Part shown: positions 1 to 64,000 of the stretch, in pieces
How the letters are laid out: the number at the start of each line of letters is the position of its first letter
Position numbering within the stretch: position 1 is the stretch's first letter
NCBI GenBank assembly: GCA_963514005.1
Contig: OY740814.1
Location: forward strand, 15,004,001 to 15,068,000
Source: Raja brachyura
Lineage: Eukaryota
Length of the DNA stretch: 64,000 nt
Direction of reading: 5' to 3'
The notes under the pieces: generated by a model
Seen by the model: only the letters and a program-made list of their open reading frames with translations
Databases searched by the model: none
What the model was told of the DNA's origin: nothing
Position numbers and translations under genes: made by a program

Positions 1-163
1 TAGCGAGTCTTCCCGGGTACCTGCCGTTAACGTTACGAGCCACTAAGAGACGTCCCCGAGCTCCGACGTACCCGCTACGTTCATTCTCCGTGCTTACCAC
101 GAGTTTGATTTTTTTTAAACTCCGGAGAGCTCTTGGAATGAACTAGTACTGTGGGACAGGGCT
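1..163. mobile_element. Right end of a PIF/Harbinger-like MITE (terminal TGGGACAGGGC), truncated by the window edge
   Basis: CpG-rich 160 bp ending in GTGGGACAGGGC, the same terminal motif as the element at 53876-54135. Confidence 0.5.
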
Positions 164-409
164 ATTAAATGGGTTCCTATTTGAAAGTTTTAAATGTTAC
201 TTTGTTTAAAATATGCTTTATTTTCAAAATGTATTACATGACACTTGAATGTTTATGGTCAATTTCTGTACTGTTGCATTATACTTTATCAAAGCACATT
301 TGAAAATGCATGGTCATTTAACCTTCCTATGGCCTAAGAAAATTGATACACTGGTTTTAAATGAGTTAAAAATATACACAGCTAATTTTGTTTCCCTTTT
401 GTTTTGAAG

Positions 410-504
410 ATCTGCAAACTGATGACGCAACTCTGAGTAACGATTGTGAGGAAGCATTTTATTACAATACAGTGATTAACTGCAGTCAAGCACATTTCAG
501 CTAA
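410..504 (+). CDS. ZWILCH: Zwilch kinetochore protein, last coding exon
   Basis: Pyrimidine-rich acceptor (tttcccttttgttttgaag|410); phase-1 reading (D)LQTDDATLSNDCEEAFYYNTVINCSQAHFS* resembles the vertebrate ZWILCH C-terminus (..CSQVHFK*); convergent with LCTL as in human; donor AAG|gtaaat after 521. Confidence 0.8.
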
Positions 505-954
505 ATCATTGTAGGAAAAAGGTAAATCGAACAGTATAATTTTTTTCCAAACATTGTACCTTTTTATTCTACATGGAGAGTTAATCATTCTACTACAGGC
601 ACTTGAACATTATCCCGTCAAGATTTTCTCCAGTACTACCTAGCAACCAGGATAATGTATGTGGTTAGAAGAGCAAAACATTAAAGATGATGCAAATCTA
701 AAATCAAATCAAAAATCCTGGAGATACTCAGCGGGTAGCATTTTGTAGAAAATAAAAAAAATTAACTGCTCAGGTCGACCTACTGTTAGAACGCAGTTTA
801 CTAAGTTGCCACAATTACTGAATATGATTTCATAAAGATGAATAATTGGTACACAATAGATAATTTCAAATGTATTATGGAGTTGCACAGCATGCAAAGA
901 GGCCCTATGGCCCAACCCATCCATGCACCCTTCCAAGCTTGTTCTATTTGCCGG

Positions 955-1038
955 TACACAAAAGGCTGGAGAACCTCAGCGGGTGCAGCAGCAGCTATGG
1001 AGCGAAGGAGATAGGTGACGTTTCGGGTCGAGACCCTT
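955..1038 (-). mobile_element. Penelope-derived short element, single arm
   Basis: Near-identical to the arms at 9359-9560, 26256-26385 and 48939-49160. Confidence 0.75.
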
Positions 1039-1217
1039 GTTCTATTTGCCTGTGTTTGGCCCATATCTCTCTAAACCTATTCATTTACCTTTCCAAATGT
1101 CTTGATATCGTATGTGTCTCAACTACTTCATTATGTGGCTTATGCCATATATGTTGCACCCTCTATGTGGAAAGAGTTGCTCCTCGGGTTCCTATTATAT
1201 CTTTCAGTGAAGTATAT

Positions 1218-1532
1218 CAGTGAAGAAAGCGAATGGTATGTTAGCATTCATAGCAAAAGGATTTGAGTATAGGAGCAGGGAGGTTCTACTGCAGGTGTAC
1301 AGGGTCTTGGTGAGACCACAGCTGGTGTATTGCGTACAGTTTTGGTCTCCAAATCTGAGGAAAGACATTCTTGCCATAGAGGGAGTACATAGAAGGTTCA
1401 CCAGACTAATTCCTGGGATCAGGGGCTATGGAGAGAAGGCAGGTAAGGGATACTGAGTTGGATGATCAGCCATTATCATATTGAATGGCCGAATGGCCTA
1501 CTCCTGCACCTATTTTCTATGTTTCTATGTTT
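1218..1532 (+). mobile_element. CR1 LINE 3' fragment
   Basis: KKANGMLAFIAKGFEYRSREVLLQVYRVLVRPQLVYCVQFWSP is a CR1 ORF2 C-terminal motif; TTTCTATG-type tail. Confidence 0.9.
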
Positions 1533-2093
1533 CCCCTCTCACTTAAACCAATGCCCTCTAGTTTGGGATTATGAGTGACAAAACTTAATATGAACTCCTG
1601 AACCTGACTCAGCTTTTAATTTTGTGTAGTAGAATTAAAAATACCGTAGAATTGGTTTTGATGCCCATTTTACAAGTTTGAATAATAGCTTTAAGATTCC
1701 ATCTTTCAGTGGTAATTTTATTTGGACAAACCCCTTGACAACTGTTATGATTTGTCAGCAATACTTTACAATAGATCAATTAATAATATTTGTTTACAGA
1801 GATAATATACCATTGAGTATATGTTATATGGACAGGGGAATTGTGTGTCAATGGTTAGTGATTCACGTGTAAAAATCACATGTTCAGCTTGTCTTTTGAC
1901 TCATTTTTTACTATATTTTAATCTAGACCAAGTTGTTATGGTCTTCATTGTGACACACTGAAGAACTGGCTGATTTATTCAACGTGGCACTTTTCATTAG
2001 CACACAGTAATATTGTTTTCACTATACTTTTTTGAACATTGCATCTTGCAACTATTAATGTTGGCTGCCAAAGTCAAAATTGTTCTTCTGCAG

Positions 2094-2750
2094 GAACTGG
2101 GTCTGAATTTTCAAGAAGAGACATAGGTTGTAGTATTTATTTTCTTTTATCGGTACTGAATCATTGTTAATATGGGTTTGGATAGCACATGGTGCTTAGT
2201 AGGGAAGGAACAATTGGAAGAAGAATCCAATTATCCTGTTGTTACCTCAGTCATGGAATATTAATGGCAAGTTTGGATGAGGGTTTTGTTTCAAAAACAG
2301 TTTTACTATCCCAGGTTTTACTATCTCATTCACTGGCAATAATACAAGCAGTATCTTTGGACTTGATACTAATGAAGTATCAAATCATTTTTTGTTAACT
2401 TTTTTCTATTTCAACAAACTTGCTGAAGAAGTAGAAGATTGTTAGCCATCCATATTTGTTCTTGTATACCGCAACAACAATCTTCGTTTCTCATTTTCTC
2501 CGAAGTAGGAACATCAGTAAAATAGCACTCAGGAGTATACATAGGGTGCACACGGTCGGAACGACAATCTCAGTCACCATCTCCATATGATTGATGAGAG
2601 GATCTAAAAGTCAAAACAAAAAGACATGATGCAAATAATCCTTTCAATTATTTGAGAAATAATTTATTTGCACTAAATCAAGTGAATTTGTGATTAAATT
2701 GTTTTATCATGTGCCCATTCTGTTTTTAATAAAGACTGTGTTACATCTTT
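2094..2750 (+). other. ZWILCH: Putative non-coding terminal (3' UTR) exon of ZWILCH, antisense to the LCTL last exon
   Basis: Acceptor ttgttcttctgcag|2094 can pair with the donor after 521; AATAAA at 2728-2733. Confidence 0.45.
2491..2603 (-). CDS. LCTL: LCTL exon 13 (transmembrane anchor and stop)
   Basis: (D)[36 protein letters not shown]; acceptor tgacttttag. Confidence 0.95.
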
Positions 2751-5700
2751 TGCTGAGAATATTGACGGCAGTGTTGTGCTCTTCTACTTTTTATGGCAAG
2801 ATCTCATGAATGAAGCATTAAATTCCTTTGAAGCACATAAGCTCCAGATAGAGATACAACCTTGACAGGTTTACAGGTTAGAAGTTTGAGCTGTAACATT
2901 GATCATTTTCCAGTAGTAATGTCATAGGAATATAGAAATTATATCTTGAAACCACTCAAAAGTATCTTTGATTATTTGGCTATTAATGTATTTGGATTGT
3001 GAGTGTAAATTTCAGCAGAGCATGAGAGATACTGAGCTAATAACCTCTTTGTATTAAAGCATCCCAAGTATGTCCTTTCCCATTTCTAATTCTCTGACTT
3101 GGGTCCATGTAACCAAATATCTTTGAGTCAATCATTTAAAGAGGTCAGCTACTCACACATGTCTTCATTGCCTATTTTCTGGGGTTTTTTCTTGTCTAAT
3201 CCTTGTTCCCCTTTTCAAGACCCGTACATGCTTACTAAATTGCTCCCCATTGAGCTTGTTTATATCTTGCTGCCATGGGCACCTGGACTCAGTTCATAGC
3301 CACCATCTGTTCTTTCTTTAAAACAAAGCAACTCCCAGATGACGGGGCAGTTGTGTTCCTAGAAAATGGCCCATGTTAAATTTTCCATAAAGTGAAGCTG
3401 AGTTATCTGCAAACAAGTCAAGAATTGCAAGGTGAAAAAAATTAATTTTGTTTATTTACTTTTTACAAATTCTGTAAGTTATATTCCAAATGTCAAATTT
3501 TTGGGTAATGACTTGAGAATTTTGTAAGCGCCGATTTATGATAACTGAATGCTCGTAACATGGGTGCTCTCCGCCAGGTCTATTGGCTCTGTAGTTTCAT
3601 CAAGAACAACAAACCCAACTCTTTCTATCATGGGCATTCTGATCTTCTAATGGCACCCTCCTTGTCTGTCTTGTGGGTTTACTTTTCTCCTCCCCTGCAA
3701 CTCCAACCAGGATCTATACAAACTCACGTAATTCTCTGTCCATCATATTGATTAATTTTGTATGTGTTTATTGAAGTTCTTAGGGCTAGGAGGTAAATCT
3801 GGTCGGCCTCACTGTTTGTACAATATTTAGCTCTTTCTGAAAACTTTATTCTAGCTTTTACCACCTGTAGATTTGCTTTTTCCACTGTCCCCAGCAGGTT
3901 TCTTAGCTTTTTTCACTTTGCAGGTGGCACTTTTGTGGTACTGAGTCCTGTGTTGTCTGTGTGGAGTATGCATGTTACATCCCAAAGACATACCAGTAGG
4001 CTAATTGGCTCCTTTAAATTTCACTTGTGTAGATTTAAGAGAAACGGAGGGAAGTAGGGGGAGGGGAAGGGCGGATGATGATGGACCTGTGAGAGAAAAT
4101 ATGAAGCAGGGAAATAAGTTTTTTGGGGAAGAATGGGTTTGCTTTGAGAGGTGGCACGGATATAATGGGCCAACTGGCTCCTGCTGTTATATTCCAGCAG
4201 CCCAAGAATTTGAAAGCTGTCTGATATTGTGATTTTATAAACCAAACAACTCAACTAGCAGAAAACGAATCATTTTAGTTTAAATGAATAGAATATTTTA
4301 AATGGGAAAGCATTAAAATTAAAATGCACAATTTTTCAAAATATTTACTCAATGTAATTATTTTAGAGAAATTGTAAATATGAAAGGACAAAGTAATCTC
4401 AACCTATTTTAGCCATGATTTGTAACCCAAAAGGCTAATGTGCACATCTTTCTTTGTTGCTTTCAAGACTTGATCTTGGCACTGAAAAAATGACATCAAG
4501 CCCTTAATACCTAAACTTCATCATGCACTGGCCAAACTGTTGCCAAATGTGCCTGCTTCTCATTTGTTCCGTCTGTTCTTCCAGCTGAAAAGGGCAAACA
4601 GAAAAGAACCCATTAGCCCATGAGTGGTCCTCCTATACCTTCCTGCAATTTTAAATATAGTGATGTCATTGTCACTTTAAAAGCACTATAAAAAATGATG
4701 CATAGGTCAACCGAGTGTTTGTGGAAATTAGTAAATGTATGGAGAATATAACCTTGAGTGGTGCAACATGTTATGTGGTGTGTGTATTTAATAGTGTTAG
4801 GATTAGTAAAATTTATTTTTCAAAATATTAATTATTGATGTGTGTATCGTCATGTTTATTTCAAGTAAAGTGTAATAGAATCAAAGAATGCAGTTGTTAA
4901 ACATAAGCCAGTATATTATTAATGGAATCATTCATTTCAAAACATTAACTTTTTTTAACAAAAATGCTTTTATGTAGGGGGAAGGCTAAATTTATTTTGA
5001 ACCCCAGAAATCTTTATCTTAAAATTAACGTTCTTAAAAGGCGGGTCGAGGTTGCAGAATATTGTGATACATGCATTAGATTTTATGGTCCCTTTAAGGA
5101 GAAAAAAAAACAATGGGCTTGCCTGTCCAAATGTGAACTGATTATAAAGTAACTGAAAACTAAAATGAAAAAGGCTACAGACGGCTGGGAAGTGAGTAAC
5201 TTAAATAGTTCGATTTCTAATTGGTTGATGATGTCCGTTGTAACAAATTTCATTTATTCTCTGCATTTTTTATAAAATGGGATATGTTCCTTTTGTGAAT
5301 GGGCTATCTTCATTTTGCAAATAGAGGAATGGTCTGATGTAGCTGCAAATTAAATCTTTCCATCTAGATAGTGGCATTGTTTCACTATTATAGTTTGGTT
5401 TATGCTTTATTTGGAGTTTGGAGTCAAAGCAATAGTTAATTCACTGCTGATAATTTATGTAGAACTATGAAACATTTTGTTGGCTGGAATAGAGAAAGTG
5501 GTGACAATTTCTTAATACAGTCAATTCGTGAAGGTACGGGAACATCTACTTGACCAAGGTAGCCATTTTGTTCATTCACGGTTACCCAACATTTCTGTTG
5601 CCCAGTTCAAACATTGTTTATCATTCAAGTCAGCTGATGTAGTCATTCATTACCTGTGAGTAAATCAAGCTTTGCCATGCTTCTGTTTCCCTGTCCACGT

Positions 5701-8700
5701 AATCTATATTTCAGGGTTATTCTGCAGATAATAACTTTTTGTGTTACCTATGCAATATTTTATAATTGGGATGGTTTGCACTGAATTAATTGATGTGTTT
5801 CCCCTCCCCAAAATGGTTATGAATCTTTTTGATGCCATTGTTAACATCCAAAATAACATGTAAGAATAAAATATAATGTGTCAAACCATAACTTCTGCCT
5901 TCTGCCTTTGACCATATCCCGGAAAGAGTGCCGTGACGGCAAGTGTCTGCAATTTGTTTATAGGTTTCATTTGTCAGTATATTGAGTATAGAAGTTGGGA
6001 GGTCATGTTGCAGTTATATAAGACACTGGTGAGGCAACATTTTGAGTACTGCGTTCAGATCTGTGCACCATGTTAAAGGAAAGATGTTATCATGTTGGAA
6101 AGGGTACAGAGAAGATTTACGAGGACGTTGCCAGGACTTGGCTGAGCTATAGGGAGAGGTGAGCAGGGTGGGACTATTCCTTGGAGCGCAGGAGGATGAG
6201 GGTTGATCTTGTAGAGGTGTATAAAATCATGAGAGGAATAGCTCAGGTACACGCACAGAGTCTCTTGGCTGGAGCAGGGGAATCAAGAACCAGAGCAAAT
6301 GGGTTTAAGATGTACTCTAATTTTGCCCTCTAATCTCATATGTGGGACCTTATTAAATGCTTTCTGAAAGTCCAGGTACACGACATCCACTGGCTCTCCC
6401 TTGTCCATTTTCCTAGTTACATCCTCAAAGAATTCCAGAAGATTAGTCAAGCTTGAAATCCATGCTGACTACTGCTATCCAAATGTGCCGCTATTTCATC
6501 TTTTATAATTGACTCCAGCATCTTCCTCACCACTGATGTCAGGCTAACTGGTTTATAATTTCTTGTTTTCTCTCTCCTGCCTGTCTTAAAAAGTGGTATA
6601 ACATTAGCTACCTTCCAATCCACAGGAACTGAACCTGAATCTATAGAACATTGGACAAAGATCACAAATGCGTCCATGATTTCTAGAACCACTTCCTTAT
6701 GTACCCTGGGATGCGGCCCATCAGGCCCTGGGGATTTATCATCCTTCAGCCCCATCAGTCTGACCAACACCATTTCCTGTCTAATGTGACCCAACTGTCT
6801 TTTCAGGTGTAGTAGCAATTCACTTGAATTTACAATTGAGTGCGCCGCATTGTGTGTTCTCAAAGTAATCTCTTCAGCACTGGAGAACTCAAGAGAAGAC
6901 TAGATGATTGCTTTCTAGACTACTGCACACAGTGACACTGAGCTTCCTTTTGCTCACCATTTTTAATTATCCACTCCCACTGTGATTTTTCTGAGTGTTA
7001 CTCATCTTCTGGGCATGTTGCAACCTTCTAGACTCAAAATTAGCATGTCCAAATTTGGGTATCTTGGTCTTTCCTCCTGTCTTTCAAAACTAGCAGTTTC
7101 TGCATTCATCCAACTGTGATCTTTGACTCATTATTTACTCTCTCCATTAATAGAGCTTGGCCAACTGGTCATATCCGACAGCCCAAACCATAATTTGCTT
7201 CTGGCTGTCACATTGACCCATTTGGTGCAAGGAGATATTCCCTTTGTTCTACCCATCCTTCGCCCACCCTCTCTGCTACAGAAAATGTACTTATTTTTTC
7301 TCATCCCCCATTCTGACAAAAAATCTCAGACCTGAAACATTTACTATTTCTCTTCACACAGATGGTGCTTGACCTGGTGAGTATTTCCAAGTATTTTCAG
7401 CTTTTAATGTAACATTGTCCTTTAGTTTAGCTTAATGTAACCTTTTATGGGATGGTTAGAAAACACCGTATGTGATGCTGTGGATGGCATTGTACTGGAG
7501 AGAGTGCAGAGGAGATTCACCACAATGTTGCCCGATTAGAGGATTCTAGCTATGGGGAGAGATTGGATAGGCTGGGCCCAATTTCCCTGGCGCACAGGAG
7601 GCTGCGGGTCAACTCGAAATAAATATATAAAATTAGAAGAAGCGTAGCAGGGTAGGTAGCGCGAACTGTTTTTCCTATGGTAGGTGTATCATAGAACCAT
7701 AGAAATAAGGTGCAGGAGGAGGTCATTCGGCCCTTCGAGCCAGCACTGCCATTCATTCAGGAACGGGGTACCGATTTTGGATCATGGCTGATCATCCAAA
7801 ATCGGTACCCCGTTCCTGCTTTCTCCTCATATACCTTGATTCCATTAGCCCAAAGTGCTATATCTAACTCTCTCTTGAAAACATTCAGTGAATTGGCCTC
7901 CACTGCCTTCTGTGGCAGGTAATTCTACAGATTCACAACTCTCTGGCTGAAAGTTCTTCCTCATCTCAGTCCTAAATGGCCTACCTTATTCTTAAACTGC
8001 GACCCTTCTGGACTTCCCCAACATCAGGAACATTTTTGCTACATCTGGCATGTCCAATCCCTTAAGAATTGTATTTGTTTCTATAACATCCCCTCTCATC
8101 CTTCTAAATTCCAGTGAATACAAGCCCAGTCGATCCATTCTTTCATCATATTTTAGTCCTGTCATCCCGGGAATTAACCTGGTGAACCTACGCTGCACTT
8201 CCTATCAAAAACAAGGGCATAGGTTTCAGTTAAGAGATTTAAAGAGGACTGTAGTGGAACGTTTTTTTATTCCACAGAGTGATTGATATATGGAACGTCC
8301 TGCCAGAGGAGGGGCGGTGGAATCGGATACATTCACTTTAGGAGGCATTTAGACAGACAGAGTTAAATAGGCATGGCGTGGAAGGTGTGGCCCTAATGCT
8401 GGTGTGGTCAGAACACCCCATTTCTGTGCTGTTTGACTCATTATTTACTCTGGCCAATGCATATTCCAATGTATTTACAGCAGTCAATAATAGTGAACTT
8501 CCACTGTCTGATGCTAATCAAATAGAATGGATGGGCACTGTTACTGAATAACGCTCCTTCCCATATTTTGATAAACACACACAACTGTTCCTTGTCGAAT
8601 AGGGAGTGGGAGGGTGATTACTTGAGTTATATAAATAATGACATCACTTGTTCGTGTTCTGCAAAGAGGCAGAGGGACCTTTGTGTCCCCCATAAGGTGA

Positions 8701-11700
8701 AATATCAACAGCTAGGCAGCCCAGAAAAAGACAATGGTATAATTACTACATTTGTGCTCTGGCTAGAGCAGACATTGATGGGCTTTATTGCCTTGCTCCA
8801 GATGTGCTTCTAAATGCCTTTGTGACGGTTCACCTACCTGCAGCAAGCAGTGCATTGGTGGTTGAGCATGTCTCAGCGGCCTTACGCAGCCAGTTGTCAA
8901 TCTACCAGAGAGAAGTGGAAAATTTGTTTAATCATCATCATTTGGATAAGAACCAACATTCTGCTGCCGTGGGGAGGTAAAACATTGTTCTGGTAAACAA
9001 AACACGAGAGGTCGCCAGTTTCCTGGAATCAGATAATATTCCATGCTCATACTGATGGATTTGGAATTTCTTGAATCCATCAAATCTAAATACTGATAGA
9101 TTTTGAGTAGGAGTTTCTACGTTTTCTAGCAGTGTAGGAGGCCGTTTGGCCCATCGACCCTTTGCCTGCTCTGAGTAATTGTATTCCTCCATATATTTAC
9201 CTTGAAACCTATTTTCCCCCATCAATTCTACCACCCATAGATGAGGGACAATTTATAGTAGCTAATTCACTTGCTAACTCACAATTATCTGTAATGTGGA
9301 TGATACCGGAGCATCTGAGAGAAGCCAAAGAGGTCACAGGGAGTCATAACATAGATAGGATACACAAAAGGCTGGAGAAACTCAGCGGGTGCAGCAGCAT
9401 CTAAGGAGCGAAGGAGATAGGCGGCGTTTCGGGTCGAGACCCTTCTCGTCCCGAAACGTCGCCTATCTCCTTCGCTCCTTAGATGCTGCTGCACTCGCTG
9501 AGTTTCTCCAGCCTTTTGTGTACCCTCGATTCTCCAGCATCTGCAGTTCCTTCTTTAACACATAACATAGATAGCACTGGAGGTCAAAATTGAATTCATG
9601 TTGCTAGGGCTGTCAGACCCAGTTCTACCACTGTATTGTTAAATTATACTAAGTATTGATTTATTCAGTATCAGTACATTCTTTACTTTCATGCCAGTGT
9701 TACCCAATTACCTTTTATCAGGCATAAAATAGCAAAATGTTTACAAAGGATGTAGGAGTGAAATGCACATTGTGAGTTTTCAATTCCACACTTTTCATTT
9801 AAATCAATATCTTTCCCCTCCACTGCTGATTCAACGTGAAAAATAAAAACATCACAAGATGCACTGAATCAGTGTTAGTGAATTCAGGATAGTTAAGCAA
9901 CATGGGAAATAGCACAGCCAGCACATTCAGCTAGTTTCAAAACCTGATGCTCTCTCAACAGTCCATTGATTCAGAGAAACATAAAAAATAGGTACAGGAG
10001 TAGGCCATTCAGCCCTTCGAGCCAGCACTGCCATTCAACAATATACCTCAGTACACGATAGCACTACAATCTTTGCACCACCTTACTCACCATTGTCCTG
10101 TGATGTAAATTAAACAAGTTTTATTCAGATTGATGGTATATTTTACAAGTTATTCACGTTAAAAACTTTAAAAAAAAACTTTTAAAAACCTGTCTGCCCC
10201 TCAGCAGTGTTTCACCCCACAATGATATCACAATGGAATCTCATTTACATGAAAAAATCTCCCTTTTAAAAACCACAGCAGCGTTCCATCTCACAATGAC
10301 GTCACAATGGGATCCCGAATTTCATTTACATTTAAAAAAAAAACGTTTTCAAAATGTTCCGTTGTGGGAGGGGGGGTGGGATAAGGGGGAGGTTTCATTT
10401 AAAAAAGCACACCCAATTTTCATTATTGGGGGGGGCGGTGGGTGTGCGATAGGGGGGAGGTAAGGAATGGGGGAGCCGGGGGATAGAGAGAGAGAGAGAG
10501 GAGGGGGGTAGGGAGGGAGAGGCAGGGGAAACTGGGTGAGGTGAGGTGGGGGAGGAGGGGGGGGATAGAGGGAGAGGAGGGGTGGGTAGGAAGTGGGAGA
10601 TAGAGGAGGGCAGTGGGGATGGTCGGGAGGGAGAGTAGGGGTGTGGGATAGGGGAGAGGTGAGAGGTGAGGAGTGGGGGAACGGGTATAGAGAGAGAGGA
10701 GGGGGGTAGGGAGGGGAGAGGTTATCAAGGGAGGGAGTGACGGTAGAGGAAAGTAAAGGGAGGGAAAGGTGAGGGAGGGAGTGGGGGAGAGGAGGAGGAG
10801 AGGGGAAAGTAGAGGGAGGGTGAAGAGGGGAGGGAGTGCTGGGGGATGAGGGGGAATGGACGAGGATAGGGGTAGAAAGGGATGGGGAGGCGCAGTTGGG
10901 GGAGGGATGCTGTGACGCGCGCCACAACGGGGATCTCTGGCGTCACAACGGGAACGGGTGAGTGGTGGAATATTACGTTGGTGGAACGGGGCCCAACGGG
11001 TCTCACTTGGTCGAGTAATCACTGAAAGTGAGTATTATTGTTGTTAATTATATAATCTGTGGTACTCACTTCTCTCTGGTTGGGAAATCCATTGGAGCTG
11101 ATCATCTTCCTGTAATATTGAACTGAAGCCTTGGGATACCTTCTCTTGTGTTTGCTTTTAAAATCAATGTAGTAAAGGCCAAATCTTTCTGAATAACCTT
11201 CATCCCATTCAAAATTGTCCAGCAGTGACCAGGATGTGTAACCCTTCACTTGAGCACCATCTTTCACAGCTGCAATGTTTCAAAACCACATGTGATTATA
11301 AACACAAATATTTGATAAAGCATCAGGAAATGCTGGAAACTCATCATGATCTCATGAGCATTTGCATAAAGAAAAATTCAGGTTTGCAGACATAGCAATG
11401 TTTCAGTCAGAAAAAAAAGGTTTATGTCCAAACCACTGTGAATTTAGTTTGCTTTGGTTGGATGATACTAAAATAACTACAAATCATCTTTTTCTCAAAA
11501 AGGCTATCAGGATTGATTGTTGTCAATTGCAGCATCTAAAAATATAAGCAGATGTTTATTTATTGATAAGAAAAAAGTAGCCATTTCTCCTATCATTAGT
11601 ATCATCTCCCTCTGCCTTTTGTAATCAAATCAGTTCTCTCCCCTGCTCTAACTCCCTGACTGTCTTCTCCATCTTCACTCTTATGTTCGTTTTGCTCTTG

Positions 11701-14700
11701 CTGACTTCCGTCATGCTCACCCACGTTCTCTTTCTCTGTCTCATCTTTTTTTTTAATCCAGCTGCTGCATGGTGGATTTTGTTTGATTACAGAACGATGC
11801 GGAGCAAACACTGCTACCACCTGCCTCTCCACTGTGATGGCAAATTTGCTGTAAGAATTAGCTTTAGTGGTCTGGGTCTGTATTTTCACACAAGAATGAG
11901 AGGTAATCTCATTGAAACTTTGACAAAATACCTGTGTGCCTTGACAGCTGTAGTCAGGTTAGTTCCATTTGCTGAGGATTTTAATAGATTTCTGAATACA
12001 AAGGGAGTTGATGGATAAAGAGATAGTGCAGGAAAACTATGCTGAGGGAGATCAGCTAAGATTATGATGAATGGTGAAGCAAATTCAGAAAGGTCGAATG
12101 GACTACTCCTACTCCTAATTCTTATGTTCCTCATCTTATTTAGAATCTATAATTTAAACTATTTTTTGCCACTAAATTTCATAACAGCATCCAAATATGC
12201 AAGATATATGGTGGCATTAGTACCAAAATGTTAGATTATTTCTGCAATTAACAAACTTTGTGGCTGCAGGAATATAGAAACATAGAAAACATAGAAAATA
12301 GGTGCAGGAGTAGGCCATTCGGCCCTTCGAGCCTGCACCGCCATTCAATATGTTTTTCTCATCTCGGTCGTAAAAGACTTCCCCCTTATCCTTAAACTGT
12401 GACCTTAAAAATGCAATCACCATGCGGACAGTACCCGAGATCAGGATTGGATCCAGGCTACTGAAGGTGTGATGTACTAATTGCTGCAACAACATCCCTA
12501 TAACCTTCAGCAGACTACCAAATTTAATTTAAAACAAATTCCCGCCTTCTAATTTTTGTTCACTCCCATGGGGGAATAATAATCGCAATTAATGTTTAAT
12601 GTATTATCATGGAAAATGTCTTATGAAGACCTACCTTTAAGAATCTCATTAACATAATTATTCATGTACTGTATTCGCCACTTATCACACAACTCAGTAC
12701 ACTGCCATTTCTCAGACACTCCATTTTCTGTCACATAGATTCTCGGGTTACCATATCGACTCTGAAACAAATCAGAAAACAAAAGCATTGCAAATCAAAG
12801 ATTTATTTCCCAAATTTCAAATTTATTGTTAGTCAAACTCATCCAGACTGACTTTTTATTTTATTTTCAAGCCAGGCTTGACAGAAAGCAGAACATGTCT
12901 TGCATTGTTGACCAATTGTAAAGAAGCCAATTCTGCTGGAGTGAACTATTACATTATGTATTGTTTTAAATGCGTGTGGTGATTTTTTTTTTTGTACAAA
13001 GAGATAGAGATTTCTGAACAAATGAAGTTGCTGTGTGCAAATTCCCGCAACTATGTATGGTGTTTATGACTTGAAAGTAATTTGTTTGTTCAGCACCTTA
13101 GGATCGTAATTAGGGCGAGGAATCACAAAAAGTCAGTATTTCCACAAATAATATGCAATTTATTAGACCAACCTCTTTGTTTTTTTTCCAGATGCACTTA
13201 TCGCAGGAGCTTACACATACCCTTCACCTCAAATCTATGTCAACACAATTAAATGTCTGAAATGTCCCCCTGAAATTTTCTGTAATTTTTTCTGTTTATG
13301 TATTTCATGTTGTTTGTTCTGCTTCATTTAATTAAAACATATTTTCTAAACCTATTTGTGATTTGAAAACGATGCTGGGTATGGTGTTCATCTTCCAAAG
13401 CTTCAGTTAGAAGCCTGCTTCTCAGTCTGTGTAATGACTCCCGGTACAAGCGCGGATAAATTGTCCCCAGCTGACACAATGACAGATCGATGAGGCTTCT
13501 TCAACACCACTTCCAATCTTGTGATCTTGACAACCCAAAAGACCTTGGAACAAAAGTGGCAATGCTGGAAGAATTCAGCCAGTTAAGAAGCATCTGTGAA
13601 GTGAGAAACCAGTTAATGTTTTGGTTATGAAGGGTCTTCAACCCAAAGTATTAACTGGTTACTCTTTCCATAGATGCAGCTTGATTGGTTGAGTTCAACA
13701 CCATTTTGCTTTAAAATCGAACACTTCCATCTTGTGGATGGAATCTAACTTTCCCTCCATTTTGGACCCGTTGCTATTCTTTCATTATCTTTGAGAATGT
13801 TAAAATGAAGGAACTGCCGCATACCTAAAGTACTGAGGGAGTACCACCACCACTAGGACTAGAGTGGCACAGGGATAGCTGACCACCATCTTCCTGGGCA
13901 ACGGGATGAGGTAAATTCTGGAACTTATTTTTTAAGAAGATTTTCAAAACTAATGGTGTATTTGTTCTCATACTTCCATAATACAGCATGAACCCAACTG
14001 TTATAATAAGGGAACAAAATAGAGTTCAGAAATTGTGCTTTTTTCTTTGACATACATATATGCAGCTCACTAATTCCTTATCCACCTCTTCCTATTCCAC
14101 CTCTTCTCTGTAGCCTTGCAAATTATTCCTTACCATAAATATGCAGTACTGCAGACGATATGGATCTGCCTTGACCACATCTACAGATAATGCCCCATAG
14201 ATTCCAACCTAGCTATGTACAAAAAAAAATCCTCCTGTGCCTTCTCCCTTATTTTATGCCCATAACCTCTATTTCCCGGGGCCCTTCAACAGTGATACAT
14301 CCTCCCACTATCAACTCTGTCCTGACCCTTCATCATTTTATATACTTTAATCTTTTCTGCTGGAAAGGGACAGTTGCAATTTCTCCAATCTTTCCTTGAA
14401 TCCGTAGAGCCTCACTCCTAGAAATATTCTCATCAATCTTTTCATGGTCCTTTTTAATGTCTTCACACCTATCCTCACAGGATAGGAATCTGAGATAGAG
14501 CTTGTTATATTCTTTCATTGTTAGATTTGTTTTATCCTTGTTCTCAGTGAAGGGAAGTATTTACTGGTGTTGCACTTTGCAGGAAGTTTCCATCCTATCT
14601 GAGATCCTAACATTTAATGAGCCTTTCTCTGAAGGTGGACTAATGCACCATGGATTGACAACGCAAACTGGAGGCTGAAAAGCGTAGTTAGCAAACTGGC

Positions 14701-17700
14701 GCCAAGGAACAGATCAGAGTTAATAACGTCCTTGGTTAGTGCTCACTCTGGCTTAGCAGGGCAGCAGTACTAATTCAGAGTAAAGTTATACAGTGTTGAA
14801 CAAACAATGGCCTACTGAATGGAGGTGTAAGGATATGAGTGTTTATAAAGAAAGAACACATTTATGTAGCATGTTTAATAACTCAAATTGATTTATTCAA
14901 AGTATTTTCTAGCTAATTAAATGTTTTCTGCAATGATGCAGAAAACAGCCCATTTGTGTGTTCTACGATCCCACTATCAGCAATCCGAGGAGGAGTTAAA
15001 TTGGTTGAGAGATAAATATAGACCTGAAAACTAAGAGAACACTATTTTTGAAGTATTGCAATGGGGTTTCTTGTTTCTTCCTGGAGATGGGCTCTTGTTT
15101 AATGTCTCAACCAAATACCAGATCTGTTCTGATGAGACACCGCCTCAGAACCACACTGGTCAATTATGTTTTCAGGTTTTTGATGTTACACTTGGCCCAC
15201 ATAGAACACTACCTACTGGGTGAAGGCTAAATGTTGAATACTTGTGGCTTGAGGTTAATTCTGCAAAACATTTTCGGATTTGTCCTTGGATCAGTTGACT
15301 GATTGCACATTCGACACCCACTATAGAGTTTGAAGACCATTCAAGTTGAGTACTGAGATGAGACATTAAACCAAGATGCCATCTGATTCTCTTGGGCAGA
15401 AGGTGCTCTCTCTGAATCCTAGCCAAATGTTAACCATCAGTAAAAGAGTACGCGTAGTCATCATCAGATTGCTGTTTGTAGGACTTTCTGTGCACAAACT
15501 GATGGCAGGTTTGAGAAAGGAGGACTTTGGCCTATAGTATGTTTACAAGTCATGGGATCATGAAATAAATAAATGTAAATAATTTGTCATTACTCCAACG
15601 AAAAATTAAATTACGTGTCACCAATTTGTAGTAAATACCTTTATAAAATTCAGGATCCTTCTGAAACCCCAGGGTACGGAGTAAAGCCATTCAGATCCTG
15701 GGTCTGGCCACTGTGGGTCCACGAGTTCCACTAAATCACGATCAGTGTGATAATTAGGCCCCTTGCTGTAATGGTAATTCTTGTGAGTGATGTAACGGGT
15801 CGTGAAGTGACCCAGCCCAAAAAAGTCTGCCGTGCCTTTGATGAAGTGTTTCTCCTGTGGAGTGAAGGCAGGCAGTCTTGAGTTGCCCAGGCCTTGCTGT
15901 GAACTTTTTCTCCCTGTTGATGGAGTAAACACCGTGGTTATTTAGAATTAGTTCAAAGATTAGATGTTCTGAACACTACCATTGGCTCCAATGCTAAATT
16001 TGCCCAAGTCTTGAACTGACCCCATTTTGTCCTGGATTTCATGTTGTGACATTGAATTGCATTGTCTTCGTAAAAATAGTTTTACATTGCTCAGATTCAA
16101 TCAAAATCTTTCACATTTTATTAAATTGAAAGAGTAGGAATGAATGCAATATAAGTAGCTGGAAATAATTCCGACCAGCAAAGTAGATAATGGACAAGAA
16201 GAAAAACTGTTCCTGTTGAATATATAACAACATGAAAATAATGTATACATGCATTTCCGATGTCATATAGGACAATGTATCTTTCCCAGGCAATACGTCT
16301 GTGAATCCCTTCTATCTACCACTTTAGGATTTTTTCGCTTCCTGTTTAAAATTCTTTAACTGATGCAGACACAGGTGCTGTAACATCATGAGTTGCCATC
16401 CACTGTTCATGCATGTCGTTATGATATGATGAATCTCTGCCTTTGCATGCCTAATATAAAGCCAGGCTTAAATCGGATGGCATTTACATCCATACTGCGG
16501 TACTTCTGGGGTCACATTTTCCACGTGGCCTACTAAAAGCAGCAGTTAACTAGGGAAATTAAAGAACTGCAAAATTGGTGCCATTTTAAATTATATTAAG
16601 AAAACAAAATACATTCTCTAACATTTGCCTGGTTGCATTTTAGACCCCTAAATAACCCATTGGAAAATCAGAATTATATGTGTCTAAACAGATTAATTTA
16701 CTCTCTGTTTTTAGTTTATTGTTGTGTCAGGTTAAGTTGCTGTATAGGCTGTGTGTGCGTATGTGTGTATGCATCTGTGTGTGTGGAGTGTGCACTCACT
16801 TTATTCCATCCTATTATTTTATACTTACCAATACAGTCTTTCATGACTTGAGGGTAGTCGCCATTGAAAATAGGGTTGGCAAACCAGCCAAGATTAAATT
16901 GGATGTATCGCTCAGCAGCCTCAATATCCTTCTGGCTTGTAATGTCGACTGGATCTCCCCACTCACTTGTGATGGAAATACCCACCATGCCTTTAATATT
17001 AAAATAATGTATAATAAGTACCACATGAATAGTCTTTTCAATTACAATATATGTTTCAGTTGTGATTTTTATATATCAAACTGTTTCCTGAGTCAAACCC
17101 TCCCGTTTCATCAAGCTCTTTAAAACCTCTCACCACCAATTTAAAGGAGGATAATCCCAATTTTGCATAACTCCACAGAACTGCTCAATCATTAATACTC
17201 ACTGAAATATAACACAATGTGCTGAACTTAGACCTTTCTAATGACTTTAATAGAATTATTTGAGTCTGGAGCTTGAGTCTCATAAATTCTACTTGAAACA
17301 TCACCCTATCACCTCTGTTGATCTATATAGCAGAAAGTAGTCAGATCATGCAATATACTTTACACTAGAGGTTCCAGTTCACTCCTGTGCTACTTATTTG
17401 TTTTATGTTTGAGACTTGAGAGCTCGATACCTTTTTGGCGACTACGCCAGAGTCTGTCGTACGTGTGCCAAGCTGTCGCATGGGCCTGTGAAAGAGAAGT
17501 CAACACCAAGAGTGTTACTGAAATCATGGCTTCTTCACATTTTCCTCCCCGACAACCTTATTTAAATTTTCCAGCTGTCTTGCCCACCAAAAGGAACAGA
17601 AAAAGCCCTTCCTCCAAAACCGGACATCAGAATGTGGTGAGTAAGGCTTCTCCCATTGGTGACCCTCGACCTTGGTCATGGATTGAAGCCACATTGTGGG

Positions 17701-20700
17701 AACCCACTTGACTGATGCCTTGGTGCAATACTGAGGCAGCGCAGCACTGCCAGAAGTCCTGTACGGTATATGGCATATCCTATGAGGCTGAGAATGCATG
17801 TTCTGCTCATGTCCTGGTCTCAACCACTGGCAAAACTGATTAATTCCTCATGTCTGTTGCATTTTGTTTTATCCAAATTGATTGGAGAATGCTACATGAG
17901 GACCTCGTCAGATCAGGAAAGATGCTGTCTGCAAGCAAGTAAAGCAAAACTGATGATCCACTAATGGACAACAAGATGAACAACCTGGCTCGGACAAAAC
18001 TCTGAACATTAATAATCCATTGTTTGTTATTTGCACTTTATCAGTTTATTTATTCATGTGTGTATTTATGTATATAATGGTATATGGACACACTGATCTG
18101 TTTTGTAGTCAATGCCTACTATGTTCAGTTGTGCTGAAGCAAAGCAAGAATTTCATTGTCCTATCAGGGACACATGACAATAAACTCACTTGAACTTGAA
18201 CTATCTGTTTTCTCAGAAGTCCTCATGGATTGGAATCCAGGTCACTTGGTTCTGTTGACTGTGCTTCTATTTAACTCACTGGCCCCAATCCTACATCCCA
18301 CATCCCACTGAACTCACCAGGGCCCCATTGTCACATTCCCTTTAATCTCATGTAGACGCTGTTCCCATACTGCCTTTAATCTCATGAGGACCCCATTCTT
18401 ATACTTCTTTTAAACTCACCAGAGCTGCATTCCCACATCCCTCTAAACACCCGATTCACTGAAATGTTTATCATAAAGCGAATTAAAAGTTAGTTGGTAT
18501 TTCAAAAGGAATAATAACATCTGCCAGTCTGGCACCACCAACGTACCAAGTGCGCTAGATTATCAGAATTTAGTGTTCTTTTATTTCATTGTTAGAAACT
18601 TACCTTAATAATGTTATGTGCTGCCCTATAACCTCCTATTCCATTGAGCTTTAACCCTGGGGCATGCTGTCCAACCTCGTATCCATCGACAGCTATGGAC
18701 TGCAATATATAATACATAAGCATCAGTTGATGGTAGTCTAAACATATCCCACTTATTCCACTGTGATCTAAAGCTCCTGAATTGTACTTAAATTTCCCCA
18801 TGATGGAGCTGCAACCATGTAGGCCAGCAGCAGCTATTTTCCCAGACAGGGTCTACCCATCTTTCTTGTTTGCAGTCATTCAAAATGAGTGGGAAAGAAA
18901 TAAGCATTTGTGCCAGTTATTAGCCTGGCAAGGGATATTTGCTTTGTGGTCTTTTGTCAGAAAGTTTATAAGAAAAGTGTTGACAGCAGGATATCTGCAT
19001 TGAGCAAAACAATGATTGTGTCCGAGCTATAGGGAGAGGTTGAGTAGGCTGGGATTCTATTCCTTGGGGAGCAGGAAGTTGTGGAGTGATCTTATAGAGG
19101 TGTATAAAATCATGAGAGGAATAGATTGGGTAGATGCAGTCTCTTACCGAGAATAGTCGAATCGAGGACCAGAAGACATAGGTTTAAGGTGAAGGGGAAG
19201 AGATTTAATTGGAAGCTGAGGGGCAACTTTCACAGAAAAGGTGGTGGATATATGGAACAAGCTGCAGAGGAGTTGAGGCAGGGACTATCCCAACATTTAA
19301 GAAGCAGTTAGGTACATGGATAGGACAGATTTGGAGTGATATGGACCAAACACGGGCAGGTGGGACTAGTATAGCTGGGACAGGTTGACCGGTGTGGGCA
19401 AGTTGGGCCGAAGGGCTTGTTTCCACGTTGTATCACTATATGACTCTGTTTGGTTATAGAATTCTCATGTGAGATTGAGAGGGAGATCAATAATGGAGGT
19501 GGAGCTTGAGAGGTGGGACGAATGGGTTAAACAGGAAAATGCCATGGATAATCCTACATAAATTTGCCAACATAACACATGGGATAAACTGGTAATTAAC
19601 CAATCACAGGCCACTGCCTGCGACGAGGACATAGCATTACAGATCATAAACAGTTTGTTGAATTGGTGAGAATTTTGCTTAATTCATTCTCAAAAAAAAA
19701 AAATTTGAGTACTAATTAATTTTAGATCATATGGTTTCATTTTTATACTTTAAATTTTATTTCTTACTTGTGCTTTCAATTAATATATGAAACAGAAACA
19801 CCATGGAGAATAGTGTAAGACAGGCTTCAACTGAATAATATAGAAAAGTATAGTTGGACAAAAATGGTCTCGTCATCATAATTAATATTTATTTTGAAAC
19901 CATTTTCAATAATTTTAGTTGTTACTTTCAAATAGAGTTCTGAACACATGGCAGCGCTCTACATTTGGAGTATGAAAGGTAGTTGCCATGTTTCCAAAAC
20001 AAAGCATGTCACTGCACCTCAGTAGTGTGAAAAGGTACTATGTAAAAGCAAGTGTGAGCAAGTGTGGGCTTCTTAAACAGTGTTGCCTCACTTTTGCAAT
20101 GGGCTATCATGCTACCAAAGCATAGAAAACTAAGTGTCTAACATTAGATTGAAACTGGATCCAATAAGAATGGAGAAATGTTTAATTATACAAATGTGAG
20201 CTTTTTTTTAATGGGGAGAGTTCAGAGCCAATTTGCTTATAAACAAACAACTGAGAGCATATATACAATTGTGCAATGTGGAAGAGTTACATTGTTAGAA
20301 CAGATACAAATAAAATAACTCTAATCATGTACAGAACAGTACAATTTGGCCCACAGTGTCAATGCTGTACATGATGATAAGTTATACTAATCTGCTCTGC
20401 CTGTATATGTGATCCATATCCTTCTATTTGTGCATGGCCACATACCTATCTAAAAGGCTTTATTTGCACAGCTTTTTAAGGAATACTGGAGTCAAAATTT
20501 ATCAGTGCTGAACAATTGGCGACTGATACCTCTCATCTCCCAGCATTGCGTTCCACAAGTTAATGTTCAATTAATCAAAAAGCATTATGACATAAAACGT
20601 ACCCAAGGATTGTTGAAAGTAATCCAATGTTTCACTCGGTCACCAAACTTCTCAAAACACAGGTTGGCATAATCATTAAAGAAGTTAATCATACTACTGT

Positions 20701-23700
20701 TCTGCCATCCACCATATTTATTTTGGAGGACCTAAAAATAATAGAGATAAATACAAAATGAGAAACAAGTGCCATTTAATGCATTATAACTTTTCTTCTC
20801 AAACATGCTGTAGTGCATACCAATTTCTAGTGGGCTAACATGACCTTAGATGAACAAAAAAACAAGCCAGTCATCAGACGTAAACTGATCAATTGGTGAA
20901 GGTATCTGCAGGAAGAGCATGGCTGACTGTACAATAAATCTTCGTTTTAACGGACCTCCTTAAAATGGATTTCGGTTATAGCGGCGGACCCGTTGACGGT
21001 TTCTAGCTTCACCGCCTCCCCGGCTGGGCTATTTTCAGGTGCACTGCCGGTGCTGCCACCAGCCACTTCCAGGCCGGCCCACACCGTTTTCCCTTGCCAC
21101 TTTCAGGCTGGGCTAACAACCCCACCCTCAGTCGCTTCCAGGCTGGGCTGCCAACACCATCTTCCTGGCCGCTTTTAGGCTGGGATGTCGACACCACCCC
21201 TGGCCCACACCGCCTTGCCCAGCCGTGTCAAGGCCAAACCTACTGCTGCCTCAGCCGGCCCACACAGCTTTCTAGGCCTCTTTCAGGTCGTGCCTGCCGC
21301 TGCCGACCTTTACCTGCACTCCAGCCGCATGCAGGCCGGTACCAACGACTCCACCAATCTTAACCTCTCCTTTGGCCAGCAGGCCCGGGCCATCAACTCA
21401 CCTGGAATCCACGCCCCGTTGTGGACTGAGAGTCTGAAAAAGGGTCTCGACCCAAAACGTCACCTATCCATGTTCTCCAGAGGTGCTGTCTGATCTGCTG
21501 AGTAACTCCAGCACTTGCAGTTGTTTGTTTCTGGTCCAATATAATGATGGTTTACGGTACTTACATTAACAGGGCCAGGTGGCTGTACAGTAAAGGGAAT
21601 TGTGGACCCCATCCACAGAAATTGGAAACAATATTTTAATAACCCAGTATGCCCTAAGAGAACCATAAATGTACAGGCTGTGAAAAGAGATGGAGAGAGA
21701 CGCCTTTGTTAAGATTAACACAGCTCTTTTCTGAACTCCTTTCCCAAGACAATGAAATTCTTGACAGTAATAAAAAGGACTCCAAAAGGCTAGTTTCATT
21801 GCCAACTTCTTTGTAAATATTAAATAGTCAAAATAAATATTGTTAGAGCATTTCAACAGAGTTCATATCCGAACAGAGTGATTATAATCTCAATTCCACT
21901 GTGTCTCGTGGGACGGTTTGTTCAAGTTACATATCAGTTCCAATAAACCCCTGACGTAAAGGCAGTGCATTCAAAAGGCGAGAGCGGGTGGCGGGAATAG
22001 ATTACATTTGGAATTTTCTAATCTTAAACTTAATTGTGACTATATGTTAAAGCTGAATATAGCCACGAGATTGTAATTCAAATTGTGGCATTGATACAGT
22101 TTTAAATCAGGCAGCAAAGTTAGTCTGGTCTGAAATCCTGTTTGTTTACACGAAGGAAGAGTGAGATGTGAAATGTAGTGTAATGTTATAGGAGAAGTAA
22201 CAATGAAATCAGTTCATAACTGGCAGGGTTTTACCTTAAAAGACATTGCAGCCAGGGAAGGGTGACCTGATCAGTCATCAAAGGTTATAGATCATTAGAT
22301 TATCTGCATGTTGACCCCAAATTGATCATGATGACATGCTCCACTGATAGCACATAAGGGTAGGGAAGGAGTTCGTTATGTCAGCTGTTACATTGTTGCC
22401 ACTGTAGTCTGTCAACCTCAGAGATGTTAAATCCTATATCACCACAGAACTAGGAATCCTGATCTATTGTCATTATTAAATCTCTTATCTAACACTCAGA
22501 TAGATGGAGACACTAGTCCGACAGTAATACAGGAACCTGTGTGTAACACAGCTGTACTAGAGCTAGAACGTCTGGTCCCTGGTTGTTCAGTCTGTGGTGG
22601 GAAGAGTGGTAGCAGAGTTATTAAAGTTGGTCACAAGTACCCAAATCTGAAAAGGTAAAATAAAGCCAGACTTTTCACATACAGGGGGAAGTGCAGAAAT
22701 TCAGATTTGCCATCTTGTGGAGAGGCACAATATATACATTCTGATGTAATGGGGCAAATGTATGCTCACAATCATATTGAATTTTTAAATGATTATTGAG
22801 ATGGTCGATTCCCCCACTTTCCATTCCCTCCACCCCACCCTTGCAGATGCTCCTGCGGAGAAAGATTGTAATCATTTTGGGTTGCAATGACAGAATTCAG
22901 TAGATTAAGAAAGGGTTGTAGCATCACAGTATTCTGAGTGACACGACCACTTTCTCTAAAAGCATGGTCCTTAGGACGAACACAACAGTCTCCTCCTGCA
23001 CAGGTTAAAATTAACCATGTGGATGAGGCCTATGCTCTTTTATTTTTATTTATCTGTGGGATGTGGCTATTGTGTATAATTGTTGCCTTTTTGTGACTGA
23101 CATTCAGCGGAAGAGTCAGTGCTCATTTATTTGTTTGTTCTCACACTACAGACAAGGTTGGGTTGATGTCTCCGTGAAACTCTGCAGTCCCTTGACTGAA
23201 ACTGTACCAGTATTTCCTAGATCACATTCAAACATTTGGTACAGACCTGTGGAAGATCCCAGTGGTACAGGGTCACTATGGGCAGAATTTGGCTCTCCTG
23301 TAGGGTGTTTATCAGTTCATTATAATAGTCGATTCCTTTGTCATTCACTTGCTCGGCTGGAGAATTTTGAAAGATAAGAAATAGATTATAATATACAAAT
23401 GAAACATTTATTTGTAAATACAATCTTTGTTATACCTGACTGTAACTTTCCGAGAGTGAGAACCTCCTCCCATAGTTATATCAAGACTCTTATGTAGTGC
23501 TAATACTGCTAGGCTATTGTATGTGGCAGTGCCGGAGATCAGATTTGGGAGTTGATGTGGTGGGGAGGAAAGGTTAGGAGATGTCATTGCTCAGCAGGAA
23601 TTTTTAATACTGAGCTAGTATCCCAGCATCAGCAAGTTTGGCAATCATGGATGTACACAGCTATTAACTGACCTCACTCAGGATGATAGATTTATCCTCA

Positions 23701-26700
23701 TTACTCAAAGCACAGAAACAGGGAAAGAAAACAACCTTAGTATAATCCTTAGTTATCATTCAGTACCCATAAATTTGTACAAGGTTGGCGGAGAGTAGAA
23801 GGGTGTCAGCCAAGGTTAAAGTAGTGGGCATAACAGGTATTTTTTCTTAATAATACAAAATAATGATATTTTCAATTCTGTCCGCCCCATTACAGGAAGG
23901 ATGTGTAGTGGGCGGTGCAGTCGGGGGAAACTTTTTTTCAATCTCTTACCTTGCCAGAGATGCGATTGTTTTCCGGATTGTATCTCCGGTCGCTCTGCGG
24001 CCTAACATTGTGGAGCTGGAGCCTTGCTCGGGACTGACTGTGAGCCCCACCACAGAGCGTGGACTTACCATCGGAGCCGATCCCTTGCCTGGGCTCGATG
24101 CTCCAACTGCGGCCTGCGCCCTTTAACATCAAGGAGCTCGCAGTCTCGGGTTGAGACCGACGTCGGGAAGCTCCAAAAGCTGCACAACGTTCGACTAGCC
24201 CCAACCCGGGGTAGATCACCTGCCATGGGGGAGCTGAGATTCCCCCCCCGATGCAGGAGCTTGATTGCCCCGACGAGGAGGCCCGCCGCTGGCTACGGGA
24301 GAAAGATCGTCCCGTCAACGGAAGGCCCCCGACCCGTGGAGAGATTGAACTTTTTTATCCTTCCATCACAGTGAGGAATGTGGAGGAGTCACTGTGGTGG
24401 ATGTTCATGTTAAAATGTATTTTGTGTGTTCTGTTGCTGTTTATTGGTATGACTGTATGTTGCATGTATGTTGCACTGTAATTCCTCGTATGTTGCAAAA
24501 CATACTTGGCTAGTAAAGTATGATTATGATGCCATCCTGGTTCTTCAAACCTGGTCTGTCACAGCTGTGGGACAAATGCACAGCTTCTTTCCCTTCCCTC
24601 ACAGGGTGACTGAGGCCAAATGCTTACTAAGCAGAAAATGTTTAAAGGGGGTTCCAAACCAAAAAGTGTAAAAAGAGAGATTTCATATGAACTCATAGCT
24701 CAGGACTCTGCCCTTTGGCCCATAAACTTTGTGTCGAACATAACATCAATGTAAACTTCACATCTACCTCCACATGGTCTATATCCCTCAGTTCCCCGTT
24801 CATGTCTCCCTGTGCCTTTTAATCATTACTATTATATCTGCTTTCGAAAACCTGCACATCCTGCCTATAATGTGGCGACCAGAAATGCAAACCATATCTC
24901 CTTGTAATTGATTTGTATTACAAAGTAAAAATACCTGCTTAGTCCCAGACCTTTTACCCGGCCTGACACCCATCCACTCTCTGCCAATCATGTGCAAATC
25001 TGTGGATGCTGAAGTGCAACAAAAGATTATGCTAGAGTTAATTTTCTCCCTGTGAACAAGGAGGGAATCTGCTCGCTTCTGACAGCATTAACATTAGCTT
25101 ACTAGCATTCAGAGAAGGTTGACTCCCTTCCCAGCAAGATAGTAAAGTGAGAGATGTTACCTTTTATCCCCGTTGGTATAATTCGAGGCCAGGATATAGA
25201 AAAGCGATAATGATTGACTTTTAACTCCTTCAACAAGGCAATGTCCTCCTGTAATAAAATCAGGTGTTAACCAGGCTTTGCATGCATGAGGAAAATTATG
25301 AAGATGTTACTGGGTTTAGAAGGTTTGCTGGACAGGCAAGGAATTCTTTACCTGGAACATAGGAGCCTGAAGGATTATGTCATAGAGGTTTGTAATATCA
25401 CTAGACCAAGAGGGACACGTTGGGTCCCTGTCACACGGGAGGGTTGGTCCCCGAACGCAATATTCCACCACTCACCCATAGCCCCCAACTGTGCAGCCGC
25501 GGCTGACGGGTTGCCGTTGTGATGCCAGAGATCCCCGTTGTGACGCGAGTCACGGCAACCCTACCCAAGTGCGCCTCGCGATCCCTCTTCCTAATGCTAT
25601 CCACCATTCCTCCTCATCCCCAGCACTTAACCATATAACCATATAACCATATAACAATTACAGCACGGAAACAGGCCATCTCGGCCCTTCAAGTCCGTGC
25701 CGAACACTTCCTCCCCCTCCTCTTCACCCTCCCTCTTCTTTAACCTCCCCTTTTCTGCTCCCCTACTCCCTCCCCCACCTCTCCTTCCCCCTCATTTCCC
25801 GACCCTCAGTCACTCCCTACCTCCCTCCATAACCACTCTCACCTCCCTACCCACCTTGATGTGAATGTAAGGTGGAAGCTGCAGTAATTTTTTTAACTGA
25901 GTTTTTTAATGTAAATGAGATCCCATTGTGATGTCATTGTGGGGTGGAACACTGCCGATGGGCAGTTTCTGTAAATGAGATCCCATTGTGATGTCATATC
26001 TCATTGTGATGTGATACGCTGCAAACTGCCAGTGCAGATGGAAGAGATCTTTTCAAAATGGGGTTTTGTAAAGTTTAAAATGTCAATAACTTGTAAAGTA
26101 TACCATCAATCTGAACAAATCTTGATACTACACACCACAAGACAATGGTGAGCAAGGTGGGCCAAAAATTGTTGGGAGATGTCATTGCTCAGCTATCGTG
26201 TAATGTTTTGATGTAATTCCGGACATCAAAGACAGACAGACTTAATAACAAACAATTGTTAAAGAAGGAACTGCAGATGCTGGAGAATCGAGGGTTACAC
26301 AAAAAGCTGGAGAAACTCAGCGGGTGCAGCAGCATCTAAGGAGCGAAGGAGATAGGCGACGTTTCGGGTCGAGACCCTTCTTCAGACAAACAAGATGAGT
26401 GTTTTTGTAATATAATAGACCAAGTGGGACCTGTTGGGCCCCGTTCCCCCAATGCAATATTCCACTACTCACCCGTTCCCCCAACGCAACCCGTTCCCCC
26501 CATGCAATATTCCACTACTCACCCATAGCCCCCAACTGCGCAGGCGCGGCTCATTTCCCCTCATCCCCCAGCACTCCCTCAACCTCCTCTACACTCTCCC
26601 TCTTCTTTTCCCTCCCCTCCCCACCCTCCATCACCTCTCTCTCAATCTCCTTTCCCGTACACTTGATCTCTCCCTCCCTCCCTCCCTTCATAACCCCTCT

Positions 26701-29700
26701 CCCCACCCTATCCCCCATCCTCTCCCTCCATCTCACCTCTCCCCATCCCACTCCCCCACTAAACATAATGTTTAAATAACATTTCACCCCCTCCCCACTC
26801 CCTCGCTCTCCTTACAACAATGTAACAAATCTCTCATTGTACTGGGAGTCCTGTCTTCCCTCCCCCATTCCATCTCTCTCCTGATAACAATGTAACACAT
26901 ATCTCAATGCACTGGGTGTTCTGTCATTTGGTAACATTTTAACAGGCAGGGCAAGTTTTCAAGTGAAAAGTTTGATTTTTAAAGTGAATTTTTTTTTTAA
27001 AGTTTAAATTGTGAACTACTTGTAAAATATAACATCAATCTGAATGGAACGCTGCTGTGTTTTTTAAAACAGACTTTTAAAAAAGTAAATGAGATCCCAT
27101 TGTGACATGTTGATGTATTGGAAAGGTTTGGGATAAGGGCCAGGTGCAGGCAAGTAGGATTAACGCAGTTAGGTATTCAAAACAAGGTATTTTCACCAGA
27201 AATACTTGGTGATGGAGGATAGTTGCATATAGAATTGCAAATCAACTCAGTATGAGAAAAGTGGTCATTAGCCCTGATTGACAGTGGGTGATCCAATCAT
27301 ACCCATTCTGTCATGGAATTTCACCATATTCCACCTTAAACATTTCATTGCTTGCAAAATACCTTGAGATGTGAAAAACTCTAACACAAACCCATATTCT
27401 ATGTTCTTACCTTGAATTTATAATAGCTCTCACAGGACGAGTCCCCTGTTTCATTCAGGAATACTTTTCCTTTCTTATGCGTGAAAACATCCCAGATACT
27501 GAGACCTTTCCCATCTTGATTCCAAGCTCCTTCTGTCTGGTAGGCCGAACTGCCCACACCCCAGGAGAAACCTAAAATCAGTAGAGTACTTAAACGCTGT
27601 GTTTCACGAGAATATATTTGTGCATTGATTGGTACTTGGAAATATTCCAATTTGTTTCAAAATAAGATTAATTAAAGTTTGGTATTTTTCACATTTCCAT
27701 ACAATGCAGGCCATTCATCTGATTGAGCCTATGCTGGCTGTTAGTAAAATCCCATTATCCCACTTATTTCCCTTGTAATTATTATTTCTCATACATTACA
27801 GGACGTCTCTGTTCCGAGTCCATATGCCTGTGATGCTGCTGCAAGCAAGATTTTCATTGTACCTGTGTCTCACCACACTTGTGCATGTGACAATAAACGT
27901 GACTTGCCTTGAAATCTCCCCTAATTCACCAGCCACCCACCAACACTTGGGCCAACTTAGTATAACCAATAAACCCAACAACGAGTTTCGGACATGGGAG
28001 AAAACTCAGAGCACCCAGAGAAAAGCCACATTGTCACAGAGAGAACATGGAAATCGGAGCTAAGGTCAGGATCAAACCCAGGTCACTGGAGATGTGAAGC
28101 AGCAGAACTACCTGCTGAACCACTGTGTTGCTCATATATGCTGCAGCACAGAACGATTAAAGATTGTACTGCAGGACTTTCAGCTCCAAATACAAACTCT
28201 GAAGTGATTTTAGAAAATTGGTGTGGAGCTGATTGTGTCTGGTCCAGTACAAAGCGAGAAACAGAACAACCATGCTGTCACAAGATCTGTAGCTGCACGG
28301 GACAGTTCATTAATTTGTATAGTCTGCCATGAACATAGTAAAACATCCAAGGCGTGTCGCAAAAGGAGATGGCAGAGAGAGAACCAAAAGTCAACCTACA
28401 AGTTGTGCTTTAAAGAGCATGAAAGGAGGAGAGGGAGGCAGAGAAGTCAGGGTTGGTGTCCAAGTAACTGACAGAGATTAAAATCCACATTGACTGGAAG
28501 GCTGTGAGAGTTGGGGGAACACAGAGATCCTAGAGGGCTGTAGCACCAGGGATGGGAGTGTGCCACTCAAGGTGAGCAGGGGCAAAATCTTGGAGGAATT
28601 TGAAAGTTGGAATTTTTAATATCAAGGCCTTTATTTAATTTGAAGCCTACATAACTCCCACAGCACTGGAAGTGGAATGAATGCAAATTAGACATGTTTC
28701 TTAAAGGCAATGACATTTTGAGATTCTGCATGAATAATCTGAGAGGACGTACAGTGGAAAGCAGATGTCTTTGGACTTAATGTTTCCCAAGGGCTATGCT
28801 CGCTCACACATAGGAGCACACAAGAACAAGTGAGGTTTCATAAAAGATCTTGGGAGAGTTAGACAGAAGGTCATGTCCACTGGTTGTGAAATCCAGAATT
28901 AGAAATCATGGATTCATGCTATAAGGTCATCTATTTGGGAGAGAGCTGAGTAGAGATTTATTTTGAATTCTCTCCAGCACCATACAATTGGTGCTTTGTC
29001 ATTTGCACGTTTGAGGCTCAGATTAGGTAGTTTCTGAGGTTGTAATGAATTAAGGGATATTGGAAAGTATGTAAAGTTTAATTCTTTTATGGAAGGGTGG
29101 AGAGGCCATTCATTTCAGTTCCTAAAGCTACGTGTCATGGTGGGCTTTATTCATTTCTAGCCTGGATTTGTTGTGGACTGATTAATAAATCGTCTGTGTA
29201 CTCAGTGACTCTGCTATTATTGTAACAATTGACCACTGGGATAGTGGAAGATGAAGCAGATAGATCCTAGTCCTTGGTGCTGTAACAATTCCAATATCCT
29301 AAAGTCTTTTCAGAATACTTGTTAGATTCAACCAATCAAGATTTTGAATATTTGTCTCTTTTTTTCACCCGGATCTTGATTTGTAAACTTAGAAGGAAAA
29401 TGCACATACTGTTTCTTACGGGGACTGTCAATAATCTACCACTACAGGGACAACAGTCCTTTAGCTTTGAAAACTCAATGTGATGCATATAATCCAGCTT
29501 CTGGTAACAAACATTGGCCTGCTCTAAACTGGTAAGAATTCTGAAGCTATTGGACACAGAGAACATATCAAAAGATCAGTTTATTCTTATATTGCGTAAA
29601 GTTAAGAAAATGTCCACAAATCTGGTATAATGAGAAGATTCCAGAACTGAGAAGGACCAACATTATTTTTCTTGATTATTTTTTACTTTTAGATCAGTGA

Positions 29701-29963
29701 CCAGAAATGGACATTCTGTAATGATAGATTTGTATTGACCATAAAACTCATACCTTAATCATACAGCATCTTAAAAGTATTAACAGTAAATTAATACATC
29801 GCACTAGTTCTCAGCTCTACTTGGGTCCTTCAACGTACTTACCAGCAGGGAAAGTCCCATAGTAGAAGGATCCACCATGATCTTTTGTCCAGTCAAAGTC
29901 CAGAGTCAGGCACAGAGGCAGCGCCAGCAGCAGCCCTCCGTGCAGAACCAGGGGCTGCATCAT
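2491..29963 (-). CDS. LCTL: Lactase-like protein (gamma-Klotho, GH1 family), 13 coding exons, 566 aa, TM isoform
   Basis: Exons 29843-29963, 27411-27571, 25161-25248, 23247-23356, 20603-20731, 18604-18699, 17431-17485, 16829-16990, 15639-15913, 12635-12761, 11070-11269, 8838-8901, 2491-2603; all GT-AG and phase-consistent, 1701 nt total; GH1 motifs [43 protein letters not shown]. Confidence 0.96.
4511..4584 (-). CDS. LCTL: LCTL alternative terminal coding exon ending in HDEV*
   Basis: Acceptor tgtttgcccttttcag; phase 1 in frame with exon 12: (A)[23 protein letters not shown]. Confidence 0.8.
5975..6790. mobile_element. Two adjacent CR1 LINE fragments (+ 5975-6310, - 6315-6790)
   Basis: CR1 ORF2 C-terminal sequence on +; KSPGPDG..HPRV..W(K)[22 protein letters not shown]-upstream motif on -. 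Confidence 0.85.
6950..7400 (+). mobile_element. Degraded Penelope-like element 3' end
   Basis: Degenerate CTGACAA..GACCTGAAAC core followed by AGATGGTGCTTGACCTGGTGAGTATTTCCA, resembling the young palindromic family. Confidence 0.45.
7470..8430. mobile_element. Old + strand CR1 fragment interrupted by a younger - strand CR1 3' end (~7690-8200)
   Basis: [36 protein letters not shown] on -; flanks continue a + strand CR1 tail. Confidence 0.8.
8838..8901 (-). CDS. LCTL: LCTL exon 12
   Basis: [21 protein letters not shown]; ag/gt boundaries, ends in phase 1. Confidence 0.93.
9359..9560. mobile_element. Fold-back Penelope-derived short element inserted in an HE1-like SINE (~9220-9640)
   Basis: Inverted arms; 14-bp TSD CATAACATAGATAG at 9345-9358 and 9561-9574. 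Confidence 0.85.
10050..11015 (+). mobile_element. Non-autonomous Helitron-like element with an internal G/A-rich low-complexity tract
   Basis: 3' end GGGGCCCAACGGGTCTC hairpin + ACTTGGTCGAG|T (CTAG variant); homologous to 25401-27110. Confidence 0.65.
11070..11269 (-). CDS. LCTL: LCTL exon 11
   Basis: [37 protein letters not shown]...FPNQRE. Confidence 0.96.
12635..12761 (-). CDS. LCTL: LCTL exon 10 (nucleophile motif TENG)
   Basis: [42 protein letters not shown]. Confidence 0.95.
13555..13710. mobile_element. Old degenerate fold-back Penelope-derived element
   Basis: Imperfect inverted arms (AGCATCTGTG..ACCAGTTAAT / ATTAACTGGT..AGATGCAGCT). Confidence 0.5.
15639..15913 (-). CDS. LCTL: LCTL exon 9
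   Basis: [18 protein letters not shown]...[19 protein letters not shown]. Confidence 0.96.
16829..16990 (-). CDS. LCTL: LCTL exon 8
   Basis: [16 protein letters not shown]...[20 protein letters not shown]; AT-rich aag acceptor. Confidence 0.93.
17431..17485 (-). CDS. LCTL: LCTL exon 7
   Basis: [18 protein letters not shown]. Confidence 0.93.
18604..18699 (-). CDS. LCTL: LCTL exon 6
   Basis: [32 protein letters not shown]. Confidence 0.95.
19025..19445 (+). mobile_element. CR1 LINE 3' fragment
   Basis: [10 protein letters not shown]...[16 protein letters not shown]-type ORF2 end followed by the CR1 3' UTR (GGGCCGAAGGGCTTGTTTCC). Confidence 0.85.
20603..20731 (-). CDS. LCTL: LCTL exon 5 (acid/base position TFNNP)
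   Basis: [43 protein letters not shown]. Confidence 0.96.
20932..21557. mobile_element. Tigger/pogo-like MITE with GC-rich internal repeats and a nested Penelope-derived fragment (~21430-21525)
   Basis: TA-flanked imperfect TIRs CAATAAATCTTCGTTTTAACGGACC / GGTCCAATATAATGATGGTTTACGG; internal TCCAGGCTGGGCT-like units. Confidence 0.5.
23247..23356 (-). CDS. LCTL: LCTL exon 4
   Basis: [37 protein letters not shown]. Confidence 0.95.
23900..24520 (+). repeat. Unclassified CpG-rich interspersed repeat with LINE-like 3' tail
   Basis: Sharp GC/CpG-rich block inside an AT-rich intron; no coherent protein. Confidence 0.45.
25161..25248 (-). CDS. LCTL: LCTL exon 3
   Basis: [29 protein letters not shown]. 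Confidence 0.96.
25629..25709 (-). mobile_element. Short CR1 3' tail with (AACCATAT)3 nested in the Helitron
   Basis: ACAGCACGGAAACAGGCC...; flanked by a CACTT duplication. Confidence 0.65.
26256..26385 (-). mobile_element. Penelope-derived short element with intact minimal hammerhead core, nested in the Helitron
   Basis: 8-bp TSD ACAAACAA (26248-26255, 26386-26393); minus strand CTGAAGA-A-GGGTCTCGACCC-GAAAC-GTC. Confidence 0.8.
26358..26385 (-). ncRNA. Putative minimal type I hammerhead ribozyme core
   Basis: CUGAAGA, stem II GGGUC/GACCC, GAAA, palindromic ACGU, GUC triplet; stem I weak. Confidence 0.55.
27411..27571 (-). CDS. LCTL: LCTL exon 2
   Basis: [35 protein letters not shown]...CESYYKFK. 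Confidence 0.96.
27940..28135 (-). mobile_element. HE1-like tRNA-derived V-SINE (degraded); similar copies at ~41300-41520 and ~62480-62685
   Basis: GTCACAGAGAGAAC core and tRNA-like head (GATCAAACCCAGGTCACTGG..ACCACTGTG) on the minus strand. Confidence 0.6.
29843..29963 (-). CDS. LCTL: LCTL exon 1 (signal peptide)
   Basis: [40 protein letters not shown]; donor gtaagt. Confidence 0.93.
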
Positions 29964-31994
29964 CCTTCAGCCTTTATCAGTCCAGTGTCGTTACCTAGCA
30001 CCCGATGGCAGCTTCTCCCCACAATCTGTCCACACACAGAGTACAACACAATCATGCAGAAGAGTTCCGTAGAAAAACAAACCACACGGGCAAAAGCACA
30101 TTGTAAAGTGAAAGCTGAGGGCTGACCTGACAGGTCTTTCAAATTCTGAACTAATTTGATTGATAAATGAAGAGAAAATATGTCCCCATCTTAATGAATT
30201 CAGAGTGCAAATGTAAAACTTCTTCCCAAAGGAATAAACATACAAAGGAGGATGGAATAGGAGATGATGGTAGGACCGGATGAATGGGGAGAATGTGATG
30301 CCCTGAGTGAGCACTTGATCTGAATGATCTCTTTCTATGCTGTGTTTTCCATACAAAATTAATGAGCGCTGGTTATTAACCATCATAGCTTCTACCGCAG
30401 GCACAAGTATCAAAGATATGCACTACCATGTCTTTTTTGTCTTGCATTATATTAATTGGCAACCTCGCCATCGTAATTGAAATAGCATTTACTGAATTTA
30501 CATTCAGATTGGATTCTCCATTCAGAAAGCCACAATACAGCTTTGGGCTTTCCTTCATTTGTTGAGTGCAGAATTCTCCAAGTTACTGATGTTGAACATT
30601 TGCACCAGGTATTTAAAGGTACCACCTTGATATCACATTGTTGATTTCCAGACAATATTGTAGAAAAAATGAATTCCTAATGCAATGATCATTTGTGTTC
30701 GATACACATCCAGTCAAGTTTGGCAAATGAGATTAATGAAAGACGGACTGCCACAAATCATCATCTTACCTGTTAACATTTCTTCATTTATCTGGATGAG
30801 AAGATGACACCAATACCAGGCACTCAGAATAAATCCACCCTGCAGCTGTACACAGTCCAAAAATAAAGTAAAAATTTGGAGAACAATCTAGCAAACTATT
30901 CACTGGTTCCAGAGAGAGAATGTAATTTGGAATTCAATGATGCGTTAGCAAATTTAGCTGAACTTGGCAAATCTCTTTGTAAAGGCTGAGTTTCCCTTGT
31001 AAGCAAACTTTTCTAAGCTGTATTTGAACCCGCCTCTCTTGTGTGTGTTTTTGATGACAATACTTCACAGTGTGAGGATGAGCTCTGTGTCATTTTCATA
31101 GGAATAGTTCTGAATGTAAGCATATAAAGGATCACAATGTTGTGCCAGGTTGGAAACAGCTGCTCAGTGGCAACCACTGACAAAGCAAGTTCAACCTCTC
31201 TTTCCCTCTGCCTTGATACTGCAATGGGGTGAATGCCTCAGAATTAAAATGGCTCACCCCTCTGAAAAGTATTGCACGTTTTCCAAAAAAGATCTTTTGC
31301 AACAAACCCAAACTCCTGATAATATTCCAATGGGGTTATTACATTCTTCCAAACACACGTTGCACTAAACGTTATTCCCTTATCATGTAGCTGTACACTG
31401 TGAATGGCTCGATTGTAATTATGTATTGTCTTTCCGCTGGCTGATTAGCACACAACAAAGGTTTTTCACTGTACCTCGGTACACGTGACAATAAACTAAA
31501 CTGGACGAGGGAGTTAATTGTTGTAATTATCTTTAATTTACAGTGCTTTTTAACCTTTCAGTAGGCTTGAGGTAGTTGTTGAAACGTTCTGTGATAGTTC
31601 ATAGTATCTGTACAGTGACGTTGCCATGTGTGTTTGACCTGATCTTTCCCCAGAGTCACAGGACAAGTGTCAGTATGTGCATCAAGTTCCTCGAAGCAGA
31701 AGATGGCCAATTTTCTTGTAGGTCAGTGATAGTATGGATGCAAATGGATCTCCCTTGGCATATTCGCACTTCTACTCAAAAGGTTAGCCTAACTGCTCCC
31801 CTAAACCGTCATGTTCTTGTTTCACATATGAATGTTTAGCTTTCAGAGTAATTTGAAGATGTATTAAATGGGACCTTCAACAGTACTACTAATCATAGAA
31901 TGAAACATCTGGAATGTTGCATTGGGAGTTCAAATTAGCTTGGATTATCTCATGCATGCATCAGTCTCACTGAAATAAGATACATAAAATACAG

Positions 31995-32205
31995 ATTGTG
32001 GAATTCTCTACCACAGAAGGCAGCGGAGGCCAATTCACTGGATGTTTACAAGAGAGTTAGATATAGCTCTTGGGGCTAACAGAATCAAGGGATATAGGGA
32101 GAAAGCAGGAAATGATTTAGGATGATCAGCTATGATCATATTGAATGACGGTGCTGGCTCAAAGGGCTGAATGGCCTACTCCTGCACCTATTTTCTATGT
32201 TTCTG
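31995..32205 (+). mobile_element. CR1 LINE 3' end
   Basis: TGTGGAATTCTCTACCACAG...CCTACTCCTGCACCTATTTTCTATGTTTCT. Confidence 0.85.
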
Positions 32206-33884
32206 GGCCAGTCTGGAAGCAGGACCTGAGCTGCTATATGTTGCATCAGTTGCTTGTCCATCAGAAATTTGTGCCTAGCCAAAAACCATCGCTCTAATTA
32301 TTCTCTGTGAATCCCAAACTTTCACACCAAAGTGCAAGACCATTGAGTTATGAATTGAGTGCAGAATATAATGTTGCTGCATTCTAACATTACTATTCTG
32401 GAGAAAGTGCAGTTTATAAAAAAAGTGCAAGGTCCGTAATGAGGTTGGTTGGAAGATCGGAATCTTTCCCAAACATTTGGGAGGACAGTAGTCTGATATC
32501 AGAGTAATATGGAAGTTATAAACAAGTTACTTTTAATTATAAACAAGTTACTTCTTTTTACTTTTGTATTCTTAATAAATACATTTATATCCATATATTA
32601 AACATAAACTAAAATGGTGTGTGTCACAGTATAAAATAGCTTCAGCTAAAACAAAGCTGGGATATTAAAAAGCAATAGTTTGGAATTTAAGGGTGGCGAG
32701 TAAAGGAGAGATATGAGGGGAAATGTAAAGTTTAATAAGATTGAGCCAAGGTCGGAATTTAATGGTGGCGAGATAGAGAAAATTAGAATTGAAGAAAGAT
32801 TGATGCGAAAGGAGTACAGCATACAAGATAAAGCAGCAGAGATACGGCAAGAAACTGTAATAAAAAGCTGCTTGTTTCTGGGATTCAGAGAGCAATTAGA
32901 GAACGGACAGGTGGTGTCGGCTCTGAATGTTCCAAGCTGATATTTGCAAATAAAGGCTTTCGTCTTCTTGAAGAATTCTCTGTGTCTGTGTCATATTATC
33001 CAAATTTGAGTCTTAAAACCACGACTAACTTGCCCTAAATATGGTCGTACGTGCTTTCAAACTTAGGGTCATCGGGGGAGGGAAGTAGAGGGAATTACTG
33101 GGGTAAAATAGTCCTTGTTAACGTTGGCTATTTTCCCAGAGCAGCATGGTGTAGTTGGGGTCAATTGGGTGGAGGCTTTGTATCATGGACCAGATTACTT
33201 CCACAATTTCTTGCAGCCTTTGGCAGAGATGCTGCTAACAAAGCTGTGATGCATCCAATCAGATACTTTCCACAGTGCACCTGTAGAAGTTGGCAAGAGT
33301 CGTTGGAGACATACTGAATTTTCTTAGTCTTCTGAGAAGCTATAGGCATTAGTGTGCTTTCTGGCCATACAGTAGATTCAATGTGATTGGTCTAGAACAA
33401 AATGCTAATACGCCTTGGAATTTGAAGCTCTCGGCCATCTTGACACCATTTACAAAGTCTCCATCTTCTTCTACTAATTAATTGTGAATTTGTGCAAGAT
33501 CTGTCCCCTACGGTTCATTGTGCAATTTCACATAAAAACAGAAACCAGAAGAGGTGGCTACAGTGGTAACAGTTCTTGAGCATCTCCAGGGTAATGCTCA
33601 ATCGTGTATCGTGGGTTATGTATAAGGCTGAAGCAAACTGGTCGAATATCTTGGTCTTGTCAATATTCTTACAAACCAAGGCTACAGTAAGTTTGTGCAA
33701 AAAAAAGACATTGAAATGATACCCATTCTCCAAGTCATTGGTACAGAAATATTTGGTAAGTAATATTTGAGAATCCAATCTTCATGCAGAGGTGATGAAG
33801 GTTAAGATAAAGAGTAGGTCATCCGCTCTGTTTTGGATGTAAATTCCATTTAGGATGCTGTCTTTAATAGAGCAAGTCTCACAA

Positions 33885-35125
33885 CAACAGTAACAGGATC
33901 ACTTTGAGTCAGCATGGATTTATGAAGGGGAAATCATGTTTGACTAATTTTCAGGAATTTTTTGAGGATGTAACTAGGAAATTGGACAATGGAGAGCCAG
34001 TGGATGTAGTGTACTTGGACTTTCACAAAGTCTTTGATAAGGTTCCACATTGGAGATTAGTGGGGAAAATTAGAACACATTGGTATTGGGGGTAGGGTAC
34101 AGACATGGATAGAAAATTGGTGTGCAGACAGGAAACAAAGAGTAGGGATTAACGTGTCCCTTTCAGAATGGCAGACTATTTACAATATACATTCACGATT
34201 TAGATTAAGGGATTAAAAGTAACATTAGCAAATTTGCAGATGACAAATCTGGGTGGCAGTGGGAACTGTGAGAAGGATGCTATGAGAATGCAGGATGGCT
34301 TGGACAGGTTGGGTGTGTGGGCAGATTTATGGCAGATGCAGTTTAATGTGGATAAATGAGGTTAATCACTTTGGTGGCAAGAACAGGAAGGCAAATTGTT
34401 ATTTGAATGATGTCAAGTTAGGAAAAGGGGAAGTACAACGAGATCTGGGTGTCCTTGTTCATCAGTCACTGAAAGTAAGCATGCAGGTACAGCAGGCAGT
34501 GAAGAAAGCTAATGGCATATTGGCCTTCAAAAGAAGAGGAGTTGAGTATAGGAGCAAAGAGGTCCTTCTGCGGTTGTACAGGGCCTTGGTGAGACCACAC
34601 CTGGAATGTGGTCTCACCAAAACTGTGCAGTTTTGGTCTCCAAATTTGAGGAAGAACATTCTTGCTATTGAGGGAGTGCAGTGTAGGTTCACAAGGTTAA
34701 TTCCCGAGATGGCTGGTCTGTCATACGTTGAAAGAATGGAGCGACTAGGCTTGTATACACTGGAATTTAGAAGGACAAGTGGGGATCTTATTGAAACATA
34801 TAAGACATATAAGGGATTGGACATGCCAAAGGCAGGAAACATGTTCCCGATGTTGGGGGCCACAGTTTAAGAATAAGGGGTAGGTTACTTAGTACGGAAT
34901 GAGGAAAAACTTTTTTCACCCAGAGAGTTGTGAATCTGTGAATTCTCTGCCTCAGAAGGCAATGGAGGCCGATTCTCTGGATGCTTTCAAGAGAGTTATA
35001 TAGAGCTCTTAAATATAGCGGAGAGAAGGGATATGGGGAGAAGACAGGAACAGGGTACTGATTGTGGATGATCAGCCATGATCACAGTGAATGGTGGTGC
35101 TGGCTCAAAGGGCCTACTCCTGCAC
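33885..35125 (+). mobile_element. CR1 LINE RT to 3' UTR fragment (frameshifted, internally deleted)
   Basis: [54 protein letters not shown] motifs. Confidence 0.92.
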
Positions 35126-37222
35126 TTATTGTCCATTGACAAGGAAGGAGAATGGGATAGGATCAATAACACACTTCTAATTAATCCCAGTTCAAATGAC
35201 GTTGGTCCATCTCCAGGCCACTACAGAACATTGTCATCTGACTGCGACAGCTTCAGAATCTTATTATCTTTTAAAGGCAGCCTAATCGGTCTAGCACCTG
35301 CCACAAAGTTGCATGATCAATGAGCCAGTGTTTCCTCAAAAACAGCAAAAAAACCCAACTAATTTTGTTTACAATACCTCCCTGGATAAGCCCTTTTTGG
35401 TACCCACCCTCCTGTTAGTTTAGACTAGTTTAAAGCCTCCTGCGTAGTCCAGCAAACTTGTCCGCCAGGATATTGTTCCTCTTATAGTTCAGTAGCAGCT
35501 TCTGTGACTTATACAGGTCACCTCTGCTTCTAATAGATTGCAATGGTCGAAAAGCCTTAACTCCTGCTCCAACACCTCAGCCATGCATTCATTTGCCCTT
35601 TCCTCCTATTCCTGCTGTCACTAGCACTTGAGAGGCAACAATGTTGGCATTCTTAGTCCTCTGGAATCTCCTCATTGCACTAGATTTGAAAAACAATTCA
35701 TGAAGTGCCCGTGTCGTCATTCTGTTGTATTCAGCTTATGTGCTGTTTGGTTCTGAGTCTCATCTGACATGCACTGAGAGTTGGCTTAAAATGATATTTA
35801 ATTGTAATGATGGTTTACCTGTCAATGATTAGCTTCAAGTCTATACTGGATAATCCTACAATCATCATGACTACTTTGAATTTAGGAGTAAAAAGATGTG
35901 TTGTTAAGATTTATATTCAGAAAAAAAAATGTATGTCATATAGATTGTTACAATCTCCCATCACTAACATACAAACTAAATTAATGTCATTTTGCACCCT
36001 GCATCTTGACACATATTCTCCCTTTATAAGAAAAATAAACTTTCCCAATTCCCAAATTCTGAATTTCATATCTCAAATGATTTGCTTCTGCCAAATATCC
36101 TGCAAGTACAAATAAGATGAGCTCGGGCACAGTCCAACAGTGTGAATGGACTGCAAGGACACCCAATCAAAAATAGCACCCTATTCCTTCCTCTCCTCCT
36201 GTCTTTCACCGCAGCTTAAGTTTACTAAGAACAGTGGTTGTTTGCCCTGGCATTAAGGCTGGCAAAGAGCTTAGTACGCCCCGGTCAGGTGGAGGGTCAA
36301 CAACATTGTTTTCAGTGATCAGCCGTCACTAAAATTGTCTCAGGGTACATTCTGTTTCCCCAAAACAATTCAAAGGAAATCTTTTTATCGTGGTTTAATA
36401 AATGCATGCGGTTATGTGCACTTTGTGCTGATATGGGTAATCAACTGCATTGCTACAAACATAGCCAATGCAATACTGTGAACTGTTAAGAAATGTAATG
36501 ACACCAAGAAGCAGTCTCCAACTCAGCTGTAGATGAGTAATATGGATGCCACACCAGACATTCCCGTCTCCCTGTAATTTCTGCTGACATTCGGTAGACA
36601 TCCCTCGCTCCTTGTTAGACTACCCAAGCTTGTTACCATAAACATGAACACTTACTATTGTAATGGTACTTTCAGGAGTTTCTGCACAGGCTTTTTTTTT
36701 TATTAACAAAACTAATACTGCAATAGTGATTAGTCACTATTGGAGATCCTCAGGGGATGCACAGAAGTAATAAAATAATAAAAGATCCCGTGCCCAAGCA
36801 CAGAGACTGCAGCATGTGAATATAATTCATACATCCAGCTAACTTTGTTGTTTGTTGTTCCAAAACCTCAGCACCCATGTTCCAAGAAAGTTCAAAATTG
36901 TGAAATTTACACACCCTCAGAGATGCGTTTCTGATTTTGTCTTCCTAACTCTCAGGGACTTGTCAGTTTTTTGTGCCGATAACACATCTTTATTCAGCAC
37001 AAAGGATGCACTGCTGCAACTGTCCTCCACTGCAGCTGCCCTTTCTATTTCTCTCAAGAAGGTGAAGCAATGAAGAAAACGCTTTCGACGTAATGTTTCA
37101 GAAGTTACGGTCTGCAGTTCTCAAAGGCTGTTGTGTTGATACATCCAACTTGCTGTACATTGAAAAAAAATCTGAAGACATCTTTTGTGCTATTAATTTA
37201 AAGTCTTGACACAAAGCGTGGT

Positions 37223-40200
37223 TTAGTTATATTCTTCTTCCTCTTCTTCTTCCACCTCCTCCTCCTCATCATGTCTTATATGAGTAACAAACTGGGATGT
37301 GTTTAACTGTAGCTGGGTTTGATTGATGGCATTTTCATTGTCTACCTGCATCAACGACTGTAGAAGGAAATGATTAGCAATGAAAATAAGGTAATCAATA
37401 GACACATTAGGTTAAAGCTATAATGAATCTTAAAGAACTTTCACTCCTTAAATTTAAGATTAGAATGACTATTCTAATGCAAAATATGCTTTTGCATAAT
37501 ATTAAATGTTTGTTCCCTTCTCTTTTCTAGTTCAAAACCCATTTTGAGGGGAATGAGTCTGTTGGTTCCCTACATTTGAGAACCTTGGAGGGGACAGGGA
37601 TATGGATTACGTAGGCTTGAGGAAGATACCTTTCGATTCTCGGGAAATTTTCACAACCTCCTAACATCTCAAATCAATTTACAGTTGTGTTGGAGTGTAA
37701 AGCTGCCAATTTGTGCACAGCAAGCTTCTGCAAATAGCAATGAGAAATTGATCAGGTATCTTTCAGTACTGAGGAATAAATGTCAGGCTGGGAGATCAGG
37801 AAGAGCTCCTCAAAAGTAATGTTCTGGGATCGTTCTCACCAGGGTGGGCTTCTCCATTTAATGTGTCATTAAAAATACACAACTTCACTGAGAATCTGGA
37901 CCAAACACTGGGTACCCCAGATGGGGAGTTGTATCCCTAGAAAATGGCCTGTATTCTAATTTTCTTTAACGCAAAGTCATGTTATCTGTGCATAAATGCA
38001 AATTGAGAAAAAAATGTGCTTATTCACGTAAATTCTGAGAGCGCGAATCAAATGGGCAATTTTATCCTCGATTCCTTTGAGTTTCTGAATGTTGTCTGAA
38101 CTGTGCTTATCCAGGTAAGTGAATAGTACACCGTCATGTTCTGTATTTGTACTTTGCAAATTTAAAGGCTTGAGTGTCATGAGATGATTCACTTTCAGCA
38201 GAATTCCCAAGCTTTGACTTGCTCAATCACAGGATACAGCATTCAAATTGACAAAAAGAGTACTGGTGACAAGCTGACCAAAGGATAGTTAGTGTAGGGC
38301 AGAACCCAAGAGAAAAAATTAAAATGCACGTACACAAATGAGCAAACTACAGGGGAAGCAGAGTAGACATGCAAGGAAGAAGGTACACATTGGGTTATTT
38401 ACAAAGTAATCTATTCAACCTTATTATCTTGTTCTAAATTCCTGCATTATTTTCTCCAAGTAATGGAAAATAGAACAAAGAAATGAGGTCCAAGTATGAA
38501 TATAGAAAAGTACATACAAATAATAAAGCATACCAGAATTAAGACAGCACATAACCAAAACAAAATTACAAGCAGTCACTGTGCCTGTCTAATCTGTCAT
38601 CTTGGAAATGTTTATTAGACATGACAGTATTTACAGCACAAAACACATTTCTCACCTCCATGGATTCAGGTGTTTGGCCACACTTGTCAGTACCAACAGT
38701 GTGGCCTTCATCTTTGGTCATGATCATGGATCGCAAGGCCAACTCTTCTACCTGCAATCATAGCAAACTCACATTAACATGGACACATTCCTAAAGCTGC
38801 AGATAGCCACATTAACAATAACTTGCATTCATGATGCATTTTGAAAAATAGCGACATTGCTGGTCACATAAATCAAACATGTATAGAACACAGAAACTGA
38901 AAAGCTATTTCGCCCCTCAGGCCTCTATCAAAATTCAACATGGCCTGATGTTTTTAGACCAAATGCTGGAAGGTGTTTAGATTATTATTTTATGACTGAC
39001 ACAAATACTGGCTGAATGACTCATTCAATATTGTGAATTATTAAATATAATCAAGGATTTGGGGGCTCAGATAAATCAATGGTTAGGCAGCGAGGTTAAG
39101 TTGAGGCCACAACCTGATTAATTATGATCTTAGTGAACCTGTAGGGCGTAATTGTATTATTAAATTTTCAGCTGCATTCTACCAAGACTCAGCACTTTGA
39201 CCGGATCATGACCAATCTATTTAAGTGCCATTTTCCATAAATATCTCCACATCCCCGACTCCATCTTGGTTCTGAACAAATTCATGACAGAGCCTGCACT
39301 ATGTAACAGGATAGGCCAGTAGAAACATCTTTCCTATGTCCACCTTGTTGAGCCCTAACTTTTATAAATGCTAATACAATCTCTTGTTCATCTAAAAGCT
39401 CTTAACAATACAAGTCTGGCCAACTCAATCTTTCATGGAAAATAAATTATCCTCAGAATGAGTCTCGGGAACCTTCACTGCACTCCTTGTGTAGTAGGTA
39501 TACTTTCTTGCACGATAAAGAGAGCAAATCTGTGCACAGAACTCACCAATGCCCCCATATAATTACAGCAATACTTCTTTACTCCTGTACTCAAATCTTC
39601 TGATGATAAATAAGGATAACATACAATTTTCCTTTGTAATGCCTTGCTGCACCTGCATGTTAACACACATAAACAATTCCAGATGATTGGAAGATCATAC
39701 CCAGACTGTTTACTATCTCTACCGCTACTCTTTTAAAACTCTGAGAAGTAAATTAAAGGTGTTTTGTACTTCTAGTACTTTAAATATATATATAATTTAA
39801 TTATTAGACACTTTTCTGGTATTTCTGGCTGGATTAATTCATGAAGACATGGTAATTGTTTCTGTGCCATTTGCTTATTCCATAATACAAATCCTCCCAT
39901 CTCTTTCTGTCAGGGACCCATCCTTATCTGTGCTTGCCTTTTTCTTTTTACACACCTATAGAAGATCATGCAGTCCAGTTTAAGTTTCCTGAGTGGATTT
40001 CTCACCTTAACAGAAATACATGATCTGCTGAGATGGACTGATGTGATGTAACTAAAATGCTGAGATTTTTATTTGATTACATTTCCCCAAGTCCACTGGA
40101 GGGTTTGTTAGAGATGGGATTTGAATATTATCCTACCTGCCAAGCTGTTGCTATTATAGGATAAGGGAATGGAGGGACATGGATAACACACAGGCAGAAC

Positions 40201-40537
40201 AGATTAGTTTAATTCGGCATCAGATTGAACACAGACATCGTGGGCCAAAGGGCCTGTTCCTGCGTTGCACTGTCCTATGTTCTAAGACTGGACAGATGAA
40301 TGGTAAGATAGTGGCAAGGATTTGTGCATTTTATCTGGGACATCACCTAACCTGGAAATATTTGATTGAAAGGGATTCCATCTCCTGGCATGGCACAGCA
40401 CCACAAGAGGACAATCCACTAAACACAAACCTTCTTTGTGGATTTACCTTGAGTCGGTTTAATTGATCTTGTAAAGTGCTTTTGATCTTCAGTAGAGCTT
40501 CCTCTTCTTTTTTCAGCTCTTGTAGCCGACTCAACAT
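37223..40537 (-). CDS. SNAPC5: snRNA-activating protein complex subunit 5 (SNAP19), 106 aa; coding exons 40448-40537, 38656-38751, 37223-37357
   Basis: MLSRLQELKKEEEALLKIKSTLQDQLNRLK|VEELALRSMI...|SLMQVDNENAINQTQLQL...EEEEEEEYN*; all phase-0 GT-AG junctions. Confidence 0.95.
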
Positions 40538-42179
40538 TCTAAGCCTCACTGTGATTTACAGCTCACCTGCAAGATGTTTAATTCACTTGCTCTCAATCAT
40601 ACATTGCAGTCCTACCAGGAGCAGCTATCTATGTGTGAAGACCAGAACAGATATGCAAGAGCAGCTTCGGAAATGTAGACTGCTAATTAAAGACAAAATA
40701 GCAGTATGTCATGAAATAAAGGTCTTTTCACGAGTCAATCAATACCTGAAAGAGAAAAATTGTTCAGTACTTGGAGGAATCACATCCACAATATTAGTTA
40801 ACCTTCACCGACTTATGAGAATCCCAGGTCATTCAGAGCTTAAAATGGAGAAGGAGCATTTATGATGGCTCCAAGTACTTTTGTCAGAAGCCTGGTACAA
40901 ATGACAGGAGTGCGTTAGCATCCAAACTGTCCACCCATTCACTCCCCCTGTGGAAGAATTTTCAGATCTCATATCGACCATTGACCTTAGGCATCTAGCA
41001 AAGGAAAATTAAGCCTGTACACTATTTCTACACTCTTCATCCGCTACCCACTTCAGCTTAAATATCCAATCTGAGTAAACACCAACTTTAGAAAGCTATG
41101 CTACATTCTAATGGAAAGGTTTAAAATGATTTTTAGGAAGAAATTTAAGTAAAGGACTGAGAACCAAACCCATTCATCTTTGAAATTAGAAGCAATACAT
41201 TTTGTAAACAATGGTGGAAATCTTAGGTGGTTCCCCAAAAAAACGAGTTTGTGGATGATGAAGGCACATATCTGGCGGTTGGTTAACTGAGTTGCAATAG
41301 AGACGAGGTATGACGTAACTGACCCTGCTGTCAGTGTGGAGTTTACATGTTCTCCATGTGACTAAGTGGATTTACTGTAAATTGCCCATCGTGTGCCAGT
41401 GAGTAGATTCGGGGGAGAGTGAGAAGGGGCATGTTAACAAGAAAGTTGGGAGAATAAAATAAGTCAGGGAAGGGTTGGTGTAAAAATGACAGTCGCAGTT
41501 GGATATTAATTCAGATCCGTTACTCCAGGCCTTAGGATTTCTAGCACAGTAATATGGCAGCTGCACCGTCACAGTTTAAGGTGTAGAAGGAATCACAGGA
41601 AGACACGAGTGCTGGAATAAGTCAACGGGTCAGGCAGTATCTCTATAGACAACATGAATTGGTGATGTTTCGGGTCGCGACACAAGACACTGCGGATGTT
41701 GGAATCTGGAGCAACAAACAATCTGCGGAAGAAACTCAGCGGGTTCAGCATCATCTGTGTAGGGGAAGAGATTGCAGGGTCCTGAAGCAGAGTCCCATCG
41801 CAAACATCCACAATTCCTTTCTTCTTACACATGCTGCTCGACCCGCTACGTTCCTCTAGCAGACTGTTCGTTGCAAGAAGAAACCGTTTCCACACTGTTG
41901 TCAGGGAGGGAGCTCCATAACTCAACAACGTTTAATGCAGAGGAAAAGCTTTATCACCAAATCCACACTAACAGCTGCAGGTTAATTCCCTGATGAAAGC
42001 CCTGGGTGGCGACGACACATGCCGGTCACACACACACCTTGCTGCACCGCAAACTTATCATTCACCACGCCCCGTCTTTAACCATCAGACTTGAAGAAAC
42101 CGGTGCAAAGTACAAGGTTTCGCTGATTCTGTGAGCTTGGGCGATTCAGTTGCAGCTCGGGGTTCTTTGCACCCTCAGA

Positions 42180-42480
42180 CAGACAGACAGACGACCGGTC
42201 GGCCCGTCGCCCCACTGATACCTGAACACGTCCCACCTGCGCGGCGTCCGACACGACCGGAACCCGCTGCCCCCACGCAACCGATCCGTCACTTCCGACT
42301 CCCCGCGCATGCGGGCTGGAGACACGTCAAACCCCTAGCAACCGCAGGTCGCCAGCAAACGGTGGAGTCGTTCACCCAGATCCCGCTTCCAGCGCCGGCA
42401 CCGACAGCCTGAAGTGGAGCCCGCTGTGGCCGAACTGCCGATTGTGGTTTTGTCCATTGGTTACACCGAATCGAGCACCT
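42180..42480 (-). promoter_or_regulatory. SNAPC5: CpG-island promoter and probable non-coding first exon of SNAPC5
   Basis: CpG-dense; CGGAAGTGACG (ETS/CRE overlap, 42287-42297 on -); GCGCATGCG (NRF1-like, 42305-42313); CCTAGCAAC (RFX-like); donor CAG|gtatca at 42222 and acceptor ttgcag at 40566. Confidence 0.7.
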
Positions 42481-43239
42481 TTAACGTTGCAAAGTACCAC
42501 GAGCCTCAGGTGCCAGAAAGTTCGAAGCTGTGTTGTGTGTGAGTTGCCCGAACCCTGTCTGGGGGCTGTGAAGTGAGAGGGGAGTTGATTGTAAATAAAA
42601 GATCCTGAAGGTCTCGAGCAAAAAAAAAACTGCTGGAGGGACTCAGACTGTCTGAATAAGGATCCCGTCCCCAAACATCGTCTGTCCATTTCCCTCCACA
42701 GATGCTGCCTCACCCGCTGCTCTCCTCCAGCACTTTGTGTTTTGCTCAAGCTTCCAGCATCTGCAGGCTCATGTCTCTCTATCCTGAAGGAAAGCACGTT
42801 TCCTGGCTTGAAGAATCGAGAATTAGATGTCACTGGTTAAAAATAAGATGTTCACCATTTAAGACCGAGATGAGGCTTTTTTTCCTCTCGGAAAAAGTCA
42901 TGAGCCTTTGAAACATTGTCATAAAGTGGAGTGTTGGAAAATGATTAACTTGAGAAGTGAAGGTACATGGAGTTGAGGCTGCAATTAAGTTAGTTATGAC
43001 ATTAAATGGTGTTTAAGATAGCGGCTGCGTTGTACATTCACATGCTTTATAATTCCACACCAGCCTGCTTTCACTTAAATTATGTTTTCTAACCCTGCCA
43101 TATTCCCTTTCTTTCACACATGTATTATAGAAACTAGTTGAAGATAATAGTTCTAAGTTCGGTTTAAATTTAACTTCCCTGCCATTGTATGCCATTAGTA
43201 CACAAATGAGCTCATTAATTTACATTCTGTTGGCCCATT

Positions 43240-44790
43240 TATAAGTGATAGGAGTAGAATTAGGCCCATCAAGTCTACTCTGCCATTCAATCATGGCTGA
43301 TCTATCTCTCCCTCCTTACCCCATTCTCCTGCCTTTTCCCCTTAACCTCTGACATCTGTACTAATCAAGAATCTATCTATCTCTGCCTTAAAAATACCCA
43401 CTGGCTTGGCCACGGCCATCTGTGGCAAAGAATTCCACAGATTCACCACCCTCTGACTAAATACATTTCTCCTCATCTCCTTCCTAAAATAATGTTATTT
43501 AATTCTGAGGCTATGACCTCTAGTCTTAGACTCCCCCACTAGTGGAAACATCCTCTCCACATCCACTCTATCCAAGCCTTTCGGTTTTGGCCCGAAACAT
43601 TGCCTATTTCCTTCGCTCTATAAATGCTGCTGCACCTGCTGAGTTTCTCAAGTATTTTTGTGTATCTTCAATTTTCCAGCATCTGCTGTTCCTTCTTAAA
43701 CACCTTTCATTATTCTGTATGTTTCAATGAGGTACCCCCTCATTCTTTTAAACTCCAGTGAGTACAGGTCCAGTGACGTCAAATGCTCTTCATAGGTTAA
43801 CCTACTAATTCCTGGGATCATTCTTGTAAACCTCCTCTGGACCCTCTCCAGAGCTAGCACATCCATCCTCAGATATGGTGCGCAAAATTGCTCACAAATT
43901 CCAAATGCAGCCTTAGCAACGTCTTATAGGGCAATTGAAGGAAAGAGCGTTCGTGTCGCAGCCCTGTTTCCACCAATCTTTCCACCACCACGCACAAGCA
44001 ATGACACGACAAACCATTGTATGCAGATGCTGAGAAGTGTGTTCAGCTCTGGCTGAACAACTTCTAATCTTGTGTGTGGACTGTTTTTAAATACAAGCCC
44101 TCTTGAAATAAACGCTAGCATTGAGCTTGCTTTCTTTACTACTGATTCCACTTGCAGATTAGCTTTTTGGGAATCCTGCACCAGCACTCGCAAGTCCCTT
44201 TGCACCTACAATTTCTGAATTATCTCCCCATTTAAAAAGTAGTCTACACCTTTATTCCTACTACCAAAATACATGACTTCACACTTTGTTACACTATATT
44301 CCATCTGCCACTTCTCTGCCCACTCGCCCAACCTGTCCAAGTCTTTCTGCAGCATCCTTTTCAGTTCACCTTACTCCTTCGGCTATAAGCCAATGAATAG
44401 TCTATTACTACTAGCTGTGACACAATCATTCCCAGGAATGAGTGGGTTAACATATGATGAGAGTTTGACAGCACTTAGCTTCTACGCTCTGGAGTTTAGA
44501 AAGATGAGGGGGGACCTCAGTGAAACTTACCAAATAGTGAAAGGCCTTGGATAGAGTGGATGTGGAAAGGATGTTTACACTAGTGGGAGAATCTAGAACC
44601 AGAGGTCATAGCCTTAGAATTAAAGGATGTTCCTTTAGAGGGAAATTAGGAAGAATTTCTTGAGTCAGAGTGTGGTGAATCTGTGGAACTCATCACCACA
44701 AAAGGATGTGGAGGCCAAGTCAATGTTTTTTTAAGCAGAGATAGGTACATTCATGATTAATAAGGTTGCCTAATGTTGCTCCTATCACAT
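43240..44790. mobile_element. Cluster of CR1 fragments (- 43240-44360, + 44430-44790) with nested Penelope-derived arm 43583-43702
   Basis: QRDLRVLVQDSQKANLQVESVVKKASSMLAFISRG on -; PGMSGLTYDESL..EFRKMRGDL on +; nested arm flanked by CCTTTC duplication. Confidence 0.85.
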
Positions 44791-46289
44791 GAACTTATGA
44801 GCTATTATTTGGTGATGATTCCCATGTCCAGAATGCAGATCCATTATACTGATCTCATGCTGGGAAACAATATTAGTTAACAAAAACAACAACAAAATAA
44901 AATGATTAAAATATACCAGTTTACTAGCTTGTTGAATGCATTCTGAAAGATTGCAAGACAAGGCCGTGATGGCTTGGCCAATTGGAACACATTATGTAAT
45001 TGGCACCCAGGCAATGAAATGACAGTATATCAAACTGATTAAATTAACACTTTTTCATATGATCATAAGCGATAGGAGTACAATTAGGCCATTTAGCCCA
45101 TCAAGTTTATTCCGCCATTCAATTATGGCTAATCTATCTCTCCCTCCTAAGCCCATTCTTGTCTCCCAGTAAATTGAGCATGAGTACTTGAAAACCAAGA
45201 CTGCACGAGAGTTTATCAAGAACAGAGAGGCTGTCAGCCCTCACTGCCAAGACTATTTTTAAGAACTCCTCAACATACATCTTACAGAACTCTTTGACTC
45301 CATGTGATCAGAAGATGTGATCAGAAAATCAAGAATAGCTGTATGCAGCCCAAAACGTTACTTTTCCATGTTCTCCAGGGATGCTGCCTGACCTGTTGAG
45401 TTATTCCAGCATTTTGTATCTATTTAAGAATTTACGTATAGACATATAGATTGATTGGTGAGTGGTGGACAGTCTGTTTAGAGTCATAGGGTTATACACC
45501 ATGGAAATAGCCCTTTGGTCCAACTCATCTATGCTGACCAAAGTGTATTCCTGAGCTAACCCACTTACATTCATTTGGTCCACGTTCCTCTAAGCCATTC
45601 CTATCCATGTACCTGTCAAAATGGCCTTTAAACATTGCAATTGTGCTGACCTCAACCACAGCCTCCGGTACTTAATTTCATATGTGAACATTCTTCTGAG
45701 TGAAAAAGGGTATGGCTGAATGTATATAGGAGAAACCTGAGGCATGATGCTCTTAATACTTAGGAGGCTGAACATGTAATACAGATCCTTTTTTAAATGT
45801 GACATCTTAATTAGAATATATAAATCTTTTTGAATTAAGAGTAATTTGCGTGGTTTTCTACATGCAGCCCCAGAGAGTTATCGCAGAGTGGCACAGCAGA
45901 TAGAACTATTGGAACAATGTGAAAGCATTGGAGAGGGTCCAGCAAAGATTTATAACAATGGTTCTTGAAATGAGGGATAACAATTACAAGATTACATTAG
46001 AGAGGCTGGATATGTTTTCCTTGAAGAATGGAAACCCTAAAGGACAGATTTAATGAACAGTCTAGGCATAGTTCATTGTGAGAGTGTTCTCTTTGGTGGA
46101 GTTGTTGAGGAACTAAAGATCATAGGTAAAAATAAAAAAGAATTAAGAACGACGTGAGGAACATGTCTTATGCAGCGTGTGTTTGAAATCTGCAGATGTG
46201 GTGATAGTGGCTTTAGAGGAATTAGATAAACGTATGGTGGAAATATCTCTGCAAGGTGATGTAGATAGGACTAAGGGCCGATCTAATAA

Positions 46290-46660
46290 AAAACACACAA
46301 CTTTCTGGGTCAGGCAGCAGATCTGGAGAACATGGAAAGGTGATGTCTCAGGCTGAGATTCATCTTCAGACTGATCGCAAAAGGAGGGGAAAAGCTGGAA
46401 GACAGGTGAGGGTGGGAAAATGTGACCAGTGGTGGGATCATGTTGAAGGTGGTGGAAGAATGATGCGTTAGATGTGGAGGCTGGTGAGAAGAAAGGTAAG
46501 GATGAGGGGACTTGTATCCTTGTTTTATCAGTGGGGAGAGGTAGCAAGATCAGAACTACAGGACACAGAGATGTGGGTGAGGGTTACACCTACCACACCG
46601 GTGTGCGGAGGCATATTTACAATGTACATATTTACATCTCGGATGAAAAATTGAGATCTA
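46290..46660 (-). mobile_element. Penelope-like element remnant (ORF fragment plus terminal hammerhead-like region)
   Basis: FFHHLQHDPTTGHIFP resembles the PLE RT/GIY-YIG linker; adjacent minus-strand CTGAAGATGAATCTCAGCCTGAGACATC. Confidence 0.6.
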
Positions 46661-48938
46661 GTGAGTTGCTCTGGTAGTGAGTTGGCATAGGTCTCAGGAT
46701 AAGGGGTCAGTAAATGGGTTATTGGATACTACTCAGACACATAGTACACTCAGGAGAGATTATTAAAGCTTTAGATACTAATTGAATTATAGGATATGGG
46801 AATGGATAGGAAAGTAGAGGTGAGGTCGATAAGCCATCGTCTTATTTCTATGTTCGTGCTAATTGCCGTTTTTCATCCTTAGAAATTTCTCTTGATCTGC
46901 TTATTTTAAAATGAAATAACTTACCTGGAAGCCTGGCTACAGTTACAATATCTCCTCTTGTATTCATATATTATTTTGGCATCTAATAACAAAACAAATG
47001 CATTGTCTTGTATCCTTAAGATTAACCAGCAGCTTTAACTGAAATCATAAAAACTTGAAAGCCAGAATTAAGTATTCAATTAGAATTATCCAACTTTTGT
47101 GTTGACTAGAGGGAGGAGACATCTATTTGTTGGAGTATGAACAAGTAGATGAGGATATTTTATCTATTTGTGCAGTTCAGAGTAGAATATGTGATTTCCT
47201 TGATTCTCTCATACCCATGTATAAAAACATAATAAAAATAATAATTTCCAAAATAAATACTGGCATAGACCACTTGACTACATTGACCTGTTTTGGAGCT
47301 ATACATAATTTGTAGTACCTTGAAGAGACTTCAGGGTAACTTGTTTCTTCAATAATTGTTGCTAAATACGCCAATTCTAGGGATGAAACTGCTGGAGGAT
47401 TGTCATTAGGATTTTTGTTAGCTTTAACAGTTCAAAGGCTTTTTCCTTTTTGGCAATCTCTCACAGTGAAATTGAGAGATGTCTAGTAGGATATGGATTG
47501 TGTTGTATTAACATTTACATATTCCCAACAAGGAAAGAGTTTATTTTTAATTGAACTATGGTTATATTTTGTAACCACAATCTCTGATTGGTACATCAAA
47601 CATCATTTGACCCCCTTTTAATTATTATGTAATTATGGCATATAAATTCAGAATTTAAGCCGTCTAAAAGTTTGTTCATATTTGTTAAATTTTAGGTATC
47701 TGACCACTTGTAAACTTGTTCTGAACCAATCCTCAGCAGAGTAGTTTAAAAAAAGATATAGTCCACTATATATGTGTCTTTTACTTTATATTTCAGTTAT
47801 AGGAGCAATTCTCGACACACCCAGAGTAGTTGAACTCTCTTTTTTTCTACTCTGCCTTTCTAGTAGAGCGTTCTCCCTGAATCTTTACGCATACTCATTG
47901 TTGGTGGCCTGTATTTCAGATGGGATTGATTTTTTGACGTCGGATCATCCTGTTATTCACAATATTGTCATGCTTGTGAATGCACTGGCTGATGAATAAA
48001 TAATTGATTACCAACTTCCAGCTCTCCTTATTGTTTTCCATTTTTCTCTCCTGTCCACATATCAGTTCTGGCTTAGTGGGTACCATGCTTGTCTCTCTAT
48101 CAATAGATTTGAAGTTTAAAGACTTGACCATAAAATATAAGGCAAAGTTTATGTCCAATATTGATGAGTGCTTATGTTTTATGTTTTAGGTGTTGTAGGT
48201 ATGGTTTAGGTGAAATGTTAACCAGGCCCCATCTGAACGACCCAACAGCCATGTTTTGAAGTTTAGCAGACAGGTTTTCCCCTTATGCCCTAAACTGCAC
48301 ACTAAACTAAAATACATACCTAGATATTGTCAATAATAGTTTGATCTGTTAACATTGCTGTATTGTTTCCTATATTACAGTAGTGACTATGCTTTGTAAA
48401 TACTAATTTGGTGTAACAATGCTTTAAAATTTCTGAAAGTTGTGAAAAATATTACAGTGGTGAAATTCTTTCAGTTTGTTGCTGTTCTGAAGTTTAACAC
48501 TAAGTACCACGTTGCCTTATTGAAATGAGCCTGTTCTGGAGTGCAAGAATATGCTACTTAGTATACCTTGAGGATTCACCAAATGTACAGTAACTGCAAG
48601 TATAGAATGAATAATGTGCATAAAATATGGTCCCGTATTCACACATAATTTCCATCTGAAACTCTTACCTTGTCTTAGAGGCTGTTAAGAATATAGGAAC
48701 AAAGTGTGACCCCACCTTGTAATGTGGCATTACCTTGTTTGCTTACATAGACACATCACTTTGAGAGCAGCTGCTTCATTGTTACTGCTATAACGTTGAG
48801 ATCTGTAAACTCAACATTCTGCAGGCAATCATTGTTTCCTTATTTCTTTGTAGTAGCTCTTATTTACTGTGGAGTTGGAATATTATATCATCTAAGAAGA
48901 TAAGAGAGCGAAGCAGAAATAGACAATATTATTTAATG

Positions 48939-49160
48939 GGGGTTACACAAAAAGCTGGAGAAACTCAGCGGGTGCAGCAGCATCTAAGGAGTGAAGGAGA
49001 TAGGCGACGTTTCGGGTCGAGACCCTTCTTCAGACTGAAGGGTCTCGACCCGAAACGTCGCCTATCTCCTTCACTCCTTAGATGCTGCTGCACCCGCTGA
49101 GTTTCTCCAGCTTTTTGTGTAACCCTCGATTCTCCAGCATCTGCAGTTCCTTCTTTAACA
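48939..49160. mobile_element. Young fold-back Penelope-derived element with perfect 89-bp inverted arms and hammerhead core
   Basis: Arms 48940-49028 / 49037-49125; TSD CAATATTATTTAATG (48924-48938, 49161-49175). Confidence 0.9.
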
Positions 49161-49734
49161 CAATATTATTTAATGCCCACTCTGCCATATGGTAAGGTCA
49201 TTGTTGATCTGTTCATTAGTCTCATCTTCAATTTCCTGCCCAGCCCCAATAACCTGCGAATGCCCGGTGGTCCAAAAATCTCTCCATGAGTTAACATCTG
49301 GCCCAATTACAAACTAGTGAATCACAGTTTCATGTTGAACTAATTCCAGCTTGTTGTGAGCCTCTTCGCATTGGTACTGAAGTAGTGAACGCAGGACAAG
49401 CAAATGTGTCTTGTTTTTTATCCGATTGAACTAACTTTTGACTCCTATGTAATTCGACACGAAACTAATCAGTATTTGATGTTTTTTTAAATAACAAATT
49501 CTGCTTGGTAATGCTGCTGATCCAGAAGTGAGAATGAATTGGGTCTGACTAAATTTGTGAATATTAATCTACCTGTTGAGTCTTTACAAACCATTGTAAA
49601 GCCCCCATTGCCAATGACATGCAGTAGTCAGGGGGGAAAAAATGCTGTAAATCGTATTTAGTACATTGCATTGGCTGGAGCAAAGGCTTTCCTGGTCAGT
49701 GATAATGCAACAACTGTTAGTCTTAAGCCAAAAG

Positions 49735-50290
49735 ACCATAAAACCAAGATCAGAACTAGGCCATTCAGTCCATTCAATCACGGCTGATCGATGTTTCCGT
49801 CTCAAACGTTCTTCTGCCTTCTCCCCTTAACCTTTAATGCCTTTCTTAATCAAGAATCTATCAATCTCTGCCTTAAAAAATACCCAATGTCTTGGCCTCC
49901 AATGTCTGGCAATTCCACCCAATGGCTTAAGAAATTCCTCCTTGTCTCCATTTTAAAGGAACATCTTTTTATTCTGAGGATGTGTCCTCTGCTTCTAGAC
50001 TCTCCCATTACTGGAAACATCCTTTCCACGTCCACTACTGGGCCTTTTATTTTCAGTCAGGTTTCAATGAGATTCCCCCCTCATCCTTCTAAACTCCATT
50101 GAATAGAGGCCCAGAGCTTCAAATGCTCCTCATACGTTAACCCAATCATCCTCGGGATCCTTTCTCATAAACTTCCTCTGGACACTTTCCAAAGCCAGCA
50201 TATCTTTCCTCAGATATGGGGCTCAAAACTGCTCATAATATTCCAAATGCGGCCTCATCAGCCCCTGAAAAAGCCCCAGCATTACATCCT
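49735..50290 (-). mobile_element. CR1 LINE 3' fragment
   Basis: DVERMFPVMGESRSRGHILRIKRCSFKMETRRNF. Confidence 0.85.
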
Positions 50291-51227
50291 TAAACAAACG
50301 GAAAAAGAACTGCTGGATGAACTCAGCTAGTCAAGTTGCATTTGTGGAGGCAAGGGGATCATCTACCAGAAATGTTAAGCAGATTCCAGCATCTGCAGCC
50401 TCTTGAGCCCCAGAAGCTAGTTTTAGAATGAAGGCTCCACTCTGCAAATTAGTCATTTTTTGAGAGCAGGGTGTCAGCCATTCATGACAGATTATTTTTG
50501 GCCTGGAGACTTTGAAAACATAACCATAGTTATGAGGGTCTCTTGGTGGTAATGCTCTTAGACAAACAGTGATATTTCTGTGCTTGGTTCTTCAGCCATT
50601 TTCAGATTCCCTCTGAATCTACTTTGTTGCAAGATAAAGCTATAAATTAACAGAGTTAAAGAAATAAAATAAATGTTTTTTTAAATTATTGAATTACTGA
50701 TTAGATGCCCACTAATACATAGATCTCTTAAAATCTCTAAATGAAACAAAAACGTTGACATATTTAATATCATTATAAAATAACGTGTACTCCTGTTGAT
50801 TTCAGTCAGTCTGTAGAGTAATATGTATGTTCAAAAATATTGCCTTCTGTCCACCACAGGTATAATAACTCCAAACCCCTCAAGCATTAAATCATCTTGT
50901 ACCCATTAAACATTTGTGAATATCTTTTCTTGTTAGCATCAGAACCATTCAAGCTTGAGAATATTGGCAGATTACAAAATGCCATTTTATTTATATTCAG
51001 ATGAACACAAATAGGGGCTAAACTTCGTTCTTCCACACAAGATCTGCAACTCTCCACCCTCCCATCCCCCCCCACCCCACACCCCCAAATTGAAATTGAG
51101 TGGGCCTAGCTATAGTTTGACTTTCTTGAATTGACTCATCAGTAAGGTTGTACTTTTCAATATCCCTTATATCGATTTTGTACTTTAGTCTGCTTTGGTA
51201 GTTAACCCTTGCACTCTTCAAATACAG

Positions 51228-51665
51228 GAGATGTGCCGAAAGACTGGAGGGTGGCAAATGTTGTGCCTCTATTCAGGAAGGTTCTGCAGGGAAAATGCTG
51301 GGAACTATAGGCCAGCGCGCTTAACATCTGTAGTTGGAAAGTTACTAGAGAGTATTCTGAGGGATAGGATATACAGGCATTTACTGTAGATGGGCAAGGG
51401 TTGATTAGGGATAGTCAGCATGGTTTTGTTCATGGGAGATCATGTCTCACAAATCTGATTGACGTTCTTGAAGACGAGACCAAAAAGGTTGATGAGAGCA
51501 GAGCTGTAGATGTTGTACATGGACTTCAGCAAATTCGACAAGGTTCCGCATGGAAGGCCGCTCAGGAAGGTTAGATCTCATGGATCTAAGGAGAAAGCTG
51601 AATGGATAGAAAATTGGCTTCATAGATGGAAGCAGAGGGTGATGGTGGAAGGTTGCTGCTCAGAC
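51228..51665 (+). mobile_element. CR1 LINE RT fragment
   Basis: GNYRPARLTSVVGKLLESILRDRIY; YMDFSKFDKVPHG..WIENWL..KQRV. Confidence 0.88.
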
Positions 51666-52074
51666 TGGTTGCAAACCTTACAGGGACCCTCCAAATGATG
51701 TCCATCTTGTTGGTGCAGGCCATCATTCGCAGATTCTATCTTGGGCTAAACTTGCTTATTTATAGATATTAAATGTACAAACTAAGCAAATACATATCAC
51801 ATTGTTTACACAATGGCAAACACTTAGCACAACAGACAAAATTAGAGCTGTAGGAAAATTGGCTTTTCCAAAAACATGTCCTTTCTCAAATTTCCCTTGC
51901 AAATTTAACATCCTTCAGAATGTATCTGGATTTGTGAGAATCTTGCCACAGACAAGAATTTAAGGTGGTTTAAAAAGCAAAATCCATACATGTTGATGTA
52001 TTTTGAAACTGCAAACTGCCAAGTAAGATTATTATTTCAGTCATCTAACTGAATCAAATCATAGGTAGACAAAA

Positions 52075-52305
52075 GGTGGAGGAAGGAACTGTAGACACTG
52101 GTTTATACCGAAGATAGGCACAAAATGCTGTTGTAACTCAGCATCTCTGCAGCAGAGGAATAGGTGACGTTTCGGGTCAGAACCATTCTATAGACTGGGT
52201 GTGAAGATGTCTGTAGAAGGGTTCCGACCTGAAATTTCACCTATTCCTTTTCTCCAGAGATGCTGCCTGACCCGCTGAGTTACTCTAGCATTTTGTGTCT
52301 ACCTT
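52075..52305. mobile_element. Older fold-back Penelope-derived element (another at ~52850-52995)
   Basis: GAATAGGTGACGTTTCGGGTC ... GACCTGAAATTTCACCTATTCC inverted arms. Confidence 0.7.
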
Positions 52306-53875
52306 TGGCAGCCAAAGAGGTATTTACTTGTACATATATTTTCTCATTAAACATAGCAGAATTTAAATTTACTCACAAATAATACTTTGAAAGAAACATA
52401 CTAATACACCCTAGGTTATATCGTATAATTATGCTCCTAGGGTAAATTCTATTTGCTTGAAGTTTTCATTTTGAATGAGTTGAGATGTTGCAATTTTTAA
52501 CAGAGTAATTGGCTTGATAGAACAAAGCAAAATGCTAACATTTCCTTAAGGCCACTGACTTAAATTTGATGAACCCCCCACCTCCAGTAATGCACATTAG
52601 CCTTGTTATTATTAAACAGCAGGATTTATTGTATTCGATTTCAGTGCCTACATGTGGGAAAGAGGGTAGAATTCAGAGGAAGTGGTGGAAAGATATCTAT
52701 GAACAAGATGATGTGCTGAAATGATTACATATAACAAAACAAATTGATCATCCTTGATACAGGGTTGATTTTTATCGTTGTATGTGCTGTCTACAGTGAT
52801 ACATAGGTCCAATGGAGAATATAATAAAAATGAATTGGTTGGTTAACACCAAAAATAGGCATAAAGTGCTGAAATAACTCAGCAGGTCAGGTGGTATCTC
52901 TGAAAAAAATGGATAGGTGAGGTTTCAACCCAAAGTGTCACCTATTCATTGTCTCTAGTGTTGCTGCCTGACCCACTGAGTTATTCCAGCATTTAATATC
53001 CAAAGGAGAATAGTTGTTTTCTACTTCACCTTTGCCTAGATACATTTTTCAGAAAAGGCCTGTCAGATGGATGGCACAATTTTGAAGAAGATAAGGATGT
53101 ACCCCCCCTCTTCCTGAACCAATATTATCTCTCAAAGTTACTGAAATACAATATTGTTCTTCAAGCATGTATGCTCTATGCTCTGTGCAAAGAGGCTGAC
53201 TTGTTTTCTTCACTTATACCAGTGACTATATTTCAGAAGAACTTCATTGGCTACAAAGGACTTTGGAATATCCTGAGCTCTCAACAATCTAGAATGCAGA
53301 CATGCCAAGGGGAATTAAATATAAAATAGGGAGGGTATACTTCAGTGTGTATGTATTGTTGTAACCCTATTTGGAGTGCTGCACACAATATTGTTCTCCT
53401 TTGGTAAGGAAGGATGTTAATGCATTTGGATGCAGTTCAGAAATGTTGAACAGTCCACATCATATTCTCAGGTGTTTAAAAAAGTGACAGTGGACTTGAT
53501 TGAAACATAAAAGATTCTGAGGACTTTCAACAAGCATGGATCTGAAGAGACTGCTTCCTTTTATGGAAGCAGATTCCTAATATTCTTCATTAGGTCTGGA
53601 TTGGGATGTGAAATGTTATCTCAGGAAAATGGGAAAGCAGAGTTGAGGATACAATCAGATCTGTCATGATCTTGGTAATTGAGCAGACGAGAGCCAGGTA
53701 GCCTAATCCTCCTCTTATTTTGTATATTCGTAGAAACCTGTTTGATTTTACGAGAAATTAATGAATGTATTTGCCATAGGCATTCAGAGAAATCATTGGC
53801 AGAAAAAAACATGTCAACATGTGCCTGCATTCTCCAACCTACATATGTGCATTACAATAATTTCATCTGTCCTAA

Positions 53876-54135
53876 TGGGTCTGTCCCACTTAGGTGATTT
53901 TTTGAGGCGACTACAGGCGACTGCCGAATATTTTTCAACGTATTGAAAGTTTGTCGGCGACATTGGTGACAATCTGGGCTGTCATAGGTTGTTGTAGGTG
54001 GTGTCGTAGGCTGTCGCCAGGTTAACGTAGGTTGTTGCCATGTGACGGAGGTTGTTGCCGGTGCTGACTTCTGTGAATTCCATTGTCTTAGTTGCTGGCA
54101 GTGGGCTAAAAAATCGCCTAACTGGGACAGGCCCA
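53876..54135. mobile_element. PIF/Harbinger-like MITE
   Basis: TIRs TGGGTCTGTCCCACTTAGGTGATTTTT / AAAAATCGCCTAACTGGGACAGGCCCA; internal GTCGTAGGT-like repeats. Confidence 0.65.
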
Positions 54136-55157
54136 GGATCACAGGGAGTAACAACTGTCAAGGTGAGGCATTATCAAAAAAATATTAGCAGAAGCAGATA
54201 AGAAGCTAGCAAACACAGTGTGAGATCAGATAGCAGATAATAATTCTTGCCGAAATAGTGGCTTGTGAAACTTGTGATTAACCATGCCTTTCTGACACTG
54301 GAAATGACATATACATTCTTTGCATCTGCTAAATACACCATAGTGACTGTGTTCAACCAGTCATGTAAGAGATACCAAAGCTCAGTACATATTTCTGTCA
54401 TTTCCTCTTCTTTTAATATAATACAGCTTTTGAAGTGAAAGCAGGTTTTATTTGGACACTGAGATGCAGAATAATATCTAAATCTGGCATGGACGGAAAA
54501 AAACATGGTATTTGAACCCTACAACATAGGATGTTAGATTACTAATATAAACATTATATTTCAAGATGTCTCATAATTAAGGAAATATTAATTCACAATA
54601 AGGATTAACCCACAAATAAATTGTCTTAAAAAAGAAAGGCTATTCTACTTCCATTATAATGACATATATAATATGCACAGGACTGGAAGGGCTGGGATGG
54701 TTTGACATCATTTCATAACCAAAACAATGCAGCTATGTCAATATGGAGCAGGCGTTGGGACAGATTTAAATGGGAAAATATGGCACTCTGATGGTGATAA
54801 CATTAATTTTACAATAAGTTGAGGTCTACTTGTTAAAAATTATTTTCCCATCTGCTGTCATTTGGCAAGTAATCATTTCTGAGTCAATAGGAAAATTGGA
54901 AATCTTTAGGTTTGAAATCAGTGCATAGTGTTAGGAAATCTTTTTGGTGTTTCCAGAACACTGGTTCTATTTAGTTTTCAATATAGACAGTCCCTGGGTT
55001 ATGACAGTTCCTGGGAACTGTCTGAAAGTTGATTACCCCAAATATCTGTTTTTTTTATAATAGCCCAAATTGTATCTACAGACAGGTGCTAAATTCATTA
55101 ATTTCATTGACTATTCATCCTCACACAACCTATAATTAAATTAATGAAATGTATATA

Positions 55158-56774
55158 CAGTGGCTTGCAAACGTTTTCATACCCCTTGAACTTTTCCACA
55201 TTTTGTCACGTTACAACCTCCAATGTAAATGTATTTTATTGGGATTTTATGTGATAGACCAACACAAAGTGGTGCATAATTGTGAAGTGGAAGGAAAATG
55301 GTACATGGTTTCCAAATTTTATTACAAATAAAACAACTGAAAAGTGTGGCGTGCAAAAGTATTCAGCCTGCCTGAGGCAATACTTTGTAGAACCACCTTT
55401 CGCTGCAATTACAGCTGCAAGTCTTTTTTGGGATATGTCTCTACCAGCTTTGCACATCTAGAGACTGAGATTTTTGCCCATTCTTCTTTGCAAAATAGCT
55501 CAAGCTCAGTCAGATTGGATGGAGAGCGTATGTGAACAGCAATTTTCAAGTCTTGCCAGAGATTCTCAATTGGATTTAGGTCTGGACTTTGACTGGGCCA
55601 TTCCAACACATGAATATGCTTTGATCTAAACCATTCCATTGTAGCTCTAGCTGTATGTTTAGGGTTGTTGTCCTGCTGGAAGGTGAACCTCTGCCCCAGT
55701 CTCAAGTCTTTTGCAGACTAACAGGTTTTCTGCCAAGATTGCCCTGTATTTGGCTCCATCCATCTTCCCATCAACTCTGACCAGCTTCCCTGTCCCTGCT
55801 GAAGAAAAGCATCCCCACAGCATGATGCTGCCACCACCATGTTTCGCAGTGGGGATGGTGTGTTCAGGATGATGTGCAGTGTTAGTTTTCTGCCACACAT
55901 AGCGTTTTGCATTTAGGCCAAAAACTTCAATTTTGGTCTCATCAGAACAGAGCACCTTCCTCCACATGTTTGCTGTGTCCCCCACATGGCTTGTGGCAAA
56001 CTGCAAATGGGACTTCTTATGGCTTTGTTTCAACAATGGCTTTCTTCTTGCCACTCTTACATAAAGGCCCGATTTGTGGAGTGCACGACTAATAGTTGTC
56101 CTGTGGACAGATTCTCCCACCTGAGCTGTGGATCTCTGCAGCTCCTCCAGAGTTACCATGGGCCTCTGGGCTGCTTCTCTGATCAATGCTCTCCTTGCCC
56201 GGCCTGTCCGTTTAGGTGGACAGCCATGTCTTGGTAGGTTTGCAGTTGTGCCGTACTCTTTCCATTTTCGGATGATGGATTGAACAGTGCTCTGTGAGAT
56301 GTTCAAAGCTTGGGATTTTTTTTACAACCTAACCCTTCTTTAAACTTCTCCACAACTTTATCCCTGACCTGTCTGGTGTGTTCCTTGGGCTTCATGATGC
56401 TGTTTGTTCACTAATGTTCTCTAACAAACCTCTGAGGTCTTCACAGAACAGCTGTATTTATACTGAGATTACATTACACACAAGTGGACTCTATTTACAA
56501 ATTTGGTGACTTCTGAAGGCAATTGGTTGCACTGGATTTTATTTAGGGGCATCAGAGTAAAGGGGGCTGAATACTTTTGCACGCCACACTTTTCAGTTTT
56601 TTATTTACAAAAATAGTTGAAAACCATGTATCATTTTTCTTCCACTTCACAATTATGCGCCACTTTGTGTTGGTCTATCACATAAAATCCCAATAAAATA
56701 CATTTACGTTTCTGGTTGTAACGTGACAAAATGTGGAAAAGTTCAAGGGGTATGAAAACTTTTGCAAGTCACTG
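55158..56774 (-). mobile_element. Full-length Tc1/mariner DNA transposon (IR/DR type, 1617 bp)
   Basis: TA TSD at 55156-55157 and 56775-56776; ~210-bp TIRs beginning CAGTGGCTTGCAAA / ending TTTGCAAGTCACTG; inner direct repeat GTGCAAAAGTATTCAGCC. Confidence 0.95.
55375..56395 (-). pseudogene. Tc1 transposase, DD34E, frameshifted
   Basis: MKPKEHTRQVRDKVVEKFK..; [21 protein letters not shown] with 34 residues between D2 and E; frameshifts near 56320, 55710 and 55425. Confidence 0.92.
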
Positions 56775-57774
56775 TATGAACTAATGCAGCAAAACAATCT
56801 TGAAAACTGCTTTAAAAATGTTTGGGAGCATTTGTAGAGAGTAGGATTTGTATGTGAGATCATCTTTAACTTCAGGATACCCTGGGATTTGTATGTGAGA
56901 TAATCTTTAACCTAGGGATACCTAGGGTGGCCTTGGCTTGGAGACCAATGCTCCAAAGCAGAACAGTCTCCAGGTTATTGTAAAGGTTTTGTTCCTGAGA
57001 ATTGTTCATAAACCGCTTTTTCCATGTCTGAAATGAACAATTTCAATAAGGTTGATTATCATGAACATTTATTTATTGCCATACCCTGCATAGTTACAAT
57101 GGTACAGAATCAGAATGTTACACGACTAGTGGCTAGCTTCAGTGGCTTTAAACTGTAAATGGATGTCACATTGTTTGATAAAGTATTTTACAAGATGAAT
57201 AGAAGAGATCGCATTGTCAGTTTCAAAACCACATATCTTAAATTGCCTCCCGCCATGAACTGGCACCTGCATTCTTAACAGACAATGGTCCCTGATTACT
57301 GCAGGAAGGTTACATGTAAACATTTTTTGAAGACTGGTTGTATGTTGAATTAATCATTATTCCATAACTCCTGTAGTTATTTCCATTTTTCTAACCAACT
57401 TTCCTATTCTAAATATTCTTGAAATGTTTATGGGAGAATTTGCGAAAAGTTGGATTTCTGTAAATCGGGTATTCCGTAATCGGGCATCCCTTATAGTTTA
57501 TGGGAAGGAATTCTGAGTGTGACCCCCATTGCCTTTTTGCAGTTGATGGTAGTGATTATCTGGTGCACTTGCTGCAGCTGGAAGAATGGAATGTTGAGTG
57601 AAACCATCACAATGCAGTTCATTATAGGGAATGAAAATTTATAGGGAATGTTGGCTGGGTGTCAGTGACTCCTGCAGTCAATAGAAAGAGGTTGGGTGAG
57701 AATTCAGTACCATCTGTAGATAATAATAGAGAACACCACATGTGGGACCATGCAGTTGATAGTAGGAAATGTCT

Positions 57775-57932
57775 AGTGCTTTCAAGAGAGAGTTAGATAG
57801 CGGAGCTCTTAAAGATAGCGGAGTCAGGGGATATGGCGAGAAGGCAGGAACGGGGTACTGATTATGGATGACAGCCATGACCATATTGAATGGCGGTGCT
57901 GGCTCGAAGGGCCGAATAGCCTACTCCTACAC
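57775..57932 (+). mobile_element. CR1 LINE 3' end
   Basis: GGGGATATGGCGAGAAGGCAGG..GGCTCGAAGGGCCGAATAGCCTACTCC. Confidence 0.85.
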
Positions 57933-58414
57933 CTAGTGTGTATTGCAACACCAGCACACTCTTTAGTAAGTGGAAACAAGTTTGAGTATGTGACCAGTGC
58001 CTCCTCTAATTGATGGTGGGAGATGTAAGGTACAATACCTCTACATCTGATGAAAGGGAAAGTCAAGTCGAAACCAGCAGCCACTACAGTCAATGGACAG
58101 AACATGGAGTGAGCCCAGAGCCCCAGCAGTTGATAGACCATAGGTAGGAGAAGTAGGCTATTTAGTCCCTCATGCTTGGGATGTGTTAAATGAAGAGTTT
58201 CTACCTCATGTCATTTTCTTTATCAATATTCCTATTCCCTCCTTTGTCGTAAGCAAAAATGGAAATATTAGATTTGGACCCTATAGCTAAATAGGTGATA
58301 TAAATTGTGAATACTATTGTTGGGATCTGAGCGCCAATTGCTGCAATACACAATCGGTCTCAAAATACCAAATGGAGAGTGACCTGTTTACTCTCTTTGT
58401 TTAGTTTCTAAAGC

Positions 58415-58830
58415 CAAGGCCTACTGGATTTCCTGGTTGCTAACCATTTCAACTCCTCTCCACATCCACATACCGACCATTTTACTCATTGCCAGAGGGA
58501 GACCACCCACTCACCCACCCACCCACCGACCCCCCCCCCCCCCCCCGTTTTCTCCCCTCTCACTTGCTCCTTCCCTGTGCCCCATCTAGATTCCACCATA
58601 CCCCCCCCCTCCTCTCCCCTCCCCTCCCCTTCTGCTAGTTTCCTGCATCTAGCTCTGCAATTCACAACTCCAACCCTGTTGCAAACCCCATGCATTTATC
58701 TCTGGCCCTTGTTCCAATCATCTGCCTATCAAAATCCCCCCTCACCTGTGTCCATCTATAACCTGCCGTACTTTGCCCTGCCTCTCACCTCTTCTAGCTT
58801 TCTTCTTCCCCGTCCCCCCTCCTCATATCC
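58415..58830 (+). mobile_element. Penelope-like element 3' region with C-rich tracts
   Basis: VANHFNSSPH-like end of a GIY-YIG ORF followed by pyrimidine-rich terminal sequence. Confidence 0.5.
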
Positions 58831-59813
58831 TTAATTATAGATTTTCTACTGCTGACAACAGGTTGACGGATCATTAATCCCTTATTTTCTCTCACTCTCA
58901 TTTCTTAAAGAAAGAGGATCACATTTACTACTCTATAATCTGCAGGAATCATTACAGAGTTTGTCAGATTTTGAAAGATGATAAGCAAAGTTTATATTGT
59001 CTCTCCAGTCATCACTTTCAAACTTTTGCTGTGGATGAGCAGGCCCTTCTTTTTATTTATTTTTTCAAGTTCACTAACTTCTCTGGAATAATTTCTTCAT
59101 TCATATCTGTTTTATTTGCTTATGTGCATGGGACCCTTGGTTCTTTAGGAGATTTGTTTGTAACTATCTTCATGGAAGACACAAAATGTTTGTTAAATTT
59201 CTCTGCCATTTTCTTATTGTCCTTTATAAATTCAGCCTTCCCTGCCAACAAGGTTTCCCTTGTTCTACACATGCTTTGTGGATATAAGTAGATGCTCCTA
59301 CAGTTTATTTTTACATTGAGTGAGAGAACAGTGCCCTTACAGTCGATGGAAGGAATGTCTGGTGACCCCATAATCAATTGAAGTAAAGGTCAGGCAAAAG
59401 AATGGAAGTGCTAGCGGACTATTAATAAATATCCCATGTGGTTTGTAACAGGAGACTGGCACTAATTTTCAGATGATAGCTAATGAGATTATTCGGTCAA
59501 CTGCAGCACCAAAAGGCAATGAGGTGCGTAATGGGAAATGACCAGTGTCTTCTGTAATCAATATAATGGAATGCCACATATGGTATATATGAGAAGCCCT
59601 TATTGTTAATTTCATGACCCCGATACATTTGAATTTCATCCCTATTTGGAAAAATATTTGATTGGTTTGTATCCACCACATATAATCAAGGTGACCCAGC
59701 CAGCCCAATTCGATGCATTGAATCACTTTAAAGAAAAACATTGTACTTGTTAAACTGGAATTAGTCTTACTTATCCAAAAGATCCATAAAATGAAGATAA
59801 GATCGATGTGTTG

Positions 59814-61520
<1,707 letters not shown>

Positions 61521-64000
61521 CTAATACTGCCCTCGATGCACACAAATTGTATATAATGTCCTATCATTTATCTGTGTAGAGCTACAAATTATAGAAATTA
61601 CAGGGTTCCTGGATTAGGGTCTAGGGATCAAGCAGGAAACAAAGACCAGATCAACTATGATCTTACTAAGTAGAAGGGTAGCGTGAGGGAACGGGGCCAC
61701 TTCCACTCCTGTTCTTACGTAGTTTCATTGCTATTTATATACTGTTGGCTGATACTCTAGTACAGTGATTAGGGAGAGCTTAAATGGATGCCTTGTCTAT
61801 TTTCTCAGATGAATGTCTTATAAGGAATGGTCAGATGCCATGCTTGTATCTACAGGAGTTTAGAAAGGTGAAGGGGATATGACAGAAACATTAGATCTTG
61901 AGGAATAAGGACAGGTTGGTGTGAAGAGAGAAAGTATAACTAGGGCTCACTGCTTAATAATAGAAAGTCATTATTTGAGTTAAGGATAAAGTTAATTATT
62001 TTATTTTAGGTGGTCGCAAGTCTTTGAACTCTTTCTCAAGGGAAACCATTCATCACCCAGTTAAGCAACTTCATGAGTCAAAAACCCTCATCTATGATTT
62101 AAAATCTTCCCATTGTCTATATTCTCCTTCAGGTATTCAATCCTCAGGACTTCTCCACTCTCCTCTTGATAATCCCAAATTTAACCCATCCTCCGGTGGC
62201 AGCCAACCCTTTAGCTACTTGGACCTAGAGCGCTGGAATTCCTTCCCTCTCATGCCTCACATTTTACACATTTATTTTAATCTATCACTCAGACCGTCTC
62301 AAACCCACTTGTGCTATATCTCCTGAGAGAGCTTGGTGTCATTTTTTCTTTGATAATAACCTTGTGAGATGACTGGTCTATTAGCCAATTAAAGGCACAA
62401 TATAAATGGAAGTTATTGCCAATAGAAATTCCATTGTTTACCTTGCATAATGACAATAACTACCTACCACAACGCAGAAGGAGAACACACACACACAAAC
62501 AAAATTTGATGGTTTGCCATTTACCTATCGTTAGGGGTCATTTATAAGTGCCAGAATGTCTTTGGGATATGGGAGGAAAATGGAGCGCTGAAAGGAAACC
62601 GACATGGTCACAGGGAGAACATGCAAACTTCACACAGACAGATTGAACCCTGCTTGTTTTAAATCCTGCACTACTGTGCTGACCTTGACAGATGAATGAC
62701 GAGATTTACATACTTATCTTTGAAAGATTCAAACTGAGGACACAAGAAAATTCATTCGTACATTTCTTCTTGGAGTGGTATGTCTGCTGCCGGCTCCCTT
62801 TATTGTTTCTGCCCAATTGGAACTGTCTCTACTGGTTAATCCTGACCTGTGCAGACACTCATTAAATAGAGTTGACAGCCACGGTTACGTAAAATACTAT
62901 TTTCTTCAGCGGTAGGGTAAGCGTCATCGCATTTCAGTGCAACCTAATTATATTAAAACTGTGATCACGTTCAAGTGGATGCAATCAGGTATAAAGCCAC
63001 AGAATATCAGTCAAGTCCCAATGGTTTGGATGAAGCTACTTTCCATGTTTTGGACAGTAGACGGCGCAGTTGTTCATGTGAGCAGCAAGATTAGGGAAAT
63101 AATGCACACGCGTTTGCCCGTTGCCGCTGCTGATGTTGTTGTTCGTAACTCATTCTCAAGTGAGACGGTGACATCTAGTCTCGAAACTTCCTTTCATACA
63201 AGTTGAAGTGGTGGAAGAATGCTAATGTTAGAATATTGAATATTGCACTGTATTGGACCATACCCTTAGAGGGGCATTTTATATACTAAACCCTTTATAG
63301 TATAGTATAACAATGTTGTTGGAAATAGTCAAGTATGCTAGGCAAATCAATTCAGGTGCAGTAAATGTCAACATGCATAATAATCAATCTTAATTTTAAC
63401 CTCTCCAATCGAATTGGAATTAATGTTGTTAGGTTTGAATGAACCAGTTGTGACAGTTTTACTTGTTACAGCCTCTTATTCGCTGGCTCTGTGGATTTCA
63501 GAATTATTGTTCTCATTTATAATCTTTCTGCCTCGCCATTTCTTTAACTCTTGTATAGTAGAATCATAGCACTGTGAAATGATCAAAGGATAACACCAAG
63601 CCATCCAGTCGGCTCGTTACCCTATCATTTCATGGTACCTTGAAATTTACTTTTCCATAAATGATCCGTTTTCCCTCGACTGATTTCCTAAATAATTGAC
63701 TTTTGAAGGCCCTCGGTGCCTGTTTCCTACCGCCCATATAGGCAGCGCGTTCCAGACCAGAACCGCTCACTGCTCACAAATGAATTCCGCCGTCTCTTTA
63801 AATTCGTGTCTCCTGCTCTTTGAACCAGTTGACACTGGGAACAAATTATCTGCATTCGTCCCATGTAAAATAATCATGATATGGCGCACCTCTGTCAGGT
63901 CCCCTCTCAACTTGTCTGAAGATGGGGAACAACAACAGCTTCTCCAGACTAACCTTAGAGCTGAAATCTTTCATCCCAGAGCAGTTGTATCGCCAAATCC

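Follow-up and report, generated by a model that had tools for sequence, protein, structure and literature searches.

We analysed a 64,000-nt stretch of the Raja brachyura genome (assembly GCA_963514005.1, contig OY740814.1, positions 15,004,001 to 15,068,000 of the forward strand), hereafter the window, within which all positions are counted. The coding span of LCTL (gamma-Klotho) was located on the minus strand at 2491..29963 and consists of 13 constitutive exons and one cassette exon. The 13-exon model that skips the cassette encodes 566 aa, of which 561 are identical to XP_032906537.1, a RefSeq model of Amblyraja radiata. The cassette-included model encodes 553 aa, and 547 of the 553 are identical to XP_032906538.1, isoform X2 of the same species. 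As expected for an LCTL orthologue, the protein has a signal peptide, a single GH1 domain (PF00232, matched at residues 36-503 in a domain search run on a 99%-identical homologue) and a C-terminal membrane helix followed by a short tail. A tree of the shared LCTL part, built from 36 chosen rows with no paralog outgroup, followed the vertebrate groups, which fits this assignment. The canonical GH1 motif at the acid/base site is TFNEP. In the skate protein, TFNNP was found at 198 and TENG at 409-413; the acid/base Glu is replaced and the nucleophile Glu is kept. N-E-P at the acid/base position was found in 0 of 328 records. Since the acid/base Glu is replaced, the soluble LCTL domain may more likely be a binder than an enzyme.

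SNAPC5 exons (PF15497) lie upstream of LCTL at 37226-40555 on the minus strand, and the same adjacency was seen in two fused teleost gene models. The window also contains, on the minus strand, a Tc1/mariner-type transposase in two frames (56321-55412) and a 568-codon single open frame with N-terminal ankyrin repeats (61520-59817), which resembles ANKRD34. At exon 3 of LCTL, a tandem acceptor was found at 25248 / 25245 (minus strand), where the RefSeq relatives take the upstream AG. LCTL models with a short N-terminus, 380-394 aa long, are found repeatedly in coelacanth, skate, turtles and birds and represent either a real isoform or incomplete models; one of these short models was without a signal peptide.

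A sequence-only reading of this DNA had proposed that the last LCTL intron (6.2 kb) holds a strong acceptor opening a phase-1 frame of 74 nt, with gtatta behind the stop codon. All of these features were confirmed when the sequence was re-read at 4584-4511 on the minus strand. The exon (4511..4584, minus strand) sits between exon 12 (8838..8901, minus strand) and the membrane exon, is preceded by ...tttcag, and encodes (A) followed by 23 residues, which form the tail of the soluble form. Its own stop codon, TAG, makes up its last three bases, and the invariant end W-P-V-H-D-E-V-stop occupies 4511..4534 (minus strand). The acceptor region (4585..4616, minus strand) contains a candidate branch point, CTAAT, at 4616-4612, a polypyrimidine tract and CAG. 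With 18 pyrimidines in 20 positions, this tract ranks first among those of the 13 acceptors in the gene model. The donor GTATTA (4505..4510, minus strand), right behind the stop codon, matches the consensus at 5 of 9 positions and is the weakest of the 13 donors. The coding part of the last exon (2491..2603, minus strand) encodes the membrane helix and a short basic tail, and becomes 3' UTR if the cassette is included. Using donor 8838 and acceptor 2603 in the gene model, we reproduced the predicted lengths of 553 aa and 566 aa.

The cassette stretch is single-copy, with 1 match in the 2.7-Gb genome. When the 6.2-kb intron was resampled 2000 times with a Markov model, 8 of the resampled introns combined a strong acceptor with a phase-1 frame whose last four residues were KDEL-like, and none of the 2000 also carried GT after the stop. 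In the real intron, one KDEL-like-ending frame was found among 20 strong acceptors. An AG-started frame near 3405 was resembled by none of the tails listed. RNA structure around the cassette was also considered and was rejected (z = 0.27; 108 of 200 shuffles folded equally well).

Splicing was examined in sequencing runs. Six of ten runs were compared, and none of the ten is annotated as RNA. Two of them, X1 and X2, come from one sample, in one study, of a relative that is about 96% identical in the intron. Their contigs contain joined exons 10 and 11 as well as the cassette joints, and X1 and X2 were therefore treated as RNA. In both, a 132-nt contig runs from the end of exon 12 through the complete cassette into the start of the membrane exon, and its depth was 17.3 in X1 and 14.5 in X2. 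The joint 2603-4511 in this contig skips 1907 nt and has GT-AG borders on the minus strand. A 58-nt skipping contig was present at depths of 18.3 (X1) and 15.8 (X2). The loose ends of the inclusion and skipping contigs match the end of exon 12 letter for letter. The DNA runs X5 and X7 cover the stretch in one piece with no splice joint. In X3 (probably DNA) and X4, the joint table was filled by repeats, and the splicing call rests on X1 and X2. Coverage over 4694-5700, which was none in X1 and one piece in X2, was not used as evidence. The predicted splice switch was thus borne out, as junctions from donor 8838 to both 4584 and 2603 are present in the RNA contigs of the relative. In this single sample, about half of the spliced molecules were of the inclusion form, contig depth being a poor measure of expression.

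It had been suggested that the exon could act as a terminal or a cassette exon. Since the inclusion contig is spliced onward to 2603, the exon is a cassette exon and not an alternative last exon; the second half of that suggestion stands and the same contig speaks against the first, a minor unspliced form still being compatible. Both inclusion junctions and the skipping junction were found in RNA, in one sample and two runs, and none was found in DNA. The intron downstream of the cassette (2604..4510, minus strand) was covered by RNA contig pieces at a depth of 3-8, which represent retention or unspliced RNA and were not joined to the cassette in any listed contig. This depth fits some retention at the weak donor, and a retained-intron form would encode the identical protein. 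Nonsense-mediated decay is triggered by a stop codon if the last junction lies more than 50-55 nt downstream of it. In the gene model, the stop codon ends at nt 1662, 0 nt before the last junction, and the inclusion mRNA should therefore escape nonsense-mediated decay. The features of a poison exon were not found, and the 3' UTR contigs were unbroken over 1526-2605. These results make it virtually certain that the 74-nt exon is real and spliced, and we consider it highly likely that it yields a protein. The combination of a strong acceptor, a weak donor and conserved flanks would make its inclusion adjustable.

The conservation of the tail was investigated in 430 sequences retrieved by homolog searches and cluster listings, which include a few non-LCTL sequences; the tail count leaves out the peptide of the window itself and a single unspliced Logan frame. 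An HDEV ending was found in 42 of the 430 records, representing at least 38 species by the name columns. The holders are 7 of 31 chondrichthyan records, 6 of 78 amphibian records (from Ascaphus, Rhinophrynus, two Pelobates and Pleurodeles), coelacanth, bichirs, paddlefish and teleosts. Among the matches listed, no Xenopus or neobatrachian record had the ending. It was found in 0 of 59 turtle, crocodilian and bird records, the three groups that make up the amniote sample. A tail-focused search with residues 337-380 of the N-terminally short LCTL model without a signal peptide scored 5 candidates and found 2, isoforms being hidden in 90% clusters. A search of the ESM Atlas gave GH1 clusters only.

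The records contained 28 distinct tails with lengths of 19, 21, 24 or 25 residues. The linker varies freely, and W(-7), H, D, E and V are identical in all 28. From sharks to amphibians, the tail ends in WP(V/L)HDEV. The sequence-only reading had pointed to a similar WPVHDEV ending in teleost predictions, which would make it ancient, and this agrees with the presence of the ending in both teleost paralogs, sharks, rays and amphibians. Gains and losses of whole codons in the linker, together with the fixed W(-7) and HDEV, argue for selection at the protein level; the keeping of the frame in 28 of 28 tails carries a bias, since only annotated isoforms were counted. None of the 43 records whose ending is KDEL-like closes with HDEL, although it is one base change away. 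In the midpoint-rooted tree of the shared part, built from 36 chosen rows, HDEV occurs in sharks and rays, in both teleost paralog clades and in amphibians. This distribution is consistent with one origin of the cassette before sharks and rays, teleosts and amphibians split. The absence from the sampled amniotes suggests loss, in annotation samples that take in up to 15 members per cluster and from which eye RNA is often missing.

A signal peptide directs a protein into the ER. The soluble form keeps the signal peptide and, at the sequence level, has a free C-terminus. Inclusion of the cassette had been predicted to remove the membrane helix, and the peak 19-residue hydropathy after residue 30 was indeed 0.51 in the soluble form vs 2.63 in the membrane form. 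A 74-nt stop cassette between exon 12 and the membrane exon would thereby lead to a predicted soluble gamma-Klotho of 553 aa. An AlphaFold2 model of a 99%-identical homologue (38-row alignment) had a mean pLDDT of 44, with values below 50 over 337-553. The D-E-V end could be read as a class III PDZ ligand; this reading was ruled out because the full-length protein has a signal peptide.

The ending resembles KDEL/HDEL signals in having H-D-E at -4 to -2 and a free C-terminus in a protein with a signal peptide, and it differs from the signals as described in having Val, not Leu, Phe or Met, at -1. A search of the skate genome for the KDEL-receptor family scored 17 candidates and found at least two receptor loci; mammals have three such receptors (PMC2140024). 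The skate receptor exon examined keeps W120, R159, Y162, W166 and R169 of chicken KDELR2. In the receptor structures as described in PMC8248988, His at -4 stacks on W120, salt bridges are made by residues -3 and -2, R47, Y48, R159 and Y162 are bound by the last Leu together with the carboxyl group, and there is no contact at -6. The H-D-E and free carboxyl end of the LCTL tail match these described contacts. HDEL binds 10-fold better than KDEL according to a 2021 abstract. A review ranks the ligands KDEL > HDEL > DDEL > HDEV and lists HDEV as a low-affinity ligand with weak binding in vitro (PMC12328878). Its order of KDEL and HDEL conflicts with the 10-fold HDEL advantage given in that abstract, and HDEV occurs 0 times in the main text of the paper that the review cites for the HDEV ranking.

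The sequence-only reading had placed the isoform in the ER lumen. Three points speak against efficient retrieval there. HDEV fails the Prosite motif [KRHQSA]-[DENQ]-E-L, as quoted in PMC2140024, at -1. In the screen described there, all AKDEX variants were made and ER localisation was named for L, F, M and weakly I only, which leaves Val outside the named effective last residues. HDEV is also the weakest of the four ligands in the review ranking. We propose instead that the invariant HDEV would bind the KDEL receptor weakly, leading to ER-Golgi cycling and partial secretion. His at -4 would partly offset Val at -1, making retrieval leaky, and the soluble domain without the acid/base glutamate would bind, not cut, glycans or partners. 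We judge the chances to be about even that the soluble form undergoes such weak, leaky retrieval by the KDEL receptor and is partly secreted.

The soluble form may instead be freely secreted, with W-x-x-H-D-E-V docking another partner and the likeness to KDEL incidental. Candidate docking sites would be the inactive glycosidase cleft of the soluble form itself, the membrane isoform or a protein of the lens surface. KDEL/HDEL signals, as described, need no Trp at -7, and the invariant Trp of the LCTL tail (28 of 28 tails) lies outside the receptor contacts, which are lacking even at -6 in the described structures. In addition, -1 is always Val and never Leu, and the reporter screen does not name Val as effective. 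Against this, H-D-E stands at -4 to -2 at the very C-terminus and matches the described receptor contacts, chance seldom gives a KDEL-like ending (8 of 2000 resamplings), and HDEV is listed as a KDEL-receptor binder (PMC12328878). We regard free secretion with another partner as possible but rather unlikely. The supplements of a zebrafish lens proteome (two files, PMC12232379) contained 0 occurrences of HDEV, the LCTL entries there being protein-level rows.

It is improbable, in our view, that HDEV is an efficient retrieval signal and the isoform a stable ER-luminal resident. Mouse KLPH was reportedly found in the ER by Ito in 2002, and this has been counted in favour of such a resident. The presence of a signal peptide without a membrane helix and the 10-fold gain in affinity that His at -4 brings in HDEL point in the same direction, but the mismatch to the Prosite motif at -1, the naming of only L, F, M and I as effective and the last place of HDEV in the review ranking (PMC12328878) all stand against it. 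Leaky retrieval with partial secretion is the reading we carry forward.

The cassette and about 110 nt of intron on each side form a conserved island (4403..4696, minus strand). In organism A, two contigs over 4403-4696 each differed at a single position, out of 228 nt and 235 nt respectively, as compared with 3.5% in the downstream intron (Poisson P ~0.003 each; the contigs overlap and are not independent). Four out-of-frame teleost predictions read GQCMMKFR, the same as skate in that frame, which means that the synonymous positions of the last six codons (P-V-H-D-E-V) and the stop are fixed. Three of the four continue with Tyr, which indicates GTA after the stop. A TGCATG hexamer (4522..4527, minus strand), an RBFOX-type motif with a putative role here, overlaps the V-H-D codons; GCAUG is described as bound by RBFOX. 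Because of this synonymous conservation at the exon end, part of the HDEV invariance may be RNA-level, and the exon end probably serves both the peptide and a splicing element. That the exon is mainly an RNA-level switch lowering membrane LCTL, with a truncated protein that has no job of its own, would explain the fixed third codon positions, the hexamer inside the V-H-D codons and the conserved flanking introns, but we consider it very unlikely because changes in exon length keep the frame in 28 of 28 tails (annotated isoforms only, a bias), the stop position avoids decay rather than triggering it, and the exact KDEL-like end would be a coincidence.

The isoform had been described as hidden, which does not hold, as RefSeq models already carry the HDEV form. 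These include XP_032906538.1 (Amblyraja radiata X2), XP_038668855.1 (Scyliorhinus canicula X2), XP_064422022.1 (Latimeria), XP_073762540.1 (Danio rerio lctla X6) and XP_069078983.1 (Pleurodeles X4), which belong to the same isoform and tail class and are automatic models. In the literature searched, which included few subscription papers, no published description of the HDEV isoform, the cassette structure or the tail was found. LCTL and HDEV were not found together there, and the one match for HDEV in connection with the KDEL receptor or with ER retention was the review PMC12328878. Mammalian KLPH (gamma-Klotho, Lctl) is the same gene, with a single GH1 domain, a type I membrane form and a lens role, and the available text of PMC13168428 describes it as a type I membrane glycoprotein only. 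The 'secreted' mRNA of alpha-Klotho is a similar case, in which a Klotho-family member obtains an anchor-free form by a stop-introducing splice choice. That alternative mRNA is reported to be a target of nonsense-mediated decay, whereas the LCTL stop sits at the last junction and the new LCTL tail has been conserved across jawed vertebrates. Switches of this kind are known and the sequence is in databases, and the cassette structure, the tail and the function appear to be undescribed.

Gamma-Klotho is needed for normal lens sutures in mice (PMC13168428). It is the least studied Klotho, and the literature, as far as it was accessible, treats LCTL as a membrane protein only. We tentatively propose that, since the origin of jawed vertebrates, LCTL may have had a second major product, a soluble one amounting to about half of the spliced mRNA wherever the gene is active, whose W-x-x-HDEV end would be a weak ligand of the KDEL receptor or a ligand of another partner. 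In the lens, a decay-proof cassette would set the amounts of anchored, ER-Golgi and released forms of a pseudo-glycosidase, a control that would have been lost in amniotes. The isoform is present in zebrafish lctla, and much of the product may be soluble in fish and amphibian models, which matters for the design of knock-outs, the choice of antibodies and proteomics. The HDEV tail also offers a natural test of the KDEL code, in which a non-canonical last residue has been held from sharks to amphibians although a single base change would give Leu. The reach of these findings is limited in that the sequence is already in databases and the isoform is absent from all amniote records sampled.

A 39-nt in-frame stretch was found at 2745..2783 (minus strand), in the intron between the HDEV cassette and the membrane exon. 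It resembles a 45-nt cassette (EEQR..AANILRLIH) of bony fish, amphibians and turtles, with a tblastn E of 0.06 in the intron. Its acceptor is poor (8 of 20 pyrimidines), and no joint to it was seen in the RNA contigs. The 45-nt cassette was absent from 31 of 31 chondrichthyan records and was kept in 5 turtle records, all of which are without the HDEV cassette. The 39-nt stretch is probably a relic of this second cassette, which would date the 45-nt cassette to early jawed vertebrates too. In Ascaphus truei, model X1 continues past HDEV, out of frame, into the 45-nt exon and the membrane exon, and this would agree with a competing donor lying 4 nt upstream of the one at the stop.

Follow-up and report, generated by a model that had tools for sequence, protein, structure and literature searches.

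Structural dissection of the insertion at 48.9 kb of the window (the whole 64-kb stretch of DNA analysed here, to which all coordinates refer) revealed what is very probably the dead-on-arrival, heavily 5′-truncated 3′ end, or pseudo-LTR (pLTR) region, of an endonuclease-bearing Penelope-like retrotransposon (PLE). Its layout, in which an inverted tail-less arm and a tailed direct arm are enclosed by one target-site duplication (TSD), is the published signature of PLEs, and the locus is most likely ordinary retrotransposon debris of a known PLE kind carrying a known ribozyme motif. Because no match to a reverse transcriptase (RT) or a GIY-YIG endonuclease was obtained, PLE membership rests on anatomy and motif.

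The inverted arms of the insertion (48940-49028 and 49037-49125) are 89 nt each, 100% complementary and separated by an 8-nt spacer, confirming the perfect hairpin reported in the earlier note, and the hairpin strand folds at −198 kcal/mol (z = −27, with none of 200 shuffles as good). The direct repeat that flanks the insert measures 16 nt (48923-48938 = 49160-49175). Since the first A of the TSD is also the last base of the element, the previously described 222-bp insertion with a 15-bp TSD holds and is equivalent to 221 bp with a 16-bp TSD. Reading along the plus strand, the left TSD copy (48923..48938; 88% AT, and 15 nt long if its first A is counted as element) is followed at 48939 by one extra G, recognised by comparison with the reference copy and presumably untemplated or the product of slippage. 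The inverted, tail-less and 5′-truncated copy of the element's 3′ end occupies 48940..49038 on the minus strand, and its 3′ end corresponds to reference position 96, like the sister arms at 9358 and about 955. The head-to-head inversion junction (49028..49040, without strand) is a 6+1+6 palindrome at which the arms overlap by 2-3 nt (49037-49039), and the direct, likewise 5′-truncated copy (49037..49125, plus strand) begins with core position G8 and lacks its own C3-A7. This arm alone continues into a 35-nt 3′ tail (49126..49160, plus strand) of the PLE type described in the accessible text of PMC8557442, PMC3846280 and PMC11167929, and the right TSD copy follows (49160..49175, plus strand). 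The 35-nt extension, which the earlier note did not mention, is unpaired and is the most diagnostic feature of the insertion.

Comparison with known systems placed this anatomy among the endonuclease-bearing PLEs (Penelope/Poseidon and Neptune), which share the head-to-head 3′ ends, the one-sided tail, the short and variable TSD, the junction palindrome and the strong 5′ truncation, whereas the two halves at 48.9 kb (about 99 and 124 nt) are too short to code or to keep any ORF. In the accessible part of PMC8557442, an inverted 5′-truncated copy beside the 5′ end and a 30-40-bp tail, usually at one end, are given as typical of PLEs; PMC3846280, in the sections consulted, describes inverted pLTRs with TSDs of 8-10 bp and a tail of 31 bp and attributes the palindromes at their junctions to self-priming, and the corresponding portions of PMC8969392 and PMC2377424 agree on the layout, with a 34-bp repeat in D. 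virilis. The 48.9-kb insertion displays the inverted 5′-truncated copy, a tail of the 30-40-bp class (35 nt) and the variable TSD with an AT-rich target. According to the available text of PMC11167929, the Anolis Poseidon (PAc) protein nicks and extends both target strands and prefers AT-rich DNA, two RT start sites bound the tail, and insertion proceeds from uncleaved RNA. The family at 48.9 kb resembles PAc in the two tail-delimiting RT starts, the priming on both strands, the AT-rich target and the uncleaved RNA; it differs in that the PAc ORF starts inside stem II, whereas the stem II of this family has no ATG, and the same portion of that paper describes no 5′ ends clustered at the core.

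In the proposed mechanism, a GIY-YIG endonuclease would cut an AT-rich target with two nicks staggered by about 15-16 bp, as judged from the TSD, and at each nick RNA derived from a single source copy would be reverse-transcribed, with the tail end as the start of one cDNA and an internal site 35 nt upstream as the start of the other. We infer these two start sites because two classes of 3′ ends occur in the family and because the Anolis protein behaves accordingly in vitro. Both cDNAs would then extend beyond the hammerhead cleavage site before halting within the 5′ half of the core, where their ends are observed and the cause of stopping is presumed, and their 3′ ends would be joined via 2-3 nt of microhomology and filled in, producing a head-to-head palindrome that bears the tail at one end only. 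In L1 twin priming, two nicks likewise prime two cDNAs that are joined by microhomology inside one TSD, and these cDNAs copy non-overlapping parts of the RNA. At 48.9 kb, by contrast, the starts would lie only 35 nt apart and the same stretch would be copied twice, yielding a palindrome, and there is no poly(A) tail.

The insertion belongs to a family that is well represented in the window. As reference we used a solo copy (26257-26387), in which position 3 is C3, the cut falls after position 30 and the element ends at position 131. An nhmmer search with this copy returned 23 hits at E below 0.5 (the weakest at E 0.04-0.16), which were grouped into 16 loci in 64 kb, six of them head-to-head pairs (9.4, 13.6, 41.7, 48.9, 52.1 and 52.9 kb). 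The young group comprises five insertions with seven arms. Besides the 48.9-kb copy, it includes a sister fold-back of matching layout (9345..9574, hairpin arms at 9358-9560), with a 14-nt TSD, a different junction, no intact core and arms that have diverged at five positions; the reference copy itself, a solo sister (26248..26393, minus strand) that bears the tail, has its core intact and is flanked by an 8-nt repeat; a tail-less solo sister (938..1050, minus strand) whose truncation falls within the core and whose TSD measures 15 nt; and a tail-bearing solo sister that has diverged further (43577..43708, plus strand), is cut short in helix II and is flanked by a 6-nt repeat. The flanking repeats of the five insertions are thus 16, 14, 8, 15 and 6 nt long, of which those of 6 and 8 nt could be partly due to chance, and the AT contents of the five TSDs are 88% (the 48.9-kb site), 75, 71, 60 and 50%, three of them clearly above the 60% of the window. 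The 3′ ends of the seven young arms fall into two classes, at position 131 (four arms) and at about 92-96 (three arms), and in both young fold-backs it is the inverted arm that is tail-less and the direct arm that bears the tail. A direct-repeat search at five older loci yielded 0, 10, 5, 5 and 0 nt, which we treated as uninformative, and these loci were left out of the count of 5′ ends below. Among the older members is a copy (46299..46560, minus strand) whose core has decayed; the roughly 190 nt upstream of that core are pyrimidine-rich and ORF-like. Taken with the shared variant described below, these comparisons support the view that the 48.9-kb insertion is a relatively young retro-insertion whose two arms came from one source.

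The 5′ ends of all seven young arms lie at reference positions −3 to +14, a span of 18 nt in the 5′ half of the core that lies 16-33 nt upstream of the cut site, and these boundaries are set by TSDs or junctions and not by the query. In simulations of exponential truncation, five independent events fell within 17 nt in 0.0005-0.11% of runs across five decay lengths, although this null is simple and the sample small (five insertions). The clustering points to reverse transcription having halted at a defined place, on RNA that was uncleaved or had been religated. Tentatively, we therefore entertain a more specific proposal, which we hold to be possible: that the hammerhead region acts as a defined PLE RT stop in the CUGAAGAAGG half of the core, on cDNAs that are twin-primed at the tail-bounding sites and joined by microhomology. 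A ribozyme in its folded state, or with protein bound to it, might cause the stop; so might a helix of about 10 bp that is predicted to form between the CUGAAGAAGG half and the tail end. In the predicted fold of the solo unit, the tail end pairs with the 5′ half of the core and the internal 3′ end lies in a single-stranded bulge; this fold (z = −2.1, six of 200 shuffles as good) lends weak support to the stop. In the literature searched, outside which most subscription papers lie, we found no report of 5′ ends clustered at a hammerhead, nor of this family. If true, a stop at the hammerhead would provide one mechanism for the tail, the inverted pLTR and the uniform stub length, and would scatter palindromes of roughly 90 bp across the genome at about one per 11 kb (six in the window).

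The same clustering could arise if the template were a short, non-autonomous, pLTR-derived master, SINE-like or similar to a retrozyme monomer, that is mobilised in trans by a PLE protein. The RNA of such a master would start shortly before the hammerhead, so that the clustering would simply reflect the RNA 5′ end; the start of all seven young arms at −3 to +14, which simulated truncation reproduces in at most about 0.1% of runs, fits this, and pLTR-related non-autonomous elements are known in vertebrates (accessible text of bioRxiv 10.64898/2026.07.22.740005). The 5′ ends are, however, ragged across 18 nt and not fixed, the older copy at 46371 extends about 190 nt upstream into ORF-like sequence, and no head-to-tail array of the young unit was found among the 16 loci, which together leave a short master doubtful. 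Non-LTR retrozymes, in the portions consulted of PMC7229834 and of the same preprint, consist of head-to-tail tandem units with a ribozyme in each. They resemble the present family in being short, non-coding, equipped with a type I hammerhead and related to PLE pLTRs, whereas the 48.9-kb locus is head-to-head with one buried core and has no head-to-tail units with complete hammerheads, and an assignment to the non-LTR retrozymes was rejected. The accessible text of PMC6155905 added nothing on sharks.

Examination of the junction clarified the relation between the two arms. The earlier note had read the plus arm as the same core with a 3-nt deletion, for which the inversion junction offers a better account. 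Agreement of the plus arm with the family begins at G8 (49037), and the CTGA ahead of G8 is the reverse complement of the TCAG upstream in the minus arm, a TCAG that comparison of the upstream bases showed to be present in the older copy at 46371 as well. The apparent deletion coincides with the inversion junction and its 2-3-nt microhomology, and the insertion therefore contains one core and not two. In the 9.4-kb fold-back, the 3-nt overlap of the arms is located elsewhere (9444-9446), and both arms lack a complete core. The solo copies display TSD overlaps at the 5′ junction of 3 nt (1042), 2 nt (26387) and none (43583), so that an overlap of 2-3 nt is found at the 5′ junction in four of the five young insertions.

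The arms also share sequence variants. A G-to-A variant at reference position 44 is present in both 48.9-kb arms and in none of the five other young arms; it lies at a CpG, and the earlier description of it as private holds only within the window. The two 9.4-kb arms, for their part, have in common a variant at position 83 that also occurs in the 1-kb copy. A variant common to both arms of each young fold-back is expected if both were copied from one source, as the earlier note had proposed with homogenisation as the alternative; strong homogenisation is disfavoured, since the 9.4-kb arms differ at five other positions.

Within a PLE origin, the palindrome could instead have formed by self-priming, if one cDNA folded back on itself at the junction palindrome and served as its own template. 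This would account directly for the shared variant, a 6+1+6 palindrome is present at the junction, the 8-nt loop reads in cDNA (antisense) sense on the strand of the left arm, and the accessible text of PMC3846280 reads junction palindromes in that way. The strand able to snap back is nevertheless the tail-less one, so that the 35-nt tail would still need a second priming event, and the 9.4-kb junction has a 3-nt overlap without a 6+1+6 palindrome; we consider self-priming unlikely at this locus.

The minimal type I hammerhead core lies on the minus strand (49006..49033), where it was identified by pattern matches, by its fold and by the consensus in the accessible supplement of PMC4209133. 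Read from 49033 to 49006, it is CUGAAGA-A-GGGUCUCGACCC-GAAAC-GUC, exactly as first described, with C3 at 49033, the extra A at 49026, helix II at 49025-49014, GAAA at 49013-49010, the ACGU palindrome at 49010-49007 and C17 at 49006, and with a predicted cut between 49006 and 49005. The core fits the published PLE minimal hammerhead (min-HHR) consensus (CUGANGA with an extra nucleotide, G10.1-C11.1, GAAA and NUH), given as CUGANGA-H, G10.1-C11.1, GAAA-N, a palindromic 15.2/16.2 and NUH in the part of PMC4209133 seen (Fig. S3), so that the PLE-kind assignment with a palindromic helix III was upheld. The palindromic 15.2/16.2 (ACGU) permits a dimeric helix III, its 4-bp self-duplex being worth −3.1 kcal/mol. 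Helix II can be drawn as 4 bp with a 4-nt loop or as 5 bp with 2 nt and is nearly self-complementary, while helix I has 2 bp only, as in D. virilis, compared with 3-5 bp in most motifs listed in the accessible part of PMC4209133. According to the same text (Cervera and de la Pena 2014), min-HHRs are dispersed in thousands, the monomer does not cleave, and opposite-strand pairs occur 100-700 bp apart; the 56 motifs of its Fig. S3, as far as accessible, include no cartilaginous fish.

The earlier note had called for a hammerhead search, and its outcome was divided. A degenerate core pattern gave four matches in the 64-kb window against 0.00 expected, two of them exact, the second exact core lying 22.6 kb from that at 48.9 kb. 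Rfam returned no match at the gathering score over the whole window, and the canonical Rfam hammerhead families were rejected for want of a match. At E up to 10 over 48800-49300, it gave 20 matches, all below the gathering score and none to a hammerhead family; these were mostly miRNA models that fit any long hairpin, and a miRNA reading was discarded.

Conservation of the core relative to its flanks, likewise raised beforehand, depended on the standard of comparison. When five older copies were compared with the young reference, 47 of 55 positions agreed in the core and 195 of 279 downstream (Fisher p = 0.02, positions not independent), whereas against their own majority the counts were 47/55 and 233/279, with no core excess. 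This pattern fits a core that was kept between source subfamilies and decayed neutrally after insertion. Across 13 window copies, covariation did not rise above shuffles (141/500 reach the score); paired cells amounted to 79% overall versus 13-43% in slid controls, with 87.5% for helix I (2 bp) and 80% for helix II.

Inside the fold-back, the ribozyme is predicted to be disabled. In the full minus-strand transcript, the hammerhead fold can be imposed only at a cost of 50.7 kcal/mol, compared with 4.8-10.5 kcal/mol in solo contexts, and a transcript that ends shortly beyond the cut site incurs the same penalty, since transcription reaches the antisense arm first. The helix II pairing probability inside the hairpin is 0.0. 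With the hammerhead fold about 51 kcal/mol worse inside the hairpin, the 48.9-kb copy is predicted to be inactive. These energy calculations predict that the hairpin buries the core in the 89-bp stem even during transcription, so that the ribozyme would be switched off rather than form a centrepiece. As the plus strand lacks a full core and the minus core is buried, the insertion should not cleave in cis. The notion of a hairpin built around the ribozyme is accordingly not supported, given that only one arm has the whole core; the hammerhead is probably cargo inherited with the pLTR. When a dimer was cofolded, the predicted pairing was antisense-like and through helix II, not that of the catalytic dimer, a result that we do not count as evidence because energy models do not capture hammerhead cores.

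The same observations bear on the strong form of the earlier proposal, namely a distinct non-coding fold-back family in which the entire hairpin is mobile and the ribozyme or the dsRNA serves the cycle of the element. Head-to-head pairs make up six of the 16 loci, and the two young ones are alike in size and layout; yet the junctions differ between fold-backs, the 9.4-kb sister has no intact core, and the core at 48.9 kb is sequestered. Solo arms of both end classes also carry their own TSDs, and the hairpin is therefore one insertion outcome and not the mobile unit, which renders such a family highly improbable. It is barely conceivable that the structure is an artefact of assembly, or that a solo copy later underwent inverted duplication or gene conversion: perfect palindromes can be mis-assembled or homogenised, but here the arms end asymmetrically, at points that the family defines, a single perfect TSD encloses both, and diverged loci display the same layout, including the 9.4-kb pair with its five arm differences. 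A MITE or foldback DNA transposon was also rejected, in view of the asymmetric ends (tail), the TSDs of 6-16 nt, the solo arms and the variable junctions.

Searches for a parent ORF were negative within their scope. Pfam gave no matches for 130 ORFs of at least 28 aa within 900 nt upstream of 11 copies, and neither RT nor GIY-YIG was detected in 21 selected ORFs or in four remnant pieces, two of which gave only a weak, below-cut-off Hen1_LCD match. Of the 179 ORFs of at least 48 aa in 35.5-59.8 kb, the 98 scanned yielded SNAPC5 (twice) and no RT or GIY-YIG, those between 47 and 59.8 kb giving no match, and no full-length copy was found in the 64-kb window. Two decayed stretches, at 46398-46583 (minus strand, directly upstream of the old copy) and 58412-58537 (plus strand), resemble pieces of a PLE ORF in our judgement, and the ORF-like sequence upstream of the 46371 copy is, going by its sequence, a possible remnant of the parent element. 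Homologue searches with the 46.4-kb and 58.4-kb remnants gave no informative match, which is weak evidence given that the fragments are short and frameshifted. The 58.4-kb remnant is followed on the plus strand by a pyrimidine-rich tract, and at the DNA level the tract at 58.7-58.8 kb can be linked only marginally to the sequence that precedes the 46371 copy, 45 of 2000 shuffles scoring as well.

Perfect hammerhead-centred hairpins can thus be by-products of PLE integration rather than functional RNAs. With five young insertions in 64 kb that display both 3′ start classes, short junction overlaps and 5′ ends clustered upstream of the cleavage site, the family has some value as a natural record of the PLE cycle. 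If transcribed, such palindromes would be a putative abundant source of endogenous dsRNA.

Judging from its genes, the window is vertebrate DNA, and its repeats presumably resemble those of cartilaginous fishes. The family had no matches in bacterial and archaeal genomes, and a bacterial promoter and terminator scan, which is not relevant to a vertebrate, found none. The 48.9-kb insert sits between two SNAPC5 exons (37.2-40.6 kb) and an ankyrin gene (ankyrin-repeat ORF, 59814-61520), and the window further holds exons of a glycoside hydrolase family 1 gene (15.6-17.1 kb) and a Tc1-type transposase.

Beyond the fold-back hairpin at about 48923–49175, the hammerhead family, whose members are copies of a 3′ end resembling the one that Penelope-like elements (PLEs) carry, was found in other arrangements in the window. 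An older compound locus at 41605–41867 comprises two family fragments in tandem and one inverted, a layout that resembles, in miniature, the partial-tandem arrangement of PLEs. For the solo copy on the minus strand at 26257–26387, structure modeling predicted a long-range fold that gives the 3′ tail two pairing partners, an internal 8–9-nt segment and the hammerhead core's 5′ half. This copy is located among members of a separate repeat family with long purine/pyrimidine tracts (10040–11020, 25410–25620, and 25690–27110), which occur in opposite orientations and have their ends in common.

Two stretches were considered as candidate remnants of PLE coding sequence. On the minus strand, a frameshifted, ORF-like sequence at 46375–46560, which returned no database matches, lies just upstream of an old copy of the hammerhead and possibly represents an internally deleted parent element. 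On the plus strand, 58412–58830 holds a short reading frame and, after it, a long tract rich in pyrimidines, which presumably resemble the final part of the GIY-YIG domain and the 3′ UTR of a PLE; database searches gave no confirming match for this likeness, and no hammerhead was found downstream of the frame and tract.

The SNAPC5 exons are located on the minus strand at 37226–37411 and 40346–40555, and the GC- and CpG-rich stretch upstream of them (42100–42550) is probably a promoter island. A possible plus-strand splice donor was noted near 42540, and the fold-back could be intronic if a plus-strand gene begins within this stretch. Also on the minus strand are glycoside hydrolase family 1 exons at 15618–15941 and 16716–17075, presumably lactase-like or klotho-type, and a 568-codon open frame at 59814–61520 with ankyrin repeats at its N-terminal end, which we take to be ANKRD34-like.

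Among the remaining mobile elements, a Tc1/mariner-type element (55155–56777) displays inverted ends of 179 nt that are 92% complementary, and its transposase is split across two frames. Many fragments of a LINE-like family, presumably CR1-type, were also identified (1218–1526, 6174–6899, 7689–8203, 32001–32204, 33929–35144, and 43446–44640), and the hammerhead-family copy at 43583 is inserted within one such fragment.
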